In this document: piece by piece, positions 1 to 64,000 of the stretch
Numbering within the stretch: position 1 is the first letter of the stretch
Layout: each line of letters starts with the position of its first letter
DNA from: Thermoleophilia bacterium
GTDB taxonomy: Bacteria; Actinomycetota; Thermoleophilia; Gaiellales; JAICJC01
Length of the DNA: 64,000 nt
Reading direction: 5' to 3'
NCBI GenBank assembly: GCA_025928655.1
Contig: JAICJC010000002.1
Location: 7,531-71,530, forward strand
The notes under the pieces: model-generated
Told to the model about the DNA's origin: nothing
Databases searched by the model: none
What the model saw: only the letters and a program-made list of their open reading frames with translations
Program-made: the position numbers and the translations under genes

Positions 1-34
1 GACGTGTGGGACTGGGTGGCGCTCTTCGGACTCG

Positions 35-802
35 TCAGCGGGCCGGGCTGACGCCGCACACGGCCCAGACGAACGCGGGCAGCGAGAACGGGCCGTCCCC
101 GACCTCCGCCCGGGAGCGCTCCCGCACCGCCGCCTGCCGCTCCTCGTCCAGCCCGGCGAGGTAGCCCCCGGCCGGCCCGACGCCGAGCGTGAACGGCTCC
201 CACCAGTCCTCGAAGGTCGGATGCTCGACCACGGACGGCTGCTCGGCCCCGCGCACGTCCTCGAGGCCCGCCTCGGCGAACAGCCCCTCCAGGTGCCCGG
301 CGCTGCCGCCGGCCACCGCCATCTCGTGCCGGGCGCCCGGGTCGAGCGCGACCGCAGACCGCCAGAACGGGCTGATCGGCGCCCGCCCTCCGGCGAGGTC
401 CCACACCGAGGCGGCGACCGCGCCGCCGGGCCGGGTGACCCGCACCATCTCCCGCAGGCCGGCCACCGGGTCGCGCATGAAGTGGACGACGAGCTGGGAC
501 AGGGCGGCGTCGAACTCGCCGTCGCCGAAGGGCAGCTCCTCGGCTGTGCCCCGGCGCACGTCGACGCCGGGGAAGCGGCCCCGCACGGCGTCGACGAAGC
601 GCTCGGACGGATCGACCGCCGCCACCGAGCCCGCCCCCAGCCGCCCGGCCAGCTCGCCGGTGAGCATGCCCGAGCCGCAGCCCACGTCCAGCGCCCGCTG
701 CCCGGCGGAGACCCCGGCGAGGTCGGCCAGCTGCGGCGCCAGGGGCGCCGCGTAGCGCCCCATGAACCGGTCATATGCGTCTGCGGAGACGTCGAAGGTC
801 AT
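35..802 (-). CDS. Class I SAM-dependent methyltransferase
   Basis: 255 aa; motif I ALDVGCGSG, AEELPFGDGEFDA, VTRPGG. Confidence 0.9.
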   Translation of the reverse strand: MTFDVSADAYDRFMGRYAAPLAPQLADLAGVSAGQRALDVGCGSGMLTGELAGRLGAGSVAAVDPSERFVDAVRGRFPGVDVRRGTAEELPFGDGEFDAALSQLVVHFMRDPVAGLREMVRVTRPGGAVAASVWDLAGGRAPISPFWRSAVALDPGARHEMAVAGGSAGHLEGLFAEAGLEDVRGAEQPSVVEHPTFEDWWEPFTLGVGPAGGYLAGLDEERQAAVRERSRAEVGDGPFSLPAFVWAVCGVSPAR

Positions 803-915
803 GCGGGACTGAGGACGGCCTGAGTATGGAGCGCCGGACGGGCGCCGTCAAACCCGAGGCGGCGCGGCCCCCGCGATCGTGAAATACTCGCCGCGACCGA
901 ACCTGGGAGACCTCG

Positions 916-1350
916 ATGCCGACCGATTCGATGGGGAGTGGCTGGGCCGACGTGCTGGAGGAGATCCCGCTCTTCGCCAGCCTCTCCAAACGTCACCTGA
1001 ACAAGATCGCCCGCCTGGGCAAGGCCCGCCGCTACGCGCGCTACACCCCGATCGTCCGCTCGGGCGACCGCGGCGACAGCTTCTACGTCATCCTCGACGG
1101 GACCGCGCTCGTGAAGCTCCCGGGCAAGCGCGCGAAGCGTCTGGGCGCCGGCGACTGGTTCGGCGAGATGGCGCTTCTCGACGCCGCCCCCAGGACGGCC
1201 ACGGTCGAGGCGCAGACCGACGTCTTCGCGATGCTGCTCGGGCGCTCGGCGTTTCTGAAGACGGTGCAGGACGAGCCGAAGCTCGCGATCGCGCTCCTGC
1301 AGACGATGGCGCAGCGCCTGCGCGCCTCGGAGCGCTCCGCCGCCCACTGA
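916..1350 (+). CDS. Stand-alone cyclic nucleotide-binding domain protein
   Basis: IPLFASL, GDSFYVILDG, FGEMALL..PRTATV phosphate-binding cassette; no HTH. Confidence 0.9.
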   Translation: MPTDSMGSGWADVLEEIPLFASLSKRHLNKIARLGKARRYARYTPIVRSGDRGDSFYVILDGTALVKLPGKRAKRLGAGDWFGEMALLDAAPRTATVEAQTDVFAMLLGRSAFLKTVQDEPKLAIALLQTMAQRLRASERSAAH

Positions 1351-1365
1351 CGCCCGGCGGCCTGC

Positions 1366-1390
1366 ATACCCGGTGCCTGGCACCGGGTAT
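1366..1390. repeat. Perfect palindrome with REP-like core GGTGCCTGGCACC
   Basis: ATACCCGGTGCC-T-GGCACCGGGTAT just after the stop at 1350. Confidence 0.7.
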
Positions 1391-1587
1391 TCACTCTGGT
1401 TGCGGCCGGGGTGCTGACGATCAAACCGCCTTCCAACGAGGTGTGGAGTTTCGTGCCGTATACTCGGCCGACCCCCTGCCCCGCGAACGTCGCCGCACGC
1501 CACCCGCCGCGGCGGCCGAGGAGCTGCTTGGCAACCACGAAGCCGCCCAGAGGTCCGGGCGAGGGAGATTCCCCCCGGCGCGCGAAG

Positions 1588-3522
1588 ATGGTGATCTACG
1601 GAAGTGGACCGCCGCAGAAGCCGCCCCGCCGGGGTCGCCGCCGGCGCCACCGCCTGCCGCGCTGGGCGCGCTGGACGCTCGCCGTGCTGGGCCTGCTCGT
1701 CCTCGTCGTCCTGGCCGCGGGCGGCTACGAGCTCTGGTATCTGAACACCATCTACAACAAGGTCACCAAGCTCCACGGGACCGACAGGAAGGCCTCGGCG
1801 CACCTCGCCCGCGACATCCCCACGTCGTCCCAGCCGATCACGGCGCTCATGATCGGCTCCGACCACCGCAGCGACGGCGCCACCGGCAAGAACGGCCTCT
1901 CCGACACGCTCATGCTGGCCCGGCTCGATCCGCAGCACCACGTCATCTCGCTGCTCTCGATCCCGCGTGACCTGTGGGTGCCGAGCCTGGGCGCCAAGAT
2001 CAACTCCGCCTACTCGAACGGCGGCGACAACGCCTCGCTGGAGGCGGTCGAGGGCGTCACCGGGATCAAGCCGAACTACCTCGTCAACGTCGACTTCGCC
2101 GGCTTCCAGCGCCTGGTCGACACCCTGGGCGGCATCTACGTCAACGTCGACCAGTACTACTACAACCCGCCCGATCTCGAGGCCTACACCGGCTTCTCGG
2201 CGATCGACGTCAAGCCCGGCTACCAGAAGCTGAAGGGCGCCGACGCGCTCGCCTTCTCGCGCTACCGCCACACCGACGACGACTTCCACCGCCAGGCCCG
2301 CCAGCAGACGTTCCTGCGCGCGTTCCAGGCCCGCGCCGCCGACCGCTTCCACGGCATCTCCGTCACGGACATCCCGTTCATCAACTCCCTGCTCGGCGCG
2401 ATCTCCGACAGCGTCACGATCGTCGGCCCGCACAGGAAGGCGCCCAGCCCGCGCACGCTGCTCTCCTTTGCGGCGACGGCCTACAAGGCCCGCGCGCACG
2501 TCGTCACCATCCCGCTCTCCTGGACGCCCTACGACGCCCCGGACGGGGAGTCGGCGCTCCAGGTGACGAACCTGTCCCACGCGCTCGCCCAGTGGCGGCA
2601 CCCGTGGCAGCTCGAGAACGCGGCCGCGTCCATCCCGGGCAGCCACAAGACCCACACCGCGCCCGCGTGGAAGCCAGCGGTCGACCCGGACGGCGTGCAC
2701 GTGGCCGTGCTGAACGGAAACGGCGTCAAGGGCGTCGCCGCGAAGACCGTCCACGCCCTGGCCGCCTGGGGCTACCGCGCCCACGCGGGCAACGCGCCCC
2801 GGCAGGACTATCCCGATACCTGGGCCTACTACCGGCCCGGCGCCCGGGCGATCGCCGGCGATCTGGCGTACATCCTCGGCGGCGGCGCGACGGCGTCCGC
2901 GATGCCGGCGGCGATCGAGGCCGCGATCGGCCCACGGGCGCAGGTGGCCGTCGTGTTCGGCCACGGCTTCTCCGGCAAGCCGGCCGTCACCGCACCGGCC
3001 CCGAAGAAGCCCTCCAGGCCGGCCGGCCCGCCGTCGACGATCACGCCCACCACCGGGTACCGGGCCGACTTCCTCCACGTCCAGCGCGTGCTGCACTTCC
3101 CGATCGTGTACCCGACCGTCTCGGTGGCCGGGTACGACCTGTGCCCGTGGGTGCCGAAGCCCTCCGGCGCGGGCGTGCTGAGCTGCCAGGGGACGTCCAC
3201 CTCGCCCATCCGCATCTACGGCATCGGGGCGGCCGGCAAGGGCTGGAACTCGATGTACGCGGTCTTCAAGGGCCCGACCGCGATGGGCCCCTACTGGGGC
3301 ATCGAGGAGACCCGCTACACGGACGCGCCGCTGCTCCAGAACCCCAACCTCACCCGCACCCTCGACGGCCGCAAGTACCTGTTCTTCTTCAACGGCGGCC
3401 ACATCCAGACCATCGCGTTCGTCCAGGGCGACGTCGCCTACTGGGTCGAGAACAGCCTGCTCGACGACCTCACGAACCCCGAGATGCTCGCGATCGCCCG
3501 GTCGCTCAAGCCGGTCGGCTGA
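1588..3522 (+). CDS. LCP (LytR-CpsA-Psr) family cell-wall glycopolymer ligase with LytR_C domain
   Basis: N-terminal TM; IGSD, SDTLML, SIPRD, KINSAY, DFHRQARQQ; VAVLNGNGVKG LytR_C; start set at ATG 1588 within ORF 1411..3522. Confidence 0.9.
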   Translation: MVIYGSGPPQKPPRRGRRRRHRLPRWARWTLAVLGLLVLVVLAAGGYELWYLNTIYNKVTKLHGTDRKASAHLARDIPTSSQPITALMIGSDHRSDGATGKNGLSDTLMLARLDPQHHVISLLSIPRDLWVPSLGAKINSAYSNGGDNASLEAVEGVTGIKPNYLVNVDFAGFQRLVDTLGGIYVNVDQYYYNPPDLEAYTGFSAIDVKPGYQKLKGADALAFSRYRHTDDDFHRQARQQTFLRAFQARAADRFHGISVTDIPFINSLLGAISDSVTIVGPHRKAPSPRTLLSFAATAYKARAHVVTIPLSWTPYDAPDGESALQVTNLSHALAQWRHPWQLENAAASIPGSHKTHTAPAWKPAVDPDGVHVAVLNGNGVKGVAAKTVHALAAWGYRAHAGNAPRQDYPDTWAYYRPGARAIAGDLAYILGGGATASAMPAAIEAAIGPRAQVAVVFGHGFSGKPAVTAPAPKKPSRPAGPPSTITPTTGYRADFLHVQRVLHFPIVYPTVSVAGYDLCPWVPKPSGAGVLSCQGTSTSPIRIYGIGAAGKGWNSMYAVFKGPTAMGPYWGIEETRYTDAPLLQNPNLTRTLDGRKYLFFFNGGHIQTIAFVQGDVAYWVENSLLDDLTNPEMLAIARSLKPVG

Positions 3523-4305
3523 GGAACCCGGTCACCAGCCGGTCGAAGAGCTCGGGCCGCTCCATGCTGGGCAGATTGGCGGCGTCCGGGATCGTTGCCG
3601 CCCGAGCTCCTGGGATGCCCGCCGCGAGCCGCTCGCCGATGGCGTGGATGTCCGGCTGGTCGGCCTCGCCGACGATGACCAGGGCCGGCCGGCGCACCTC
3701 GCCGAGACGGTCGCCGGCGTCGGGCACGGGCAGCTCCTCGAGATCGCCGTCGCGCTCGTAGGCGGGCACCTGCAGCTCGAGCGCGCGCAGCTGCATCGCG
3801 TGGGCGCGGCCGCGCACGTCGGCGTCCACCTGGTCCGGCCGGCGGCCCGGCCCGTCGACCCAGAAACGGACGTTGACCTCGGCGGCGGCGGCGAGGTCTC
3901 CGCGCTCGATGGCCGCCTCCTCCGCCTCCCAGTACTCGCGGACGGGGGCCGACCACTCGTGCCCGGGCAGCCCGGATCCGACCAGGACGAGCGCCGAGAC
4001 CCGCGCGGGGGCCGCAAGCGCGGCCTCGAACGCGACGCGGCCGCCCATCGACGCCCCACGATCGCCGCCTCGGAGATGCCGGCGGCGTCCATCACGGCGA
4101 TCAGGTCGCGGGCGTGCGAGTAGGCCGCGGAGGGCACCGGCGAGCGGCCGAACCCGCGCACGTCGAACCGCATCAGGCGACGGCCGTCGGCCAGGGCGCC
4201 CCACTGGGCGTCCCACATGCCGCTGTCGCAGATCCCGGCGTGGACGAGCACGACTGCCGGGCCGTCGCCGGCGGTCTCGGCATGGATCCCGTCCGGCGCG
4301 GTCAC
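3506..4305 (-). pseudogene. Alpha/beta hydrolase split by a 1-nt frameshift (pseudogene or sequencing error)
   Basis: N-half (VVLVHAG..DVRGFGRS..AAIVG) in ORF 3532..4305; C-half (ASMGG..LVIVGEAD) in ORF 3506..4216; one extra G in the C4 run at 4054-4057 restores G-A-S-M-G. Confidence 0.85.
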
Positions 4306-4622
4306 TGCTGATAGCGCACGACGGCGACCGTCTCGTGGATACCCTCGTCCCAGGTCTTGTGATGCGGCCCTCCCTCGGCCATGAGCGCGTGCTGCACCGT
4401 CAGCCGATCGACGTCGGCGGCGTAGGCGCGCGCCCCGCCGCGGGAGGTGAACTCGACGACGCCGATGAACTCGTTCGGGTCGTCGATCGACCGCGCGATC
4501 CAGTGCCCGGTGGCGCCGTGCTTCACCCGCGCCGGCTCGTGCTCGTCGAAGGCGGCCTTCCAGGTCTGGAAGTCGCCGCCGCGGAAGCGGATGACGAACT
4601 GGATGCTTCCCTCGTCTGCCAT
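4302..4622 (-). CDS. Small dimeric alpha-beta barrel / ABM-like protein
   Basis: 106 aa, DFQTWKAAFD..R..HG..RSIDDPNE..VVEF; stop overlaps the hydrolase start. Confidence 0.65.
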   Translation of the reverse strand: MADEGSIQFVIRFRGGDFQTWKAAFDEHEPARVKHGATGHWIARSIDDPNEFIGVVEFTSRGGARAYAADVDRLTVQHALMAEGGPHHKTWDEGIHETVAVVRYQQ

Positions 4623-4624
4623 GC

Positions 4625-5170
4625 TCACCCCTGTCGGTCGTGGCTCAGGATGCCGACCACCTGGAACCAGGCCGGCTCGGGCTCCGGATTCTCCTCGACC
4701 CGCATGCCCAGCCGCCGCATGACGCCGATCGAGGCCAGGTTCTCGCGCTCGGTCGTGGCGACGACGCGGGCCAGGCCGAGCTCGGCCAAGGCGTGCTCGA
4801 TGAGCGCCGCGGCCGCCTCGGCGGCGATCCCGCGGCGGCGAAAGGCCGGCGCGACGGACCAGTACAGGCCGACCTCGGGGACGAGCCGCCGGCCCGGCTC
4901 CGGCCACGACGGGAGCAGCCCGAACGGCGCCAGCGAGGGGACGAGCCCGACCAGCCCGACCAGGCGGCCGGAGTCGTTCAGCACGATGCCGCGCTCGCCG
5001 TAGGGCGGCTGGCGCAGGTCGGCCAGCTGCTCGTAGGAGAGCGCGGTCCAGCGCAGCCACCGCTCCCGGCCGCCGCCCTCCAGCTCCTCGACGGCGGCGA
5101 GGTCGCCGGCCTCGAGCTCGCGAACCGTCAGGCGGGGTGTCCGAAGCGGCGGGATCCGCACGGCGGGCAC
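4625..5170 (-). CDS. GNAT (RimJ/RimL-type) N-acetyltransferase
   Basis: LRTPRLTVR, FRRRGIAAEAA, ENLASIGVMRRLGM. Confidence 0.85.
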   Translation of the reverse strand: MPAVRIPPLRTPRLTVRELEAGDLAAVEELEGGGRERWLRWTALSYEQLADLRQPPYGERGIVLNDSGRLVGLVGLVPSLAPFGLLPSWPEPGRRLVPEVGLYWSVAPAFRRRGIAAEAAAALIEHALAELGLARVVATTERENLASIGVMRRLGMRVEENPEPEPAWFQVVGILSHDRQG

Positions 5171-5207
5171 CCTACCGGGCGCGCGGGCGCCGGGTACACT
5201 CGCCGCC

Positions 5208-6254
5208 GTGCGCGCAGGCCGGGTGATCACGGTGGTCGGCTGCCACGCCGGCGGCGAGATCGGCAACGTCGTGACGGGCGGCGTGCTGCCGCCGCCGGGC
5301 GCCACCGTGTTCGAGCAGATGCAGGCGCTGCGCCGCGACGGCGACGGCCTGCGCAAGCTGCTTCTGCGCGAGCCGCGCGGGAGCGTCGCCTGCCACGCGA
5401 ACCTGGTCGTCCCCGCGACCCGCCCCGACTGCGACGCGGGCTTCATCATCATGGAGCCCACCGAGTACCCGCCGATGTCGGGCTCGAACACGATCTGCAC
5501 CGCCACGGTGCTCCTGGAGACGGGAATCGTGGCGATGACCGAGCCCGAGACGACGTTGCGGCTCGAGGCTCCGGGCGGCGTCGTCGAGGTGCGTGCGCGC
5601 TGCCGCGACGGCCGCTGCGAGAGCGTCGAGGTGACGAACGTGCCGGCGTTCGCCGACCGCCTGGACGCCCCGCTCGAGGTCGAGGGCATGGGCACTCTGA
5701 CGGTCGACGTCTGCTACGGCGGCATGTGGTACGCAATCGCGGACGCCGCCGCGCTCGGGTTCGCGATCGAGCCGGGCGAGGCCCGCGACCTCTCGCTGAC
5801 GGGGGAGCGCATCCGCGCCGCCGCCCGCGAGCAGCTGCCCTGCGCCCACCCGGAGAACCCGAACATCGCCGGCGTCAGCATCGTCCAGATCGCCGGGCCG
5901 TGGCAGGGCGTCGGCGCGGTGAGCCGAAACGCGGTCGTCATCGCGCCGGGCCGGCTCGACCGCTCGGCGACGGGCACCGGGCTGTCGGCCCGGATGGCGG
6001 CGCTCCACGCCCGCGGGCTGATGCGCCCGGGCGACGGGATGACACACGCCTCGCCGATCGGCACCACCTTCGACGGCCGCATCGTGTCGGAGACCCGGGT
6101 CAACGACCGGCAGGCGATCGTGCCCGCGATCCGTGGGAGCGCCTGGATCACCGGCGTCTCGCAGGTTCTCGTCGACCCGGCCGACCCGTTCCCGGAGGGC
6201 TACCTGCTCTCCGACACGTGGGGCGTGAGCGGACTGGATGTCCAGCCGGGCTAG
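5208..6254 (+). CDS. Proline racemase family protein, Ser/Thr active-site type (trans-3-hydroxyproline dehydratase-like)
   Basis: HAGGE, LLREPRG, MSGSNT, DRSATGTG; leaderless -10 TACACT at 5195. Confidence 0.85.
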   Translation: MRAGRVITVVGCHAGGEIGNVVTGGVLPPPGATVFEQMQALRRDGDGLRKLLLREPRGSVACHANLVVPATRPDCDAGFIIMEPTEYPPMSGSNTICTATVLLETGIVAMTEPETTLRLEAPGGVVEVRARCRDGRCESVEVTNVPAFADRLDAPLEVEGMGTLTVDVCYGGMWYAIADAAALGFAIEPGEARDLSLTGERIRAAAREQLPCAHPENPNIAGVSIVQIAGPWQGVGAVSRNAVVIAPGRLDRSATGTGLSARMAALHARGLMRPGDGMTHASPIGTTFDGRIVSETRVNDRQAIVPAIRGSAWITGVSQVLVDPADPFPEGYLLSDTWGVSGLDVQPG

Positions 6255-6288
6255 GCGCCCGCGATGGTAGATTCGCCCGGCTGCGGCG

Positions 6289-7215
6289 ATGACGAACCCC
6301 TTCCAGACAGACGGCACCTGGCTGCGCTGCGCGCTCCACGCCCACACCACCCGCTCCGACGGCGAGCTCCAGCCCGAGGCGCTCGTCGACCACTACGAGC
6401 GGGCCGGATGGGACGCGCTCGCCGTCACCGACCACTGGACGATCACGCACCCCCCGGCGCGCGACGGGATGGTGCTCGTGCCCGGGATCGAGCTCACCTG
6501 CCGTACGACGGCGGGCGTGTGGGTCGACGTGCTGGTCTACGGCCTCGACCGCGAGCTCGACGTCGAGCCCGAGAGCTACGACTCGTACCCCGACCTCCCC
6601 GACGCGATGGAGTTCGTCGCCGCGCACGGGGGCGTCGCCTACATCGCCCACCCGTACTGGACGGGCGTGCCCATGGACGTCGTCGTCGGCCTGCCGGCGG
6701 TGGTCGGCATCGAGGTCTACAACGCCGGGTGCCAGATCGAATGCGGCCGCGGCCTGTCCAGCGTCCACTGGGACGGGCTCCTCGACGCCGGCCACTCCTG
6801 CTTCGCCGTGGCCTGCGACGACACCCACTACGCCGGCTTCGACTCCGGCTACGCCTGGACGATGGCCCACGTCGCGGAGCCGACGGCGGACGGAGTGGTC
6901 GCCGCCCTGCGCAGCGGCGCCTGCTACGCCTCGACGGGGCCGCGATTCGACACGATCGAGCCGGCGCCCGGCGGCCTGCTCGTGCGCTGCAGCCCCTGCC
7001 GCTCGGTCACGCTGTGCACGGGCCCCGAGGACGGCGGCCGGGCGATGGTCGGGCGGCTGGCGTTCCGCCACCGGGCCCGGATCGTCGACCGCGACCCGTC
7101 CACCGGGCTGATCACCGCCGTCGCGTTCGCGCCGCCGCCCGGCGCCGCCGCCGCCCGCATCGAGCTCGCGGACGCGGACGGCGGCACCGCCTGGTCAAAC
7201 CCGGTCGCGCTCTAG
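6289..7215 (+). CDS. PHP-domain (CehA/McbA-like) metallohydrolase
   Basis: LHAHTTRSDG, AVTDH, PGIE, AHPYW, IEVYN, DDTH. Confidence 0.85.
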   Translation: MTNPFQTDGTWLRCALHAHTTRSDGELQPEALVDHYERAGWDALAVTDHWTITHPPARDGMVLVPGIELTCRTTAGVWVDVLVYGLDRELDVEPESYDSYPDLPDAMEFVAAHGGVAYIAHPYWTGVPMDVVVGLPAVVGIEVYNAGCQIECGRGLSSVHWDGLLDAGHSCFAVACDDTHYAGFDSGYAWTMAHVAEPTADGVVAALRSGACYASTGPRFDTIEPAPGGLLVRCSPCRSVTLCTGPEDGGRAMVGRLAFRHRARIVDRDPSTGLITAVAFAPPPGAAAARIELADADGGTAWSNPVAL

Positions 7216-7292
7216 CCGCCGCCTCCCTCGAGACCACCTCGCACGGCCGCCGCAACCGGTTCCGGTTTCCGTGCGCGCGCTCACACAATGTC

Positions 7293-7320
7293 TTGACAAT
7301 TTCGCAACATCTGGGATGAT
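7293..7320 (+). promoter_or_regulatory. Putative housekeeping-sigma promoter of the NRPS operon
   Basis: TTGACA-N16-GATGAT in an AT-richer intergenic stretch upstream of the PPTase. Confidence 0.45.
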
Positions 7321-7365
7321 CCGGCAGCGGGTACATAGGACAGCACCCCCAAGGCAGCCAGGCAG

Positions 7366-8064
7366 GTGAGTGGGCGGGTGAATGTCAGCTTCAACAGCGA
7401 GGCGATCGTCCCATGCGCGCAGCACGTCGGGACGGTCGAGATACTGATCCCGGCGTCGGCGTCGGCCGACCTGTTCGACGACGTCCCGGAGTCGACGATG
7501 TACCCGGCCGAGGCGGCCGCGATCGCGCGCGCGGCCGCCGGGCGCCGGCGCGAGTTCGCCACGGTGCGCTACTGCGCCCGCCGGGCCCTGCGCCGGCTCG
7601 GGATCGCCCCGGCCGCGATCCTGCCCGACCCTGACGGCGTCCCCCGATGGCCGGCCGGGGCGGTCGGGAGCATGACCCATTGCGCCGGATACCGGGCGGC
7701 GGTCGTGGCCCGGGCGGAGAAGCTGCGCGGGATCGGCATCGACGCCGAGCCGCACGCGGCGCTGCCGGGGCCCGCGGCCCACCTCGTCCTGCGCGACGAG
7801 GAACGGCCGCGCCTGCGCGCGCTGGCGGGGGCCGACCCCGGCCTGCACTGGGACCGCGTCGTCTTCTGCGCCAAGGAGGCGGTCTACAAGGCTTGCTTCC
7901 CCGTGTCCCGGCGGTGGCTGGAGTTCTCCGACATCTCGGTGACGCTGCACGCCGGGGGCACGTTCGACGCACGCGTGCTCGCCGGAGGCGACGGCCTCGC
8001 CGGGCGCTGGACGGTCGACCGCGGGCTCGTCGTTGCCGCGACCTGGGTATGCCATGACGATTGA
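7366..8064 (+). CDS. 4'-phosphopantetheinyl transferase (EntD/Sfp-like)
   Basis: RRREF..R.CARRAL, P.WP.G.VGSMTH, GIDAE, FCAKEAVYKA; start uncertain. Confidence 0.92.
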   Translation: MSGRVNVSFNSEAIVPCAQHVGTVEILIPASASADLFDDVPESTMYPAEAAAIARAAAGRRREFATVRYCARRALRRLGIAPAAILPDPDGVPRWPAGAVGSMTHCAGYRAAVVARAEKLRGIGIDAEPHAALPGPAAHLVLRDEERPRLRALAGADPGLHWDRVVFCAKEAVYKACFPVSRRWLEFSDISVTLHAGGTFDARVLAGGDGLAGRWTVDRGLVVAATWVCHDD

Positions 8065-11000
8065 CGTGGGCACGACGTCCCCGCCCGACCCCGGCAGGGC
8101 CGGCCCGACGACCGCGTACGAGCGCATCCTCGCCGACACGCTGGCGGAGACAACGGGCCTCGAGTCGATCCCCGTCGAGGCAAACCTCTTCGACGACCTC
8201 GGCCTGGATTCCCTGGCGATCGCCCATTTCTGCGCCCGGGTCCGGAAGTCGGGGACGCTGCCGTCGATCTCGGTCAGGGACTGCTACCAGCACCCGACCG
8301 TCAGAGGACTGGCGGCGTCGCTTCCCGTGGGCGTCCCCGTCGGCGCCGGCCGGGCGCCGGCCGATGTCGTGTCGGCGCCGAAGCGCAGGGCCGCACCGGC
8401 GAGCAGCCGCGCCCACATCCTGTGCGGCACGATCCAGTTCCTCGTCTTCCTCGCGTATGCATCCGGCGCGGGGGTGGTGTTCACCGCCGGCTACAAGTGG
8501 ATCTCGGCCGGCTCGGGCGTGGTCGACCCGTACCTGCGATCGGTCGCCTTCGGCGCCGCCACCTTCGCCGGCCTCTGTCTCCTGCCGATCCTCGCGAAGT
8601 GGGCCCTGATCGGGCGCTGGGAGCGGGAGGAGATCCCGATCTGGAGCCTGCGGTACGTCCGCTTCTGGGCGGTGCACACGCTGATCCGGCTGAGCCCCGT
8701 TGTCCTTCTGACCGGGTCGCCGCTGTACCCGCTCTACCTGCGGGCGCTGGGCGCGAAGGTCGGGGCGGGTGTCGTCATCCTCTCGCGCTACCCGCCCGTG
8801 TGCACAGACCTGCTCACGATCGGCGCGCGGACGGTGATCCGCAGGGATTCCTTCTTCACCTGCTACCGGGCGGAGGGCGGGGTGATCCGAACCGGGCCGG
8901 TCACCATCGGGGAGGACGCGTTCGTCGGCCAGAACACGGTGCTCGACATCGACACCTCGCTGGGCGACCGGGCGCAGCTCGCCCACTCCTCCGCGCTCTA
9001 CGAGGGGCAGACGGTTCCCGCCGGCGAGCGGCGGCTGGGGTCGCCGGCGGAGCAGCGATCCGAGAGCGACTTCCAGAACGTCGAGCCGGCGCCGGTCGGG
9101 GCCCGCAGACGCGCAACGTACGCGGCCATGGAGATCCTGGGCGTGCTGGCGCTGTACCTGCCGGCCGCCCTCGGCGGCACCTACCTGCTCGCCACCAGGG
9201 TGCCGCCGTTCGACGCGCTCGTGCGCTCGTCGCCGGCGGACGTCGCCACCTGGGCGTTCCAGCGCGACGCGATGATCGCCGCGCTCATCCTCCTCGTCGG
9301 CGGCATCGGCCTCGGGCTGGCGTTCATCGGCACCGTCCCCCGGCTCCTCAACCTCGTGCTGGAGCCCGACCGCGTCTACCCGCTGTACGGGTTCCACTAC
9401 ACCGTCCACCGGGCGATCGGCCGGCTCACCAACGTGCCCTTCTTCCTGCAGCTGTTCGGCGACAGCTCCTACATCGTCCATTACCTGCGCTGGGTCGGGT
9501 ACGACCTCACCGAGATCGAGCAGACGGGGTCGAACTTCGGCACCGCCGTCGGGCACGAGAACCCGTACCTGGCGTCGATCGGCACCGGGACGATGGTCGC
9601 CGACGGGCTCTGGATCGTGAACGCCGACTACTCGAACACCTCCTTCCGGTTGTCGCGGGTCGCGATCGGCCGCAACAACTTCATCGGCAACAACATCCCC
9701 TATCCCTCGCAGGCGCGCACGGGCGACAACACGCTGCTCGCCACCAAGGTGATGGTCCCGGTCGACGGCGACATCCGCGAGAACGTCGGACTGCTCGGCT
9801 CGCCGAGCTTCGAGATCCCGCGCTCGGTCGAGCGCGACCGCCGCTTCGACGACCTGCGCTCGGGGGTCGAGCGCGGCCGCCGGCTCGCGGCCAAGAACCG
9901 GCACAACATCGTGACGATGGGCCTGTTCCTGCTGACGCGGTGGATCTACGCGCTCGCGATGACCGAGCTCGCCTTCGGCGCCGTCGTCCTCTACGGGGAC
10001 CTGGCCGTGGTGGCAACCGCGGGCGCAGTCGTCCTGGTGCTGCCGTTCACGGTCGCCTACCTGGCCGTGGTGGAGCGGGCCGGGGCCAGGTTCCGGACGC
10101 TGCGCCCGCTCTACTGCTCGATCTACCAGCCGGAATTCTGGCGGCACGAGCGCTACTGGAAGATGGCCGCCGTCCGGCTGCCGCGCAGCCTCGACGGCAC
10201 CCCGTTCAAGGCCCTCGCCTGGCGCGCCCTCGGAGTACGGATGGGCCGGCGCGTCTTCGACGACGGCTCCGCGATCGTCGACCGCAGCCTGGTCACGATC
10301 GGTGACGACTGCGTCCTGAACGCGGGCAGCGTCGTCCAGCCGCACTCGCAGGAGGACAGCGCCTTCAAGTCGGACCGGATCACGATCGGCTCGCGCGTCA
10401 CCGTCGGGGTGAGCGCCCACGTGCACTACGGCGTCACGATCGGCGACGGCGCCCGCCTCGGCCCCCACTCGTTCCTGATGAAGGGCGAGGAGATGCCGCC
10501 GGACGCGCGCTGGGCCATGAACCCGGCCGTGGAGCCCCGCGCGCCGGTCTCCGCCGGCCGGCCTGCGCAGGCCGACCCCAGCGCCGAGCCGACCGACGGG
10601 TTCGGCCGGATCCCGAGGTGGACGGCGGAGCCGGCGGCCGGGGTCGGCGAGCATCGGGAGACGATGCCGGCAGGCCTCGCGGCGGCCGTCCGCAGCCTGG
10701 CCGACGATCTGGAGGTGCCCCCGAGCACCGTCGTGCACGCGACCCACGCCCGGGTGCTCGGCGCGCTCACCGGCGAGAGCGACGTCACGACCGGCTACCT
10801 CGCCCTGGGCGGCGACATCCCGGTGCCGTGCCCGCTCGCGGCCGAGGCCGGCTCATGGCGGGCCCTGGTGCTGGCGACCCGGCAGGCGGAGGTGGACGAG
10901 GAACGCAGCGCCGAGGGTGCGTTCGAGTCCGTCTTCGACCCGGCCGGCCTCGACGCGGGCCCGGTGGACGGCGCGGTCGTGCGGGTCGGCGTGCAGGAGC

Positions 11001-12730
11001 GCGGGGGCGAGCTCGCGCTGCGCCTGGCCTACCGCAGAGACGTCCTCGATGCGGAGTCCGCCGCGCGGGTGGCCGGCTACCACCTGGCCGCCCTGCACCG
11101 GCTCGCGGCCGACCCGGACGGGGAGCCGGCGGGTCACAGCCTGCTCTCCGAGGAGGAGGTTCGCCTCCAGCTCGACGGGCTCGCAGGGCCGCAGCGAGAG
11201 CTCCCGGACCGGCGCTTCCACGAGCTCTTCGAGGAGCGGGCGGCGGCGCACCCCGACGCCGTCGCGGCCGTCTGCCGCGACCGGCGCTTCACGTACGCCG
11301 AGCTGAACGCGTGCGCCAACCGGCTGGGACGGGCGCTCCTGGCGCGCGGCCTGCCGCCCGAGGGCGTGGTGGCCGTCGTGACCGAGCGCGACCTCGAGTG
11401 GATGGCCTGCGTGCTCGCGATCCTCAAGGCGGGCGGCTGCTATCTCCCGGTCGAGCCGCACCTGCCGCCCGACCGCATCGCGGGGATGCTCTCGCGCGCC
11501 GGCTGCGAGCTCGTGCTGACCGAGCCGGGCAGCTCGGCGACGCTCGAGGCGGCGCTCGAATCGCTGCCGGGCGTCGAGCCGGTCGACGTCCACCGGGCCC
11601 TCGAGGAGGGCCACGCCGACGGCGACCTCGGGGTTTCGGTGACGCCCGGGCAGCTCGCCTACATCTACTTCACCTCCGGCTCCACCGGCGAGCCCAAGGG
11701 GGCGATGTGCGAGCACGGCGGCATGCTCAACCACCTCTACGCGAAGATCGACGACCTCGGCCTGGGCGAGGGCGACGTGGTGGCCCAGGTCGCGCCCCAG
11801 AGCTTCGACATCTCGCTGTGGCAGCTCGTCTCCGCCCTCCTGGTCGGCGGCCGGACGCTGATCGTCGAGCAGGAGCTGATCCTCGACATCGAGGAGTTCG
11901 TCGAGCGGGTCGCGGAGCGCCGGGTCAACGTGCTGCAGGTGGTGCCCTCCTACCTCGAGGCGTTGCTCTCCTACCTCGAGGAGTTCCCCCGCGAGCTGCC
12001 GGACCTGCGCTCTGTCTCGGTCACCGGGGAGGCGGTGAAGCGGGAGCTCCTGCGGCGCTGGTTCGCGTACGCGCCCGGGATCAAGGTGATGAACGCCTAC
12101 GGGCTGACCGAGACGTCGGACGACACCAACCACGAGGTCATGGCCGGCGTGCCGGGCTCCGCGCGCGTGCCGCTCGGGCCTCCTGTGCGGAACGTCCGCG
12201 TCTACGTCGTCGACGAGCGCCTCTCGCCGGTGCCGCTCGGCGCCCCGGGGGAGATCGTGTTCTCGGGCGTGTGCGTCGGCCGCGGGTACATCAACGATCC
12301 CGAGCGCACCCGGCTCGCGTTCGTGCCCGACCCCCACCGTCCGGGCGAGCGCCTCTACCGCAGCGGCGACTACGGCCGCTGGCGGCCCGACGGCAAGCTC
12401 GAGTTCCTCGGCCGCCGCGACCATCAGGTGAAGATCAGAGGGCTGCGGATCGAGATCGGCGAGGTCGAGAGCGCCCTGCTGGGGGTGGACGGCGTCCGTG
12501 CCGCCGCGGTGGTCGTCGCCGAGGGAGCCGCGGGCGCGAAGCGGCTGGTGGGGTTCTACGTCGGCCCGGAGCACGAGGCCGACGCGCTGCGAACGGCGAT
12601 GGGAGAGTCGCTGCCCGCCTACATGATCCCGGCGGCGTTCCACCGGCTCGACGGGCTGCCCCTGACCGCCAACGGCAAGGTCGACCGCAAGGCGCTGGCC
12701 CGCCTCACCGAGGGGGTGGAGGCCCGATGA
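8054..12730 (+). CDS. Membrane-bound Pls/PosA-like NRPS with order T - TM/LbH x3 - truncated C - A
   Basis: T: NLFDDLGLDSL (Ser 8210); three hexapeptide/LbH blocks separated by hydrophobic helices; A motifs YIYFTSGSTGEPKG, FDIS, NAYGLTE, LYRSGD, GRRDHQVKIRG, LPLTANGKVDR; no C-terminal T or TE. Confidence 0.9.
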   Translation: MTIDVGTTSPPDPGRAGPTTAYERILADTLAETTGLESIPVEANLFDDLGLDSLAIAHFCARVRKSGTLPSISVRDCYQHPTVRGLAASLPVGVPVGAGRAPADVVSAPKRRAAPASSRAHILCGTIQFLVFLAYASGAGVVFTAGYKWISAGSGVVDPYLRSVAFGAATFAGLCLLPILAKWALIGRWEREEIPIWSLRYVRFWAVHTLIRLSPVVLLTGSPLYPLYLRALGAKVGAGVVILSRYPPVCTDLLTIGARTVIRRDSFFTCYRAEGGVIRTGPVTIGEDAFVGQNTVLDIDTSLGDRAQLAHSSALYEGQTVPAGERRLGSPAEQRSESDFQNVEPAPVGARRRATYAAMEILGVLALYLPAALGGTYLLATRVPPFDALVRSSPADVATWAFQRDAMIAALILLVGGIGLGLAFIGTVPRLLNLVLEPDRVYPLYGFHYTVHRAIGRLTNVPFFLQLFGDSSYIVHYLRWVGYDLTEIEQTGSNFGTAVGHENPYLASIGTGTMVADGLWIVNADYSNTSFRLSRVAIGRNNFIGNNIPYPSQARTGDNTLLATKVMVPVDGDIRENVGLLGSPSFEIPRSVERDRRFDDLRSGVERGRRLAAKNRHNIVTMGLFLLTRWIYALAMTELAFGAVVLYGDLAVVATAGAVVLVLPFTVAYLAVVERAGARFRTLRPLYCSIYQPEFWRHERYWKMAAVRLPRSLDGTPFKALAWRALGVRMGRRVFDDGSAIVDRSLVTIGDDCVLNAGSVVQPHSQEDSAFKSDRITIGSRVTVGVSAHVHYGVTIGDGARLGPHSFLMKGEEMPPDARWAMNPAVEPRAPVSAGRPAQADPSAEPTDGFGRIPRWTAEPAAGVGEHRETMPAGLAAAVRSLADDLEVPPSTVVHATHARVLGALTGESDVTTGYLALGGDIPVPCPLAAEAGSWRALVLATRQAEVDEERSAEGAFESVFDPAGLDAGPVDGAVVRVGVQERGGELALRLAYRRDVLDAESAARVAGYHLAALHRLAADPDGEPAGHSLLSEEEVRLQLDGLAGPQRELPDRRFHELFEERAAAHPDAVAAVCRDRRFTYAELNACANRLGRALLARGLPPEGVVAVVTERDLEWMACVLAILKAGGCYLPVEPHLPPDRIAGMLSRAGCELVLTEPGSSATLEAALESLPGVEPVDVHRALEEGHADGDLGVSVTPGQLAYIYFTSGSTGEPKGAMCEHGGMLNHLYAKIDDLGLGEGDVVAQVAPQSFDISLWQLVSALLVGGRTLIVEQELILDIEEFVERVAERRVNVLQVVPSYLEALLSYLEEFPRELPDLRSVSVTGEAVKRELLRRWFAYAPGIKVMNAYGLTETSDDTNHEVMAGVPGSARVPLGPPVRNVRVYVVDERLSPVPLGAPGEIVFSGVCVGRGYINDPERTRLAFVPDPHRPGERLYRSGDYGRWRPDGKLEFLGRRDHQVKIRGLRIEIGEVESALLGVDGVRAAAVVVAEGAAGAKRLVGFYVGPEHEADALRTAMGESLPAYMIPAAFHRLDGLPLTANGKVDRKALARLTEGVEAR

Positions 12731-13752
12731 GCGCCGTTCCGGAGTTCGTCGTGATCCCCGGCGTCCAGGTCGAGCGCGTCCTGCAGGGGCGGGAGCGGGA
12801 GACGGTGGCGCTGGTCGAGGCGGCCTACCGCCTCCACGGCGCGGGCGACACGGTCAACCCGCCCTCCTACTTCCTGCGCTTCCCCGACCGCCCCTCGGCG
12901 CGCATCATCGCCCTGCCTGCGTCGCTCGGCGGGGAGGAGCGGGTCGACGGCCTCAAGTGGATCTCGAGCTTCCCCGAGAACCTGAGCGCCGGGATCCCGC
13001 GGGCCTCGGCGGTGCTGATCCTGAACGATCCCGGCACCGGCTTCCCCTACGCATGCCTGGAGGCCTCGGTGATCAGCGCGAGCAGGACGGCGGCGATGGC
13101 GGCGATCGCCGCCGACGTGCTGTCCCGCGGCGGCGCGCGGCCGCAGCGGCTCGCGCTCTTCGGGAGCGGCCTGATCGCCCGCTACATCCACACCTTCCTG
13201 GCCGCGACCGGCTGGTCGTTCGAGCGGATCGGCATCCACGACCTGTCCCGCGACAGCGCGGAGGGCTTCCGCGGATACCTGGAGCGCGCGGGCGAGGCCG
13301 GCCCGATCACCGTGGACGACGGCCCCGAGCGGCTCATCCGTTCGAGCGACCTCGTGGTCTTCGCGACGACGGCGGCGACGCCGCACGTCACCGACCCCGA
13401 GTGGTTCGAGCACAACCCGCTGGTGCTGCACGTCTCGCTGCGCGACCTCTCGCCGGAGGTCGTGCTCGCCTCGGCCAACGTCCTCGACGACGTCGAGCAC
13501 TGCCTCAAGGCGCAGACGTCGCCGCACCTGGCCGAGCAGCTCACCGGCAACCGCGACTTCGTGACCGGCACGCTGAACGACGTGATCTCCGGACGGGTGG
13601 CCGTCCCGGCCGGCCGGCCGGTGGTGTTCTCGCCGTTCGGCCTCGGAGTCCTCGACCTGGCGGTCGGGAGGCACGTGTACGACCGCCTTTCCCATGACGG
13701 CGATCTGCACATCGTCGACGACTTCTTCCACGAGCTTCGCCGACACGGCTAG
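12727..13752 (+). CDS. sbnB: 2,3-diaminopropionate biosynthesis protein SbnB (ornithine cyclodeaminase fold)
   Basis: NPPSYFLRFP, RIIALPA, KWISSFPEN, RASAVLILND, FSPFGLGVLD; ATGA overlap with NRPS stop. Confidence 0.92.
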   Translation: MSAVPEFVVIPGVQVERVLQGRERETVALVEAAYRLHGAGDTVNPPSYFLRFPDRPSARIIALPASLGGEERVDGLKWISSFPENLSAGIPRASAVLILNDPGTGFPYACLEASVISASRTAAMAAIAADVLSRGGARPQRLALFGSGLIARYIHTFLAATGWSFERIGIHDLSRDSAEGFRGYLERAGEAGPITVDDGPERLIRSSDLVVFATTAATPHVTDPEWFEHNPLVLHVSLRDLSPEVVLASANVLDDVEHCLKAQTSPHLAEQLTGNRDFVTGTLNDVISGRVAVPAGRPVVFSPFGLGVLDLAVGRHVYDRLSHDGDLHIVDDFFHELRRHG

Positions 13753-13764
13753 GAGGGCACGCCA

Positions 13765-14814
13765 ATGCCGATCATCACGGATCCCCAGGAGTTCAACCAG
13801 GAGGAGCTCTACATCGACCTGCGCCCGATGTGCGGGCACTCGCTGTTCCTCAAGGTCGAGGGCTTCAACTTCGCCGGATCGATCAAGCTGAAGGCCGCCG
13901 CCGAGATGGTGAGGGCCGCCGAGCGGGACGGGAGCCTGACGCCGGACTCGATCCTCGTCGAGTCCTCGTCCGGAAACCTCGGCGTCGCCCTGAGCATGCT
14001 CGCGGCGAACAAGGGCTACCGGTTCGTGTGCGTGACCGACTCCCGCTGCAATCCCGCGGCCCTGCGGCTGATGGAGTCGTTCGACGCCGAGGTGCACGTG
14101 ATCACCGAGCCGGCGGCGAACGGCGGCGGCCGGCTCGGGGCGAGGCTCGACCACGTCCGCGGGCTGTGCGCCTCGGACGACCGCTACCTCTGGCTCAACC
14201 AGTACGGGAACCCGGCGAACCCGAGAGCGCACTACCGCACCACGGCGCCCGCGATCGCCCGCAGGTTCCCCGAACTCGACGTCCTCTTCATCGGCGCCGG
14301 CACGTGCGGAACGCTCATGGGCTGCGCCCGGTACATGCACGAGCTGCGCCGTCCGGTCAAGATCGTCGCGGTGGACACGGTCGGCTCGGTCACCTTCGGC
14401 GGCCCGTCGGGCCGGAGGCTGATCCCCGGCCTGGGCGCGGGCGTGCGGGTGCCGCAGCTCGACGAGTCGTACGTCGATGACCTCGTGATGGTGCCCGAGG
14501 CGAAGACGATCCGTACCTGCCGGCGGCTGGCCCGGCGCGGGTTCCTGTTCGGCGGGTCGACCGGCACGGTGGTGAGCGGCGCGCTCGACTGGCTCGCCCG
14601 CAACGACGCCGGCGACCTGACCGCCGTCGCCGTCTCCCCGGATCTCGGGGAGCACTACATGGAGACGGTCTACACGGACGAGTGGGTCCAGGAGCACTAC
14701 GGCGAGGGCGTGCTCGCGCGCGACGAGCCGGAGGCGGCGGCCGAGCGCGATCGTGTCGGCCGGCCCCGCCGTGCCCGGCGTGGGAGGCGGTTGGGGGCGA
14801 TCCCGGCCCGGTGA
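13765..14814 (+). CDS. sbnA: 2,3-diaminopropionate biosynthesis protein SbnA (PLP, cysteine synthase fold)
   Basis: LKVEGFNFAGSIK, ESSSGNLG, WLNQY.N..N, GTCGT, RLIPGLG, GGSTG; RBS AGGAGG. Confidence 0.92.
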   Translation: MPIITDPQEFNQEELYIDLRPMCGHSLFLKVEGFNFAGSIKLKAAAEMVRAAERDGSLTPDSILVESSSGNLGVALSMLAANKGYRFVCVTDSRCNPAALRLMESFDAEVHVITEPAANGGGRLGARLDHVRGLCASDDRYLWLNQYGNPANPRAHYRTTAPAIARRFPELDVLFIGAGTCGTLMGCARYMHELRRPVKIVAVDTVGSVTFGGPSGRRLIPGLGAGVRVPQLDESYVDDLVMVPEAKTIRTCRRLARRGFLFGGSTGTVVSGALDWLARNDAGDLTAVAVSPDLGEHYMETVYTDEWVQEHYGEGVLARDEPEAAAERDRVGRPRRARRGRRLGAIPAR

Positions 14815-14838
14815 GGCGGCCGGCCCGGGGCGCGCCGT

Positions 14839-15474
14839 CTACACGACCCTGCCGCCCGGGTCGTCGCCGGGGGCGTCCTCCTCGGCCAGGATCTGATACA
14901 GGCTGCGGCGCGTGCCGCGCAGCACCTCCTGGGCCTTCTCGCGCTGGGCCGGCGTCCCCGCCATGCCCACCTGGCGCACCGCGCCGAGCACCTGGAAGAC
15001 CAGGCTGCGCAGGTCGCCGTGCTCGTCGTGCGCCGCGGCGGCCGCCTGCTCCCACGGAGCCGGCGAGGGCTGCGCGGCGGCGGCCTCGCGGCCCGCGTCG
15101 GTCAGCTCGTAGACGCGCCGGCCGGTGTCGGACTGCTGCTCGCGCACGAGCTCCTCGTCCTCGAGCTGCTGGAGCGTCGGGTAGACCGACCCGGGGCTCG
15201 GGTTCCAGGCTCCGCCGGTGCGCTCACCGAGCTCGCGGATGATCTGGTAGCCGTGCATGCTCTCCTCGGCGAGGAGCGCCAGGATCGCGGCCCGGATGTC
15301 GCCGCGGCCGGCCCTGCGGCCCCCGCCGCCGAAGAAGGCGTTGCCTCTGCCCCAGCCGCCCCGCCCGAAGCCGGCGAACGGGTCTCCGCCACCGTGCCGG
15401 CGGGCGAACCTGTGCATCGCGTGACGGCGGCGCCGGCCGTGCCCGCCCACCGGGATCGTCTGTGCGTAGGTCAT
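14839..15474 (-). CDS. PadR family transcriptional regulator
   Basis: RGDIRAAILALL, HGYQII, PSPGSVYPTL..LEDE, YELT..G. Confidence 0.92.
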   Translation of the reverse strand: MTYAQTIPVGGHGRRRRHAMHRFARRHGGGDPFAGFGRGGWGRGNAFFGGGGRRAGRGDIRAAILALLAEESMHGYQIIRELGERTGGAWNPSPGSVYPTLQQLEDEELVREQQSDTGRRVYELTDAGREAAAAQPSPAPWEQAAAAAHDEHGDLRSLVFQVLGAVRQVGMAGTPAQREKAQEVLRGTRRSLYQILAEEDAPGDDPGGRVV

Positions 15475-15520
15475 CGGAATCCTCCTGATTCTCGTGTGTT
15501 CATGACTATCGCGTCACATC

Positions 15521-15532
15521 ACGATATATCGT
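15521..15532. promoter_or_regulatory. Probable PadR operator
   Basis: Perfect palindrome ACGATATATCGT about 50 bp upstream of padR. Confidence 0.55.
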
Positions 15533-15574
15533 ACCGTATCGCTGTCAAGTCCGGCGTCCGGCCGCGCCGCCGGC

Positions 15575-16522
15575 TCAGGCCGGCGCCGTCTCGCGCTCGG
15601 AGACCGCGACCGCGACGGCGGCCACGATCACGGCGCTCGCGATCAGCGCGCCCGTGGTCAGCGACTCGCCCGCGACCGCCCACCCCAGCACCACCGCCAC
15701 GGCCGGGTTTACGAACGCGTACGTCGCCACCCGCGCCGGCGCGACCACGCGGAGCAGCCACACGTAGGCGGAGAAGGTGAGGACGGTCCCGAAGACGATG
15801 AGATAGGCCATCCCGCCGATCGAGCGGCCGGTGACGGCGGCGAGGCGGAGCGAGGACAGCTCGCCCGACGCGGCGGCGACGACGACCAGGATGGCCCCGC
15901 CCGCGAGCAGGGGCATCGCCGCACCCAGGACGGGCGAGCGGGGCACGGGCACGGCGCGCGTGGCCACCGTCCCGGCCGCCCAGGAGAGCGCACTTCCGAC
16001 CAGCAGGAGCGCGTCGGTCGCATGCAGCCCGCCGCCCGCCCCCTGGGAGGCGACCAGCAGCACCACGCCGGCGAACCCCACGCCGAACGCCGCCACCCGC
16101 CGCCGGGACGGCGGCCGCCCGCCCGGCAGCGCCCAGCCGAGCAGGGGGACGAACAGCGGGATCGTGGCCAGGCAGAGGGCGGCGATGCCGGACGGCACCC
16201 GCTCCTCGGCGTAGGCGAGCACGCCGTGACAGCCCACGAAGAGGAGCGTGCCGATGACCAGGGCGCCGCCCCACTCCGCCCGCGCCGGCCGGGGCAGCTC
16301 GCGCTCGCGGACGAGCCCCAGCGCGAGCAGGATCGCCCCGCCGAACAGGCACCGCCCGGCCATCATCGCGAAGGGCGGGATGGTCTCGACGGCGTAGCGG
16401 ATCGCGAGGAAGGTCGACCCCCACACGAAGTAGATCGCGGCGAAGGCGGCCATCACCTCCGCCGCGGGAGGGCCCCCCGGGGCCCGCGCCGGCGCCGGCG
16501 CCGGCCCGGTCGGCGAGCTCAC
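15575..16522 (-). CDS. EamA/DMT family transporter
   Basis: IYFVWGSTFLAI, PSGIAAL, TYAFVNPAVAV; GTGA overlap with upstream cyclase gene stop. Confidence 0.9.
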   Translation of the reverse strand: MSSPTGPAPAPARAPGGPPAAEVMAAFAAIYFVWGSTFLAIRYAVETIPPFAMMAGRCLFGGAILLALGLVRERELPRPARAEWGGALVIGTLLFVGCHGVLAYAEERVPSGIAALCLATIPLFVPLLGWALPGGRPPSRRRVAAFGVGFAGVVLLVASQGAGGGLHATDALLLVGSALSWAAGTVATRAVPVPRSPVLGAAMPLLAGGAILVVVAAASGELSSLRLAAVTGRSIGGMAYLIVFGTVLTFSAYVWLLRVVAPARVATYAFVNPAVAVVLGWAVAGESLTTGALIASAVIVAAVAVAVSERETAPA

Positions 16523-19500
16523 CCGGCGGCGCCGGGGTGCGCGTCCGCGCGGTCGACGATGACGCCGTCGAGCCGGAACGGCGTGAGCGCGTTCGCCCAC
16601 AGGCCGTGCACCCACGGCCGCCGCAGCAGCGTCGTGCGCTGGTAGGCAACGGGCACGAGCACGGCCCACTCGGCCACCAGCAGCCGGTCGATGCGCCCGT
16701 ACAGCTCGAGCCGCTCGTCCTGGTCGCGCGACGCCCGCGCGCGGCTCAGCAGGTCGAGCAGCCGGCTGTTCATCGCCTGCTCGGTGACCGGGTCGCACGG
16801 ATCCTCGAGCAGCCCGCGGAAGAAGCCGTCGGGATCGGGATAGTCGGCCAGCCACGCGCCCATCCACAGATCGGACTCGTCGTCCGCGCTGCGGATGGCC
16901 CGCTCGCTGATGACGGCCTCGACGCCGACCCCGATCTCGGCCAGCGCCGCCTCGAGAACGTCGATCAACACCGAGAAGCCCTTCGCGATCAGCATCCGCA
17001 GGCGCGGCAGGCCCTCGCCGCCCGGATAGCCCGCCTCGGCCAGCAGCGCACGGGCGCCGTCGAGGTCGAGCGCCTCGGAGACGTGGTGGTCGTGGCCGGG
17101 CATCGCCGGCGGCAGGAGCCCGCCGCCTTCGGCCGGCCGGCTCACGAGGCCGCTCTTCGGAAAGGCGCGGGCGACCGGGGCGAGCGCGGCCGCCACCGCC
17201 CGGCGGACGCGCACGTCGTCCAGGGGCGCGCGGTCGCTACGGAAGCCGATCATGGCCGTTCCCAGGGTCGGGGCCAGGTCGACGCAGTCCTCGTCCCCCT
17301 CCGGCTCGAAGGGCATCGAGAGCACGTCCACCTGCCCCGACGCCCACAGGTCCTTCACCGCCGTCGTCTTGGCGTGAATGCGGAAGTCGACCTCGATCTC
17401 GCGCAGGTTGCCGCGCCGCCCGGTCCAGCGGGGATTGGCGACCATCACGAGCCGGTCGTCGTCGATGCTCTCGAGCAGGAACGGCCCGTTCGAGACCAGC
17501 GGCTGGCGCCGGTGCCAGTCGTCGCCCTGCGACTCGCACAGGTGGCGCGGCCACGGGTAGGAGTAGGTGGACGCGAGCACGTAGGGGAAGTAGTTGCGCG
17601 GCGCGCGCAGGACCACCTCGAGCGTGTGGTCGTCGAGCGCCGTTGCCCCCTCGACGTCCTGGAGCAGGAACGCGGTCACCGTCGAGCGCTGCCGGGCGCG
17701 CTCCCACGTGTAGACGAAGTCGTGCGCCGTCACGGGCTCCCCATCGCTCCAGCAGGCGCTCTCGCGCAGCTGGAAGAGGTACGTCAGCCCGTCTCCCGAG
17801 ACGCGGAAGTTCTCGGCCAGCGAGGGCATCACGTTCAGGTCGCGGTCGATCACGAGCAGGCCGCGGAACAGGTGGGCGGTGAGGGCATTCGATTCCGAGA
17901 CGTAGTCGAGCCCGGGCGCGAGCGCGTCCGGCCGCGGGAGCGCCGTGGCGAGCCGCTCGGTCGGCTCGGGCTGGTCGAGCGGCACGACCTTGCAGGCGAA
18001 GGCCTCGTCGTAGGCGCGCTCCGCCTCGGCGAAGTTGAACGCCAGGTGGTGGACGAGGGCGATCTTGAAGAGCGTCTCGCGGGAGCGGCGGTCGTCGCCC
18101 ATCCGGGCCAGGAACTCGCGCGCCTGCCGGTAGTGGCGGATCGCCTCCTGGTTGGCGTAGATCGCGCGGGCGTCGTCGCCGGCCCGGATCAGGTACTCGG
18201 CCGCGCGGGCCGGATCGTCGGCGGCGCTGAAGTGGCGGGCGAGCAGCGCGAGCGTCGCGCCGCTCGTCTCGTCGCCGGCCAGCTCCTCCAGGGCGACGCC
18301 GACGCGCCGGTGCAGCTCCTGGCGGTCGGAGTCGGTCAGGCTGGCGTAGGCCGCCTCCTGCACGAGCCCGTGGCGGAAGCGGTACTCCGGGTACGGGCGG
18401 CGCCGCTCCTCGACGATCAGGTCGAGACGCTGCAGCTCGAGCAGGGCCGCCGGCAGGGCCTCGGGGCTCAGCACGCACTCGAGCAGGGGCATCCCGAACC
18501 GGCGGCCGATCACCGCGGCGACCGCGACCGTCTCGCGGCCGGCCGCGTCGAGGCGGTCGAGCCGGGCCTGGAGCACGCCCTGCACGAGCGCGGGCACCTC
18601 CAGCCGGCCGGGATCGACGGCCAGCTCCCACCCGCCGTTCTCGCGCCGCAGCGCGCCGCGTTCGACGAGGTCGCGCAGCGCCTCGCTCACGAACAGCGGG
18701 TTCCCGCCCGCGCGCTGGGAGATCAGCTCGGCCACCTGCTCGGGCAGCGGGGCGTCCGCGAGCGCCTGGGCCAGCTCGCGGGTCGCGTCGCCGGCGAGCG
18801 CACGAAGCTCAACCTCGACGTAACGGTGAGGGTAGTGCTGGCGCGCGCGCTCGCCCACGCCCCAGGAGGGGAGCTCGCGCTCACTGCGGTAGAGCAGCGC
18901 GATGCCGAGCGCCTCGGTCTCGGTCAGCTCGATCAGGCTCTCCACCGCCTGCAGCGTCAGCTCGTCGGCCCAGTGCAGATCCTCGAACACGACCAGCAGT
19001 GGTCGCTCCGCGGCCAGGCGGGTGAGCAGGTCGGCCACCACCTCGAGGCTGCGCCGGTGCAGCGCGTCGTGGGACAGCTCCCGCAGGTCGGCGGCCGCGC
19101 GCCGGTCGGCCTCCTGCAGGCCGAGCAGGTTGGCGAGGAACGGGTAGCGGTCGTCGCCGGGCCCGTAGAGCTCGTGCAGGGCGGCCTTGAGGTCGAAGCG
19201 GATGCGCGCCTCGCTGGTCGTCGCGGAGGCGCCCAGCCAGTCGCGCAGCAGGTCGCGGATGGGCCAGTACGAGAACCCCTGCGTGTACGACAGGCCGCGG
19301 CCGACGAGCACCTTCAGCCGGTCGCGCAGCGGGTCGACGGCCTCGGCCGCGAGACGCGACTTCCCGATCCCCGGCTCGCCGGTGACCGAGACGATCACCC
19401 CGATCCCGTCGCCGAGCCGCTCGAACGCCCCCCGCACCTCGGCCAGCTCGCTCCCCCGCCCCACCAGCGGGCCGTCGGCCGGCCGGGCGCCGCGGTCGAG

Positions 19501-20106
19501 CTCGCCCACGACCCGGTAGCGGTCGACGGGGCGCGAGCGGCCGCGCAGCTCGGTCGGGCCCATGTCCTCAAGCTCGAAGCAGTCGCGCACCTGGACGGCT
19601 GTATCGGGGCCGAGCATGACGTCGGCGTCGCCGGCCAGCGCCTGCAGGCGGGCGGTCACGTTCACGGTGTCGCCCAGGGCGTTGAAGTGCTCGGCGCCGT
19701 CGGAGTCGGGCGTGATCAGCACCGGGCCGGTGTTCACGGCGACCCGGGCCCGCAGGGCGATGCCGTAGGCCTCGTCGACGTCGCGCGAGTACGCGCCCAG
19801 CGCGCGCTGCAGAGCCAGGCCTGCGCGCACCGCCCGCTCGCTGTCGTCCTCGTGCGCCACGGGCGCGCCGAAGACCGCGAGCAGGCCGTCGCCGAGCAGC
19901 TGCGCGACCGTCCCGTCGTAGCGCTCGACCTGCTCGGCCATCAGCCGGACGACCTCGTCGAACAGGAACTTCGACCGCTCGGGACCGAGCTGCTCGCCGA
20001 TGGCCGTCGAGCCGGCCACGTCCGCCATCAGCACCGCCACGACGCGGCGCTCTCCCTCCGTCACCACCATGCCTGCAGTCTGGCACACCGTCGCTTCGCG
20101 GCCCAC
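16519..20106 (-). CDS. Class III nucleotide cyclase - STAND (AAA) ATPase - TPR - family 5 solute-binding domain fusion
   Basis: ADVAGST/GDG/GDTVNVTARLQ; Walker A GEPGIGKS, Walker B VFEDLHWAD, GGNPLF, FRHGLVQEAAY; C-terminal WSDGEPVTAHDFVY, VSNGPF, WLADYPDP; start GTG 20106 (RBS) or ATG 20070. Confidence 0.88.
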   Translation of the reverse strand: MGREATVCQTAGMVVTEGERRVVAVLMADVAGSTAIGEQLGPERSKFLFDEVVRLMAEQVERYDGTVAQLLGDGLLAVFGAPVAHEDDSERAVRAGLALQRALGAYSRDVDEAYGIALRARVAVNTGPVLITPDSDGAEHFNALGDTVNVTARLQALAGDADVMLGPDTAVQVRDCFELEDMGPTELRGRSRPVDRYRVVGELDRGARPADGPLVGRGSELAEVRGAFERLGDGIGVIVSVTGEPGIGKSRLAAEAVDPLRDRLKVLVGRGLSYTQGFSYWPIRDLLRDWLGASATTSEARIRFDLKAALHELYGPGDDRYPFLANLLGLQEADRRAAADLRELSHDALHRRSLEVVADLLTRLAAERPLLVVFEDLHWADELTLQAVESLIELTETEALGIALLYRSERELPSWGVGERARQHYPHRYVEVELRALAGDATRELAQALADAPLPEQVAELISQRAGGNPLFVSEALRDLVERGALRRENGGWELAVDPGRLEVPALVQGVLQARLDRLDAAGRETVAVAAVIGRRFGMPLLECVLSPEALPAALLELQRLDLIVEERRRPYPEYRFRHGLVQEAAYASLTDSDRQELHRRVGVALEELAGDETSGATLALLARHFSAADDPARAAEYLIRAGDDARAIYANQEAIRHYRQAREFLARMGDDRRSRETLFKIALVHHLAFNFAEAERAYDEAFACKVVPLDQPEPTERLATALPRPDALAPGLDYVSESNALTAHLFRGLLVIDRDLNVMPSLAENFRVSGDGLTYLFQLRESACWSDGEPVTAHDFVYTWERARQRSTVTAFLLQDVEGATALDDHTLEVVLRAPRNYFPYVLASTYSYPWPRHLCESQGDDWHRRQPLVSNGPFLLESIDDDRLVMVANPRWTGRRGNLREIEVDFRIHAKTTAVKDLWASGQVDVLSMPFEPEGDEDCVDLAPTLGTAMIGFRSDRAPLDDVRVRRAVAAALAPVARAFPKSGLVSRPAEGGGLLPPAMPGHDHHVSEALDLDGARALLAEAGYPGGEGLPRLRMLIAKGFSVLIDVLEAALAEIGVGVEAVISERAIRSADDESDLWMGAWLADYPDPDGFFRGLLEDPCDPVTEQAMNSRLLDLLSRARASRDQDERLELYGRIDRLLVAEWAVLVPVAYQRTTLLRRPWVHGLWANALTPFRLDGVIVDRADAHPGAAG

Positions 20107-20125
20107 TTTCTCTCCCTCTCCTCGA

Positions 20126-20139
20126 CGAACGTATGTTCG
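20126..20139. promoter_or_regulatory. LexA (SOS) box
   Basis: CGAAC-GTAT-GTTCG matches the Gram-positive GAAC-N4-GTTC consensus; overlaps a putative TTGCGA-N17-GAACAT promoter on the minus strand. Confidence 0.7.
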
Positions 20140-20169
20140 CACGCCGGGCGTGGAGTCGCAACCGGGAAT

Positions 20170-20202
20170 GGGGACCGTCCCCGCTCGGCGGGGAGGGTCC
20201 CC
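20170..20202. repeat. REP-like double palindrome, copy 1 (degenerate)
   Basis: GGGGACCGTCCCC-GCTCGGC-GGGGAGGGTCCCC. Confidence 0.75.
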
Positions 20203-20212
20203 GATTCTCGCG

Positions 20213-22519
20213 CTACAGAGACCGCAGCGCCGGGCCCAGGGCCTGGCGGTCCTCGAGCACCGGGGCCTGGAGATCGCCCATACGGGACACGCGGTTCAGC
20301 ACGACGGACAACGTGAAGGCATCCGGGTCGACACCGGCGCGCAGCTCGTCCCAGGTGACCGGCGTCGACACCGGCGCGCCGGGCTTCGGGCGCACCGAGT
20401 AGGCGAACGCGATCGTGCGGCCGGGGCCGTTCTGGTTCGCGTCGATCAGGACGCCCCTGCGCTTCGCCTTCGACCACTCCGTCGTGACCAGGTCGGGCCG
20501 GATCGAGGCGAGCGCGCGCGAGATCGCGAGCACGACGCCGCGGGTCTGGTCGTAGCCGTAGCGGCGGGCGAGCGGCACGAGCACGTGCACCCCGTCGGAG
20601 CCGCTCGTCTTCGGATACCCGCGCAGGTCGACGGCGGCCAGGGCGTCGCGCACGAGCAGCGCCACCTCGGCCGCGGCGGCGAACCCGGCCTCCGGCGTCG
20701 GGTCGAGATCGAACAGGGCGAAGTCGGGGCGGTCGGGGCGGTCGATCCGCGAGCACCACGCGTTCAGGTCGATGCAGCCCATGTTCGCCATCCACAGGAG
20801 CGCCGCCTCCTCGTTCACGAGCGGGTAGCGGATCATGCGCTTCTCGCGCGTGTCCCGCGACGTGGCCGGGAACTCCGCGGTCGGGATCCAGTCGGGCATG
20901 TGCGACGGCGCGTTCTTCTGGAAGAACGGCTTGGCGGCGATCCCGTCCGGGTAGCGCTTCATCGTGAACGGCCGGCTCTCGAGGTGCGGCACGGCCACCT
21001 CGGCCACCGCCCGGTAGTACTCGATCAGGTCGCCCTTCGTGATCCCCTCCCCGGGCCAGAACACCTTGTCGAGGTTGGAGAGCTCGAGCGGCCGCACGCG
21101 CGCCGCCGTCCGCTCCCGGCGGGCCTCCTCCCGGTGCACCTCGGCCGCCGGCTTGTCGTCGCGCAGGCCCTTGTAGGAGGGCGCCCGCAGGCGGCCGTCC
21201 CGCGTCCACTCCAGGAACTCGACCTCGCACACGAGCTCCGGCTCGACCCAGGTGACGTCGCCCGCGCGCACGCGGGCCATCTTCGGCGCGACCCCGAGCG
21301 GCGTCGTCTCGCGCCGCAGCGGCGCGAGCCGGTCCATCAGCATGTCCAGCTCGGCGTCGTCGAACCCGGTGCCGCAGTTTCCGGCCCAGACGAGCTCGCC
21401 GTCACGCTCCACCGCCAGGACGAGCGAGCCGAAGGCGTTGTCGCGCCGCCCCTGACCGCGCGTGTAGCCGGCGATCACGAGCTCCTGCCGCTGCTGCGTC
21501 TTCACCTTCACCCAGGCATCGCTCCGACGCCCGGCAAGGTAGCGGCTGGCGGGCCGCTTCGCGAGGACGCCCTCGAGCTCGTGCGCGCGCGCCTGCTCGA
21601 GCAGCGCCGGCCCGTCATCGAACGCGACCGAGAGCCGCACCACCTCGCCCGGGATCAGCGTCTCCTCCAGCAGCTCCTTGCGCTCGGTCAGCGGGAGCGT
21701 GGTCACGTCGCGGCCGTCGAGCATGAGGATGTCGAAGGCGTACATCGTGAGCGCCCCGCCGCCGTGCTGGAGCAGCGAGAAGCGCGGCCGCCCCGCCTCG
21801 TCGAGCGCGCACACCTCGCCGTCGATCACGCAGTCGGCGCTGCGCAGCGACCCCGGCAGCGCCCGCGCCACCTGGGCGAAGCGGGCGGTCAGGTCGTTGC
21901 CGTTTCTGCTGCGCAGCGTCGCCTCGCCGCCCTCGACGGCGGCGATCACGCGGTAGCCGTCCCACTTGACCTCGTACACCCAGTCGCCGTGGACGGGGAG
22001 CTCGGCCGCCGGGACGGCCAGCATCGGCCGCAGCTCGGCCGGGTCGCCGGCCAGGTCGCCCTCGTCCTTGCGCATCATGAGCCAGTTGCGCGCGTCGCCG
22101 TCCAGCCGGGCCGGCACGAGCGTCCAGAGGCCGTTCAGGCGCCCGCCCCGCAGCCGCACCGTGAGCCCGCCGTCGCGCTTCTCCTCCACCAGCTCGTAGT
22201 GGCCGCGGTCCCAGATCTCGACCGTCCCGCCGCCGTACTCGCCCTTGGGGATCTCGCCCTCGAAGTTCGCGTAGTCGAGCGGGTGGTCCTCGACGTGGAC
22301 GGCCAGGTGGCGCTGGCCCTTGCGCAGCGGGATCCCCTTGGGCACCGCCCAGCTCGCGAGGGCGCCGTCGCGCTCGATCCGGAAGTCGAAGTGCAGCCGG
22401 CGGGCGTCGTGGCGCTGGACGACGAAGATCGGCTCGTCACCCCCGCCCGCGCCCGTGAACGGCTCCGGGGTCCTCCCCGGGTCGCGCTTGCGCCGGTAGG
22501 CGTCGAGTCGCTCGGGCAC
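20213..22519 (-). CDS. ligD: NHEJ DNA ligase D (phosphoesterase-ligase-polymerase)
   Basis: YRRKRD..TPEP, FVVQRH.ARRLHFDFR, SWAVPKG; YEVKWDGYR, EGVLAK; SNLDKVFWP, RYPDG, FDLDP, KTSG. Confidence 0.95.
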   Translation of the reverse strand: MPERLDAYRRKRDPGRTPEPFTGAGGGDEPIFVVQRHDARRLHFDFRIERDGALASWAVPKGIPLRKGQRHLAVHVEDHPLDYANFEGEIPKGEYGGGTVEIWDRGHYELVEEKRDGGLTVRLRGGRLNGLWTLVPARLDGDARNWLMMRKDEGDLAGDPAELRPMLAVPAAELPVHGDWVYEVKWDGYRVIAAVEGGEATLRSRNGNDLTARFAQVARALPGSLRSADCVIDGEVCALDEAGRPRFSLLQHGGGALTMYAFDILMLDGRDVTTLPLTERKELLEETLIPGEVVRLSVAFDDGPALLEQARAHELEGVLAKRPASRYLAGRRSDAWVKVKTQQRQELVIAGYTRGQGRRDNAFGSLVLAVERDGELVWAGNCGTGFDDAELDMLMDRLAPLRRETTPLGVAPKMARVRAGDVTWVEPELVCEVEFLEWTRDGRLRAPSYKGLRDDKPAAEVHREEARRERTAARVRPLELSNLDKVFWPGEGITKGDLIEYYRAVAEVAVPHLESRPFTMKRYPDGIAAKPFFQKNAPSHMPDWIPTAEFPATSRDTREKRMIRYPLVNEEAALLWMANMGCIDLNAWCSRIDRPDRPDFALFDLDPTPEAGFAAAAEVALLVRDALAAVDLRGYPKTSGSDGVHVLVPLARRYGYDQTRGVVLAISRALASIRPDLVTTEWSKAKRRGVLIDANQNGPGRTIAFAYSVRPKPGAPVSTPVTWDELRAGVDPDAFTLSVVLNRVSRMGDLQAPVLEDRQALGPALRSL

Positions 22520-22521
22520 GC

Positions 22522-22992
22522 CTACGAGGTGGCCCCGGGGACGAGCCGCTCCCAGTAGGAGGCCAGATCGCGCAGCTCGTCCGCGTCGAACCGCTCCAGG
22601 AACCGCCGTCGCACACCGGCCAGATGGGTGGCGCGGGCCGCGTCGAAGGCCGCCCGCCCACGCGGGGTGAGCACCGCGTACTGGCCGCGGGCGTCGTCCT
22701 CGCACGGCACCCGCTCGACCAGCCCGTCGCGCTCCAGCCGGTCGACGAGCCGGGTGACGCCGCTGCGCGAGAGCAGGACGGAGTCGGCGATCTCGGACAT
22801 CCGCATCCGCACCGCCGGCGCGTCCGCGACGGTCAGGAGCACCTCGTAGGAGCTGAGCGGGAGCCCGTGGGCGGCGATCAGCTCGGCGTCCAGCTCGCGC
22901 TCGAGGGCCGCATGCACGCGCAGGAACCCCCGCCACGAGGCCAGCTCCCTCCGGGTCAGCAGCACGGTGTCGGCGGCCGAGCTCTCCTGCAT
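22522..22992 (-). CDS. MarR family regulator
   Basis: YEVL, RMSEIA, LSRSGVTRLVDRL, D.RG. Confidence 0.92.
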   Translation of the reverse strand: MQESSAADTVLLTRRELASWRGFLRVHAALERELDAELIAAHGLPLSSYEVLLTVADAPAVRMRMSEIADSVLLSRSGVTRLVDRLERDGLVERVPCEDDARGQYAVLTPRGRAAFDAARATHLAGVRRRFLERFDADELRDLASYWERLVPGATS

Positions 22993-23029
22993 CGCTCCCC
23001 CTGCGACGGTAGTTGCATCGACAAGGGTA

Positions 23030-23683
23030 TCAGCGGTCGGCGAGCACGTCCTCGAGCCAGCCCCGCAGCTCGGACAGGTACTGCGGATCGATGCTGTGCG
23101 CCATGCGCGACTCGCGGTAGCGGACGTCGGCCCCGGCCGCCTCGAGCAGCGCCCGCGCCCGGCGTCCGAACTCGACGCCGATCACGGAGTCGTGCGTCCC
23201 GTGGCCGATCGCGACCGGGAGGCCGGCGCGCTCCTCGAGGCCGAGCTCGAACCCCGGCACCTCGGGCACGAACCCGGAGAGCGCGATGATCCCCGCCGGC
23301 CGTGGCCGCTCCGCCGCCAGGCCCAGCGCATAGGACATGACGGCGCCCTGCGAGAACCCCGCCAGGACGATGCGGTCGGCCGTGAGGTCGTGCGCCGCCG
23401 CCGTCGCGTCGAGCCAGGCGGAGAAGGCGGCGAAGGTGGGCAGGAAGGTGCCCGGGTCGGGCCGGCCGATCTCGTGCACCGCGTACCAGTGCGCGCCGCC
23501 CGGCGGCAGCCGCAACGGCCCGCGCGGGAGGACGGCGAGCAGGCGGCGGGCGGGATCCAGCATGTCGGCCAGCGGGAGCAGGTCGAGCTCGTCGGCGCCG
23601 CGGCCGTGCGTCAGCACCAGCATCCCGGCGGGCGCCGCCGCGGCCGGCCGGTCGATCGAGCGGATCTCGAGCGGCTCGCTCAG
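23030..23683 (-). CDS. Phospholipase/carboxylesterase (MhqD/YpfH-like)
   Basis: HGRGADE, GFSQGA, HGTHD, MAHSI; start CTG 23683 (overlaps cupin stop) or ATG 23623. Confidence 0.85.
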   Translation of the reverse strand: MSEPLEIRSIDRPAAAAPAGMLVLTHGRGADELDLLPLADMLDPARRLLAVLPRGPLRLPPGGAHWYAVHEIGRPDPGTFLPTFAAFSAWLDATAAAHDLTADRIVLAGFSQGAVMSYALGLAAERPRPAGIIALSGFVPEVPGFELGLEERAGLPVAIGHGTHDSVIGVEFGRRARALLEAAGADVRYRESRMAHSIDPQYLSELRGWLEDVLADR

Positions 23684-24618
23684 TCCTCGCCGTCCCAGTA
23701 GTCGAGCTGCTCGATCCGGCCCATCACGCCGACGCCGCCGAGCAGCACCTTGCCCGAGCGGGGGTAGTAGCAGATGTCGTTCGGCTCGCGGGCGCCGTAG
23801 GCCAGGAACGTGAGGCCGTCGGGGCCGCCCCGGAGCACGTGGGCGGTCCCGGTGCCGGCCTCGCGGCCGACGATCGTGCCGATGCGGACGGGGTGCTCCT
23901 CGTCGTCGCCCAGGATGAGCGTCCCGTCGCCGCCGAGGACGACGAAGATCTCCTCCTCGGCGGAATGGCAGTGCGGCGGCGTGGCGAGCTTGCCCGGGTC
24001 GGTGACGACGTGCTGGAGCCCGGTCGCGACCGAGCCGGCGGCGCGGCCGAGGTTGCGCCGCTCGCGGCAGACGGTGGCGCCGTCGCGGCGCTTGCCGGGA
24101 ACGGCGTCGAGGTGCACGATCCGGGCCGGCCGCGGCGACGGGACGGGCACCGCGGGCGCACCCGCGCGGGCCTCGGCCTGCCACGGCGAGGGCTCGCCGC
24201 CGGAGCGCACCCAGCTCGGGCCGTGCCACGAGAGCCCGGCCCGCGGCAGGTACGCGCCGCCGCCGCGGACGCGCTGGCCGAAGACGAGCACGTCGAGGCC
24301 GTCCGGCCCCGCCTGGAGGGTGTGGGCCTCGGCGCGGGCGAGGTGCACGAGGCAGTCGCCGGGGCCGATCGCATATGTGGCCGGCCCGCCGCCTTCGTCC
24401 TGCCACGCGAGGCCGCTCCCCGACAGCACCCAGAAGATCTCCTCCTCGGCGTGCTCGATGTGCGCCGGCGTCGACCACTTCCCCGGCGCGATCCGGATCC
24501 GCTGCAGGCCGACCGTGCGCGTGCCGGCGGCCGTCCCGAGGTCGTGCCAGACGGCGTCGAGATGGCCGTCGGCCGCCTGGACGCCCTCGACCTCGTCCCA
24601 GTGCGCGATCCCGCTCAC
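23680..24618 (-). CDS. Bicupin domain protein
   Basis: Two cupin motifs H.E..EEEIFWVLSG and HCHSAEEEIFVVL; ends YYPRSGK..LDYWDGE. Confidence 0.85.
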   Translation of the reverse strand: MSGIAHWDEVEGVQAADGHLDAVWHDLGTAAGTRTVGLQRIRIAPGKWSTPAHIEHAEEEIFWVLSGSGLAWQDEGGGPATYAIGPGDCLVHLARAEAHTLQAGPDGLDVLVFGQRVRGGGAYLPRAGLSWHGPSWVRSGGEPSPWQAEARAGAPAVPVPSPRPARIVHLDAVPGKRRDGATVCRERRNLGRAAGSVATGLQHVVTDPGKLATPPHCHSAEEEIFVVLGGDGTLILGDDEEHPVRIGTIVGREAGTGTAHVLRGGPDGLTFLAYGAREPNDICYYPRSGKVLLGGVGVMGRIEQLDYWDGED

Positions 24619-24629
24619 GCGGGTGGAGA

Positions 24630-25508
24630 CTACTGGGTGGCGGCCGTCGCCGCAGCGGGCAGCTCGGCCACCTCGCGCGCAGGCGGCGCCGTCACGTGGA
24701 CGGGCACGCCGAAGTCGAACATGTCGAGCCGCAGGTCCATTGCCATCGTGCCGCCGGTGGCGGCCACGGGGACCGACATCCGGTAGGCGAGGCGGCGGAC
24801 GAGCTTGTCCCCGCCGATCCAGACGTCGACCGGCATCCTGTCGGTGCCGAGCATCTCGATCAGACGGGCGTCGGACCGCTGCACGGCGGCGCGGACGGCG
24901 GCCGGCGCGTTCTTCGCCGCCTTGGCGAGGTCGATCACGGCGCGGTAGTGGACGGTGAGCACGCCCCGCACCGTCGCGGGGCCGAGGTTTCGGAGCGAGT
25001 CGGACTCGTTCTCGAGCGTCTGCAGCATCTCGGTCGGATCGTCGCTGCCGGTGCTCGCGAGCGCGCTCAGATCGATGCCGTTCGCGCGCTCGAGCCTGGC
25101 CATGTCGAGCTTCACCCACCGCTTGCCGTGCAGCGCCGCCGTGAAGAGCGGCGAGCGCATGTAGATCACGGGCCACACCATGATCTCGCGCATCCGGATC
25201 GTGCCCGCGCCGGGGATCGCCATGTGCAGCGCGAGATCGACGGAACGGTCGCGGAAGCCGACGACGCCGGTCGCGTCGGCGGTCACGGCCGTCCCGTTCG
25301 GCGGCACCGTCATCCGCATGCGCATCGCGATCCGCGCGCTCCTGGCGTGCGAGGTGCGGGTCGCCGAGGCCGCCAGCTCCACGTCCGGGCTGGGCGCGGT
25401 GGACGCATGCGGCGGGGACGTGGTGTGGTCCGCCTGCGCCTGCCCGCAGGCGGTGGCGCCGGCGAGGAGGGCGAGGACGACGAGGAGGCGGGAGGGCCGC
25501 AGCACCAC
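24630..25508 (-). CDS. Lipoprotein, LppX/LprAFG-like
   Basis: Lipobox LAGATA-C; K.WVK.D, VRGV.T.HY, VDVWI...LVRR, DFGVPV.V.APP. Confidence 0.75.
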   Translation of the reverse strand: MVLRPSRLLVVLALLAGATACGQAQADHTTSPPHASTAPSPDVELAASATRTSHARSARIAMRMRMTVPPNGTAVTADATGVVGFRDRSVDLALHMAIPGAGTIRMREIMVWPVIYMRSPLFTAALHGKRWVKLDMARLERANGIDLSALASTGSDDPTEMLQTLENESDSLRNLGPATVRGVLTVHYRAVIDLAKAAKNAPAAVRAAVQRSDARLIEMLGTDRMPVDVWIGGDKLVRRLAYRMSVPVAATGGTMAMDLRLDMFDFGVPVHVTAPPAREVAELPAAATAATQ

Positions 25509-25562
25509 CTCTCGTTCTAGCGGGCAATTCGCGATCGGTCTAGGGCGGGCTAGGATCGTGGG

Positions 25563-26630
25563 ATGGCGGTCACATCGCACGCGATCGTCGAGTGTCGCGG
25601 CGACGGCCGGGAGCGCGGCCGTGCGCACGGCGAGGCGCTGCGCGAGCGGATCGGCGGCCTGCTCGAGCGCTGGGACGCCGGCGTTGCCGGCCGGCTGGGA
25701 CGGCCGCCGCAGACGCTCGTCTCCGGCCTCGTCGAGACGACGGGCTTCGTGGCCGCGATCGAGCGCCACACGCCCGACCTGCTGGACGAGGTGCGCGGGA
25801 TCGCCGAGGGGGCGGGCGTCGCCTTCGACCGCATCCTGGCCCTGAATCTGATGGACGAGGAGTGGTGGTTCTCGGCCCCGGCCGAGCCCCGCGACGCGTG
25901 CACCCTGATCGCGGTCGGCCCGGCGGCGGGCCGCCCCACGCTGCTGGCGCAGAACATGGATCTGCCCGAGGTCATGGACGGCGCCCAGGCGCTGTTGCGA
26001 TACGACGACGGGACGGGCGACGGCGGGGCCGTCCTCACCGCCGCCGGCATGATCGGCCTCACCGGCGTGAGCTCGGCGGGGCTCGGCGTGGGCGTGAACA
26101 CGCTCGCGATGCTGAACCATTCGCGCGACGGCCTTCCCGTCGCCTTCGTGATGCGCGGGGCGCTTGCCGCGGGCAGCGTGGCCGGCGCGGCGGAGTTCCT
26201 GGCGCGGGTGCCGCACGCGTCCGGGCAGCACTACGCCCTGGCCGATCCGACCGCGGTGGCCGGCTACGAGTGCTCGGCGGCGGGGGCGGTGCGCTCGGAC
26301 GACGGCGGGGGGCGCTTCTGCCATACGAATCACCCGCTGCGTAGCGGCGATCTCGATCCCTTCATGGCCCCCGAGGGCAGGGAGGACTCGCGCGTCCGGC
26401 TGGCGGCCGTCGAGTCCGTCGCCGGCGGCGTGGCTGTGGGTGCCGACTGCGAGCGCGCGCTGGCCGATCGCGAGGCGCCGCTGTGCGTCATCCCCGAGCC
26501 GGGCCGCCCCTGGATCACGTTCGGCTCCATCTGGGCGGAGCTGGGCGACGTGCCGCGGGCGCGGGTCGCGCTGGGCCCGCCGGACCGCACGCCCTGGGTG
26601 GACGTCCCCGTCAAGATGATTGATCGGTAA
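25563..26630 (+). CDS. Peptidase C45 family (Ntn) acyltransferase/hydrolase
   Basis: ERGRAHG, EVRGIAEG, autocleavage A|CT, AQNMD, GVNTL, HTNH. Confidence 0.85.
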   Translation: MAVTSHAIVECRGDGRERGRAHGEALRERIGGLLERWDAGVAGRLGRPPQTLVSGLVETTGFVAAIERHTPDLLDEVRGIAEGAGVAFDRILALNLMDEEWWFSAPAEPRDACTLIAVGPAAGRPTLLAQNMDLPEVMDGAQALLRYDDGTGDGGAVLTAAGMIGLTGVSSAGLGVGVNTLAMLNHSRDGLPVAFVMRGALAAGSVAGAAEFLARVPHASGQHYALADPTAVAGYECSAAGAVRSDDGGGRFCHTNHPLRSGDLDPFMAPEGREDSRVRLAAVESVAGGVAVGADCERALADREAPLCVIPEPGRPWITFGSIWAELGDVPRARVALGPPDRTPWVDVPVKMIDR

Positions 26631-26813
26631 GTCCCGCGCGCGTGGACGCATGACGGGTGGTGGTCAGGCGAGGGGCTGGTGGCGCTGCGGCTGCGAACCG
26701 GCGGATCGCCGCGTCCTCGGTCGCGCCCATACAGCCAGGTATGGACGCTCCCTGCGTCCTTGCGCTGCTTGATTCGCAGCCGCCCAGGACATCACGGACT
26801 TACCGATCAATCA
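26617..26813. mobile_element. MITE-like element with 18-bp terminal inverted repeats
   Basis: TGATTGATCGGTAAGTCC (26617-34) / GGACTTACCGATCAATCA (26796-813) perfect IR; internal 11-bp IR 26687-97/26773-83. Confidence 0.6.
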
Positions 26814-26826
26814 CCTAGAGGCCGCC

Positions 26827-27531
26827 CTACCCCGGCTCGTCGCCCCACAGCTGTTCGAGCGCCGAGCGCAGGAGCCGGGAGACGTGCATCTGCGAGATGC
26901 CGAGCCGCTCGGCGATCTCGGTCTGGGAGAGCTCGAGGCCGAAGCGGAGGGTGACGATGCGCTGGGAGCGCGGGTCGAGCTCCTCCAGCCGGCGGCCCAC
27001 GTCGAGCCGGCGCTCGACCTGCTCGATCGCGTCCTCCCAGCCGCCGTGGGCCTCGAGCAGCCCGTCCTCGCCCATCCGCGGCGGAGCCAACCCGTGCCGC
27101 GCGCGCAGGCCTGTGACGACCTGCTCCTCGTCCAGCCCCGCCCGCTCGGCGATGCGATCGACGGTCGGAGGCTGGCCGGACTCGGCTGTGAGCTCCGCCG
27201 CGGCGGCCTCGACCGCGGCGGCGAGGTCGCGGCCGGTGCGCGACACGTGAACGGCGGCCGCCCCGCGCGCCAGGGCGCGCATCTCGCCGAGCGCGTAGCG
27301 GGTGGCGTACGGCTCGAACGCCGCGCCGCGGTCCGGGTCGAACCCGTCGACGGCCGCCAGCACGCCCACCATGCCGGCCTGCTCCAGGTCCTGCCTCGGC
27401 ACCCGCGCGCTCGCGAGCCGCCCCGCCAGGCGGCCCACCAGCGGGCTCATCTCCTTCACGAGCTCCGCCTTCGCGGCGTCGTCACCGCCCGCCGCCAGAA
27501 CCGCCAGCCGTCCGGCCGGATCAACCGGCAC
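26827..27531 (-). CDS. SigB/SigF/SigG family RNA polymerase sigma factor
   Basis: DLEQAG..G...AVD.FDPDRG, PTV..IA, SQTEIAERLGISQMHVSRLLR. Confidence 0.9.
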   Translation of the reverse strand: MPVDPAGRLAVLAAGGDDAAKAELVKEMSPLVGRLAGRLASARVPRQDLEQAGMVGVLAAVDGFDPDRGAAFEPYATRYALGEMRALARGAAAVHVSRTGRDLAAAVEAAAAELTAESGQPPTVDRIAERAGLDEEQVVTGLRARHGLAPPRMGEDGLLEAHGGWEDAIEQVERRLDVGRRLEELDPRSQRIVTLRFGLELSQTEIAERLGISQMHVSRLLRSALEQLWGDEPG

Positions 27532-27850
27532 GCATCACGACGCCCGCGCCGTCGCCGTCGATCTCGACGTCCGTGACGAGCCGGCGCAGCGTCTGCCCGC
27601 ACTCGCGCAGCCCGGCCGGCTCGATCGGCCGCACGGCGACCGTGAGGCGGCCCTCGTCCGGTGTCACCTCGATCAGGAGCGGGCGTCCGGCGCCGCGGAC
27701 GGCGAGCTCGACGGCCATCACGAGCTCGTCCAGCACCGCCACGTCGAGCCCGGCGCGCGCCCCCAGCGCGAGCAGCACCGGCTCGGCCACCGCAGCGGCG
27801 GGCGCCTCGCCCAGCACGCGCAGGCTGACTCTGCCGTCGATCACCGCCAC
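27521..27850 (-). CDS. Degenerate RsbW-like anti-sigma protein (putative)
   Basis: LGARAGLDVAVLDELVMAVE resembles an anti-sigma N-terminal helix; overlaps sigma start; ATP-binding motifs not seen. Confidence 0.5.
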   Translation of the reverse strand: MAVIDGRVSLRVLGEAPAAAVAEPVLLALGARAGLDVAVLDELVMAVELAVRGAGRPLLIEVTPDEGRLTVAVRPIEPAGLRECGQTLRRLVTDVEIDGDGAGVVMRAG

Positions 27851-27983
27851 CTCGATGCAGAGGTTAGCGCCCGGACGGGGCAGAGAAGCCCGATTGACAC
27901 CGATTGGGAGCGGCACTAGGGTGGTGCGTGTCATCGGCGCGCAGAGGCGAGCTGTCCGTTCCCGCCGGTCGGGGCAGCGGGAC

Positions 27984-30644
27984 TTGAACCCGGAGACCGC
28001 GCATGCGGGGATCGTCGGCCGCGAGCTGATCGACGAGGCGCCGGCGGCGATCGTCACGGCCGCCCCCGACGGAACCCTGACCGCCTGGAACCGCGGCGCC
28101 GAGCAGCTGTTCGGCTACACCGCCGAGGAGGCGCTCGGCCACACGCCGCAGGAGCTCGGCGCCGGCCGGGTCGAGGAGGCGCTCGCCGCACGCACGCGCG
28201 CGGGTGAGGTGTGGAAGGGCGAGGTGGCGGCCGTGCGCAAGGACGGCTCCCATCTGCTCGTGCACGTCGTGAGCGCCCCCATCACCGACGCGGACGGCAG
28301 CTTCGCCGGCACCGTCAGCGTCGCCCTCGAGGCGGCCCCGGCCGACCGCGGCGCCCAGCCCGCCCAGGTGCGGCTGGAGCTCCTGCTCCAGGCGAGCGAG
28401 CTGCTCGCCCGCTCGCTCGACCCCGACGCCGGCCTGCAGGGCGTCGCCCGGCTGGCGGCCTCGTGGCTCGCCGACGTCTGCATGTTCGACCTGCTGGACG
28501 ACGAGGCCGGCATGCGGCGGGTCGCCGTGGCGGACTCCGACCGCACCCGGGCGCCGCTCACCGAGCGGCTGCGCGCCTTTCCGCCCGACCCCGACGCGAT
28601 GCACATGACGGCCGCGCTGCGCGAGGGCCGCACCGAGATCCTGACCGACCTCTCCGACGACGTCCTGCGCGAACGCCTGCACGGCCCCCGCCACATCGAC
28701 GCGGTGCGCCAGATCGACGCCCGGTCGGCGGTGATCCTCCCGCTGGCCGCGCGCGGGCGCACCCTGGGGGCGATGCTGCTCCTGGGCTGCGGCGACCGGC
28801 CGCCGTTCGGGGTCGACGACGTCGCCGTCGCCGAGGAGCTTGCCCGGCGCACGGCGGTCGCGGTCGACAACAGCATCCTCCTGCGCGCCGCCCAGGAGCG
28901 GGCCGACGCCGCCCAGAGCCTGCAGCGGCTCTCGGACGCCGCGCTCTCACACGTCGACCTGGACGACCTCCTGGAGGAGATCCTGGCCCTGCTCCGCAAG
29001 GAGCTCGCCTCGGACGCGGCCGCCGTGCTCCTCATGGAGGGGGACGGCCGGCACCTCGCGGTCCGGGCCACGAGCGGAACCGACGGCGGGGTCGGCGTCC
29101 GCGTCTCCCGCGACGACGCATCGGTCGCGGGGCCGGTCGCCGCCGGGCGCCCGGTGGTGGTGCACGACCCGACGGACGCCGAGATGGGGCCGCTCCTGCT
29201 CGGCCGCGGCGTGCGCACGCTCCTCGCGGCGCCTCTGCGGGTGGGGCCGCGCACGGTCGGCGTGCTCCAGACCGACTGGCTCGCGCCCCGCCCGCTGGGG
29301 CAGGACGAGATCGACCTGATCGGCCTCGCCGCCGGCCGGATCGCCCTGGCCGTCGACCGGGCCCAGGCCTACGAGGCGGAGCACGACGCCCGGCTGCGGC
29401 TCGAGCTGCTCGCGCGCACGTCGGACGTGCTCGGCGAGTCGCTGGACTTCCGCTCGGCGCTCGGCAGCCTCACCCACCTGATCGTCCCCCACCTGGCCGA
29501 CTGGTGCGCGGTCGACCTGGTCGAGCCCGACCGCTCCCACCGGATCTGGGTGGCCCACTCCGACCCCGCCAAGGTGGAGCTCGCGCGCGACCTCGTCCGC
29601 CGCTACCCGGCCGATCCCGAGGCGGCCGCCGGCGCCGGCGGCCTGCGCGGCGACGACGCGCTCGCCGTGGACCGGGTTCCCGAGGCCTTCCGGGAGGCGG
29701 AGGCGGGCAGCGAGCACCGCGCCATCCTGCGCGGCCTCGACGTGCGCTCGGTCATCGTCGCCCCGCTCACCGCCCGCGGGCGCACCCACGGCACGCTCAC
29801 GCTCGTCACCGCGGAGTCGGGCCGCACCTACGGGCAGGACGACGCCGCATTCGCGACCGAGCTCGCCCGCCGGGCGGCGACCGCCATCGACACCGCCCGC
29901 CTCTACCAGGACCGCGACCAGGTGGCCCGCACGCTCCAGCGCAGCCTGCTGCCGCCCGACCTGCCCGACGTCCCCGGCATCGAGCTGGCCGCCGTTTACC
30001 ACCCCGCGGGCGGGGGCGGCGACGTCGGCGGCGACTTCTACGACGCCTTCGAGACGGGCGAGAGCGGCCTCTTCCTCGCCATCGGCGACGTCTGCGGCAA
30101 GGGCGCCCCGGCGGCGGCTCTCACCGGCATCGCCCGCCACACGGTGCGGGCCGCGGCCGTGCGCGAGCGCTCCCCGCGGGCGATCCTGCGGACGCTCAAC
30201 CAGGCGCTGCTGCGGCAGATGACCGAGCACCGCTTCTGCACGGTCGCCGTCGGCCGGCTCGAGGCGCAGGAGGGCGGCGCCCGCATGACCGTCTGCTGCG
30301 GCGGGCATCCTCCGCCCCTGCTCGTGCGGGGCGACGGCACCGTCGAGGAGGCCGGCACCCCGGGGACGCTGCTCGGCATCTACGAGAAGGTGCAGCTCTC
30401 CGACCTCAGCGTCGATCTGCGCCCGGGCGACGCGGTGGTGTTCCATACCGACGGCGTGACCGAGGAGCGGCGCGAGGGGCGCATGTTCGGGGAGGAGCGG
30501 CTGCAGGAGCTCCTGCGCCAGTCGGCGGGCCTCAGCGCCGCCGGGATCGCCGACCGGATCGAGCGGGCGGTGCTCGAGTTCGCGCCCGGCCCGCCGGCAG
30601 ATGACGTCGCCGTGATTGTCCTACGGCTGACGGGGAATGAGTAG
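27984..30644 (+). CDS. PAS-GAF(x3)-SpoIIE/PP2C phosphatase (RsbU/RsbP-like)
   Basis: WNRGAEQLFGY..RKDG; three GAF blocks; LQRSLLP, VGGDFYD, IGDVCGKG, GGHPPP, HTDGVTE, DDVA; start uncertain. Confidence 0.92.
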   Translation: MNPETAHAGIVGRELIDEAPAAIVTAAPDGTLTAWNRGAEQLFGYTAEEALGHTPQELGAGRVEEALAARTRAGEVWKGEVAAVRKDGSHLLVHVVSAPITDADGSFAGTVSVALEAAPADRGAQPAQVRLELLLQASELLARSLDPDAGLQGVARLAASWLADVCMFDLLDDEAGMRRVAVADSDRTRAPLTERLRAFPPDPDAMHMTAALREGRTEILTDLSDDVLRERLHGPRHIDAVRQIDARSAVILPLAARGRTLGAMLLLGCGDRPPFGVDDVAVAEELARRTAVAVDNSILLRAAQERADAAQSLQRLSDAALSHVDLDDLLEEILALLRKELASDAAAVLLMEGDGRHLAVRATSGTDGGVGVRVSRDDASVAGPVAAGRPVVVHDPTDAEMGPLLLGRGVRTLLAAPLRVGPRTVGVLQTDWLAPRPLGQDEIDLIGLAAGRIALAVDRAQAYEAEHDARLRLELLARTSDVLGESLDFRSALGSLTHLIVPHLADWCAVDLVEPDRSHRIWVAHSDPAKVELARDLVRRYPADPEAAAGAGGLRGDDALAVDRVPEAFREAEAGSEHRAILRGLDVRSVIVAPLTARGRTHGTLTLVTAESGRTYGQDDAAFATELARRAATAIDTARLYQDRDQVARTLQRSLLPPDLPDVPGIELAAVYHPAGGGGDVGGDFYDAFETGESGLFLAIGDVCGKGAPAAALTGIARHTVRAAAVRERSPRAILRTLNQALLRQMTEHRFCTVAVGRLEAQEGGARMTVCCGGHPPPLLVRGDGTVEEAGTPGTLLGIYEKVQLSDLSVDLRPGDAVVFHTDGVTEERREGRMFGEERLQELLRQSAGLSAAGIADRIERAVLEFAPGPPADDVAVIVLRLTGNE

Positions 30645-30675
30645 GGGGATGACGGGCCGGGTATCCGACAGGGCG

Positions 30676-31083
30676 ATGACGTCAAGGTCATCCGGGTTCG
30701 AGCTCGAGCTGGCAGCCGAGACGGACAACGTTCCCCTGGTGCGCCATGCTCTTCGCGGGCTGCTCGAAGCCTCGGGGGTGCCGGAGGAGCGGATCTCCGA
30801 TATCGCGCTCGCCGTGACCGAGGCATGCGCGAACGCAGTCCTGCACGCGTACCCCCGGTCGCGGGGGCAGTTCGAGGTGGCCGCCGACCTCACGCCGGGC
30901 CGGGAGCTCGTGGTCAGGGTGCGCGACCACGGGTCGGGCATGGCCCCCCGCGTCGACAGCCCGGGGCTCGGCGTCGGCCTCCCGGTGATGGCGGCGATCG
31001 CCGATGCGCTCGAGATCGACACGCCCGACGGATCGGGCACCCTCGTGCGCATGACGTTCGACGTCGCCGGGCCGGCGTCGTAA
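30676..31083 (+). CDS. rsbW: RsbW-type anti-sigma factor / Ser kinase
   Basis: LAVTEACANAVLHAY, VRDHGSG, GLGVGL, GTLVRMTF. Confidence 0.88.
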   Translation: MTSRSSGFELELAAETDNVPLVRHALRGLLEASGVPEERISDIALAVTEACANAVLHAYPRSRGQFEVAADLTPGRELVVRVRDHGSGMAPRVDSPGLGVGLPVMAAIADALEIDTPDGSGTLVRMTFDVAGPAS

Positions 31084-31114
31084 CCCGCCCCTCACCTCGG
31101 TTATCCTGCGGTCA

Positions 31115-31477
31115 GTGAGTGGGATCGTCGTGGAACAGGCCGAGCCCGGCGTCGAGGTGATCATCGTCACCGGGGAGCACGACATCTCCACCGCCCCCGA
31201 GCTCGAGCGGCGCCTGGAGGCCGCGCTCGAGTCCGGTCATCCGGTCGTCATCGACCTGCTGGGGACGACCTTCATCGACTCGACCGTCCTACGGGTGCTG
31301 ATCTGCGCCCGCGAGGAGGCCGGCGAGCGCTCCGTGGGATTCCGCTGCGCGCTCGGCGAGACCACCGGCCATGGGGTGCGCCGCTTGCTGGATTTGACCG
31401 GCATGGCAGGCCGGCTCCAGGCCGTGCCCACGCGCGCCGACGCCATCGCCGGCGCCGTCGCGCCCGGGCACGCCTAG
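31115..31477 (+). CDS. STAS anti-anti-sigma factor
   Basis: GEHDIST, TFIDST (phospho-Ser), RRLLDLTG. Confidence 0.88.
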   Translation: MSGIVVEQAEPGVEVIIVTGEHDISTAPELERRLEAALESGHPVVIDLLGTTFIDSTVLRVLICAREEAGERSVGFRCALGETTGHGVRRLLDLTGMAGRLQAVPTRADAIAGAVAPGHA

Positions 31478-31489
31478 AGGCCGGGAGCC

Positions 31490-32260
31490 CTACGAGGCGA
31501 CGGCCGTGGCGTCGATCTCCTCGGCGATCGTCTCGAGCGACCCGCGCAGGAGCCGCGACACGTGCATCTGGCTGATCCCTGTGCGCGCGGCGATCTCGGC
31601 CTGCGTGAGGTCGTGATAGACGCGCAGGCCGACGATCCGGCGCTCGCGCGGCGGCAGCGCCCGCATCGCCCGCTCGAGCAGGTCGCGATCCTCGGTGGCG
31701 GTGAAGCCCGGCTCCTCCGACGCGAGCACGCGGCCCGCGGGCAGGCCCTCGTTGCCGGAGCCCTCGCTGGCGGCGTCGGGCTCGATGAGGGGCTCCGCCG
31801 TATAGGCGCGGCCGGCGGCGATCGCCTCGGCCACCCGCTCCTCGGTCTCGCCGGTCGCCTCGGCCAGCTCCTCGAGCGACGGCGAGCGCCCGAGCCGGTG
31901 CCCCATGCGCTCGCGCACGGCGGCGACGCGGCGGCTCAGGTCCTGCAGCGAGCGCGGCACGCGAACCGCCCAGCCGCGGTCGCGGAACAGGTGCATGATC
32001 TCGCCGTCGATCGTCCGCGCGGCATAGGCGCGCAGCGGGACGCCGCGGGAGGGGTCGTACCGGTCGACGGCCTGGATGAGGCCGACGTAGCCCGTCTGCT
32101 CGATGTCCTCGAGCGGCAGGCCACGACCGTGGTAACGGCGCGCGATCGAGCGCACCAGGCCCGAGTGGCGCATCACCAGCTGCTCGCGCGGGGCGGGGTC
32201 ACCACCCTCGCGGTACGCGGTGATCAGCTCGATGTCGGTGCGATGAGAGAGCGATTCCAT
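31490..32260 (-). CDS. SigB/SigF/SigG family RNA polymerase sigma factor
   Basis: SIARRY, GLIQAVDRYD, FRD.GWAVRVPR.LQ, TQAEIA...GISQMHVSRLLR. Confidence 0.93.
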   Translation of the reverse strand: MESLSHRTDIELITAYREGGDPAPREQLVMRHSGLVRSIARRYHGRGLPLEDIEQTGYVGLIQAVDRYDPSRGVPLRAYAARTIDGEIMHLFRDRGWAVRVPRSLQDLSRRVAAVRERMGHRLGRSPSLEELAEATGETEERVAEAIAAGRAYTAEPLIEPDAASEGSGNEGLPAGRVLASEEPGFTATEDRDLLERAMRALPPRERRIVGLRVYHDLTQAEIAARTGISQMHVSRLLRGSLETIAEEIDATAVAS

Positions 32261-32427
32261 TCTTGGCGCAGGTCTCCTTCCGGGATCGGGTCGTCAATAG
32301 AGGAGTGTGCGGCCGGAGGTGGATCCCAAACATGCGGCGCGAGCGTGATACGGTCGTGCCTCCCGGCAACGGAGGGGAGCCGGGTGCCATGGTGCCGGAT
32401 GCGACCGACGGGGTAAGGTGTTTGGCG

Positions 32428-32778
32428 ATGGACGACGCCAGTAGCAGGGGTGCTCCGCGGGCGGCATCGGCCCGTTTCACGCGCGACACCGTGGAGGAGA
32501 CCGCGACCGTCGTCAACGTGGACGGAGAGCTCGACATCAACTCCGCCGACGCCCTGCGGGAGGCCCTCGATGCGGCGGAGGCGGACGGCTGCTCGGTGCT
32601 GCGGGTGGACGCGGCGTCGGTCACGTTCCTCGACTCGACGGCGCTCGGCGTGATTCTCGCCTCGGCGCAGCGGATGGCGGAGCGCGGAGGCCGCTTCGAG
32701 CTCGTCTGCGGCTCGCCCTCGATCCGCCGGATCCTGGACATGACGATGATCAGCCGCACCGTCCACCTGTTGCCCTAG
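32428..32778 (+). CDS. STAS anti-anti-sigma factor
   Basis: GELDINSA, VTFLDSTALG. Confidence 0.88.
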   Translation: MDDASSRGAPRAASARFTRDTVEETATVVNVDGELDINSADALREALDAAEADGCSVLRVDAASVTFLDSTALGVILASAQRMAERGGRFELVCGSPSIRRILDMTMISRTVHLLP

Positions 32779-32796
32779 CCCCCGGCGCCCCCGGGT

Positions 32797-32822
32797 GTTT
32801 GGGCAACATGTTCCCCGGGTAG
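32797..32822 (+). promoter_or_regulatory. SigB/SigF-type promoter
   Basis: GTTT-N16-GGGTAG directly upstream of ATG 32832. Confidence 0.6.
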
Positions 32823-32831
32823 CGGAAGCCA

Positions 32832-33083
32832 ATGGTGTCGGATCTCGTCGGAGTGGTGTTCTGCCTCCTGCTGCTCGCCCTGTGGTGGGGCGCGCGGCGC
32901 GAGGACCGGCTGGCCGTGGAGCGCTCGTGCCGCCACATGTGGGTGCTCGAGTCGCTCTACAACGAGGGCCGGCTGTGGCACCGGCGCTGCGTTCACTGCG
33001 GCAAGCAGGAGCCGGTCGGAGACTCCTACGCGCCCGCCCACCGGGCGCCCGCGCGGCCCGATCGCGAGGAATCGCACCGGTAG
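32832..33083 (+). CDS. Small membrane-anchored protein with CxH..CxxC zinc-ribbon-like motif
   Basis: N-terminal TM, CRHMW...RCVHCG; SigB-type promoter upstream. Confidence 0.6.
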   Translation: MVSDLVGVVFCLLLLALWWGARREDRLAVERSCRHMWVLESLYNEGRLWHRRCVHCGKQEPVGDSYAPAHRAPARPDREESHR

Positions 33084-33255
33084 CATTCTCGCGACCATCG
33101 GGATCGGCATCGTCGCGATGCTGATCGCGGGCCTCGTCGTGAAGCCGCTGCTCGGCTTCGGCGGCGGGTTCATCACCGCCGTCATCGTCTCGATCGCGCT
33201 CGTGGCCCTCTACGCCCGCACGGCCGGCAACGGCTCCGGCCGCCTGGCCCGCTAG
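33079..33255 (+). pseudogene. 5'-truncated GlsB/YeaQ/YmgE-like stress membrane protein remnant
   Basis: GSILATIGIGIVAMLIAGLV..GGGFITAVIVSIALV*; no in-frame ATG/GTG/TTG between 32779 and 33118. Confidence 0.45.
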
Positions 33256-33314
33256 GCCCCGTTCAGGACACTCCCCGTCACACCACTGCAACGACTTTGT
33301 GACGGCCGCCGTTC

Positions 33315-33327
33315 GGGGTCTGACCCC
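33315..33327. repeat. REP-like palindrome GGGGTCTGACCCC
   Basis: 13-bp palindrome between convergent genes; second copy at 39126. Confidence 0.65.
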
Positions 33328-33329
33328 GG

Positions 33330-33890
33330 TTAGGCGGCGACGGGGGCGCGGCGCGCGTGCACGGCGCCGGCCAGGTCGGAGAGCACCACGACCATCTGGT
33401 CGCGCACCTCGGCGTCGATCAGGACGCCGCGCTCGTCCAGCTTGTGGTGCGCGTGGCCGAGAATGACCTCGCCGTCGACGACCCGCGCGCCGGCGGCGGC
33501 GAGCACCTTGCGCAGCTCCGCCTGCGCCCACACGGCCCCGAAGGCGCCGGTGCTGGCGCCGACCACGGCCACCGGCAGGTTGCGCAGGACGTTGGTCGCG
33601 AAGGGCCGCGACGCCCAGTCGAGCGCGTTCTTCAGCTGGCCGGGGATCGACGAGTTGTACTCCGGGGTCGAGAACAGGGCGGCGTCGGCCCCGGCGAGCG
33701 CCGCGCGGAACGCGGCGACCGCCGGAGGGGCCGGGTCGACGTCGTCGTCCTGGTCGTAGGGCGGGATGTCCCGCAGGCCGTCCCAGACCTCGAGCTCCAC
33801 GCCGTCGGGCAGATGGCGGGCGGCGCAGCGCAGGAGCGCCGTGTTGTGCGAGTCCGCGCGCAGGCTGCCCGAGACGCCGAGGATCGTCAT
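33330..33890 (-). CDS. NADPH-dependent FMN reductase
   Basis: SGSLR..S.N, TPEYNSSIPGQLKNALDWASR, GAVWAQ. Confidence 0.93.
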   Translation of the reverse strand: MTILGVSGSLRADSHNTALLRCAARHLPDGVELEVWDGLRDIPPYDQDDDVDPAPPAVAAFRAALAGADAALFSTPEYNSSIPGQLKNALDWASRPFATNVLRNLPVAVVGASTGAFGAVWAQAELRKVLAAAGARVVDGEVILGHAHHKLDERGVLIDAEVRDQMVVVLSDLAGAVHARRAPVAA

Positions 33891-33898
33891 CGCGACCG

Positions 33899-34447
33899 TT
33901 ACTCCTTCATCAGGTAGAGCTCGGCCTCGAGGGCGACCTCGTTCGCGAGCGCCGACTTGCCGCTCGGCAGCGGGTTGTTCCAGTTCATGCCGAACTCGGT
34001 GCGGTCGATCTGGCCGCCGAGGGTGATGCCGATCCGCTCCCGGCCGTAGGGATCCGTGATCTGCCCGCCGACCTCGCCCGCCAGCGTCACCGGCCGGGTG
34101 ACGCCCTTGATCTCGAGCTCGCCGTCGACCGTGACGCGGTCACCCTCGGTGCGCACGTCGGTGGAGCGGAAGCGCAGCTCGGGGGAGCGCTCGGCGTCGA
34201 AGAAGTCCGGCGTGAGCAGGTGGGCGACCAGGTTGGGCTCCTGCACCTTGACGTTCTCGGCCCTGGCCGAGCCGGTCAGGCCGGCCGCGCCGTCCGGGTC
34301 GACGACGAGGGTCGCCTCGACGGGCGAGAAGCTGCCGCGGAACGTCCCGACCATGTACTTGACGGCAAAGCCGATCCGGGAATGGACCGGGTCGAGCTGC
34401 CACGTCCCGGCGGGAAGGACGGCGTGCGTGGACTCGAGGGTGCTCAT
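33899..34447 (-). CDS. YceI family protein
   Basis: GTWQLDPVHSRIGF, DFFDAE..P.LRF, GELEIKGVT, IDRTEFG. Confidence 0.93.
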   Translation of the reverse strand: MSTLESTHAVLPAGTWQLDPVHSRIGFAVKYMVGTFRGSFSPVEATLVVDPDGAAGLTGSARAENVKVQEPNLVAHLLTPDFFDAERSPELRFRSTDVRTEGDRVTVDGELEIKGVTRPVTLAGEVGGQITDPYGRERIGITLGGQIDRTEFGMNWNNPLPSGKSALANEVALEAELYLMKE

Positions 34448-34470
34448 CTTCGTGAAACCTCCATGGGAAA

Positions 34471-34518
34471 ACTTGACTACACAAGGAACTCTATCAAGAT
34501 ATACATGAGTAGTCAAGT
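34471..34518. promoter_or_regulatory. Operator-like inverted repeats upstream of yceI-FMN reductase
   Basis: ACTTGACTAC ... GTAGTCAAGT in an AT-rich patch. Confidence 0.5.
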
Positions 34519-34583
34519 ATTGACCGTGCAACCATCTTCGAAGCCGAGGCTTCCGTCCAAGACGCCGCCTCTAGACTCGGAGC

Positions 34584-36992
34584 GTGACCGACGCCGGGCT
34601 CACCGGCCTCTCGCAGGTCGAGGCCCGCCGCCGTCAGGCGGCGGCCCCGCCTGCCGAGGCGAACGCGACGAGCCGCTCCTACGCGAGCATCGTGCGGTCG
34701 AACACGCTCACCCTGTTCAACCTCATCCTGGGTGGCTTCTTCGTCGTGATCCTGCTCGCCGGCCGGCCCGCGGACGGCCTGTTCGGGCTGGTGCTCGTGT
34801 GCAACACCGCGATCGGCATCCTCCAGGACGTGCGGGCGAAGCGGGCCCTCGATCGGCTCGCGCTCCTCGTCGCGCCCCACGCCCGCGTCGTGCGCGACGG
34901 GGCCGAGGCAAGCGTCGGGGCCGGCGAGGTCGTCGACGGCGATCTCGTGACGCTGCGACCCGGCGACCAGGTGGTCGCCGACGGATCGGTGGCCGAGAGC
35001 TCGGCGCTCATGCTGGACGAGTCGCAGCTGACCGGCGAGTCGCGCCCGGTCGCGAAGGGCGTCGGCGACGAGATCCTGTCGGGCTCCTTCTGCGTCGAGG
35101 GCGCGGGCCGCTATGTGGCGAGCGCCACGGGCGAGAAGAGCTCCGCGTCCCGGGTGGTCGGCGAGGCGCGCGAGTTCCGCTACCGGCGCTCGCCGCTCGA
35201 GAACCAGATCAACCGCCTCCTGCTCATGACCGTCGCCGTGATGCTGCCGCTCGGCGCCGCGTTCGTGTGGGTGCTGATCAATCACGACGCGCCGTTTCGC
35301 CTGGCCGCCGCGACCGCCACCGCCGGGATCGTCACGCTCGTCCCCGAAGGGCTCGTGCTGCTCACGAGCCTCACGTTCGCCGTCGCGGCGGTGCGGCTCT
35401 CGAGCCGGGGCATGCTGGTGCAGGCCTTCAACGCCGTCGAGTCGCTCGCCAACGTCGACACGGTCTGCCTCGACAAGACCGGCACCCTCACGGACGGCTC
35501 CCTGGCGCTGCACGGCGTCTTCCCCGCCGGGGCCGCGGCCGCGGACGAGGCGGAGCGGCGGATGGGCGAGTACGCGGCCAGCATCTCGTCGCGCAACGAC
35601 ACCGTCGACGCGATCGCGGCGGCCCTGCCCGCGACCGCCCGCCCGGCCGCGGGCGAGGTGCCGTTCTCGTCGCGGTGGAAGTGGAGCGCCTGCCGGCTCG
35701 AGGGCGACGCGGAGACGCTCGTCCTCGGCGCGCCCGACGTGCTGCTCGGCGAGCGCGCCCCCGCGCTCGTCTCCGGGCACGAGGCCGCGGGCCGGCGCAC
35801 CCTCGTGCTCGGCACCACGCCCGCCGAGCTGTCACCGCCGGAGGACGGGGCGGCGCCGCCGGCGATCGAGCCGCTGGCCGTCATCGCGCTCGAGGAGCAC
35901 GTGCGTCCCGAGGCGCCGGACACGATCGCGTTCCTGCGCGGGCAGGGGGTGGCGGTGAAGGTGATGTCGGGCGACTCGCCGGCGACGGTGGCCGCCGTGG
36001 CCGAGCGGGCCGGTATCACGGTCGAGGGCCCGCCGGTCGACGGCGCCAGCCTCCCCGAGGGCGCCGACCTGGCGCAGGCGGCGACGGAGTCGACGATCTT
36101 CACCCGCCTCTCGCCGCAGCACAAGCGCATGCTGATCGAGTCGCTGGGGAGCTCGGGCCGCTACGTGGCGATGATCGGCGACGGCGTCAACGACGTGCCG
36201 GCCATGAAGGGCTCGCGGCTTGCGATCGCGCTCGGCAGCGGGGCGCAGATGGCCAAGAGCGTCGCAGACAGCGTCCTCGTCACCGACAGCTTCGCCGCCG
36301 TGCCGGCCGCGATCGGCGAGGGCCGCCAGATCATCCTGAACATCCAGCGGGTGGCGCGCCTCTTCGTCACCAAGACCGTGTTCGCCGCATGCGTGATCCT
36401 GACGTTCGGCCTCGTGACCGCCGGGTTCCCGCTCCTGCCCCGCCACCTGACGCTGGCGGCGACCGTCACCGTCGGGATCCCCGGGTTCGTGATCGCGCTG
36501 ATCCCCGCAAACGAGCGGCCGGACACGGGCACCTTCCTGCGCCGCGTGGCGCGGTTCTCGCTCCCGGCCGGGGCGGTGATGGCCGGGGCGGTGCTGGCGG
36601 CCTACCTGCTCGAGCGGGCCGTTCGGGTGCGCTCGATCACCGACGCGCGCACCGCCGCCGTCACCGTCTTCGTCGCCCTCGGCCTCTACCTCCTGCTCGT
36701 CCTCGACGCCGACCGGATGACGGCCAGCAAGCCCTATGCGATCGGCATCCTGGCGCTCGTCGGGGCGCTCGCCGCGAGCTACCTGGGCGCGCTCAGCTTC
36801 AAGCCGGCCCGCGACTTCTTCGCCCTCTCGACACCCGATCTGCTGGACGCCGTGATCATGGTGCTCGCGACGGTGGCCGGCATCCGCGTCATGGCGCTGG
36901 CCGGGCTCTCGCCCTACGCGCACCCGCCCCAATCGGCCCCGCCCCCGCAACCCGAGCCCGAGCCCAAGCCCGAGCCGCCGGCGTCAGGGTGA
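34584..36992 (+). CDS. P-type cation-transporting ATPase (CtpE-like)
   Basis: TGES, VPEG, DKTGTLT, SGD, GDGVND. Confidence 0.93.
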   Translation: MTDAGLTGLSQVEARRRQAAAPPAEANATSRSYASIVRSNTLTLFNLILGGFFVVILLAGRPADGLFGLVLVCNTAIGILQDVRAKRALDRLALLVAPHARVVRDGAEASVGAGEVVDGDLVTLRPGDQVVADGSVAESSALMLDESQLTGESRPVAKGVGDEILSGSFCVEGAGRYVASATGEKSSASRVVGEAREFRYRRSPLENQINRLLLMTVAVMLPLGAAFVWVLINHDAPFRLAAATATAGIVTLVPEGLVLLTSLTFAVAAVRLSSRGMLVQAFNAVESLANVDTVCLDKTGTLTDGSLALHGVFPAGAAAADEAERRMGEYAASISSRNDTVDAIAAALPATARPAAGEVPFSSRWKWSACRLEGDAETLVLGAPDVLLGERAPALVSGHEAAGRRTLVLGTTPAELSPPEDGAAPPAIEPLAVIALEEHVRPEAPDTIAFLRGQGVAVKVMSGDSPATVAAVAERAGITVEGPPVDGASLPEGADLAQAATESTIFTRLSPQHKRMLIESLGSSGRYVAMIGDGVNDVPAMKGSRLAIALGSGAQMAKSVADSVLVTDSFAAVPAAIGEGRQIILNIQRVARLFVTKTVFAACVILTFGLVTAGFPLLPRHLTLAATVTVGIPGFVIALIPANERPDTGTFLRRVARFSLPAGAVMAGAVLAAYLLERAVRVRSITDARTAAVTVFVALGLYLLLVLDADRMTASKPYAIGILALVGALAASYLGALSFKPARDFFALSTPDLLDAVIMVLATVAGIRVMALAGLSPYAHPPQSAPPPQPEPEPKPEPPASG

Positions 36993-37214
36993 GGGAAGCC
37001 TGACGCCCGGGTCGAGCCGGTGCGCCCGCCCGCGGTGGTCGACCAGGTCGACGCCCTCCGGGCCCGCCGCGACGAGCCTGCCGCCCTCCGCGAGCGCCTG
37101 CTCGAGAAAGGCCTGGTCGTAGTCGCGGCGCATCCGCTCGGGGTCGCCGCAGCACCCGATCAGCCGCACCGACCTGCGCCCGTCCCCGCTCCGCTCGATC
37201 CGGATCCCCGGCAT
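36984..37214 (-). CDS. Hypothetical small protein
   Basis: 76 aa, contains IGCCG; -10 TAGACT 8 nt upstream. Confidence 0.45.
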   Translation of the reverse strand: MPGIRIERSGDGRRSVRLIGCCGDPERMRRDYDQAFLEQALAEGGRLVAAGPEGVDLVDHRGRAHRLDPGVRLPSP

Positions 37215-37392
37215 CCGCACCCAGTCTACGCACCTGCGCGCGGCGCGGCTCGAAAGGTGCCCTGACAGAACCTGTGCGAAAGGCAGAAAATCCCTGCACA
37301 TGTAAGAATTCTGTGGGTCACCCGGACGTGTGACACACGATCACTCGAAGCGGGGAGACGGCCGGGCCGGGAGCGGGCGAGGATACCGGGAC

Positions 37393-39084
37393 GTGCAACT
37401 CGTCCAGACACCGCTGCGCGCCCGCCGGGCGCACCTGATCCTGGCGGCGCTGCCCGCCGCCGCGCTGGCGCTGGTCGCCCTGCACGTGGCCCGGGTGACC
37501 TCCGGCAGCGCCGGCTCGTGGTCGGGCACCGGGCTCGACGGCCGCCTCTCCGCGACCGCGATCGTCCTCTGCGGCCTCGCGGTGGCCGGCCGCGCCGTCG
37601 CCGACCGGGCCGACCGCGCCGCATGGGGGGCGCTCGGCATCGGCCTCACCGGCTACGGGACGGTCACGATCGTCGCCAGGCCGCAGCTGGGACACGGGCT
37701 CGCCTCGGTGACCCCGTCGGCGGCCGCGCTGTGGCTGGCCTTCTACCCGTTCCTGCTCGCGTGCGTGGTGCTCCTCGCCCGGGGCCACGCCGACCGCTTC
37801 GACGCCGGGCTCGTGGTCGACGGGCTGATCGGGGGCGTCACGCTCGCCGCCGTGGCGGCCGAGGTCGGCCTGCGGCCGCTGCTCCACCACACCCACCAGC
37901 ACCTGACCGGGATCGCCGTCGACGGCGTCTGGGTCGCATCCGACCTCGCCGTGCTCGGAGTGATGGCCGGCTGCGCCGCCCTGGCGGCCTCCCGCGGCCA
38001 GCGTGAGCGGTGGCTCCTCTTCGCCGGCGGCGTCGTCCTCGCGGCCGGCGACGCGCTCTCGCTCTACCACGGCACCGCCGCGATCGCCGGCCTCCCGGGC
38101 GGCCCCCGCCAGACGCTCGTGCCCGTGGCGGCGGTCCTGCTCGCCGTGGCCGCGATCGTCCCGTCCGGCCCGCCGCGGCCCACCCCGGCCCGGCCGGTGG
38201 TCGGGTTCACGGCCGTCTTCGCGCTCATCGCCGTCGCGCTCCAGGCGCTCAACCTGATCGGCGCCGCCAACCGGGTCGCCATGGTGCTGTCGGTGCTCGT
38301 CCTGCTCGCGGTCACGATCCGCGTGTCGCTCAGCCTGCGCCGGCTGCGCGAGAGCGAGCAGCTGCGGGCCGCGCTCGAGGATGCCGAGGAGCAGCGGCGC
38401 ATGGTGCTGAACCAGATGCTGCGGGCCGAGGCCGACGAGCGGCAGCGGATCGCCGAGGAGCTGCACGACGACACCGTCCAGGTGCTGACCGCCACGCTGC
38501 TGTCGCTCGACCGCCAGCGGCTCTCGGACGAGCGCGGCAAGCCGGAGGCGGCCGCGGAGGCGGCGGTGAAGGCCCGGCACACGCTCGCCCTCGCGCTCGA
38601 GCGCACCCGGCGGCTGATGTTCGAGCTGCGCCCGCCCCTGCTCGAGGCGCACGGGCTGGCGCCGGCCGTGCGCGACCTGGTCGAGCACGCCAACCAGGAG
38701 CTCGGCCTCGAGGTGGCCGTCGAGGTCGAGGTGCCGCGCTACGCCGGCGATTTCGAGACGCTGGTCTACCGGATCGTGCGTGAGGCGGTGGCGAACGTGC
38801 GCCGGCACGCCCGCGCCCACCGGCTCGAGGTGACGCTCGTCCACGCCGACGGCGAGCTGGCCGGGACCGTGACGGACGACGGCCGCGGCTTCGACGTCCA
38901 CCTGGCGCTCGACCGCCACCGCACCCGCCTCCACCTGGGCCTCGACGCCACCATCGAGCGCATCCGCCTTGCGGGCGGCGACATCGAGATCGACTCGGCC
39001 CCCGGCGAGGGCACGCGGCTGCGCTTCCGCATCCCGGCGGTGCAGGATGACGTGCGCGAGGGCGCGAGCGTCGTCCATGCATGA
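37393..39084 (+). CDS. Multi-TM sensor histidine kinase (HisKA_3 / NarX-type)
   Basis: About 8-9 hydrophobic helices; ERQRIAEELHD, EAVANV.RHA, DDGRGF, HLGL, GEGT; start may be 37330. Confidence 0.9.
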   Translation: MQLVQTPLRARRAHLILAALPAAALALVALHVARVTSGSAGSWSGTGLDGRLSATAIVLCGLAVAGRAVADRADRAAWGALGIGLTGYGTVTIVARPQLGHGLASVTPSAAALWLAFYPFLLACVVLLARGHADRFDAGLVVDGLIGGVTLAAVAAEVGLRPLLHHTHQHLTGIAVDGVWVASDLAVLGVMAGCAALAASRGQRERWLLFAGGVVLAAGDALSLYHGTAAIAGLPGGPRQTLVPVAAVLLAVAAIVPSGPPRPTPARPVVGFTAVFALIAVALQALNLIGAANRVAMVLSVLVLLAVTIRVSLSLRRLRESEQLRAALEDAEEQRRMVLNQMLRAEADERQRIAEELHDDTVQVLTATLLSLDRQRLSDERGKPEAAAEAAVKARHTLALALERTRRLMFELRPPLLEAHGLAPAVRDLVEHANQELGLEVAVEVEVPRYAGDFETLVYRIVREAVANVRRHARAHRLEVTLVHADGELAGTVTDDGRGFDVHLALDRHRTRLHLGLDATIERIRLAGGDIEIDSAPGEGTRLRFRIPAVQDDVREGASVVHA

Positions 39085-39113
39085 CGGGGGACCCTGCACA
39101 CCCGGCGCAGACG

Positions 39114-39150
39114 GACCCGCCAGAAGGGGTCTGACCCCTCTTGGCGGGTC
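39114..39150. terminator. GC-rich hairpin carrying REP-like GGGGTCTGACCCC, between convergent genes
   Basis: GACCCGCCA..GGGGTCTGACCCC..TGGCGGGTC. Confidence 0.55.
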
Positions 39151-39332
39151 GCGGAGCGTGCGTGAGCGGTGATCTCCCGCCCGGCTACGAGGAGGGGTAA
39201 CCCGTAGACCGGGCGGGGGCACCGCCCACCTGCGCGACCGGACGGCTCCGCGGCGCCCGACGGCCGGCACGTCCCTCCGATTGCCGGCTCATGGACGCCC
39301 GGGCGTCTCCGAGGAGGTCGCGCGGGCTGCAC
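39114..39332 (-). ncRNA. Candidate structured small RNA
   Basis: Nested helices 39232-39/39316-23, 39263-69/39282-88, 39166-89/39203-25; terminal hairpin 39114-50; upstream 11-bp-periodic boxes and -10-like AATAGT. Confidence 0.45.
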
Positions 39333-39353
39333 GGACTATTGAACACCGCCCGC

Positions 39354-39380
39354 CTAAGAAGAGTCTGAGCGCCGCCTAAG
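39354..39380 (-). promoter_or_regulatory. MprA/OmpR-type tandem direct-repeat boxes
   Basis: Minus strand CTTAG-N6-CTCAG-N6-CTTAG, exact 11-bp period. Confidence 0.6.
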
Positions 39381-39406
39381 GGTTTGTCGAGATCGGCCGG
39401 GGCCGG

Positions 39407-40750
39407 TCAGACGTCGACCAGATCCTCGCTCGGGACCGGGAGCGGCGGCACCGAGAGGACGAAGCGCGAGCCCCCGCCGGCCGGCGCCTCGACCGTCACG
39501 TGCCCGCCGTGCGCCTCGGCCACCTGGCGCACGATCGCCAGACCGAGCCCCGATCCCGGCATGCTGCGGGCCTCCGCCGAGCGGTAGAAGCGGTCGAAGA
39601 TGAACGGCATGTCGGCGTCGGCGATCCCGGGGCCGTGGTCGCGGACGCTCACGACGCCCTCGCCCACGTCGACCTCGACCAGCTCCCCGCTCGGGCTCCA
39701 CTTGGCGGCGTTGTCGAGCAGGTTGCGGACCGCCCGGTCGAGCCGGGCGGGCACGCCGCGCACGAGCGTCGGCCGCGCCGTCAGCCGGAAGTTGACGTCG
39801 ACGGAGTTCCGCTCGGCCCGCTCCACCGCCTCCGCCACCAGGATGTCGAGCCGGACGTCGTCCTCCTCCCCCGGCGACTGGCCGTCGCGGGCGAGCTCGA
39901 CGATGTCGCCGACGAGAGCGGCCAGCTCGTCGAACTGGCGGTGGACGTCGCGCTCGAGCCGGCGGCGGCTGTCGTCCGGCAGCGGCCCCGGCCGCATCAG
40001 CACCTCGAAGTTCGTGCGCAGGCTCGTGAGCGGCGTGCGCAGCTCGTGCGACGCGTCGGCGACCAGCTGGCGCTGCGCGGCGACCGCCTGTTCGAGCGCG
40101 GCCAGCATCGTGTTGAAGCTCGTCGCGAGCCGGCTGAGCTCGTCGTGCCCGGTGACCTCGATGCGGCGGGTGAGGTCGTGCGTCTCGGCCACGTGCTCGG
40201 CCGTGTCGGTCATCCTGCGGACGGGGCGGAGCGCCTCGCGGGCGACGAACGCGCCCAGCAGGGCCGCCAGCGCGACGCCGCCGGCGGCCACGAGCAGGAA
40301 CCAGACCCGCAGCTGCGAGAGGACGATGTCGTCGTCGTTGAGGCGACGCGCGACCTGGACCGAGAGGCCGCCTTCGACCGAGAACGTCGCGACGCGCAGA
40401 TGCACGCCGCCGACGGTCATGTTGGCGAGCGTGAGCGAGGACGGTGTGCGGGCGGCCTCAAGCGCCTGCCGCGTGACGGGCAACGGGTCCTGCCCCCCGA
40501 AGATCCGCGGCTGCACGACCCCGCCGTCCGCGGTCACCCACTGCCAGTAGTAGATGGCGAACGGCACGCCGTGGCGTGCGTTCGGCTGCTTCGGCGCACC
40601 CATGAACTGACCCGCCTCGTCCCGGAGGCTCGCGTCCACCTGGCTGTAAAGCTGACGGCCGACGACGATGTAGGCGATCATGCACGCGACGGCGACCGCC
40701 AGCGCCACCGCGGCGGCCGACGCGAGCGTGAGCCGGAGCCGGAAGCTCAC
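39407..40750 (-). CDS. mprB: HAMP sensor histidine kinase (MprB-like)
   Basis: [57 protein letters not shown]. Confidence 0.85.
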
Positions 40751-41421
40751 GGCTCCCGCAGGACGTAGCCGATGCCGCGCTTCGTGTGGATCAGCCGCGG
40801 CTCGCCGCCCGCCTCGGTCTTGCGGCGCAGGTAGCCGATGTAGACGTCGAGCGAGTTCGAGGCGTAGCCGAAGTCGTAGCCCCACACCCGCTCGAAGATC
40901 GTCGCCCGCGTCAGCACCTGCCGGGGATGCTGCATCAGGAGCTCGAGCAGCGCGTACTCGGTGCGCGTCGTCTCGATGACGCGGTCGCCGCGGCGCGCCT
41001 CGTACGTGGTGGGGTCGAGGGTCAGGTCGGCGAAGCGCAGCACGCCCTGGCCGTCGCCGGTGCCCGTCCGCCGCAGCAGCGCGCGCAGGCGGGCGAGCAG
41101 CTCCTCGAGCGCGAAGGGCTTCGTCAGGTAGTCGTCGGCGCCGGCGTCCAGGCCGGCGACGCGGTCGGTCACCTCGTCGCGGGCCGTCAGCATCAGCACC
41201 GGGGTGCGATCGCCGTTCGCGCGCAACCGCCGGCACACCTCGAGGCCGCTCATCTGGGGCATCGACACGTCCAGGATGACGGCGTCCGGCGGCGCCTTGG
41301 CCACCAGGTCGAGCGCGGCCCTGCCGTCGCCCGCGGACGCCACCGAGTAGCCCTCCTGGACCAGCGCGCGGTCGAGGGCGTCCACCACCGCCGGCTCGTC
41401 ATCCACTATCAGGACTTCCAC
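40747..41421 (-). CDS. mprA: OmpR-family response regulator (MprA-like)
   Basis: [43 protein letters not shown]; leaderless TACTTT with CTTAG box at 41445-49. Confidence 0.85.
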
Positions 41422-41498
41422 AGCCAAAAGTATCCGCGGGCATCCTAAGACGGCGGTAAATTCCCTGCAACCGCCGCAAACGGCAATAGGCTTCGGGC

Positions 41499-42377
41499 GT
41501 GCACCCGTCGCGCGCACGCCGCTGGGCAGCCGCGGGCGTCCTGGTCGCGCTCGCGCTCGCCGGGGCCGCGGCCGCCTACGCGATCTCGCGCCCGGGCGGG
41601 ACCGCCGCCGGGCCGCCGGCGTCGGCGGGCTCCCGGCAGGCGCGCGGGCCGCGCTCGACCGCGCCGCCGTCGACCGGGAGCGTGACCGTCTCCGTCGACT
41701 CCGCCAGCTCGGCGTCGACCGCTGCCCCGCCGCCCCCGCCGAAGCCACGGCTGCCGCGGCCCCACATCGTCTGGAAGCCGATCCCGTTCTCCGCCCAGCG
41801 GCTGGCGGAGACGGCGGCCTACGCCGAGCGCCACTACGGCGTGGACACGTGGCACATCCGCGGCCCGCGCGTGATCGTCGAGCACTACACCGTCTCGACC
41901 ACGATGATCTCGGCCTGGTCGACGTTCGCGCAGGACGTGCCCGACTCGGAGCTGCACGAGCTGCCGGGCACGTGCGCGCACTTCATCGTCGACCGCGACG
42001 GCACCGTCTACCAGCTCGTGCCGCTCGACGTCATCTGCCGGCACACGGTCGGCCTGAACCTGGTGGCGCTCGGGATCGAGCACGTCGGCATGTCCGACGC
42101 CCAGGTGCTGGACGATCCGGCCCAGATGCGCGCGTCGCTGCACCTGACCGCGTGGCTGATGGCGCGCTACCACATCCCCCTCGGCGACGTGATCGGCCAT
42201 GCCGAGAGCCTGACCTCGCCCCACCACCACGAGCTGTACGGGCCCTGGCGGTGCCAGACCCACGCCGACTGGCAGCCGGCCGACATGGACGTCTACCGCC
42301 ACCGCCTGCGAACGCTCCTGCACCGGTACCACATCCCGATCGGGAAGCCGGTGACCCGCGTCAGCTCGGGCTGCTGA
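41499..42377 (+). CDS. N-acetylmuramoyl-L-alanine amidase (Amidase_2)
   Basis: Signal/TM, Pro-rich linker, [31 protein letters not shown]. Confidence 0.88.
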
Positions 42378-43962
42378 CCCGCTCGGCGCCCTCGGGCTCG
42401 GCCGGCGCGACCTCCATGACCGCCGCGGGTCCGGCATCGGTCGAGCGCAGCGGGTCCTCGCGCAGGAGCAGCGAGATCGCAAAGCCGATGATCGCGATCG
42501 GGACGCCGGCCAGGAACACCGTGTCGATCGAGCGCGCGAACGCCTCGATCACCGGGCCGCGCACCGCGTCGGGCAGGGTGAGGATCGCGGCCGGGCTGCC
42601 CTTGAGCGTGTCCGGCGAGATGCCCGGAGGCAGGCTGCCGCCCGGGAGCAGGTCGGTCAGGTTGGTGGCCAGCCGGTTCGAGAGCACGGCCCCGAACAGG
42701 GCGACGCCGAACGAGCCGCCCATCGAGCGCAGGAACGTCGCCGCCCCCGTCGCGGTGCCCAGATCGCGCTGGTCGACAGCGTTCTGGACCGCGAGAATGA
42801 GCACCTGCATGACCATGCCGAGGCCGAGCCCGAGCACGGCCATGAACGCCGACGCGTCGAGCGTCGTCGTCGTCGGCCCCATCGTCGAGAGCAGGTACAT
42901 CCCGAGCGCCATCACCAGCATGCCGGTGACCGGGAAGATCTTGTAGCGCCCGGTGCGGCTGATGATGCGGCCGGACGTGATGGCCGTGAACATGATCCCC
43001 AGGATCAGCGGCAGCAGCAGCAGGCCGGCGTTGGTGGCGCTGCGCCCGGTGACGACCTGCAGGAACAGCGGCAGGTAGATGATCCCGCCGAACATGGCCA
43101 GGCCGACGATGAACATCGTCGCCGTCGCGACGGTGAACACGCGGTTGCGGAACAGGTAGGGCGGCAGCACCGGCTCGGCCACGCGCCGCTCGACCGCCAC
43201 GAACGTGGACAGGAGCACGGCGCCGACCACCGCGAGGCCGATGATCGTCGGGGAGCCCCAGGCGTACTGGGTGCCGCCCCAGGTGACGGCCAGGAGCACG
43301 GATCCGACGCCGCCGACGAGCAGCGCCGTCCCGACGTAGTCGATGCTGTGCGAGACGCGCCGGTGGGGCAGGTCGAGCACGGCGCTCGTGACGACGAGCG
43401 CCACCGCGCCGACCGGGATGTTCACGTAGAAGACCCAGCGCCAGGAGAGCTGGTCGACGAAGAAGCCGCCGAGCAGCGGCCCGATCACGCTCGAGAGCGC
43501 GAACACGGCGCCCATGTAGCCCTGGTAGCGGCCGCGCTCGCGGGGCGGCACGACGTCGCCGATGATCGTCATCGCGAGCGTCATCAGGCCGCCGGCGCCG
43601 ACGCCCTGGATCCCGCGGAACGCGATCAGCTCCATCATGTTCTGGGACAGGCCCGCGAGCGCCGAGCCGATCAGGAAGACGACGATCGCGAACTGGAACA
43701 CCTTCTTGCGCCCGTACAGGTCGCTGATCTTGCCGTAGAGCGGCGTCGTCACGGTGGACGCCACCAGGTAGGCCGTGACCACCCACGACAGGTGGTTCAG
43801 GCCGCCCAGGTCGCCGACGATCGTCGGCAGCGCCGTCGCGACGATGGTCTGGTCGAGGGCCGCGAGCAGCATGCCCAGCATGAGCCCGCCCAGGATGACC
43901 ATGATCTGCCGGTGGGTGTAGATCCGCGGCTGCCCCTGCCCAGCCCCCTGCTCAGCCGCCAC
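42361..43962 (-). CDS. MFS DHA2 (EmrB/QacA-like) efflux transporter
   Basis: LDQTIVATALP, SDLYGRK, WRWVFYVN.P.G. Confidence 0.93.
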   Translation of the reverse strand: MAAEQGAGQGQPRIYTHRQIMVILGGLMLGMLLAALDQTIVATALPTIVGDLGGLNHLSWVVTAYLVASTVTTPLYGKISDLYGRKKVFQFAIVVFLIGSALAGLSQNMMELIAFRGIQGVGAGGLMTLAMTIIGDVVPPRERGRYQGYMGAVFALSSVIGPLLGGFFVDQLSWRWVFYVNIPVGAVALVVTSAVLDLPHRRVSHSIDYVGTALLVGGVGSVLLAVTWGGTQYAWGSPTIIGLAVVGAVLLSTFVAVERRVAEPVLPPYLFRNRVFTVATATMFIVGLAMFGGIIYLPLFLQVVTGRSATNAGLLLLPLILGIMFTAITSGRIISRTGRYKIFPVTGMLVMALGMYLLSTMGPTTTTLDASAFMAVLGLGLGMVMQVLILAVQNAVDQRDLGTATGAATFLRSMGGSFGVALFGAVLSNRLATNLTDLLPGGSLPPGISPDTLKGSPAAILTLPDAVRGPVIEAFARSIDTVFLAGVPIAIIGFAISLLLREDPLRSTDAGPAAVMEVAPAEPEGAERVSSPS

Positions 43963-44431
43963 TCAATCCTCCCTGCCGGTCGATGTCCTCGACGAGCCGC
44001 TCGAGCAGATCGGCCAGGCGGGCGCGGTCGGCGGCGTCCCAGCCGGCGAGCATCTGCCCGAACGCGCGGTTGCGCGCCCCGCGGACGCGGGCGACGAGCG
44101 CCTTCCCCCCGTCGGTGGTCGAGACGACGGCGGCCCGGCGGTCGCCCGGGTCGTGCGTGCGGACGACGAGGCCCGCCGCCTCGAGCTCTGCCACCTTGCG
44201 GCTCGTGGTCGAGACGTCGAGGCCGATCCGATCGGCGAGCTGCGAGATCCGGGCCGGCTCCCGCATCGCCTTGGCGAGCAGGACGAACCCCGTGCGATCG
44301 ACGGCCACCCCGGCCTGCTCGGCCACGCGCTCGTGCATGCGGGCGGCGTGCCCGGCCCGGAAGACGCCGGCGAGCGCCTCGCCGATGCGGGTGAGGTCGT
44401 CGCGCTGGGTGGGATCGTCGATGAGGGCCAC
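43952..44431 (-). CDS. MarR family regulator
   Basis: RISQLA, DVSTTSR, DPGDRRA; overlaps MFS start. Confidence 0.9.
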   Translation of the reverse strand: MALIDDPTQRDDLTRIGEALAGVFRAGHAARMHERVAEQAGVAVDRTGFVLLAKAMREPARISQLADRIGLDVSTTSRKVAELEAAGLVVRTHDPGDRRAAVVSTTDGGKALVARVRGARNRAFGQMLAGWDAADRARLADLLERLVEDIDRQGGLSGG

Positions 44432-44452
44432 GTTCTCAACGTAGCAAAGTTG

Positions 44453-44467
44453 CTTGCGGCATGCAAG
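44453..44467. promoter_or_regulatory. Probable MarR operator
   Basis: CTTGC-N5-GCAAG just upstream of marR. Confidence 0.5.
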
Positions 44468-44578
44468 TATTCGCTGCTATGCTGCCGCCTTCGGCAACGG
44501 CTCAGGGGGGAAGTCGTCGAGCACTCCATCTCGCAGACGAGCTATACGCGCATCGGCAACGGGGGATCCGTCCCGGCC

Positions 44579-45328
44579 GTGATGGTGCGGCCGGCGGCCG
44601 CGCGGGGCGCGCTGCCCGCCGTCATCGTCATCCACGAGACCTGGGGCCCCGACGCGCACATCCGCGACGTCGCGGGGCGGATCGCGTCGGCGGGCTATCT
44701 GGCGTTCGTGCCCGACCTCTACGCGCACGGCGGAACGCGCCCTCCCGAGCTCGCGCCCGACCGCATCGCGGCCTTCAAGCGGTTCACCGACAGCGTGCCG
44801 GCGGGCGACCCGGAGGCGCGCGAGCGGGCGCTCGCCGAGCTGCCGGAGACCGAGCGCGAGCGGATCGAGGAGTCGCGCCGGGCGGTGCGCGCGGGGATGC
44901 GGCGCCCCGGCCGGTTCGTCGAGAATCTGCGCGGCGCCGTCGCCCACCTGCGCGATCATCCCGACTGCAACGGCCAGATCGGGACCGTCGGGTTCTGCCT
45001 CGGCGGCGGGCTGGGCGGCCTGCTCGCCTGCGATGACGGCGACGTGCGGGCGACGGTCGTCTACTACGGGACGCCGCCGCCGCCGGAGCGCGCCGGCGAG
45101 GTCTCCTCGCCCATGCTCGGCATCTACGGCGGCAAGGATCGCGCGGTCACCGACGCCGTGCCCGCCTTCGCCGAGGCGATGGCCACGGCCCGCAAGCCGT
45201 TCGACCACCGCGTCTACCCCGGTGCCCCGCACGGGTTCTTCAACGACACGCGGCCGTCGTACCGGGTGCGTGCCGCGCGCGACGCGTGGGCGCGGACGCT
45301 CGGGTTCCTCGCGGAGCACCTCGGCTGA
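44579..45328 (+). CDS. Dienelactone hydrolase family protein
   Basis: PAVIVIHE.WG, GFCLGG, YYG, HGFFND; homology frame extends to about 44513 without a canonical start. Confidence 0.88.
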   Translation: MMVRPAAARGALPAVIVIHETWGPDAHIRDVAGRIASAGYLAFVPDLYAHGGTRPPELAPDRIAAFKRFTDSVPAGDPEARERALAELPETERERIEESRRAVRAGMRRPGRFVENLRGAVAHLRDHPDCNGQIGTVGFCLGGGLGGLLACDDGDVRATVVYYGTPPPPERAGEVSSPMLGIYGGKDRAVTDAVPAFAEAMATARKPFDHRVYPGAPHGFFNDTRPSYRVRAARDAWARTLGFLAEHLG

Positions 45329-45738
45329 GCGGGGCCGGCGACGCCGAGGTCGGACGCCGCGCGGAGCGGACGTTCCACGTCGACGACGGCGCGATCGAGG
45401 CGTTCGCCGCCGTGTCGGGCGACCGCAACCCGGTGCACCTCGACGACGCCTACGCCGCGACCACCCGCTTCGGCGGCCGGGTCGCGCACGGGATGCTGAC
45501 GGCCGCGTACTTCTCCGCCCTCCTGGCCGGGGAGCTGCCGGGGCCGGGCTCCGTCTATCTCGGCCAGCGGCTGCGGTTCACCGCGCCCGTGCGCCCGGGC
45601 GACGACGTGCGCTGCGAGGTCGCGGTCACGGCCTGGGACGGCGCCCGGCGGCGGGCGACGCTCTCGACCCGGGCGTGGGTCGGCGACAGGCTGGTCGTCG
45701 ACGGCGAGGCGACCGTGCTGGTGCCCGCCCCGGCGTAG
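45325..45738 (+). CDS. MaoC family (R)-enoyl-CoA hydratase
   Basis: FAAVSGDRNPVHLD, RVAHG, PGPG, F.APV.PGD; probable CTG start overlapping the upstream TGA. Confidence 0.88.
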   Translation: MSGAGDAEVGRRAERTFHVDDGAIEAFAAVSGDRNPVHLDDAYAATTRFGGRVAHGMLTAAYFSALLAGELPGPGSVYLGQRLRFTAPVRPGDDVRCEVAVTAWDGARRRATLSTRAWVGDRLVVDGEATVLVPAPA

Positions 45739-46199
45739 TCAGAGGCCGAAGGCGGTCGGCTGGGAGGAGCCGCCGTCGTGCCAGTCATGGTGCAACCGCA
45801 TCTTGAGGCGGAAGCCGTGGGTGACGAAGTCGTCGGTGCCCCTGGTGACCATGCCGAGCACGTGCCGCTCCTGGCTCTTCGTCAGGCGCCCTGCCTTGAC
45901 CGCCGCGTCGAGGCGCGCCTTCACCGGCGCGATCAGGGCCGACTCGAGCCCGCCGACGGACTTACGGCGCCCATCCGCCGAACGGGAACCCGCCGCCGTC
46001 CGCGTTGGCGTGCTTCAAGAGGGCGTCCGCCCGGGCACGGGTGAGCTCGCCCTGCTGCACGAGCCGGTCGAGCCGGTCGAGCCGGTCGAGCCGATCGGCG
46101 ACGCGCCGTTCACCGCGCGGTGGAGGACGTGGCGAGGGCCGTTCCGCCCAGCCCGGCGACGCCGAGCGCCACCGCTGCGATCACGATCCGGCGCTTCAT
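45739..46199 (-). pseudogene. Degraded secreted helical-repeat protein
   Basis: Signal peptide MKRRIVIAAVALG.. stops at 46110; further fragments DRLVQQGELTRARAD and KARLDAAVKAGRLTKSQE, the latter in a different frame. Confidence 0.6.
46061..46096. repeat. 9-bp tandem repeat x4
   Basis: GAGCCGGTC x3 + GAGCCGATC. Confidence 0.85.
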
Positions 46200-46340
46200 G
46201 CGTGTGCTCACCACGTCCTCCCCGGCATGCTCATCCCCGGTGTCCATCCCGGGACACTAAGGATCAGTGTGCGTCACTCCCGGGGGTGGGCGCAACGCCA
46301 GAACGGCGTTCTTAGGCACTTTTTAGGGCGCTCTCGGGAT

Positions 46341-46373
46341 GGGGGCTGTCCCCGCTCGGCGGGGACAGTCCCC
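46341..46373. repeat. REP-like double palindrome, copy 2
   Basis: GGGGGCTGTCCCC-GCTCGGC-GGGGACAGTCCCC. Confidence 0.8.
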
Positions 46374-46423
46374 GCTGTCGGGGCCGGGTCTGCGGGCGGG
46401 CGGCGGTGGGTATGCTGGCGGCC

Positions 46424-47455
46424 ATGGCCACCCGCTACGAGCCGGCCCCGGACCGCTACGAGGGGATGGCCTACCGCCGCTGCGGGCGCAGCGGGCTCGA
46501 CCTCCCCGCCGTGTCGCTCGGCCTGTGGCACAACTTCGGCCACGACCGGCCGCTCGACACGAGCGCCGCCATCGTCCGGCGCGCGTTCGACCTCGGCGTC
46601 ACCCACTTCGACCTCGCGAACAACTACGGCCCCCCGTACGGCTCCGCGGAGGAGAACTTCGGCCGGCTGATGGCGCGCGACCTGCGGCCGTTCCGGGACG
46701 AGCTCGTCATCTCGACCAAGGCCGGCTACGACATGTGGCCCGGCCCCTACGGCGACCACGGCTCGCGCAAGTACCTGCTCGCGAGCCTCGACCAGAGCCT
46801 GGGCCGGCTCGGGCTCGACTACGTCGACATCTTCTACTCCCACCGGTTCGACCCGGCGACGCCCCTCGAGGAGACGATGGGCGCGCTCGCGACCGCGGTC
46901 ACGTCGGGAAAGGCGCTCTACGCCGGGATCTCGTCGTACTCCGCCCAGGACACCCGCCGCGCGGCCGCCATCCTCCGCGCCATGGGCGTCCCGCCGCTCA
47001 TCCACCAGCCGTCGTACTCGATGCTGAACCGCTGGATCGAGCCCGACCTGCTCGACGCGCTGGCGGACGAGGGCATGGGCTGCATCACCTTCTCGCCGCT
47101 GGCGCAGGGGATGCTGACCGACCGCTACCTGAACGGCATCCCGGAGGGCTCGCGGGCCAGCCGCAACGACTCGCTCTCGCCCGACCTGCTCACCGAGGGG
47201 TCGATGGCCAAGGTGCGGGCGCTGAATGAGATCGCGGCCGGTCGCGGCCAGACCCTCGCGCAGATGGCGCTCGCGTGGACGCTGCGCGACGCGCGCGTCA
47301 CCTCGACCCTGATCGGGGCGAGCAGCGTGGCCCAGCTCGAGGATAACGTCGGCGCCATCGCACGGCTCGGCTTCACCGACGACGAGCTGGCCGAGATCGA
47401 CCGCGACGCCACGGAGAGCGACATCAATCTGTGGGCGTCGCCGGGCGGCCGCTGA
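46424..47455 (+). CDS. mgrA: L-glyceraldehyde 3-phosphate reductase (aldo/keto reductase)
   Basis: SLGLWHNFG, FDLANNYGPP.GSAE, STKAGY.MWPGPYG, HQPSYSM. Confidence 0.9.
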   Translation: MATRYEPAPDRYEGMAYRRCGRSGLDLPAVSLGLWHNFGHDRPLDTSAAIVRRAFDLGVTHFDLANNYGPPYGSAEENFGRLMARDLRPFRDELVISTKAGYDMWPGPYGDHGSRKYLLASLDQSLGRLGLDYVDIFYSHRFDPATPLEETMGALATAVTSGKALYAGISSYSAQDTRRAAAILRAMGVPPLIHQPSYSMLNRWIEPDLLDALADEGMGCITFSPLAQGMLTDRYLNGIPEGSRASRNDSLSPDLLTEGSMAKVRALNEIAAGRGQTLAQMALAWTLRDARVTSTLIGASSVAQLEDNVGAIARLGFTDDELAEIDRDATESDINLWASPGGR

Positions 47456-47536
47456 CCCGGCGACCACCGCCGATCCGATGCCCACAGGCAGCGAGCGTCG
47501 CCAGATGGCCTCCTGCGGAGTAGCCTCCAGCCCGCG

Positions 47537-49003
47537 ATGAGGCCCAGCCGGCGCAAGCGGGTTGCGATCGCGGCGGCCGTGCTGGTGGCGGCGGCGGCCG
47601 TGCTCGTGACGACCAGAATCGGCGACGGCGGCGGCGCGTCGGGGCGCGGGGTCACGATCGCGACGACCACGCGCACGAACATCATCGTGATCCTCACCGA
47701 CGACCAGCGCTGGGACACGCTGTGGTCGATGCCGAACGTCCAGCGCCTCCTGGTCCACCACGGGGTCACGTTCGCGAACTCGTTCGTCTCGAACCCGCTC
47801 TGCTGCCCCAGCCGGGCCACGATCCTGACCGGGAACTACTCCCACACGAACCGGGTCTACGACAACCATCCGCCGCACGGCGGCGCGCCCGTGTTCAAGG
47901 CCCACGGCGACGACCGCTCGACGATCGCCACCTGGCTGCACGCCGACGGCTACGCGACCGGGCTCTTCGGCAAGTACCTGAACTCCTACACGGGCGGCGT
48001 CCCGCCGGGCTGGGACCGGTGGGTCGCGTTCGACTACGAGCCGGACTACCACCCCTTCTACGTGTTCACGAACCTCCCCGGCCGGTGCCCGGGCCGGCCC
48101 GCCTGCCGGCTGAAGCACGAGGTGTCGTACTACTCGACCAAGTTCTTCGGGAACATGGCCCGCAGCTTCATCGACAAGGCGCCCGCCAGGAAGCCGGTGT
48201 TCGTCTACTACGCGCCGTACGCGCCGCACCTGCCGTCGTTCCCGCAGATCGCGTACGCGAACCGGTTCACCAACCTGAAGCCGTTCCATCCGCCGAGCTA
48301 CAACGAGAGCGACGTCTCCGACAAGCCGCCCTGGATCCGCAGCCAGCCGCGCTTCGACCAGGTCCAGGGTGCGCAGATCCTGGCCGCGCGGCAGGCCGAG
48401 TACCAGACGCTGATCACGGTCGACAACGAGGTCGGCGACATCGTCGACGCGCTGAAGGCGACCCACCGGCTCGCCCACAGCGTGATCCTGTTCGCCTCGG
48501 ACAACGGCGTCACCTGGGGCGAGCACCGGCTGCGCGTCGGGAGCAAGCAGCTGCCCTACGACGAGGCGATCCGGGTCCCGCTGGTCGTCCGCTACGAGCC
48601 CTACACCACGCGTCCGTTCACCGACCGCCACCTGGTCGTGAACACGGACTGGGCGCCGACGCTGGCGTCGATCGCCGGCGCCTCCCACCCCGCCGTCGAC
48701 GGCCGCAGCTTCCTGCCTCTCCTGAAGCGCCGGCAGCCGAGCCCGGCGTGGCCGACGCAGTTCCTGCTCGAGCACATGGACGGCAACCCGCCGTCGCTCG
48801 CGCCCGACTTCTGCGGGATCCGCAGCACCGGCTTCATGTATGCCCGCTACACCGGCGGGTTCGAGGAGCTCTACAACGTGAAGACGGATCCGTTCGAGCT
48901 GCGCAACATCGCGCGGGAGCCGTCGCAGGCGGCCGAGCTGGCGCACATGCGCCTGCTCACGAAGCGGGAGTGCAACCCGCCCCCGCCGGGCTACAAGCCG
49001 TGA
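47537..49003 (+). CDS. Secreted or anchored sulfatase
   Basis: ILTDDQ, CCPSR formylglycine motif, GKYLN, SDNG. Confidence 0.92.
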   Translation: MRPSRRKRVAIAAAVLVAAAAVLVTTRIGDGGGASGRGVTIATTTRTNIIVILTDDQRWDTLWSMPNVQRLLVHHGVTFANSFVSNPLCCPSRATILTGNYSHTNRVYDNHPPHGGAPVFKAHGDDRSTIATWLHADGYATGLFGKYLNSYTGGVPPGWDRWVAFDYEPDYHPFYVFTNLPGRCPGRPACRLKHEVSYYSTKFFGNMARSFIDKAPARKPVFVYYAPYAPHLPSFPQIAYANRFTNLKPFHPPSYNESDVSDKPPWIRSQPRFDQVQGAQILAARQAEYQTLITVDNEVGDIVDALKATHRLAHSVILFASDNGVTWGEHRLRVGSKQLPYDEAIRVPLVVRYEPYTTRPFTDRHLVVNTDWAPTLASIAGASHPAVDGRSFLPLLKRRQPSPAWPTQFLLEHMDGNPPSLAPDFCGIRSTGFMYARYTGGFEELYNVKTDPFELRNIAREPSQAAELAHMRLLTKRECNPPPPGYKP

Positions 49004-49025
49004 GGCCCTGCCTATACTCGCCGGC

Positions 49026-49568
49026 ATGCCCGGAGTCGCGTTCGTCGCCCACTGCCTGCTGAACCAGAACTCGAAGACCAGCGGCGGCGCCCGCTGCCCG
49101 GGCGTCTACTCCCCGCTCGTTGCGACGCTGCGCGAGCGCGGCTGGCGGATCCAGCAGATGCCCTGCCCCGAGCTTGCGTTCACCGGATTGAACCGCTTCT
49201 GGGCGGTGCGCGAGCAGCTCGACACCGCCGCCTACCGGCGTCACTGCCGGCGGCTCGCGAAGGGCGTTGCGGGCGCGATCGAGGTGCACGTGCGCGCGGG
49301 CGACGACGTCATCTTGGTCGGCCTCGAGGGCAGCCCGTCGATGGGGGTGCACGTGACGAGCTCGGACCCCGAGCGGGGCGGGCGGCCGGAGTGGCCGGAG
49401 GGCACCGACGAGCTCTCGCCAGGCAGCGGCATCTTCATCGAGGAGCTCGCGGCCGAGCTCGCGGAGCGGGGCGTGCCGATGCCGCGCGCCACCGGCATCA
49501 CGCACCAGCTCCCCGACCACGACGAGGCCCGCGAGCAGGCCGGGATCGTCTCGCTGACCGGGGCCTGA
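49026..49568 (+). CDS. TudS-related (DUF523/CD3072-like) putative desulfidase
   Basis: HCLLNQN, QMPCPE, GSPSMG, G.GIF.EEL. Confidence 0.75.
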   Translation: MPGVAFVAHCLLNQNSKTSGGARCPGVYSPLVATLRERGWRIQQMPCPELAFTGLNRFWAVREQLDTAAYRRHCRRLAKGVAGAIEVHVRAGDDVILVGLEGSPSMGVHVTSSDPERGGRPEWPEGTDELSPGSGIFIEELAAELAERGVPMPRATGITHQLPDHDEAREQAGIVSLTGA

Positions 49569-49569
49569 G

Positions 49570-49932
49570 GTGGACGCGGGCGACGAGCGGAGCTACCGGG
49601 TGGCGCTGATCGCCGAGGAGCTGGTGAACCCGGACGGGCGCGGGATCGACGGGCTCGCGGCGCTCGAGTCGGCCGGCTGGGGCGTGATCCAGCTGCCGTC
49701 CCGCGACTACCCGGACGGGGTGGCGGCGCCGCTGCTCGAGCTCGTGGCCGAGCAGACCGAGGAGTTCACCCGCCACGGCTACACGGTCGCCGTCATCGGC
49801 CGCCGCGCCGGCCTGGACGAGGCCCTGGCCGCCTACGGGGTCTCCGGGCTGCCGTCGATCGAGCCGCGCTCGACCGCCGCGCTCGCACGGTTCCTAGCCG
49901 CACAGAGCGGTCGTGGGGACTGTCCCCGCTGA
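49570..49932 (+). CDS. Hypothetical protein
   Basis: 120 aa, 1 nt downstream of the previous gene; stop lies within the REP element. Confidence 0.7.
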   Translation: MDAGDERSYRVALIAEELVNPDGRGIDGLAALESAGWGVIQLPSRDYPDGVAAPLLELVAEQTEEFTRHGYTVAVIGRRAGLDEALAAYGVSGLPSIEPRSTAALARFLAAQSGRGDCPR

Positions 49933-49947
49933 GCGGGGACAGTCCCC
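49915..49947. repeat. REP-like double palindrome, copy 3
   Basis: GGGGACTGTCCCC-GCTGAGC-GGGGACAGTCCCC between convergent genes. Confidence 0.85.
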
Positions 49948-49949
49948 GA

Positions 49950-50573
49950 TCAGCGGGACGGGTGCAGCAGCGGCACGGCCGCGTCGGCCCAGCCCGCCCG
50001 CAGCACCTCGACCAGCGACGGCGGGGTGATGACGGTCGCCGTGCCCTGCGCGGGGCGGGGGCGGCGGCCGGCGTAGCCGGACGGCGACCACAGCAGCAGC
50101 CGTTCGCCGAGCACCAGGTAGGGGTCGCCGTCGACGAGCACGAACACGGCGTCGGGGAGCGAGGCGTAGGGCGCCGTGTGGGGACGATGGCCGCGAGTGT
50201 GCGGGTCGACCCGCTCGCCGTGCAGGCGCAGGTCGATCGCGTCGGCGCCCGCCTCGCCGCCGTGCAGGCCGGCCCAGATCGCGCCGAAGCGGTCGTAGTC
50301 CTCCCGCCGGCACAGCGCGCACGGTCGGTGGCCGGCGGCGAAGGCCGTCGCCTCGTCCAGGAAGAAGAGCTCGGTGAACTTGCCCGGCTGCATCATGGGG
50401 CCGCGCTGCCAGCCCTTGAACTCGAGCCGGCACGCGATCCAGCGGCGCACGGCATAGCGGCGGCGGATGTGCCCGCCGGCGTCGTGCAGGCAGCCGCGGT
50501 TGCCGTAGACGAGCCCCCGCGCCGGTGCCGGGATCAGCTCCCCCAGGGGCGTGACCCGGTTGCGCAGGGGCAT
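49950..50573 (-). CDS. Conserved hypothetical protein (NRVTP..GNRG..GHRPC.LCR)
   Basis: TGATG coupling to pobA; TELFFLDEATA.AAGHRPCALCRR. Confidence 0.8.
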   Translation of the reverse strand: MPLRNRVTPLGELIPAPARGLVYGNRGCLHDAGGHIRRRYAVRRWIACRLEFKGWQRGPMMQPGKFTELFFLDEATAFAAGHRPCALCRREDYDRFGAIWAGLHGGEAGADAIDLRLHGERVDPHTRGHRPHTAPYASLPDAVFVLVDGDPYLVLGERLLLWSPSGYAGRRPRPAQGTATVITPPSLVEVLRAGWADAAVPLLHPSR

Positions 50574-51760
50574 CAGGCCCGCCGGCCCGCGATGCCGACG
50601 TAGTTCTCGGCCAGCGTCGTCGCGGCCGCGGGCGACGAGACGACGTAGCGCAGCTGGGCCAGCTGGAGCTCGACGTCGAACGGGTCTCCCCCCGGCAGCC
50701 GGTGCAGCATCGACGTCATCCACCACGAGAAGTGCTCCGCCCGCCAGACCCGGCGCAGGCAGGCCTCGGTGTAGCCGTCCAGGCCCGACCGGTCGCCGCG
50801 CTCGTACCAGGCGGCGACCGCCTCGCCGAGGAGCTCGACGTCGGCGATGGCGAGGTTCAGGCCCTTCGCGCCCGTGGGCGGGACGATGTGGGCGGCGTCG
50901 CCCGCCAGGTACAGGCTCCCGAACTGCATCGGCGCGGCGACGAAGCTGCGCATCCCGGTGACGCCCTTCTCCAGGATCGGCCCCTCGGCCAGCGTCCACC
51001 CCGGCAGCCCCAGGCGCGTCTGCAGCTCGGCCCAGATGCGCTCGTCCGGCCACTCGCCGATGTCCTCGTCGTGCGCGACCTGGACGTACAGGCGGCTGAG
51101 CGTCGGCGAGCGCAGGCTGAGCAGGGCGAAGCCGCGCTCGTGGTGGGCGTAGACGAGCTCCTCGCTCGAGGGGGCGACGTCAGCCAGGATGCCGAGCCAG
51201 CCGAACGGGTAGTCGCGCTCGCTGACCCGCAGCACGCCGGCCGGGATCGACGCCCGCGAGACCCCGTGGAACCCGTCGCAGCCGGCGACGATGTCGCAGC
51301 GCAGCTCCCGCTCGCGGCCGTCATGGCGGTAGGTGATGCGCGGCCGGTCGCCTTCGATGTCGTGGAGCGCGACGTCCTCGGCCTCGAAGAGCAGCGGGTC
51401 GCCGGCCTCGACCCGGAGCCGGATCAGGTCCTTCACCACCTCGGTCTGACCGTAGATCGTGATCGCGGCGCCGCCCGTCAGCTCCGAGAGCGGGATGCGG
51501 TGGCGGCCGCCGGCGAACTGGAGCGAGACGCCGTGGTGGACGATGCCCTCGCGCCCCAGGCGCTCCCCCGCGCCGACGGCGCGCAGCAGGTCGACCGCGC
51601 CCTGCTCGAGCACCCCCGCCCGGATGCGGTGCTCGCAGTGGTCGCGGCTGCGGCTCTCGAGGACGACCGATTCGATCCCGCGCGCCCCGAGCAGCCGGGC
51701 CAGCGTGAGCCCCGCCGGCCCGGCCCCGACGATGCCGACCTGGGTCGTCCCCGCGGTCAC
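50573..51760 (-). CDS. pobA: 4-hydroxybenzoate 3-monooxygenase
   Basis: [49 protein letters not shown]. Confidence 0.95.
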
Positions 51761-52932
51761 CCCGCCCTCTCGAACAGGGCCGCCTGGCCCTGTCCGACGC
51801 CCACGCACAGCGTGGCAAGGCCGTAGCGGCCGCCCCGGCGGCGCAGCTCGTGCAGGAGCGAGACGACCAGCCGCGCACCGCTCATGCCGAGCGGATGCCC
51901 CAGCGCGATCGCCCCGCCGTTCACGTTCACCCGGTCGGGGTCGAGCCCGAGCTCGCGCACCACCGCGACGCTCTGCGACGCGAACGCCTCGTTCAGCTCG
52001 ACGAGGTCGATGTCGGGGACGGCCACGCCGGTGCGCTCGAGCAGCTTGCGCACGGCGGGGATCGGGCCGATGCCCATCACCTGGGGGTCGACGCCGAACG
52101 ACGCGCTGCCCCGGAAGGTTCCCAGCGGCTCGGCGCCGAGGGCGGCGGCGCGCTCCTCGCTCGCGATCACGACGGCCGCGGCGCCGTCGTTCATGCCGCT
52201 CGAGTTGCCCGCGGTGACGCTGCCGCCGTCCCGGAACGCCGGCTTGAGCGCGGCCAGCCCGGCGATGGTCGTGTCGGGCCGCGGATGCTCGTCGCGGTCG
52301 ACGTCGCCGACGGCCACCAGCTCGTCCGCGAACCGGCCGGCCGCCTGGGCCGCCGCCCACCGCTCCTGCGAGCGCAGCGCGAAGGCGTCCTGGTCGGCGC
52401 GCGAGACCTCCCACCGCTCGGCCACGTTCTCGCCCGTCTCGCCCATGCTCTCGAGCGGGAACATCGCCTCGAGGCGCGGGTTGGGGTAGCGCCAGCCGAG
52501 GGTCGTGTCGTACACCGTGCGGTGGCCGCGCTCGAACGCGCGGGCCGGCTTCGGCATCGAAAGCGGCGCGCGCGTCATCGACTCGACGCCGCCGGCGACG
52601 GCAAGCTCGGCGTCGCCCGCGATGACGGCGTGGCAGGCCGAGACGACCGCCGAGAGCCCCGAGGCGCAGAGCCGGTTCAGGGTCACGCCCGGCACCGACT
52701 GCGGGAAGCCGGCGAGCAGGACGGCCATGCGGGCGACGTCGCGATTGTCCTCACCGGCCTGGTTCGCGCAGCCCAGGTAGACGTCGTCGACGTCGGCCGG
52801 GTCGACGCCCGCCCGCTCGACGGCCGCGCCGACCGCGACCGCCGCCAGGTCGTCGGGGCGCACGCCCGCGAGCGCGCCGCCGTAGCGGCCGATCGGCGTG
52901 CGCACGGCCGAGAGGATCACCGCCCGGCTCAT
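51757..52932 (-). CDS. pcaF: 3-oxoadipyl-CoA thiolase
   Basis: [41 protein letters not shown]. Confidence 0.9.
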
Positions 52933-53306
52933 CCCTCCTCCTCCTGCTGCACCCGCTGGGCCACGGCGAAGGCCGAGTTGGCGGCGGGCACGCCGCAGTA
53001 GATCGCTGCCTGGAGCAGCACCTCCTTGATCTCGGCCCACGTCAGCCCGTTGCGGCGGGCGGCGCGCAGGTGCAGCGCCAGCTCGCGGTCGTGGCCGCCC
53101 GCGACGAGCGCCGTCAGGGTGATGCAGCTGCGCGTGCGCCGGTCGAGCCCCGGCCGCGCCCACACCTCGCCCCACGCGTAGCGCGTGATCAGCTCCTGGA
53201 AGTCGCTCGTGAGCGCCGGGGCGCCGGCCATGGCCGCGTCCACGTGCGCGTCTCCGAGCACCTCCCGGCGCACGCCCATGCCGCGCCCGTACGGGTCGTC
53301 CGTCAT
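52929..53306 (-). CDS. pcaC: 4-carboxymuconolactone decarboxylase
   Basis: [34 protein letters not shown]. Confidence 0.93.
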
Positions 53307-54616
53307 CCGCTCTCCCCTCCGTCGAGCATGCGGTCGACCAGCGCCGCCGCCGATTCCAGGCCCGCCGCCGGGTCGAGAGCGGCGTCGAGCTCCGCGGGCG
53401 TGAGCCCCAGTCCGTCCGACTCGGCCAGCGCCTGCCGGAACGTGACGCCCCCCTGCGAGCGCTCGGCCGCCGCCGTCACCAGCCTCCGGGCCTCGATCAG
53501 GCCGACGCGCCCGGCGGCGGCATAGGTGACCCGCTCGGCCATGACGAGGCCGCCGGTGAGGTCGAGGTTGCGGCGCATGCGGGCCGGGTCGACCTCGAGC
53601 CCCGCGAGCAGCTCACGGGCGCCCGCGGCCGCTCCCCCCGCGCCCTCCAGCGCGCCGGTGATCGCCGGCCACTCCGCCTGCCACGCGCCCGCGGCGCGCT
53701 CGTGCTCGTGCGGCTCGCCGGCCACGAGCGTGGCGGCGTGGCGGCGGGCCCCCGCGGCGCAGGCGAGCGTCCGGACGGAGACCGCCGGGTTGCGCTTGTG
53801 CGGCATCGTCGAGGAGGCGCCGCCGGCGCCCTCGCGCACCTCGGCCACCTCCGTCTGTGCGAGCAGGACCACGTCGCCCGAGATCTTTGCGCATGCCGCC
53901 GCCGCCGTGGCGAGAGCGGCGCCGAGCTCGATCAGGGCGCTGCGCTCGGTGTGCCAGGGCGCGAGCGGCTCGACCAGCTCGAGCTGGCGGGCATAGAGCC
54001 GGGCCACCTCCGGGCCGCCCGCCCCGAGCACCGCCAGGGAGCCCACGGCCCCGCCCAGCTGCGCCCGCAGCCGCCGCGCCGAGACCGCCTCGACGAGCGC
54101 TCCCGCCTCGCGCAGTCCCAGCAGCCATCCGGCCGCCTTCAGGCCGAACGTGGTCGGCGTGGCCTGCTGGAGCAGCGTGCGGCCGGCGATCGGCGTCGTG
54201 CGATGCGCCCGCGCCAGCGACGCGCATTCGCCGGCGGCCTCGCCGAGCCAGGCGCCGATCGGCCGCAGCGCCCGCTTCGCGACCAGCATCGCGGCGGTGT
54301 CGAGGATGTCCTGGCTGGTCGCGCCCCAGTGCGCGAACCCGGCCGCCTCGGCCCCGAGCCCCTCCCGCATCGCCCGCACGAGCGGCTCGGCCGGGTTCCC
54401 GGCCGCGCGGCCGGCGCGGGCCAGAGCGCCGGCGTCGTACAGCTTCGGGTCGCAGCGGCCGGCGATCGCCCCGGCGACGTGGGCGGGCACGACGCCGGCG
54501 CTCGCCTCGGCCCGCACGAGCGCCCGCTCGGCGTCGAGCATCGCGGCCAGCCAGGCGCGGTCGGACACGGCCGCCGCGATCTCGTCGGGCACGAAGAGGG
54601 GCGCGAACGTCGTCAC
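53303..54616 (-). CDS. pcaB: 3-carboxy-cis,cis-muconate cycloisomerase
   Basis: [38 protein letters not shown]. Confidence 0.92.
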
Positions 54617-55113
54617 AGGGCCAGGAACGTCGTCTGCTGCTCGCCCTGGAGGTGGATGTCGAAGCCGTAACAGCCGCCGGCCGAATCGGCGGTGAGCCCG
54701 GCCCGCTCGGCGCCGGTCAGGGCGCTCAGCAGCGGATCGGCCTCGTTCGCCGGCTCGCCCGGGAAGTACACCCGGGTCATGAGCGGCTTCAGCAGGCCGC
54801 GGGCGAAGACGAGCAGGGTCGCATACGGCGCGCCGTCGCCTCCCGGCCTGACGGTGACGAACTCGTAGCGGCCGTCGGCGTCGGTGCCGCACCGCCCCCA
54901 GCCGAAGCCGTTCCGGTGGCCGCCGTCCTCGTCGGCCTGCCAGATCTCCACCATCGCGTCCGGGACGGGATCGCCAGCGCCGTCGAGCACCCGCCCGCCC
55001 AGGCGGATCGCATCCGCCCGGCCCGGGTCGACCAGCTCGTCGCGCGGCCGCACGCAGAGCCCGAGCGCGAAGAACGGCCCCACGGTCTGGGAGGGGGTGG
55101 CCCCTGCCGCCAT
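54613..55113 (-). CDS. pcaG: Protocatechuate 3,4-dioxygenase alpha subunit
   Basis: TPSQTVGPFF, EIWQAD, FARGLL, TR.YF, FDIHLQG. Confidence 0.93.
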   Translation of the reverse strand: MAAGATPSQTVGPFFALGLCVRPRDELVDPGRADAIRLGGRVLDGAGDPVPDAMVEIWQADEDGGHRNGFGWGRCGTDADGRYEFVTVRPGGDGAPYATLLVFARGLLKPLMTRVYFPGEPANEADPLLSALTGAERAGLTADSAGGCYGFDIHLQGEQQTTFLAL

Positions 55114-55114
55114 C

Positions 55115-55828
55115 TCAGGCCTCGAGCGGGGTCGAGTTGCTCCCGCCCAGGACGATGTCGAAGCGGAAGCCGAGCGCCCACTCCGCGGTCGTGGTCTCCC
55201 AGTCGAGCCGCGAGATCAGCCGGTCGCGGGCGGCGGGGTCGCGGACCGAGTTGAAGATCGGGTCGGCGGGGAAGAGCGGATCGCCGGGGAAGTACATCTG
55301 GGTCACGAGCCGCTCGGTGAAGGCGCGGCCGAAGATCGACAGGTGGATGTGAGCGGGCCGCCAGGCGTTCTGGTGGTTGCGCCACGGGTAGGCGCCGGGC
55401 TTGATCGAGACGAACCGGTAGCGCCCGTCCGCGTCGGTGAGGACGCGCCCGGCGCCGGTGAAGTTGGGGTCGAGCGGGGCCGGGTGCCGGTCGCGTTCGT
55501 GGAGGTAGCGGCCGGCGGCGTTCGCCTGCCAGATCTCGATCAGCGAGCCCGGCACCGGCCGGCCGTCGCGGTCGCGCACCGTGCCGCTGACGATGATCCG
55601 CTCGCCCACCGGCTCGCCGTCGTGCTGGCGGGTGAGGTCGGCGTCGGACTCCGCCAGCCGGCCGTCGCCGTAGACGGGGCCGGTCGGGTCGTGCAGCTCC
55701 TCCGGCAGCAGGATCAGCGGCCGGTCGGGCGACCGCAGCCGGGTCGAGCGGTAGTCCGCGTGCAGGTAGGGCGGGTGCACGGCGCCGTAGGCCCCGTCGC
55801 GCACGCGCCCGACGGCGAGCGGGCTCAT
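55115..55828 (-). CDS. pcaH: Protocatechuate 3,4-dioxygenase beta subunit
   Basis: EIWQANAAGRY, PGAYPW.N, WRPAHIH, TQMYFPGDP. Confidence 0.95.
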   Translation of the reverse strand: MSPLAVGRVRDGAYGAVHPPYLHADYRSTRLRSPDRPLILLPEELHDPTGPVYGDGRLAESDADLTRQHDGEPVGERIIVSGTVRDRDGRPVPGSLIEIWQANAAGRYLHERDRHPAPLDPNFTGAGRVLTDADGRYRFVSIKPGAYPWRNHQNAWRPAHIHLSIFGRAFTERLVTQMYFPGDPLFPADPIFNSVRDPAARDRLISRLDWETTTAEWALGFRFDIVLGGSNSTPLEA

Positions 55829-56589
55829 CCCGCCCGCTCCCGCTCGTCGGCGGTGCGCAGCGCCCGCAGCGCCTTCAGCTCGCGGCCGGTCGGCCGGGCG
55901 CTCTCCTCCAGGTCGTCCCGCACCGCGAGCGGCCAGCCCGTCGCCGCGACCGCCTGCTCGACGCCGACGCCGGGATGGACGCGGGCCAGCGTGAGCTCCA
56001 GCGTCTCGGGGTCGGGCTCGAGCTCGCCCAGGTCGGTGATGACGGCGGTGATGCCGCGCCCGCGCAGCCCCAGCCGCTCACGCGACCCGGGGCCGTCCCC
56101 GAAGCCGACCGACGTGCGGAAGTCGAGCCGCTCGACGAACGTGCGCGGCGACTGCTTCAGGATCACGAGCGTCTGCTTGCACGACGCCGCGATCTCGGGC
56201 GCGCCGCCTCCGCCCGGCAGACGCACCCTGGGGTGGTCGTAATCGCCGATGACCGTGCTGTTCAGGTTGCCGTGGCGGTCGGTCTGGGCGGCGCCGAGGA
56301 AGCCGACGTCGATGCGCCCCGCCTGCAGCCAGTAGGCGAAGATCTCGGGCACGCCGACCACCGCGTCGGCCGTCTCGGCCAGCTCGCCGTCGCCGATCGA
56401 GAGCGGCAGGTTGAGGGGCTTGGCCCCGATCGTGCCGCTCTCGTAGATGAGCACGCACCGGGGCGCATGCGTCGCCCGGGCCAGGTTCGCGGCCTTGCTG
56501 GGCAGCCCGATGCCGACGAAGCAGACGTCGCCGTCGTGCAGGCGGCGGGCGGCCGCGACCGCCATCATCTCCTCGCTCGTGTGGCTCAC
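55825..56589 (-). CDS. pcaJ: 3-oxoadipate CoA-transferase beta subunit
   Basis: FVGIGLP, IYESG, GFLGAAQ, RLPGGGGAPEIA. Confidence 0.88.
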   Translation of the reverse strand: MSHTSEEMMAVAAARRLHDGDVCFVGIGLPSKAANLARATHAPRCVLIYESGTIGAKPLNLPLSIGDGELAETADAVVGVPEIFAYWLQAGRIDVGFLGAAQTDRHGNLNSTVIGDYDHPRVRLPGGGGAPEIAASCKQTLVILKQSPRTFVERLDFRTSVGFGDGPGSRERLGLRGRGITAVITDLGELEPDPETLELTLARVHPGVGVEQAVAATGWPLAVRDDLEESARPTGRELKALRALRTADERERAG

Positions 56590-57395
56590 CGGGCCGCCTC
56601 CAGCACGTGCTCGCGGATCCATTCACCAAACGCCTCGCGGTCGCGGCTGATGGCGTCCCAGCGCACGTAGAAGCCGTTGTCGCGCTCGTAGTAGCCGTGG
56701 ACGTAGGACGGGTGGGCGCCGCCCGGGGCAGCGGCGACGGCCGTGAGGGCCCAGCCCGGCAGGATGACCGCACCGGGCACCGGCTCGAGCTCGTCGACGA
56801 TCTCCTCCACCGTGACCAGCGACCGGGCCGAGGCCAGAACCGCCTCCTTCTGCACGCCGCTGATCCCCCACAGCTGCACGTTCCCCTCCCGGTCGGCGCG
56901 CTGCGCGTGCACGATGCCGACGTCGGGCCGCAGCGCCCGCACCGCCGCCAGCCGCTCGCCCGTGAACGGGCACTCGATCCAGCGCACCATCGTGTGGGCG
57001 GGCAGGTCGGTGCCGGCGTACCCGCGCAGCACGCCGAACGGCAGGTCGGCCGCGCCGGCCGCGTAGGCGGCCGCCATCCCGGCGTGGGAGTGCTCCTCGA
57101 GCTCGAGCGGCTCGGGCCAGCCGTGCTCGACCGCCTCGCGCAGCCGGTGCAGCGACCCGACCCCGGGGTTGCCGCCCCACGAGAACACGAGCCTGGCCGC
57201 GCAGCCGGCGCCGATCAGCTGGTCGTAGATCACGTCGGGCGTGAGCCGGATCAGCGTCAGCCCGCGCCGCCGCTGACGGATGATCTCGTGGCCGGCGGCG
57301 TGCGGGATCAGGTGGGTGAAGCCCTCGAGGGCGACCGTGTCGCCGTCCGAGACGAGCTCGGCGATCCCCTCCTCCAGCGTGACGATCCGGGCCAT
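56586..57395 (-). CDS. pcaI: 3-oxoadipate CoA-transferase alpha subunit
   Basis: EGFTHLIP, FSWGGNPGVGSL, EEHSH, GAHPS. Confidence 0.88.
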   Translation of the reverse strand: MARIVTLEEGIAELVSDGDTVALEGFTHLIPHAAGHEIIRQRRRGLTLIRLTPDVIYDQLIGAGCAARLVFSWGGNPGVGSLHRLREAVEHGWPEPLELEEHSHAGMAAAYAAGAADLPFGVLRGYAGTDLPAHTMVRWIECPFTGERLAAVRALRPDVGIVHAQRADREGNVQLWGISGVQKEAVLASARSLVTVEEIVDELEPVPGAVILPGWALTAVAAAPGGAHPSYVHGYYERDNGFYVRWDAISRDREAFGEWIREHVLEAAR

Positions 57396-57452
57396 CAGAT
57401 GGCCAACTCTGAGGCGGCCAGGCGCGCGTGAGATCCGGGGCACACCATCTTC

Positions 57453-58928
57453 TCAGAACGGGAAGGGCCGGGTGCCGCTCTGGACGGTCACCCACTGCAT
57501 CTCGGTGAACTCGTCCATCGCGAACGTGCCGCCGAACCGGCCCCAGCCGCTGTCCTTGACGCCGCCGAACGGCATCTGGGGCTCGTCGTGGACGGGCTGG
57601 TCGTTCACGTGGACGATGCCCGCCTGCAGGCGGCCGGCGATGGCCAGACCCCGGTCGGGGTCGCTCGTGAGCACGCCGGAGGCGAGGCCGTAGCTGGTGG
57701 CGTTTGCGGCCGCGACCGCCTCGTCGGCGCTCTCGACCACCTCGATCGCGGCCACCGGGCCGAACGTCTCGACCTGGGCGAACTCGCTGTCGCGGGGCAC
57801 GTCGGCGAGCAGCGTCGCCCGGTAGCAGGCGCCCTCGGCGCTGCCGCCCGCGAGCACCTTCGCCCCCGCCTTCACGACCTCGTCGACGCGCCGGCTGACG
57901 GTCTCGAGCGCCGCGGGGCTGATCAGCGGGCCGATGATGGTCGTCGGCTCGCGCGGGTCGCCGACCCCGAGCCCGGACACCTTCTCGGCCAGCGCCGCGG
58001 TGAACTTCTCGGCGATCGGCCGCTCCACGATGATCCGGCGCGCGGACATGCAGATCTGGCCCTGGTGCAGGTAGGCGCCGAACGCCGCCGCGTTGACGGC
58101 ATACTCGAGGTCGGCGTCGGCGAGCACGATCAGCGGGTTCTGGCCGCCGAGCTCGAGCACGACCCGCTTCAGGTGCCGGCCGGCGGCCTCGGCCAGCTTG
58201 CGGCCCGTGGCCGTGGAGCCGGTGAAGTTGATCCGCCGCACGCGCGGGTTGGAGACCAGCTCCTCGCCGACCGCGGCGGCGCCGGCGCGGTCGTGGGTGA
58301 CGATGTTCAGCACGCCGTCGGGGAGCCCCGCCTCGGCGAAGATCTCGCCCCAGAGCAGGCCGCCGACGTACGGCGAATGCTCGGACGGCGACAGGACGAC
58401 GGTGTTGCCGAAGACGATCGGTGCGGCGATGGCGCGGGCCGACAGGATCAGCGCCGCGTTCCAGGGCGAGATCGCCCCGACGACGCCGACCGGGCGGCGG
58501 ACGCCCATCGCGAACGCGCCCGGGAGGTCGGAAGGGAGCACCTGGCCGAGCGGCGCGTAGGCGGCGCCGGCGGCCTGGCGGAAGAGGCCGGGCACGAATC
58601 CCATCTGGAACATCCCGAAGCCGAAGCTGCAGCCGGTCTCCTTCGCCAGCCACTCCACCACCTCGTCGCGGCGCGACTCGAGGACGTCGGCGGCCTTGAG
58701 GAAGACGGCCTGGCGCCGACCGGGGCCGGCCTGCGACCAGCCGGCAAAGGCGGCGTTGGCCGCTTCGATCGCCCGCGCCGCGTCCTCGCGGTCGCCCGCC
58801 GCGGCGCTCGCCACCACGTCGCCGGTGTAGGGGTCGAGGTCGTCGAACGTGCCTCCCCCGGCGGCATCCACCCACTTTCCGCCGATCAGATGGCGGCAGT
58901 CCCTGGCGCGGGCCTCTGTGGCGCTCAT
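57453..58928 (-). CDS. Aromatic aldehyde dehydrogenase (vanillin/benzaldehyde dehydrogenase-like)
   Basis: PWNA, FTGST, LELGG, GQICMS, ETFGP, PFGG.K.SGWGRFGG. Confidence 0.88.
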   Translation of the reverse strand: MSATEARARDCRHLIGGKWVDAAGGGTFDDLDPYTGDVVASAAAGDREDAARAIEAANAAFAGWSQAGPGRRQAVFLKAADVLESRRDEVVEWLAKETGCSFGFGMFQMGFVPGLFRQAAGAAYAPLGQVLPSDLPGAFAMGVRRPVGVVGAISPWNAALILSARAIAAPIVFGNTVVLSPSEHSPYVGGLLWGEIFAEAGLPDGVLNIVTHDRAGAAAVGEELVSNPRVRRINFTGSTATGRKLAEAAGRHLKRVVLELGGQNPLIVLADADLEYAVNAAAFGAYLHQGQICMSARRIIVERPIAEKFTAALAEKVSGLGVGDPREPTTIIGPLISPAALETVSRRVDEVVKAGAKVLAGGSAEGACYRATLLADVPRDSEFAQVETFGPVAAIEVVESADEAVAAANATSYGLASGVLTSDPDRGLAIAGRLQAGIVHVNDQPVHDEPQMPFGGVKDSGWGRFGGTFAMDEFTEMQWVTVQSGTRPFPF

Positions 58929-59008
58929 CTCATCCTCCTCCTGGTTCGACGCTCCGTGCGAAGCACGCTAGCGCCTTCGCGGTGGCCGGGGCTGCGAGGA
59001 TACTGACG

Positions 59009-60118
59009 ATGGCGAGCGCGCCGACCGTCGTCGTGGGAGCGGGGCCAGCCGGGCTGGCGGCTGCGGCCATGCTGCGCAGGGCCGGCGTCGACGTGCTGGT
59101 GCTCGAGCGCGGCGACCGCCCCGGCGCGAGCTGGCGAGGCCAGTATCGCTCCCTGCGCCTGCACACCGTGCGGTCGCTCTCGGCCCTGCCGGGGGCGCCG
59201 CTGCCGCGGTCGTACGGCCGCTGGGTGGCGGGGACGGACTTCCTCGCCTACCTCGAGGGGTACGCAGCCCGGGAGCGGCTCGAGATCCGCACCGGGACGG
59301 CGGTGCGGCGGGTGGACGCCGACGAGGCCGGCCTCGTCCTCGCGTCCGACGCCGGGCCGATCACCGCGGCGGCCGTGGTGATCGCCACCGGCTACAACCG
59401 CGAGCCGGTCGTCCCGGAATGGGCCGACGGCCGCGTCGTGCACTCGAGCGGCTACCGCGACGCGGAGCCGTACCGCGGCCGGGCCGTCCTGGTGATCGGG
59501 GCGGGCAACTCGGGGTCGGACATCGCGCTCGACCTCGCCCGCGGCGGCGCGCGCCGGGTGTGGGTGTCGGTCCGGACGCCCCCCGGCCTCGTGCCGCGCC
59601 AGGCGCTCGGGCTGTCCGCGCAGGTCGCCGCCATCCCGCTGGCGCGGGCTCCGCGACGGCTGGGGGACGCGATCGCGGCACTCGAGCGGCGGCTCTTCCT
59701 CGGCGACCTGGCGGCGCACGGCCTCGGCGCCGGCGGCGACGGCGTCTTCACCCGCCACGCCCGCCGCTGCGCCCTCCCCACCCTCGACCACGGGTTCGCG
59801 CGCGCCGTGCGGGCCGGGTCGATCGCGGTGGTGCCGGCCGTCGAGGCGATCGCCGGCGAGGAGGTCGTGCTGCGCGGGGGCGGGTGCCTGCGGCCCGACG
59901 CGATCGTCGCGGCCACCGGCTACCGGCCGGCGCTCGCCCCGCTCGCCGGCCACCTGGGCGTGCTCGGGCCCGACGGGCTGCCGCTGCACCACGGCGGGGC
60001 CGTCCACCCGGCCGCCCCCGGCCTCCATTTCACCGGGTTCCGAAACCCCATCACGGGCGCGCTGCGGGAGCTGCGCTTCGAGGCCCGGGCGATCGCCGCC
60101 GCCCGCCGCGATGGGTGA
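59009..60118 (+). CDS. Flavin-containing monooxygenase
   Basis: GAGPAG, Y.SLRLHT, IATG, HSSGYR, GAGNSG, ATGY. Confidence 0.88.
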   Translation: MASAPTVVVGAGPAGLAAAAMLRRAGVDVLVLERGDRPGASWRGQYRSLRLHTVRSLSALPGAPLPRSYGRWVAGTDFLAYLEGYAARERLEIRTGTAVRRVDADEAGLVLASDAGPITAAAVVIATGYNREPVVPEWADGRVVHSSGYRDAEPYRGRAVLVIGAGNSGSDIALDLARGGARRVWVSVRTPPGLVPRQALGLSAQVAAIPLARAPRRLGDAIAALERRLFLGDLAAHGLGAGGDGVFTRHARRCALPTLDHGFARAVRAGSIAVVPAVEAIAGEEVVLRGGGCLRPDAIVAATGYRPALAPLAGHLGVLGPDGLPLHHGGAVHPAAPGLHFTGFRNPITGALRELRFEARAIAAARRDG

Positions 60119-60119
60119 T

Positions 60120-61559
60120 TCAGCGATCGTCTGAGCGCAGGCCGCGGGCCGCGAGCACGGCGCCGGCCGCGCACAGCGCGACGAGCACGACGATGCCCGC
60201 CCGAAAGGCGCTCGCCGTCGCGTCGCGCTGGCCGGCGAGGGCGGCGCGGGCGGCGAAGACCCCCGCGTCCGGGTGGGGCGCCCGGTTCGCGAAGACAAGC
60301 GTGATGACGACGCCGACGAGGGGCGTCGCGATCAGCCCGCCGAGCCGGGACACCGTTGTGTTGACGCCGGCGGCGAGCCCGGCGAAACGGTCGGGCGCCG
60401 CCCGCAGCGCCGTCGAGGTGATCGGCGCCACGAGCATCGCCAGGCCGACCGACATGACGATCACGCCCGGGAGCGGAACGAGCGGGTTCGTGCTGCGGAC
60501 GAGCGTCAGCAGCAGGAACCCGACGGCCATCACCACCGGCGCGAGCGTCAGGTAGCGGCGCGGCCCGTCGCGGTCGGCCAGGCGGCCGAAGCGGGGCGCG
60601 AGCAGGAACATCACGATGCTGATGGGCAGGAAGATCAGGGAGGCGCGCACCGGCGTGTAGCCCACGGCCGCGGACTGCAGGTAGAGGGCGAGGTAGAACG
60701 TCGAGCCGCCGAGCGCGGCGTAGACGAGCAGGGTGTAGACGTTCGCGACGGCGAACACCCGCTCGCGCAGGAGCTCGGTGGGCAGGAGCGGCATATCGGA
60801 GCGCCGTTCCACGCCGACCAGGAAGGCGAGCCCCAGGACGGCGACGACGAATGCGGGCCACACCTTCCCGAACCCCGCCTGCGCGCCCTCGATCAGCCCG
60901 AACGTGAGCGACCCGAAGGTGAGCGCGATGGCGGCCGCACCCGGCCACTGCACCGGCCGCACCTCCGCCGGCGGATGCTCCACCCCGCGGCCCGCGAACG
61001 CCGTGACGAGCGCGATCGCAGCGCCGGGCAGGTTGATGAAGAAGATCCAGCGCCAGGACGCGTACTCGACCAGGAGCCCCCCGAGCGGCGGGCCCGCCAT
61101 CGTCCCGATGCCGCTCCACGCCGTCCACAGCCCGACCGCGCGGCCGCTGTCCTCGGCATAGGTCGCGCGCAGGAGCGCGAGGCTGTTGGTCGTGAGGAGC
61201 GCCCCGGCGACGCCCTGCAGCACGCGGGCGGCCACGAGCGTCCAGGTGTTCGGCGCGACCCCGGCCAGCGCGGACGCGATCGCGAACCCGGCCACGCCGG
61301 CGACGAACAGCGACCACCGCCCGTAGTGGTCGCCGAGCGCGCCGGACACGATGTAGAGCGACGCGACGGCGAGCGAGTAGGAGAGCATCACCCACTGCTG
61401 GGCCGAGAGGCCGGCGTTCAGGTCACGGCCGATCGTCGGCAGGGCGATGTTCACGACGGTGCCGTCGACGAACGTCATCGACGACCCGATGATGGTCGCG
61501 ACCAGGATCCAGCCGCGGCGGTCCGGCGGCGCTTCGACAGCTGTGGGAGCGATCGTCAC
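60120..61559 (-). CDS. MFS DHA2 efflux transporter
   Basis: DGTVVNIALP, GDHYGR, WRWIFFINLP. Confidence 0.9.
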   Translation of the reverse strand: MTIAPTAVEAPPDRRGWILVATIIGSSMTFVDGTVVNIALPTIGRDLNAGLSAQQWVMLSYSLAVASLYIVSGALGDHYGRWSLFVAGVAGFAIASALAGVAPNTWTLVAARVLQGVAGALLTTNSLALLRATYAEDSGRAVGLWTAWSGIGTMAGPPLGGLLVEYASWRWIFFINLPGAAIALVTAFAGRGVEHPPAEVRPVQWPGAAAIALTFGSLTFGLIEGAQAGFGKVWPAFVVAVLGLAFLVGVERRSDMPLLPTELLRERVFAVANVYTLLVYAALGGSTFYLALYLQSAAVGYTPVRASLIFLPISIVMFLLAPRFGRLADRDGPRRYLTLAPVVMAVGFLLLTLVRSTNPLVPLPGVIVMSVGLAMLVAPITSTALRAAPDRFAGLAAGVNTTVSRLGGLIATPLVGVVITLVFANRAPHPDAGVFAARAALAGQRDATASAFRAGIVVLVALCAAGAVLAARGLRSDDR

Positions 61560-61579
61560 CTCGCGGATCGCCCGAGAGC

Positions 61580-61756
61580 CTACCCTGCGCCGTCCTCCTC
61601 GTCGCGCCCGGCGTCCTCCTCGTTGGCGTCGGGCGTCTCGTCGGGGGCGCCGTACTGCTCCTCGAGGCTGCCGGCGTCGCCGTGCCCCGGGTACTCCTCG
61701 CCCTGCGACCGCCGGTCGGGGTCGTGGCGGTCGGGTTCCGGATCGCTCGCGGACAT
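61580..61756 (-). CDS. Small acidic hydrophilic protein (58 aa), not in ORF track
   Basis: MSASDPEPDRHDPDRRSQGEEYPGHGDAGSLEEQYGAPDETPDANEEDAGRDEEDGAG*; GC3-rich codons; SigB-type promoter. Confidence 0.7.
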   Translation of the reverse strand: MSASDPEPDRHDPDRRSQGEEYPGHGDAGSLEEQYGAPDETPDANEEDAGRDEEDGAG

Positions 61757-61765
61757 GCGCGGTCG

Positions 61766-61791
61766 GTACCCGATCGCGCGTCGCCCAAACC
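61766..61791 (-). promoter_or_regulatory. SigB/SigF-type promoter
   Basis: GGTTT-N15-GGGTAC, 9 nt before ATG 61756. Confidence 0.65.
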
Positions 61792-61800
61792 GCCCTCCGG

Positions 61801-62265
61801 TCAGGAGGCGCGGCCCCAGGCGGCGGCCTGGTCACGGCGGCGGCGCAGCTCGGCCCGGTAGGCGGCCACGGCGCGGTCGAGGTAGGCGATGTCCGGGTCG
61901 ATGCGCGCCCGCGCGACCGACGAGAGATGGTGCGACAGCCGCGCGACGGCGCGCGCCGGCGTGTCGACGCGGCCGACGACGTCCACCTCGGACGTCGCCG
62001 ACAGGACGGAGGACAGGCGCACGGCCGTCTGCGCGACGGGCCACACCGACAGGTTCGGGACGTCGTCCGCCGACTGCATGTACGCGGCCCACGCGAACAG
62101 CCAGCCCTTGTTGTCGATCGAGATGCCGCCGATCAGCACGCGCAGCGGCGGCATGCCGTGCTCGGTCCGGCGCGCCGCCTCGAGCCGCATCGGAGGGCTC
62201 ACGAAGAGGTGCGCGAGCTCGAGCTCGGGCGCCTCGTCGCCGGTGGGGAGGGGACGGTTGCTCAC
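61801..62265 (-). CDS. Hypothetical protein
   Basis: 154 aa ORF filling the gap; no recognised motif. Confidence 0.5.
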   Translation of the reverse strand: MSNRPLPTGDEAPELELAHLFVSPPMRLEAARRTEHGMPPLRVLIGGISIDNKGWLFAWAAYMQSADDVPNLSVWPVAQTAVRLSSVLSATSEVDVVGRVDTPARAVARLSHHLSSVARARIDPDIAYLDRAVAAYRAELRRRRDQAAAWGRAS

Positions 62266-62359
62266 CTTCGTCTCATCGTAGGGACAAATGCGCGGGTTTC
62301 AAGCTGGGGCACGCCCCTTCTCTCAACCTCGACCTCACGGTGAGATCATGGGCTCGTGG

Positions 62360-62385
62360 GTTATGGCCCCGTACCGGCGGGGTAG
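62360..62385 (+). promoter_or_regulatory. SigB/SigF-type promoter
   Basis: GTTA-N16-GGGTAG upstream of 62423. Confidence 0.5.
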
Positions 62386-62422
62386 CGGACTCCGCGACCT
62401 GTACGACCGATGAGGTGGATGG

Positions 62423-62803
62423 GTGAGCGACCTCGGCCCAAGCGGCAACGACCCGGACGCCGGCATGCAGCCGGACGTCGGCGCGGACCTGCAGCTGTGG
62501 ACGACGCGCTGGGAGCAGATCGAGGAGGCCCGCACGGACGACGCGCCGGAGGCGCTCGCGGACGCGGCCGACCTGCTCGACGAGATGTTCTCCGAGCTCG
62601 ACATCCCGACGCGGCCGACCGAGGCGCCCGAGACCGAGGACCTCGTCAAGGCCCGGGAGCAGATCCGCGACGTCCTCGACCGCCTGAGCCGGGAAGCGCC
62701 CGTCGATCGCGAGGAGGTCGACGACGCCTTCGACGAGGCCAGGCGCACGTTCGACCTGCTCGCCACCGGCCGCCACGCCGGCGGCCAGGACGCGGCGATC
62801 TAG
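62423..62803 (+). CDS. Hypothetical acidic helical protein
   Basis: 126 aa, GC3-rich, RBS-like GAGG. Confidence 0.7.
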   Translation: MSDLGPSGNDPDAGMQPDVGADLQLWTTRWEQIEEARTDDAPEALADAADLLDEMFSELDIPTRPTEAPETEDLVKAREQIRDVLDRLSREAPVDREEVDDAFDEARRTFDLLATGRHAGGQDAAI

Positions 62804-62823
62804 GCCGGGAGCGGCGTCAACGA

Positions 62824-63573
62824 CTAGACGGCGTAGCCCGGGCTCTCGCGGTCGAGACGGCGCTTGACCGCCTCGAACAGCTTGCCGGGGCCGGCCTCGT
62901 CGCGCTGGGTCAGCTCGGCGGTGTGGCGGACGATGTCGTCCGGCACGGCGATGAGCGGCCGTCCCGTCGATTGCGCCAGGATCTGCACCTGGCACGCCCG
63001 CTCGAGGAAGTAGAGCCGCGACCACGCCTCGGCTGGGTCGTTCCCGATCACGATCACGCCGTGGTTCTCGAGCATGACGACGCTCGTGTCGTCGCCGACG
63101 GCGGCGCCCATCCGGTCGCCCTCCTCCGCGGCACGGGCCAGGCCCCCGTACGCGCACGTCTCCACGCGCCCGTGGAATCCCATGGCGGCCTGGCTGAGCG
63201 TGGTGTCGAAGCCACCCTCCGTCGCCGAGACGGCCGTCGCGTACGGCATGTGGGTGTGGAAGACGCAGCGCGCGGTCGGACGGGCGCGGTGGACTCCCCG
63301 GTGGATCATGAACGCCGTGATCTCCCACTCGCCGTCGCCGTCCACGACGGCGCCCTCACCGTCGACGGCGATCAGATCCGACGCGCGAAGCTCGGACCAG
63401 TCCGGTCCGTACGGGTTCAGGAGAAACAGGTCGTCCCGGCCCGGAACGGCGTAGCTGAAGTGGTTGTCGATGCCCTCGTTGTAGCCGTAGACGGCGGCGG
63501 CCCGAAGCGCCGCGGCGAGGTCGACGCGAGCCTGCCGGAGCACATCGACCTGGGTGTGGTCGGCGATGGTCAT
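62824..63573 (-). CDS. Class II aldolase/adducin family protein
   Basis: EGIDNHFS, NPYG, AFMIH..H, HTHMP, ENHG. Confidence 0.92.
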   Translation of the reverse strand: MTIADHTQVDVLRQARVDLAAALRAAAVYGYNEGIDNHFSYAVPGRDDLFLLNPYGPDWSELRASDLIAVDGEGAVVDGDGEWEITAFMIHRGVHRARPTARCVFHTHMPYATAVSATEGGFDTTLSQAAMGFHGRVETCAYGGLARAAEEGDRMGAAVGDDTSVVMLENHGVIVIGNDPAEAWSRLYFLERACQVQILAQSTGRPLIAVPDDIVRHTAELTQRDEAGPGKLFEAVKRRLDRESPGYAV

Positions 63574-63640
63574 GGCGGCGACTGTAGCGCCGCCGCAACG
63601 CAGAACCGCTCACCACGCAAGCCGCCGCAACCTCGCGTCG

Positions 63641-64000
63641 TCAGGTTCGCCGGTTGATCTCGAGGAGGAGGGTGCGCAGCTGGGCGAAGCGCCGGGGGCC
63701 GAGGTGTTGCGCCCATTCGGCCTCGAGGTCGCTGACCGCGCTTCGGATTGCGTGGATCGCGGCCTCGCCGCGCTTCGTGAGGGCGACGCGTTTGGAGCGC
63801 AGGTCGTCGGGGTCGGCCTGCCGTTTGAGGTAGTGGAGGCGTTCGAGCTGCCCGAGCAGATAGTTGAGGGCCTGCTTGCTGATCCCGAGCCGACCGGCCA
63901 GCTCGGACGGCCGTGCGCCTTGCGGCCCGGGATGCTGAAAGACATGGAGGTGGGCCGCGTCGAGGTCCGTGAAGCCCTGCTCGTGCAGCCGCTCGAGCAT
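63641..64000 (-). CDS. MarR family regulator (5' end beyond the window)
   Basis: RPSELA, ISKQA, DPDDLRSK. Confidence 0.88.
   Translation of the reverse strand: MLERLHEQGFTDLDAAHLHVFQHPGPQGARPSELAGRLGISKQALNYLLGQLERLHYLKRQADPDDLRSKRVALTKRGEAAIHAIRSAVSDLEAEWAQHLGPRRFAQLRTLLLEINRRT

Follow-up and report, generated by a model that had tools for sequence, protein, structure and literature searches.

A fused T-first, A-last synthetase of the Pls/PosA kind with linked L-Dap genes: a predicted route to cationic oligo- or poly-L-2,3-diaminopropionate in Thermoleophilia

The locus described here raises the question of how a membrane polymerase of the epsilon-poly-L-lysine synthetase (Pls) type came to have its carrier domain (T) first and its adenylation domain (A) last, and what such an enzyme would make. 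The locus lies within 64,000 nucleotides of DNA from a Thermoleophilia bacterium of soil, and this whole stretch is referred to as the window.

An accessory island with a fused synthetase gene

The island, of about 7.6 kb, holds four genes, encoding a 4′-phosphopantetheinyl transferase (PPTase), a 1558-residue synthetase, SbnB and SbnA (Table 1). An earlier note on this DNA had described them as a tightly coupled operon, and the junctions agree: the synthetase start overlaps the 3′ end of the PPTase gene by 11 nt, synthetase and sbnB share an ATGA overlap, and sbnB and sbnA are 12 nt apart. The PPTase is the sole tblastn match of its kind in the assembly. One promoter-like site was found upstream, vs 0.2 expected, and TTGACA precedes the PPTase gene in 3 of 7 related loci examined. 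Reads from RNA run X18 gave short, low-depth pieces across the operon, which, lacking a silent-stretch control, are no evidence of expression.

Table 1. Features of the island, in window coordinates
Feature	Position	Strand	Remarks
Accessory island	7216..14838	.	between convergent stops of the genes for a PHP-type hydrolase and PadR
Promoter-like site	7293..7320	+	putative; TTGACA, 16 nt, GATGAT with TG
PPTase, Npt/PptT-like	7366..8064	+	PF17837 and PF01648; start codon uncertain
Fused synthetase, T1-TM/C1C2C3-C*-A	8054..12730	+	1558 aa from ATG 8054
Carrier T1	8129..8317	+	PF00550; residues 26–88, Ser53 at 8210-8212
Pls/PosA-type membrane polymerase domain (TM)	8420..10528	+	TIGR02353 full length; three left-handed beta-helix repeats
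Fusion linker	10532..10603	+	site of stop/start between genes in the split cassette
C*, C-terminal lobe of condensation domain	10604..11188	+	residues ~851–1045; catalytic N-lobe absent
Adenylation domain	11228..12703	+	code DIWQSTADDK; all core motifs intact
sbnB	12727..13752	+	SbnB-family dehydrogenase/lyase (L-Dap release, by family); TIGR03944 over cut-off
sbnA	13765..14814	+	SbnA-family PLP enzyme; TIGR03945 over cut-off

In 16 of 17 congener loci with a close PHP orthologue, padR directly adjoins that gene, the 17th being interrupted by a contig end; in several of these island-free loci the two stops overlap at CTAG. The proline-racemase, PHP, PadR and EamA genes on its flanks also occur in congeners that lack the island, and were therefore not counted as members. 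The fused gene is rare, being carried by none of 30 congeners, and composition gives no signal of foreign origin (72.5% GC in the island vs 72.6% in the assembly). Neither a peptidase nor an exporter gene is present in the island.

The profile scan returned the domain order that the earlier note had claimed, with T first, A last and no T or thioesterase (TE) after A. T1 scores 102 bits against a T1-type profile vs 17 bits for a T2 profile and, with its active serine, directly precedes a TIGR02353 terminal domain that covers residues 123–825 (713 bits vs a cut-off of 423; model positions 1–695). Hydropathy averaged over 59 sequences, together with an alignment of the repeats, predicts TM helices at residues 126–144, 163–181, 361–379, 407–425, 622–640, and 655–673. 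By hydropathy only, these are six peaks of 1.8–2.6 in three pairs, separating three alignable repeats, with one weaker peak at residues 216–234; long segments of the domain are enriched in Lys and Arg. The membrane region with three beta-helix-like blocks proposed earlier is thus recovered, with the even helix count that was to be checked. The PDB offered no solved counterpart of the terminal domain apart from weak beta-helix matches.

The linker that follows is of variable length (11–46 residues between anchor motifs). The truncated condensation-like segment noted earlier proved to be C*, for which the family profile aligns from residue ~220–230 of solved C-A proteins and whose Atlas features score 0.97–0.98 to Condensation clusters. 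AMP-binding covers residues 1059–1412 and AMP-binding_C residues 1470–1542. The profile scan gave no domain match C-terminal to the A domain, and no TE was found in the synthetase or, by tblastn, in the assembly.

The fusion is real. No stop or frameshift was found near 10.5 kb, and one contig of the independent run X6 (record 28, 9791-10864) bridges the junction with 12 substitutions and 0 gaps. In 18/18 aligned full-length homologues (53–90% identity) the reading is also continuous across the junction, so two separate genes or an assembly artefact are ruled out and the claim of a single chain holds. All 18 fused proteins retain the T serine, P-loop Lys, A7 Asp, A8 Arg, A10 Lys, and the ten code residues; this motif count leaves aside P0037 and P0044 (two carriers, A domain cut), P0137, and P0014 (end cut). 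A contig with a 1-base loss at 10442 occurs in runs X2 and X18 beside contigs without the loss, and may stem from another organism or strain.

Adenylation pocket and L-Dap supply

The A-domain code has Trp at position 3 and an Asp pair at positions 8 and 9. Among solved structures, the pocket region best matches SulA3 (9n1u, 104 bits), the L-Dap A domain of SulM from the sulfazecin pathway (PDB 9N1U/9N1V), followed by PvdL (77 bits), and the Asp pair aligns residue by residue with that of 9n1u. In SulA3, Asp at code positions 8 and 9 binds the beta-amine of L-Dap (PMC12042044). The same paper mentions homologues in which position 2 is Ile and position 4 Gln, as found here; it reports this pocket mode from none of the other known clusters and, in the text consulted, draws no connection to Pls-type domains. 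The amine-binding Asn of SulA3 is replaced by Thr in the fused synthetase. Over the ten positions the code is identical to SulA3 at 6/10 and to the PvdL domain at 8/10, and PvdL also has the Asp pair; we take the PvdL domain to be Dab-activating. Judged by its code, the pocket is SulA3-type (mode 3) and not Pls-type. The setting differs, since SulA3 is part of a multimodular assembly line whose last domain is a TE that forms the beta-lactam.

As to the monomer, the gene context favors Dap over Dab. Enzymes of the SbnA and SbnB families together make L-Dap. The claim that the downstream genes are of this family was confirmed by both equivalog models, in adjacent genes: SbnB scores 409 bits against TIGR03944 (cut-off 327; best solved matches SbnB and CmnK) and SbnA 370 bits against TIGR03945 (cut-off 350; best solved matches SbnA and CmnB). 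The SbnA protein has equivalents of Arg132 and Arg224. Both genes flank the matching A domain in 68 of the 71 loci with enough room, and neither dat nor ectB exceeded the cut-off in 5 genomes.

The NjxA/NjxB pair of Streptomyces albulus PD-1 made L-Dap in vitro (PMC4668381). The published njxA and njxB primers match the cassette sbnA and sbnB of S. lunalinharesii with 1–3 mismatches, and the proteins of the primer-matched locus L040 are 68% and 71% identical to those of the window; on the basis of these primer matches, NjxA and NjxB are orthologues of the cassette SbnA and SbnB. No exact njxB primer match was found among 101 relatives of G067.

Origin of the T-first, A-last order

TIGR02353 is common to the fused synthetase and to Pls, PosA, PddA and other cationic homopolyamino-acid synthetases. 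These likewise have six TM helices in three pairs and three beta-helix repeats, and no working C or TE domain (in the fused synthetase, a C-lobe remnant only). They are described as N-terminal A, T and terminal domain, with Glu at code position 3 (mode 1), whereas the fused synthetase is T-TM-C*-A with Trp there. The poly-L-Dap synthetase PDAPs (EXU85975) of S. albulus PD-1 (PMC4668381) shares the Pls-type terminal domain preceded by a carrier, and L-Dap is the likely monomer common to both, but PDAPs has the order A-T-TM, is unlinked to njxAB and differs in pocket type, whereas in the window A stands last after half a C domain and the Dap genes and PPTase lie in the operon. Orthology with the PDAP synthetase was ruled out by identities of 28% (TM) and 34% (A) to its primer-identified orthologue L192, whose code was not used because position 3 looked misaligned; a Pls orthologue gave 26% (TM, partial) and 34% (A). 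No description of a T-TM-C*-A order was found in the literature searched, so that, to this extent, the architecture is not already characterized. We regard this polymerase as a variant order of the known Pls/PosA-type kind.

The nearest relatives lie in a split five-gene cassette, T1(n)-TM + C*-A-T2(-TE) + TauD + SbnB + SbnA, which matched 573 stretches in one collection and 466 in another and has hosts in Streptomyces, Arthrobacter, Pseudonocardia, Thermoleophilaceae and Acidobacteria. Its proteins are 54–60% (TM) and 65–75% (A) identical to the fused synthetase, with the same code, and the nearest split locus, L091, has the gene order of the fused operon. In 108 split loci the T1-TM stop mostly lies 60–120 nt from C*. 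The cassette has T2, often with TE, and a SyrP-like TauD (nearest annotated matches about 39%). The fused operon lacks all three but has kept sbnB and sbnA as well as T1-TM and C*-A, whose code is the same. Where at least 600 nt of downstream sequence was present (139 loci), T2 and TauD occur together in 130, neither in 6, T2 only in 3, and TauD without T2 in 0. T2 is absent from the operon, the TauD query had no match in G000, and a search of 5 + 3 genomes that carry single-carrier forms recovered no TauD (positive control 3/3). Plasmid searches tied neither the A domain nor TauD to a named pathway; the A-T/TE/TauD/SbnA/SbnB set presumably resembles the dapdiamide core genes.

As far as gene comparison can establish it, these data show that the fused gene is a T1-TM gene joined in frame to the downstream C*-A-T2-TE gene and that the contiguous T2-TE-TauD block has been lost; this fusion and loss account for the T-first, A-last order. 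The earlier idea of a permuted Pls-like synthetase therefore fails, since A and C* come from the downstream cassette gene: the order is genuine, with 18 full-length homologues, but the protein is not a rearranged Pls.

The mirror order C*-A-T-TM occurs in 17 proteins, with the same losses of T2, TE and TauD, and these form their own clade (support 100 in two trees). Because a separate clade made the mirror order with the same losses, T1-TM-C*-A and C*-A-T1-TM are, by domain content, natural circular permutants. Of 16 rows of fused forms, 14 group at 95 in one tree, whereas two others do not separate the split locus L091 from them. The incomplete P0153, an N-terminally cut TM-C*-A protein outside the main fused clade, may mark a second fusion origin.

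The same comparison bears on loading. In G000 (82% complete) PF00550 matches T1 and nothing else, and G035 (95% complete) has one PF00550 carrier plus one ACP-sized ORF of 85 residues. Because T1 is the only carrier found in the genome and the mirror clade shares the losses, the C-terminal A domain most likely loads the N-terminal T1, as the earlier note had supposed; that 17/17 mirror-order proteins keep a T1-type carrier argues for direct pairing of A with T1.

Derivation by deletion, together with rarity among congeners and the frameshifts in fused copies L026 and L206, might suggest a decaying cassette remnant, inactive after the loss of T2, TE and TauD, of which only the Dap supply still matters. 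We consider this very improbable. The frames are intact and the catalytic residues invariant across 53–90% identity, dN/dS vs L046 is below 1 in every domain (0.30–0.53, a rough figure as dS is underestimated at this GC content), a dedicated PPTase is retained, the unit was recently inserted whole, and an independent clade has identical losses. Moreover, the L206 frameshifts spread through all genes, sbnA and sbnB included, which is the pattern expected of sequencing error.

Predicted pathway and product

On balance, the four genes probably make up a complete pathway in themselves, leading to a cationic oligomer or polymer of L-2,3-diaminopropionate, the product and chemistry being predicted from sequence. 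SbnA and SbnB, as their families indicate, would supply L-Dap, the PPTase would prime Ser53, and the A domain would adenylate L-Dap and load T1. Both ends of the six-helix domain are expected to be cytoplasmic, so loading could occur within one chain or between neighbors. By homology, the three beta-helix repeats would join Dap via the side-chain amine, and chains of mixed length would be released through the membrane domain, as in Pls, PDAPs and PosA.

The repeats also resemble the beta-helices of sugar acyltransferases (PMC10522769), which brings up a Dlt-like aminoacyl-transferase that puts one or a few Dap units on an envelope lipid or glycan, with no free polymer. The TM clade is only 26–28% identical to every characterized polymerase orthologue compared, and the island has no peptidase or exporter. 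In addition, disruption of pdaps abolished PDAP production in S. albulus PD-1, where the accession of njxB is only two away from that of an NRPS matching the cassette C*-A-T gene; S. lunalinharesii holds a T1-TM gene, and if PD-1 does too, its split polymerase gave no HPLC-detectable PDAP. This hints that the clade need not make plain poly-Dap. Against a transferase, the characterized TIGR02353 proteins in the literature consulted all make homopolymers, the terminal domain matches the model from end to end with 713 bits, canonical A-T-TM relatives reach 48–51% identity, and PDAPs and Dab polymer synthetases likewise lack a linked peptidase. We therefore regard a transferase as unlikely.

A polymer other than linear beta-poly-L-Dap, whether very short, branched (comb-type), mixed, or built from L-Dab or Ser via a relaxed pocket, seems rather unlikely. 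Dap is known to occur in a branched polymer (work cited in PMC10522769), and a second carrier and an oxygenase accompany the polymerase in most relatives. The eight code positions shared with the Dab-specific PvdL domain also point this way. However, one carrier and no TauD leave no evident source of a second monomer for mixed chains, and another monomer is opposed by the lack of a Dab transaminase over the cut-off and by sbnA/sbnB, which accompany the matching A domain in 68/71 loci and are translationally coupled in the window.

Beyond the linear polymer preferred here, we tentatively entertain, at somewhat less than even chances, that T1-TM-C*-A and C*-A-T1-TM evolved independently as two functional circular permutants of a homopolyamide synthetase, in which a foreign, assembly-line-type A domain attached at either end feeds the Pls-type membrane polymerase. 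They would be one-carrier, oxygenase-free versions of a widespread two-carrier machine, whose product would then be a Dap polymer that is oxidized, alternating or branched. On this view a loaded T1 is all that the polymerase requires, whichever A domain does the loading and wherever it sits. Cationic homopolymers of amino acids are known in small number, and several find antimicrobial use; the characterized synthetases in the literature consulted have the A-T-membrane order and one pocket type throughout. A T-first, A-last enzyme with a mirror sister clade would show that an unrelated A domain can supply the polymerase from either end, with consequences for carrier access to the unsolved membrane domain and for monomer swapping. 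With four genes, one carrier and no oxygenase, the fused operon is the simplest handle on a very common orphan cassette, and setting it against a relative with five genes would reveal the contribution of T2, TE and TauD and what role the neighbors of njxAB play in S. albulus.

Domain order and integrity of the fused synthetase

Inspection of open reading frames bore out the four genes proposed in the earlier note and their spacing (PPTase, NRPS, sbnB, and sbnA); SbnB and SbnA score above curated cut-offs. The note had described the 1558-aa NRPS as T-first and A-last, with no T or TE downstream, and the domain scan agrees: a carrier (T1) is followed by the entire Pls/PosA-type terminal domain (TM), the C-terminal lobe of a condensation domain (C*), and an adenylation (A) domain with 8 residues beyond it. 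Averaging hydropathy over an alignment of 59 sequences shows three pairs of helices in the TM domain, six in all, plus a weaker peak. In the same alignment, Lys and Arg sit in the long segments, which predicts a cytoplasmic location for both ends of the domain; the helix count is even, which by the earlier note would place T and A on the same side.

Two homologue searches found the T1-TM-C*-A order in 21 of 214 proteins (the window protein counted; two of the 21 incomplete), and close homologues bear the source label Gaiellales. Across a motif alignment of 18 full-length proteins of this order, from which near-identical P0002 was excluded, no substitution occurs at the carrier Ser, at the core positions of the A domain, or at any of the ten code positions (18/18), and the linker between the TM and C*-A parts spans 11 to 46 residues. 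dN/dS of the fused gene against locus L046 is 0.30 for A, 0.34 for TM, 0.41 for C*, and 0.53 for T. The fusion junction is spanned gap-free by a contig of an independent soil run, and no insert appears in the contigs from two runs that extend over the A-sbnB border. This independent contig and the conserved full-length homologues establish a single-chain NRPS rather than two genes; the fusion is real and conserved.

The four-gene operon is an accessory island. The fused gene was absent from all 30 congeners searched (including unpublished G016, which enters no other count), and 4 of 64 other genomes in the family gave matches: the fusion is intact in two and frameshifted in a third, and the fourth match is an ordinary A-T-TM protein. 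At the level of the class, 7 of 401 genomes gave any TIGR02353 match. Of the 17 congener loci with the close PHP orthologue, 16 have padR directly after it, often with overlapping stop codons; in the window this interval is 7.6 kb and has its own promoter-like site.

Features of the window, related proteins, and cassette loci
Feature	Location or members	Remarks
T1 (PP-binding)	window protein, residues 26-88	profile search
TM (TIGR02353)	window protein, residues 123-825	713 bits; cut-off 423 bits
A domain	window protein, residues 1059-1550	
C*-A-T1-TM, with sbnB and sbnA	P0070, P0072, P0094, P0117, P0124-P0130, P0132-P0135, P0139, P0140; L087:2054-6853	
C*-A-T2, TauD, sbnB, sbnA; no TM gene	L056, L060, L062, L064, L067-L081, L083-L086	
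Whole-cassette fusion	P0131, P0138, P0143, P0145-P0147, P0149, P0162 (and P0144)	2270-2350 aa, one chain
sbnA, sbnB	L040:13245-15350	S. lunalinharesii split cassette
LuxE-like acyl-protein synthetase gene	L042:13625-14779	immediately after sbnB, Arthrobacter cassette
SARP-type (BTAD) regulator	L025:15996-17540	G035; divergent from same four-gene operon
Proline-racemase-family gene and PHP/CehA-McbA-type hydrolase	window 5208-7215	genus-conserved, outside island
~1200-aa ORF	window 16519-20142, -	resembles adenylate cyclase, ATPase, and solute-binding domain (by eye)
Long ORF	window 20213-22936, +	translation resembles, by eye, a LigD-type DNA ligase with phosphoesterase, ligase, and polymerase parts

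Split cassettes and the origin of the fusion

Among the mapped loci (the best 80 of 573 genome matches and the best 80 of 466 metagenome matches), the majority are split cassettes: one to four T1 copies with TM, followed by C*-A-T2 (TE optional) and a TauD-family oxygenase, plus sbnB and sbnA. The part from C*-A-T2 to sbnA also occurs without a TM gene near other NRPS genes, and is possibly a supply unit for modified Dap. Such TM-less cassettes often adjoin multimodular NRPS genes (Streptomyces, Kutzneria, Saccharothrix), and one, L068, has a second, clavaminate-synthase-like oxygenase. The product of the Arthrobacter cassette L042 is possibly acylated.

A damaged N-terminal A domain is retained in a few T1-TM genes (L168, L172, L002, and P0031), which have two or three carriers, and an intact A-T-TM relative (L003, 51%) has a mode-1 code, that is, a Pls-type pocket with Glu at code position 3. 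From these we infer that the original A domain of the polymerase had probably been lost before the C*-A fusion. The split Thermoleophilaceae locus L091, which has the same gene order as the island with PPTase first, clusters with the fused forms in both trees (96* for TM, 87 for A). The window form is an L091-type locus after read-through from the first NRPS gene into the second and removal of a contiguous T2-TE-TauD block. Read-through at this junction is recurrent, the entire cassette being fused in eight proteins (T1-TM-C*-A-T2-TE-TauD).

The mirror order, C*-A-T1-TM, occurs in 17 proteins, labelled Planctomycetota and Verrucomicrobiales, whose clade is separate from the T1-TM-C*-A forms. 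All 17, and 12 of 12 fused proteins scored, keep a T1-type carrier. Where the downstream sequence reached at least 600 nt (139 loci; 21 with less were excluded), T2 and TauD occur together in 130, T2 alone in three, TauD alone in none, and neither in six; these counts include kin that are not independent, and the six represent two lineages. TauD is lacking in both mirror-order loci seen (L087 and L117, identical in A) and was not found in genomes with one-carrier forms (0/5 and 0/3, one assembly probably in both sets), while a control search found it in 3/3.

Loading, monomer, and product

T1 and the window A domain are the sole carrier and sole NRPS-like A domain found in the 82%-complete assembly; together with the mirror clade, this makes it very likely that the terminal A domain loads T1, in cis or in trans. 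Of 182 A domains in the family, 175 carry the same code, DIWQSTADDK. This code shares with SulA3, the L-Dap adenylation domain of SulM, an Asp pair that in SulA3 binds the beta-amine of L-Dap (PMC12042044, accessible text). SulA3 is also the best solved match for the pocket region. The code of PvdL, a Dab-activating domain, is nevertheless closer to DIWQSTADDK than that of SulA3. Since sbnA and sbnB occur with the family A domain in 68 of the 71 loci that had room for them, and neither dat nor ectB reached the cut-off in five genomes searched, gene context favours Dap over Dab as the predicted monomer.

In Streptomyces albulus PD-1, NjxA and NjxB make L-Dap, and NjxB (EXU92121) lies two accession numbers from EXU92123, an NRPS predicted for glutamine (PMC4668381, accessible text). 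The njxA and njxB primers from that text match sbnA and sbnB of L040. These matches and the nearby NRPS indicate that njxA/njxB are most likely the sbnA/sbnB of a split cassette, which the accessible text does not mention. PDAP itself is the product of a separate canonical synthetase in PD-1, whose disruption ends PDAP (same source); its primer-identified orthologue shares 28% with the window TM domain. Streptomyces genome G067 has five TIGR02353 matches (L186-L194): a Pls orthologue, a PDAPs orthologue, and as many as three T1-TM pieces, of which two lie at contig ends. If PD-1 holds the whole cassette, the cassette polymerase gave no detectable PDAP there, although TauD and T2 may alter its product.

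Homology to the Pls/PosA domain predicts polymerisation by the window protein. Two less likely readings are that the TM domain is a transferase acting on the cell envelope, and that the product is short, branched, or mixed.

Pls, PDAPs, two Dab polymer synthetases, and PosA have the order A-T-terminal domain and a mode-1 pocket (PMC10522769, PMC8117764, PMC8225329, PMC8506220, accessible text), whereas the window protein has T first, A last, and a different pocket. The earlier note allowed that its architecture might already be characterised; the full-text literature, with most subscription papers outside coverage, yielded no description of this order, of its mirror, or of the cassette. In predicted function the window protein resembles a Pls-type homopolyamide synthetase, yet it departs from that kind in two features that define it, domain order and pocket type, and T1-TM-C*-A is apparently an undescribed architecture within a known kind of enzyme.
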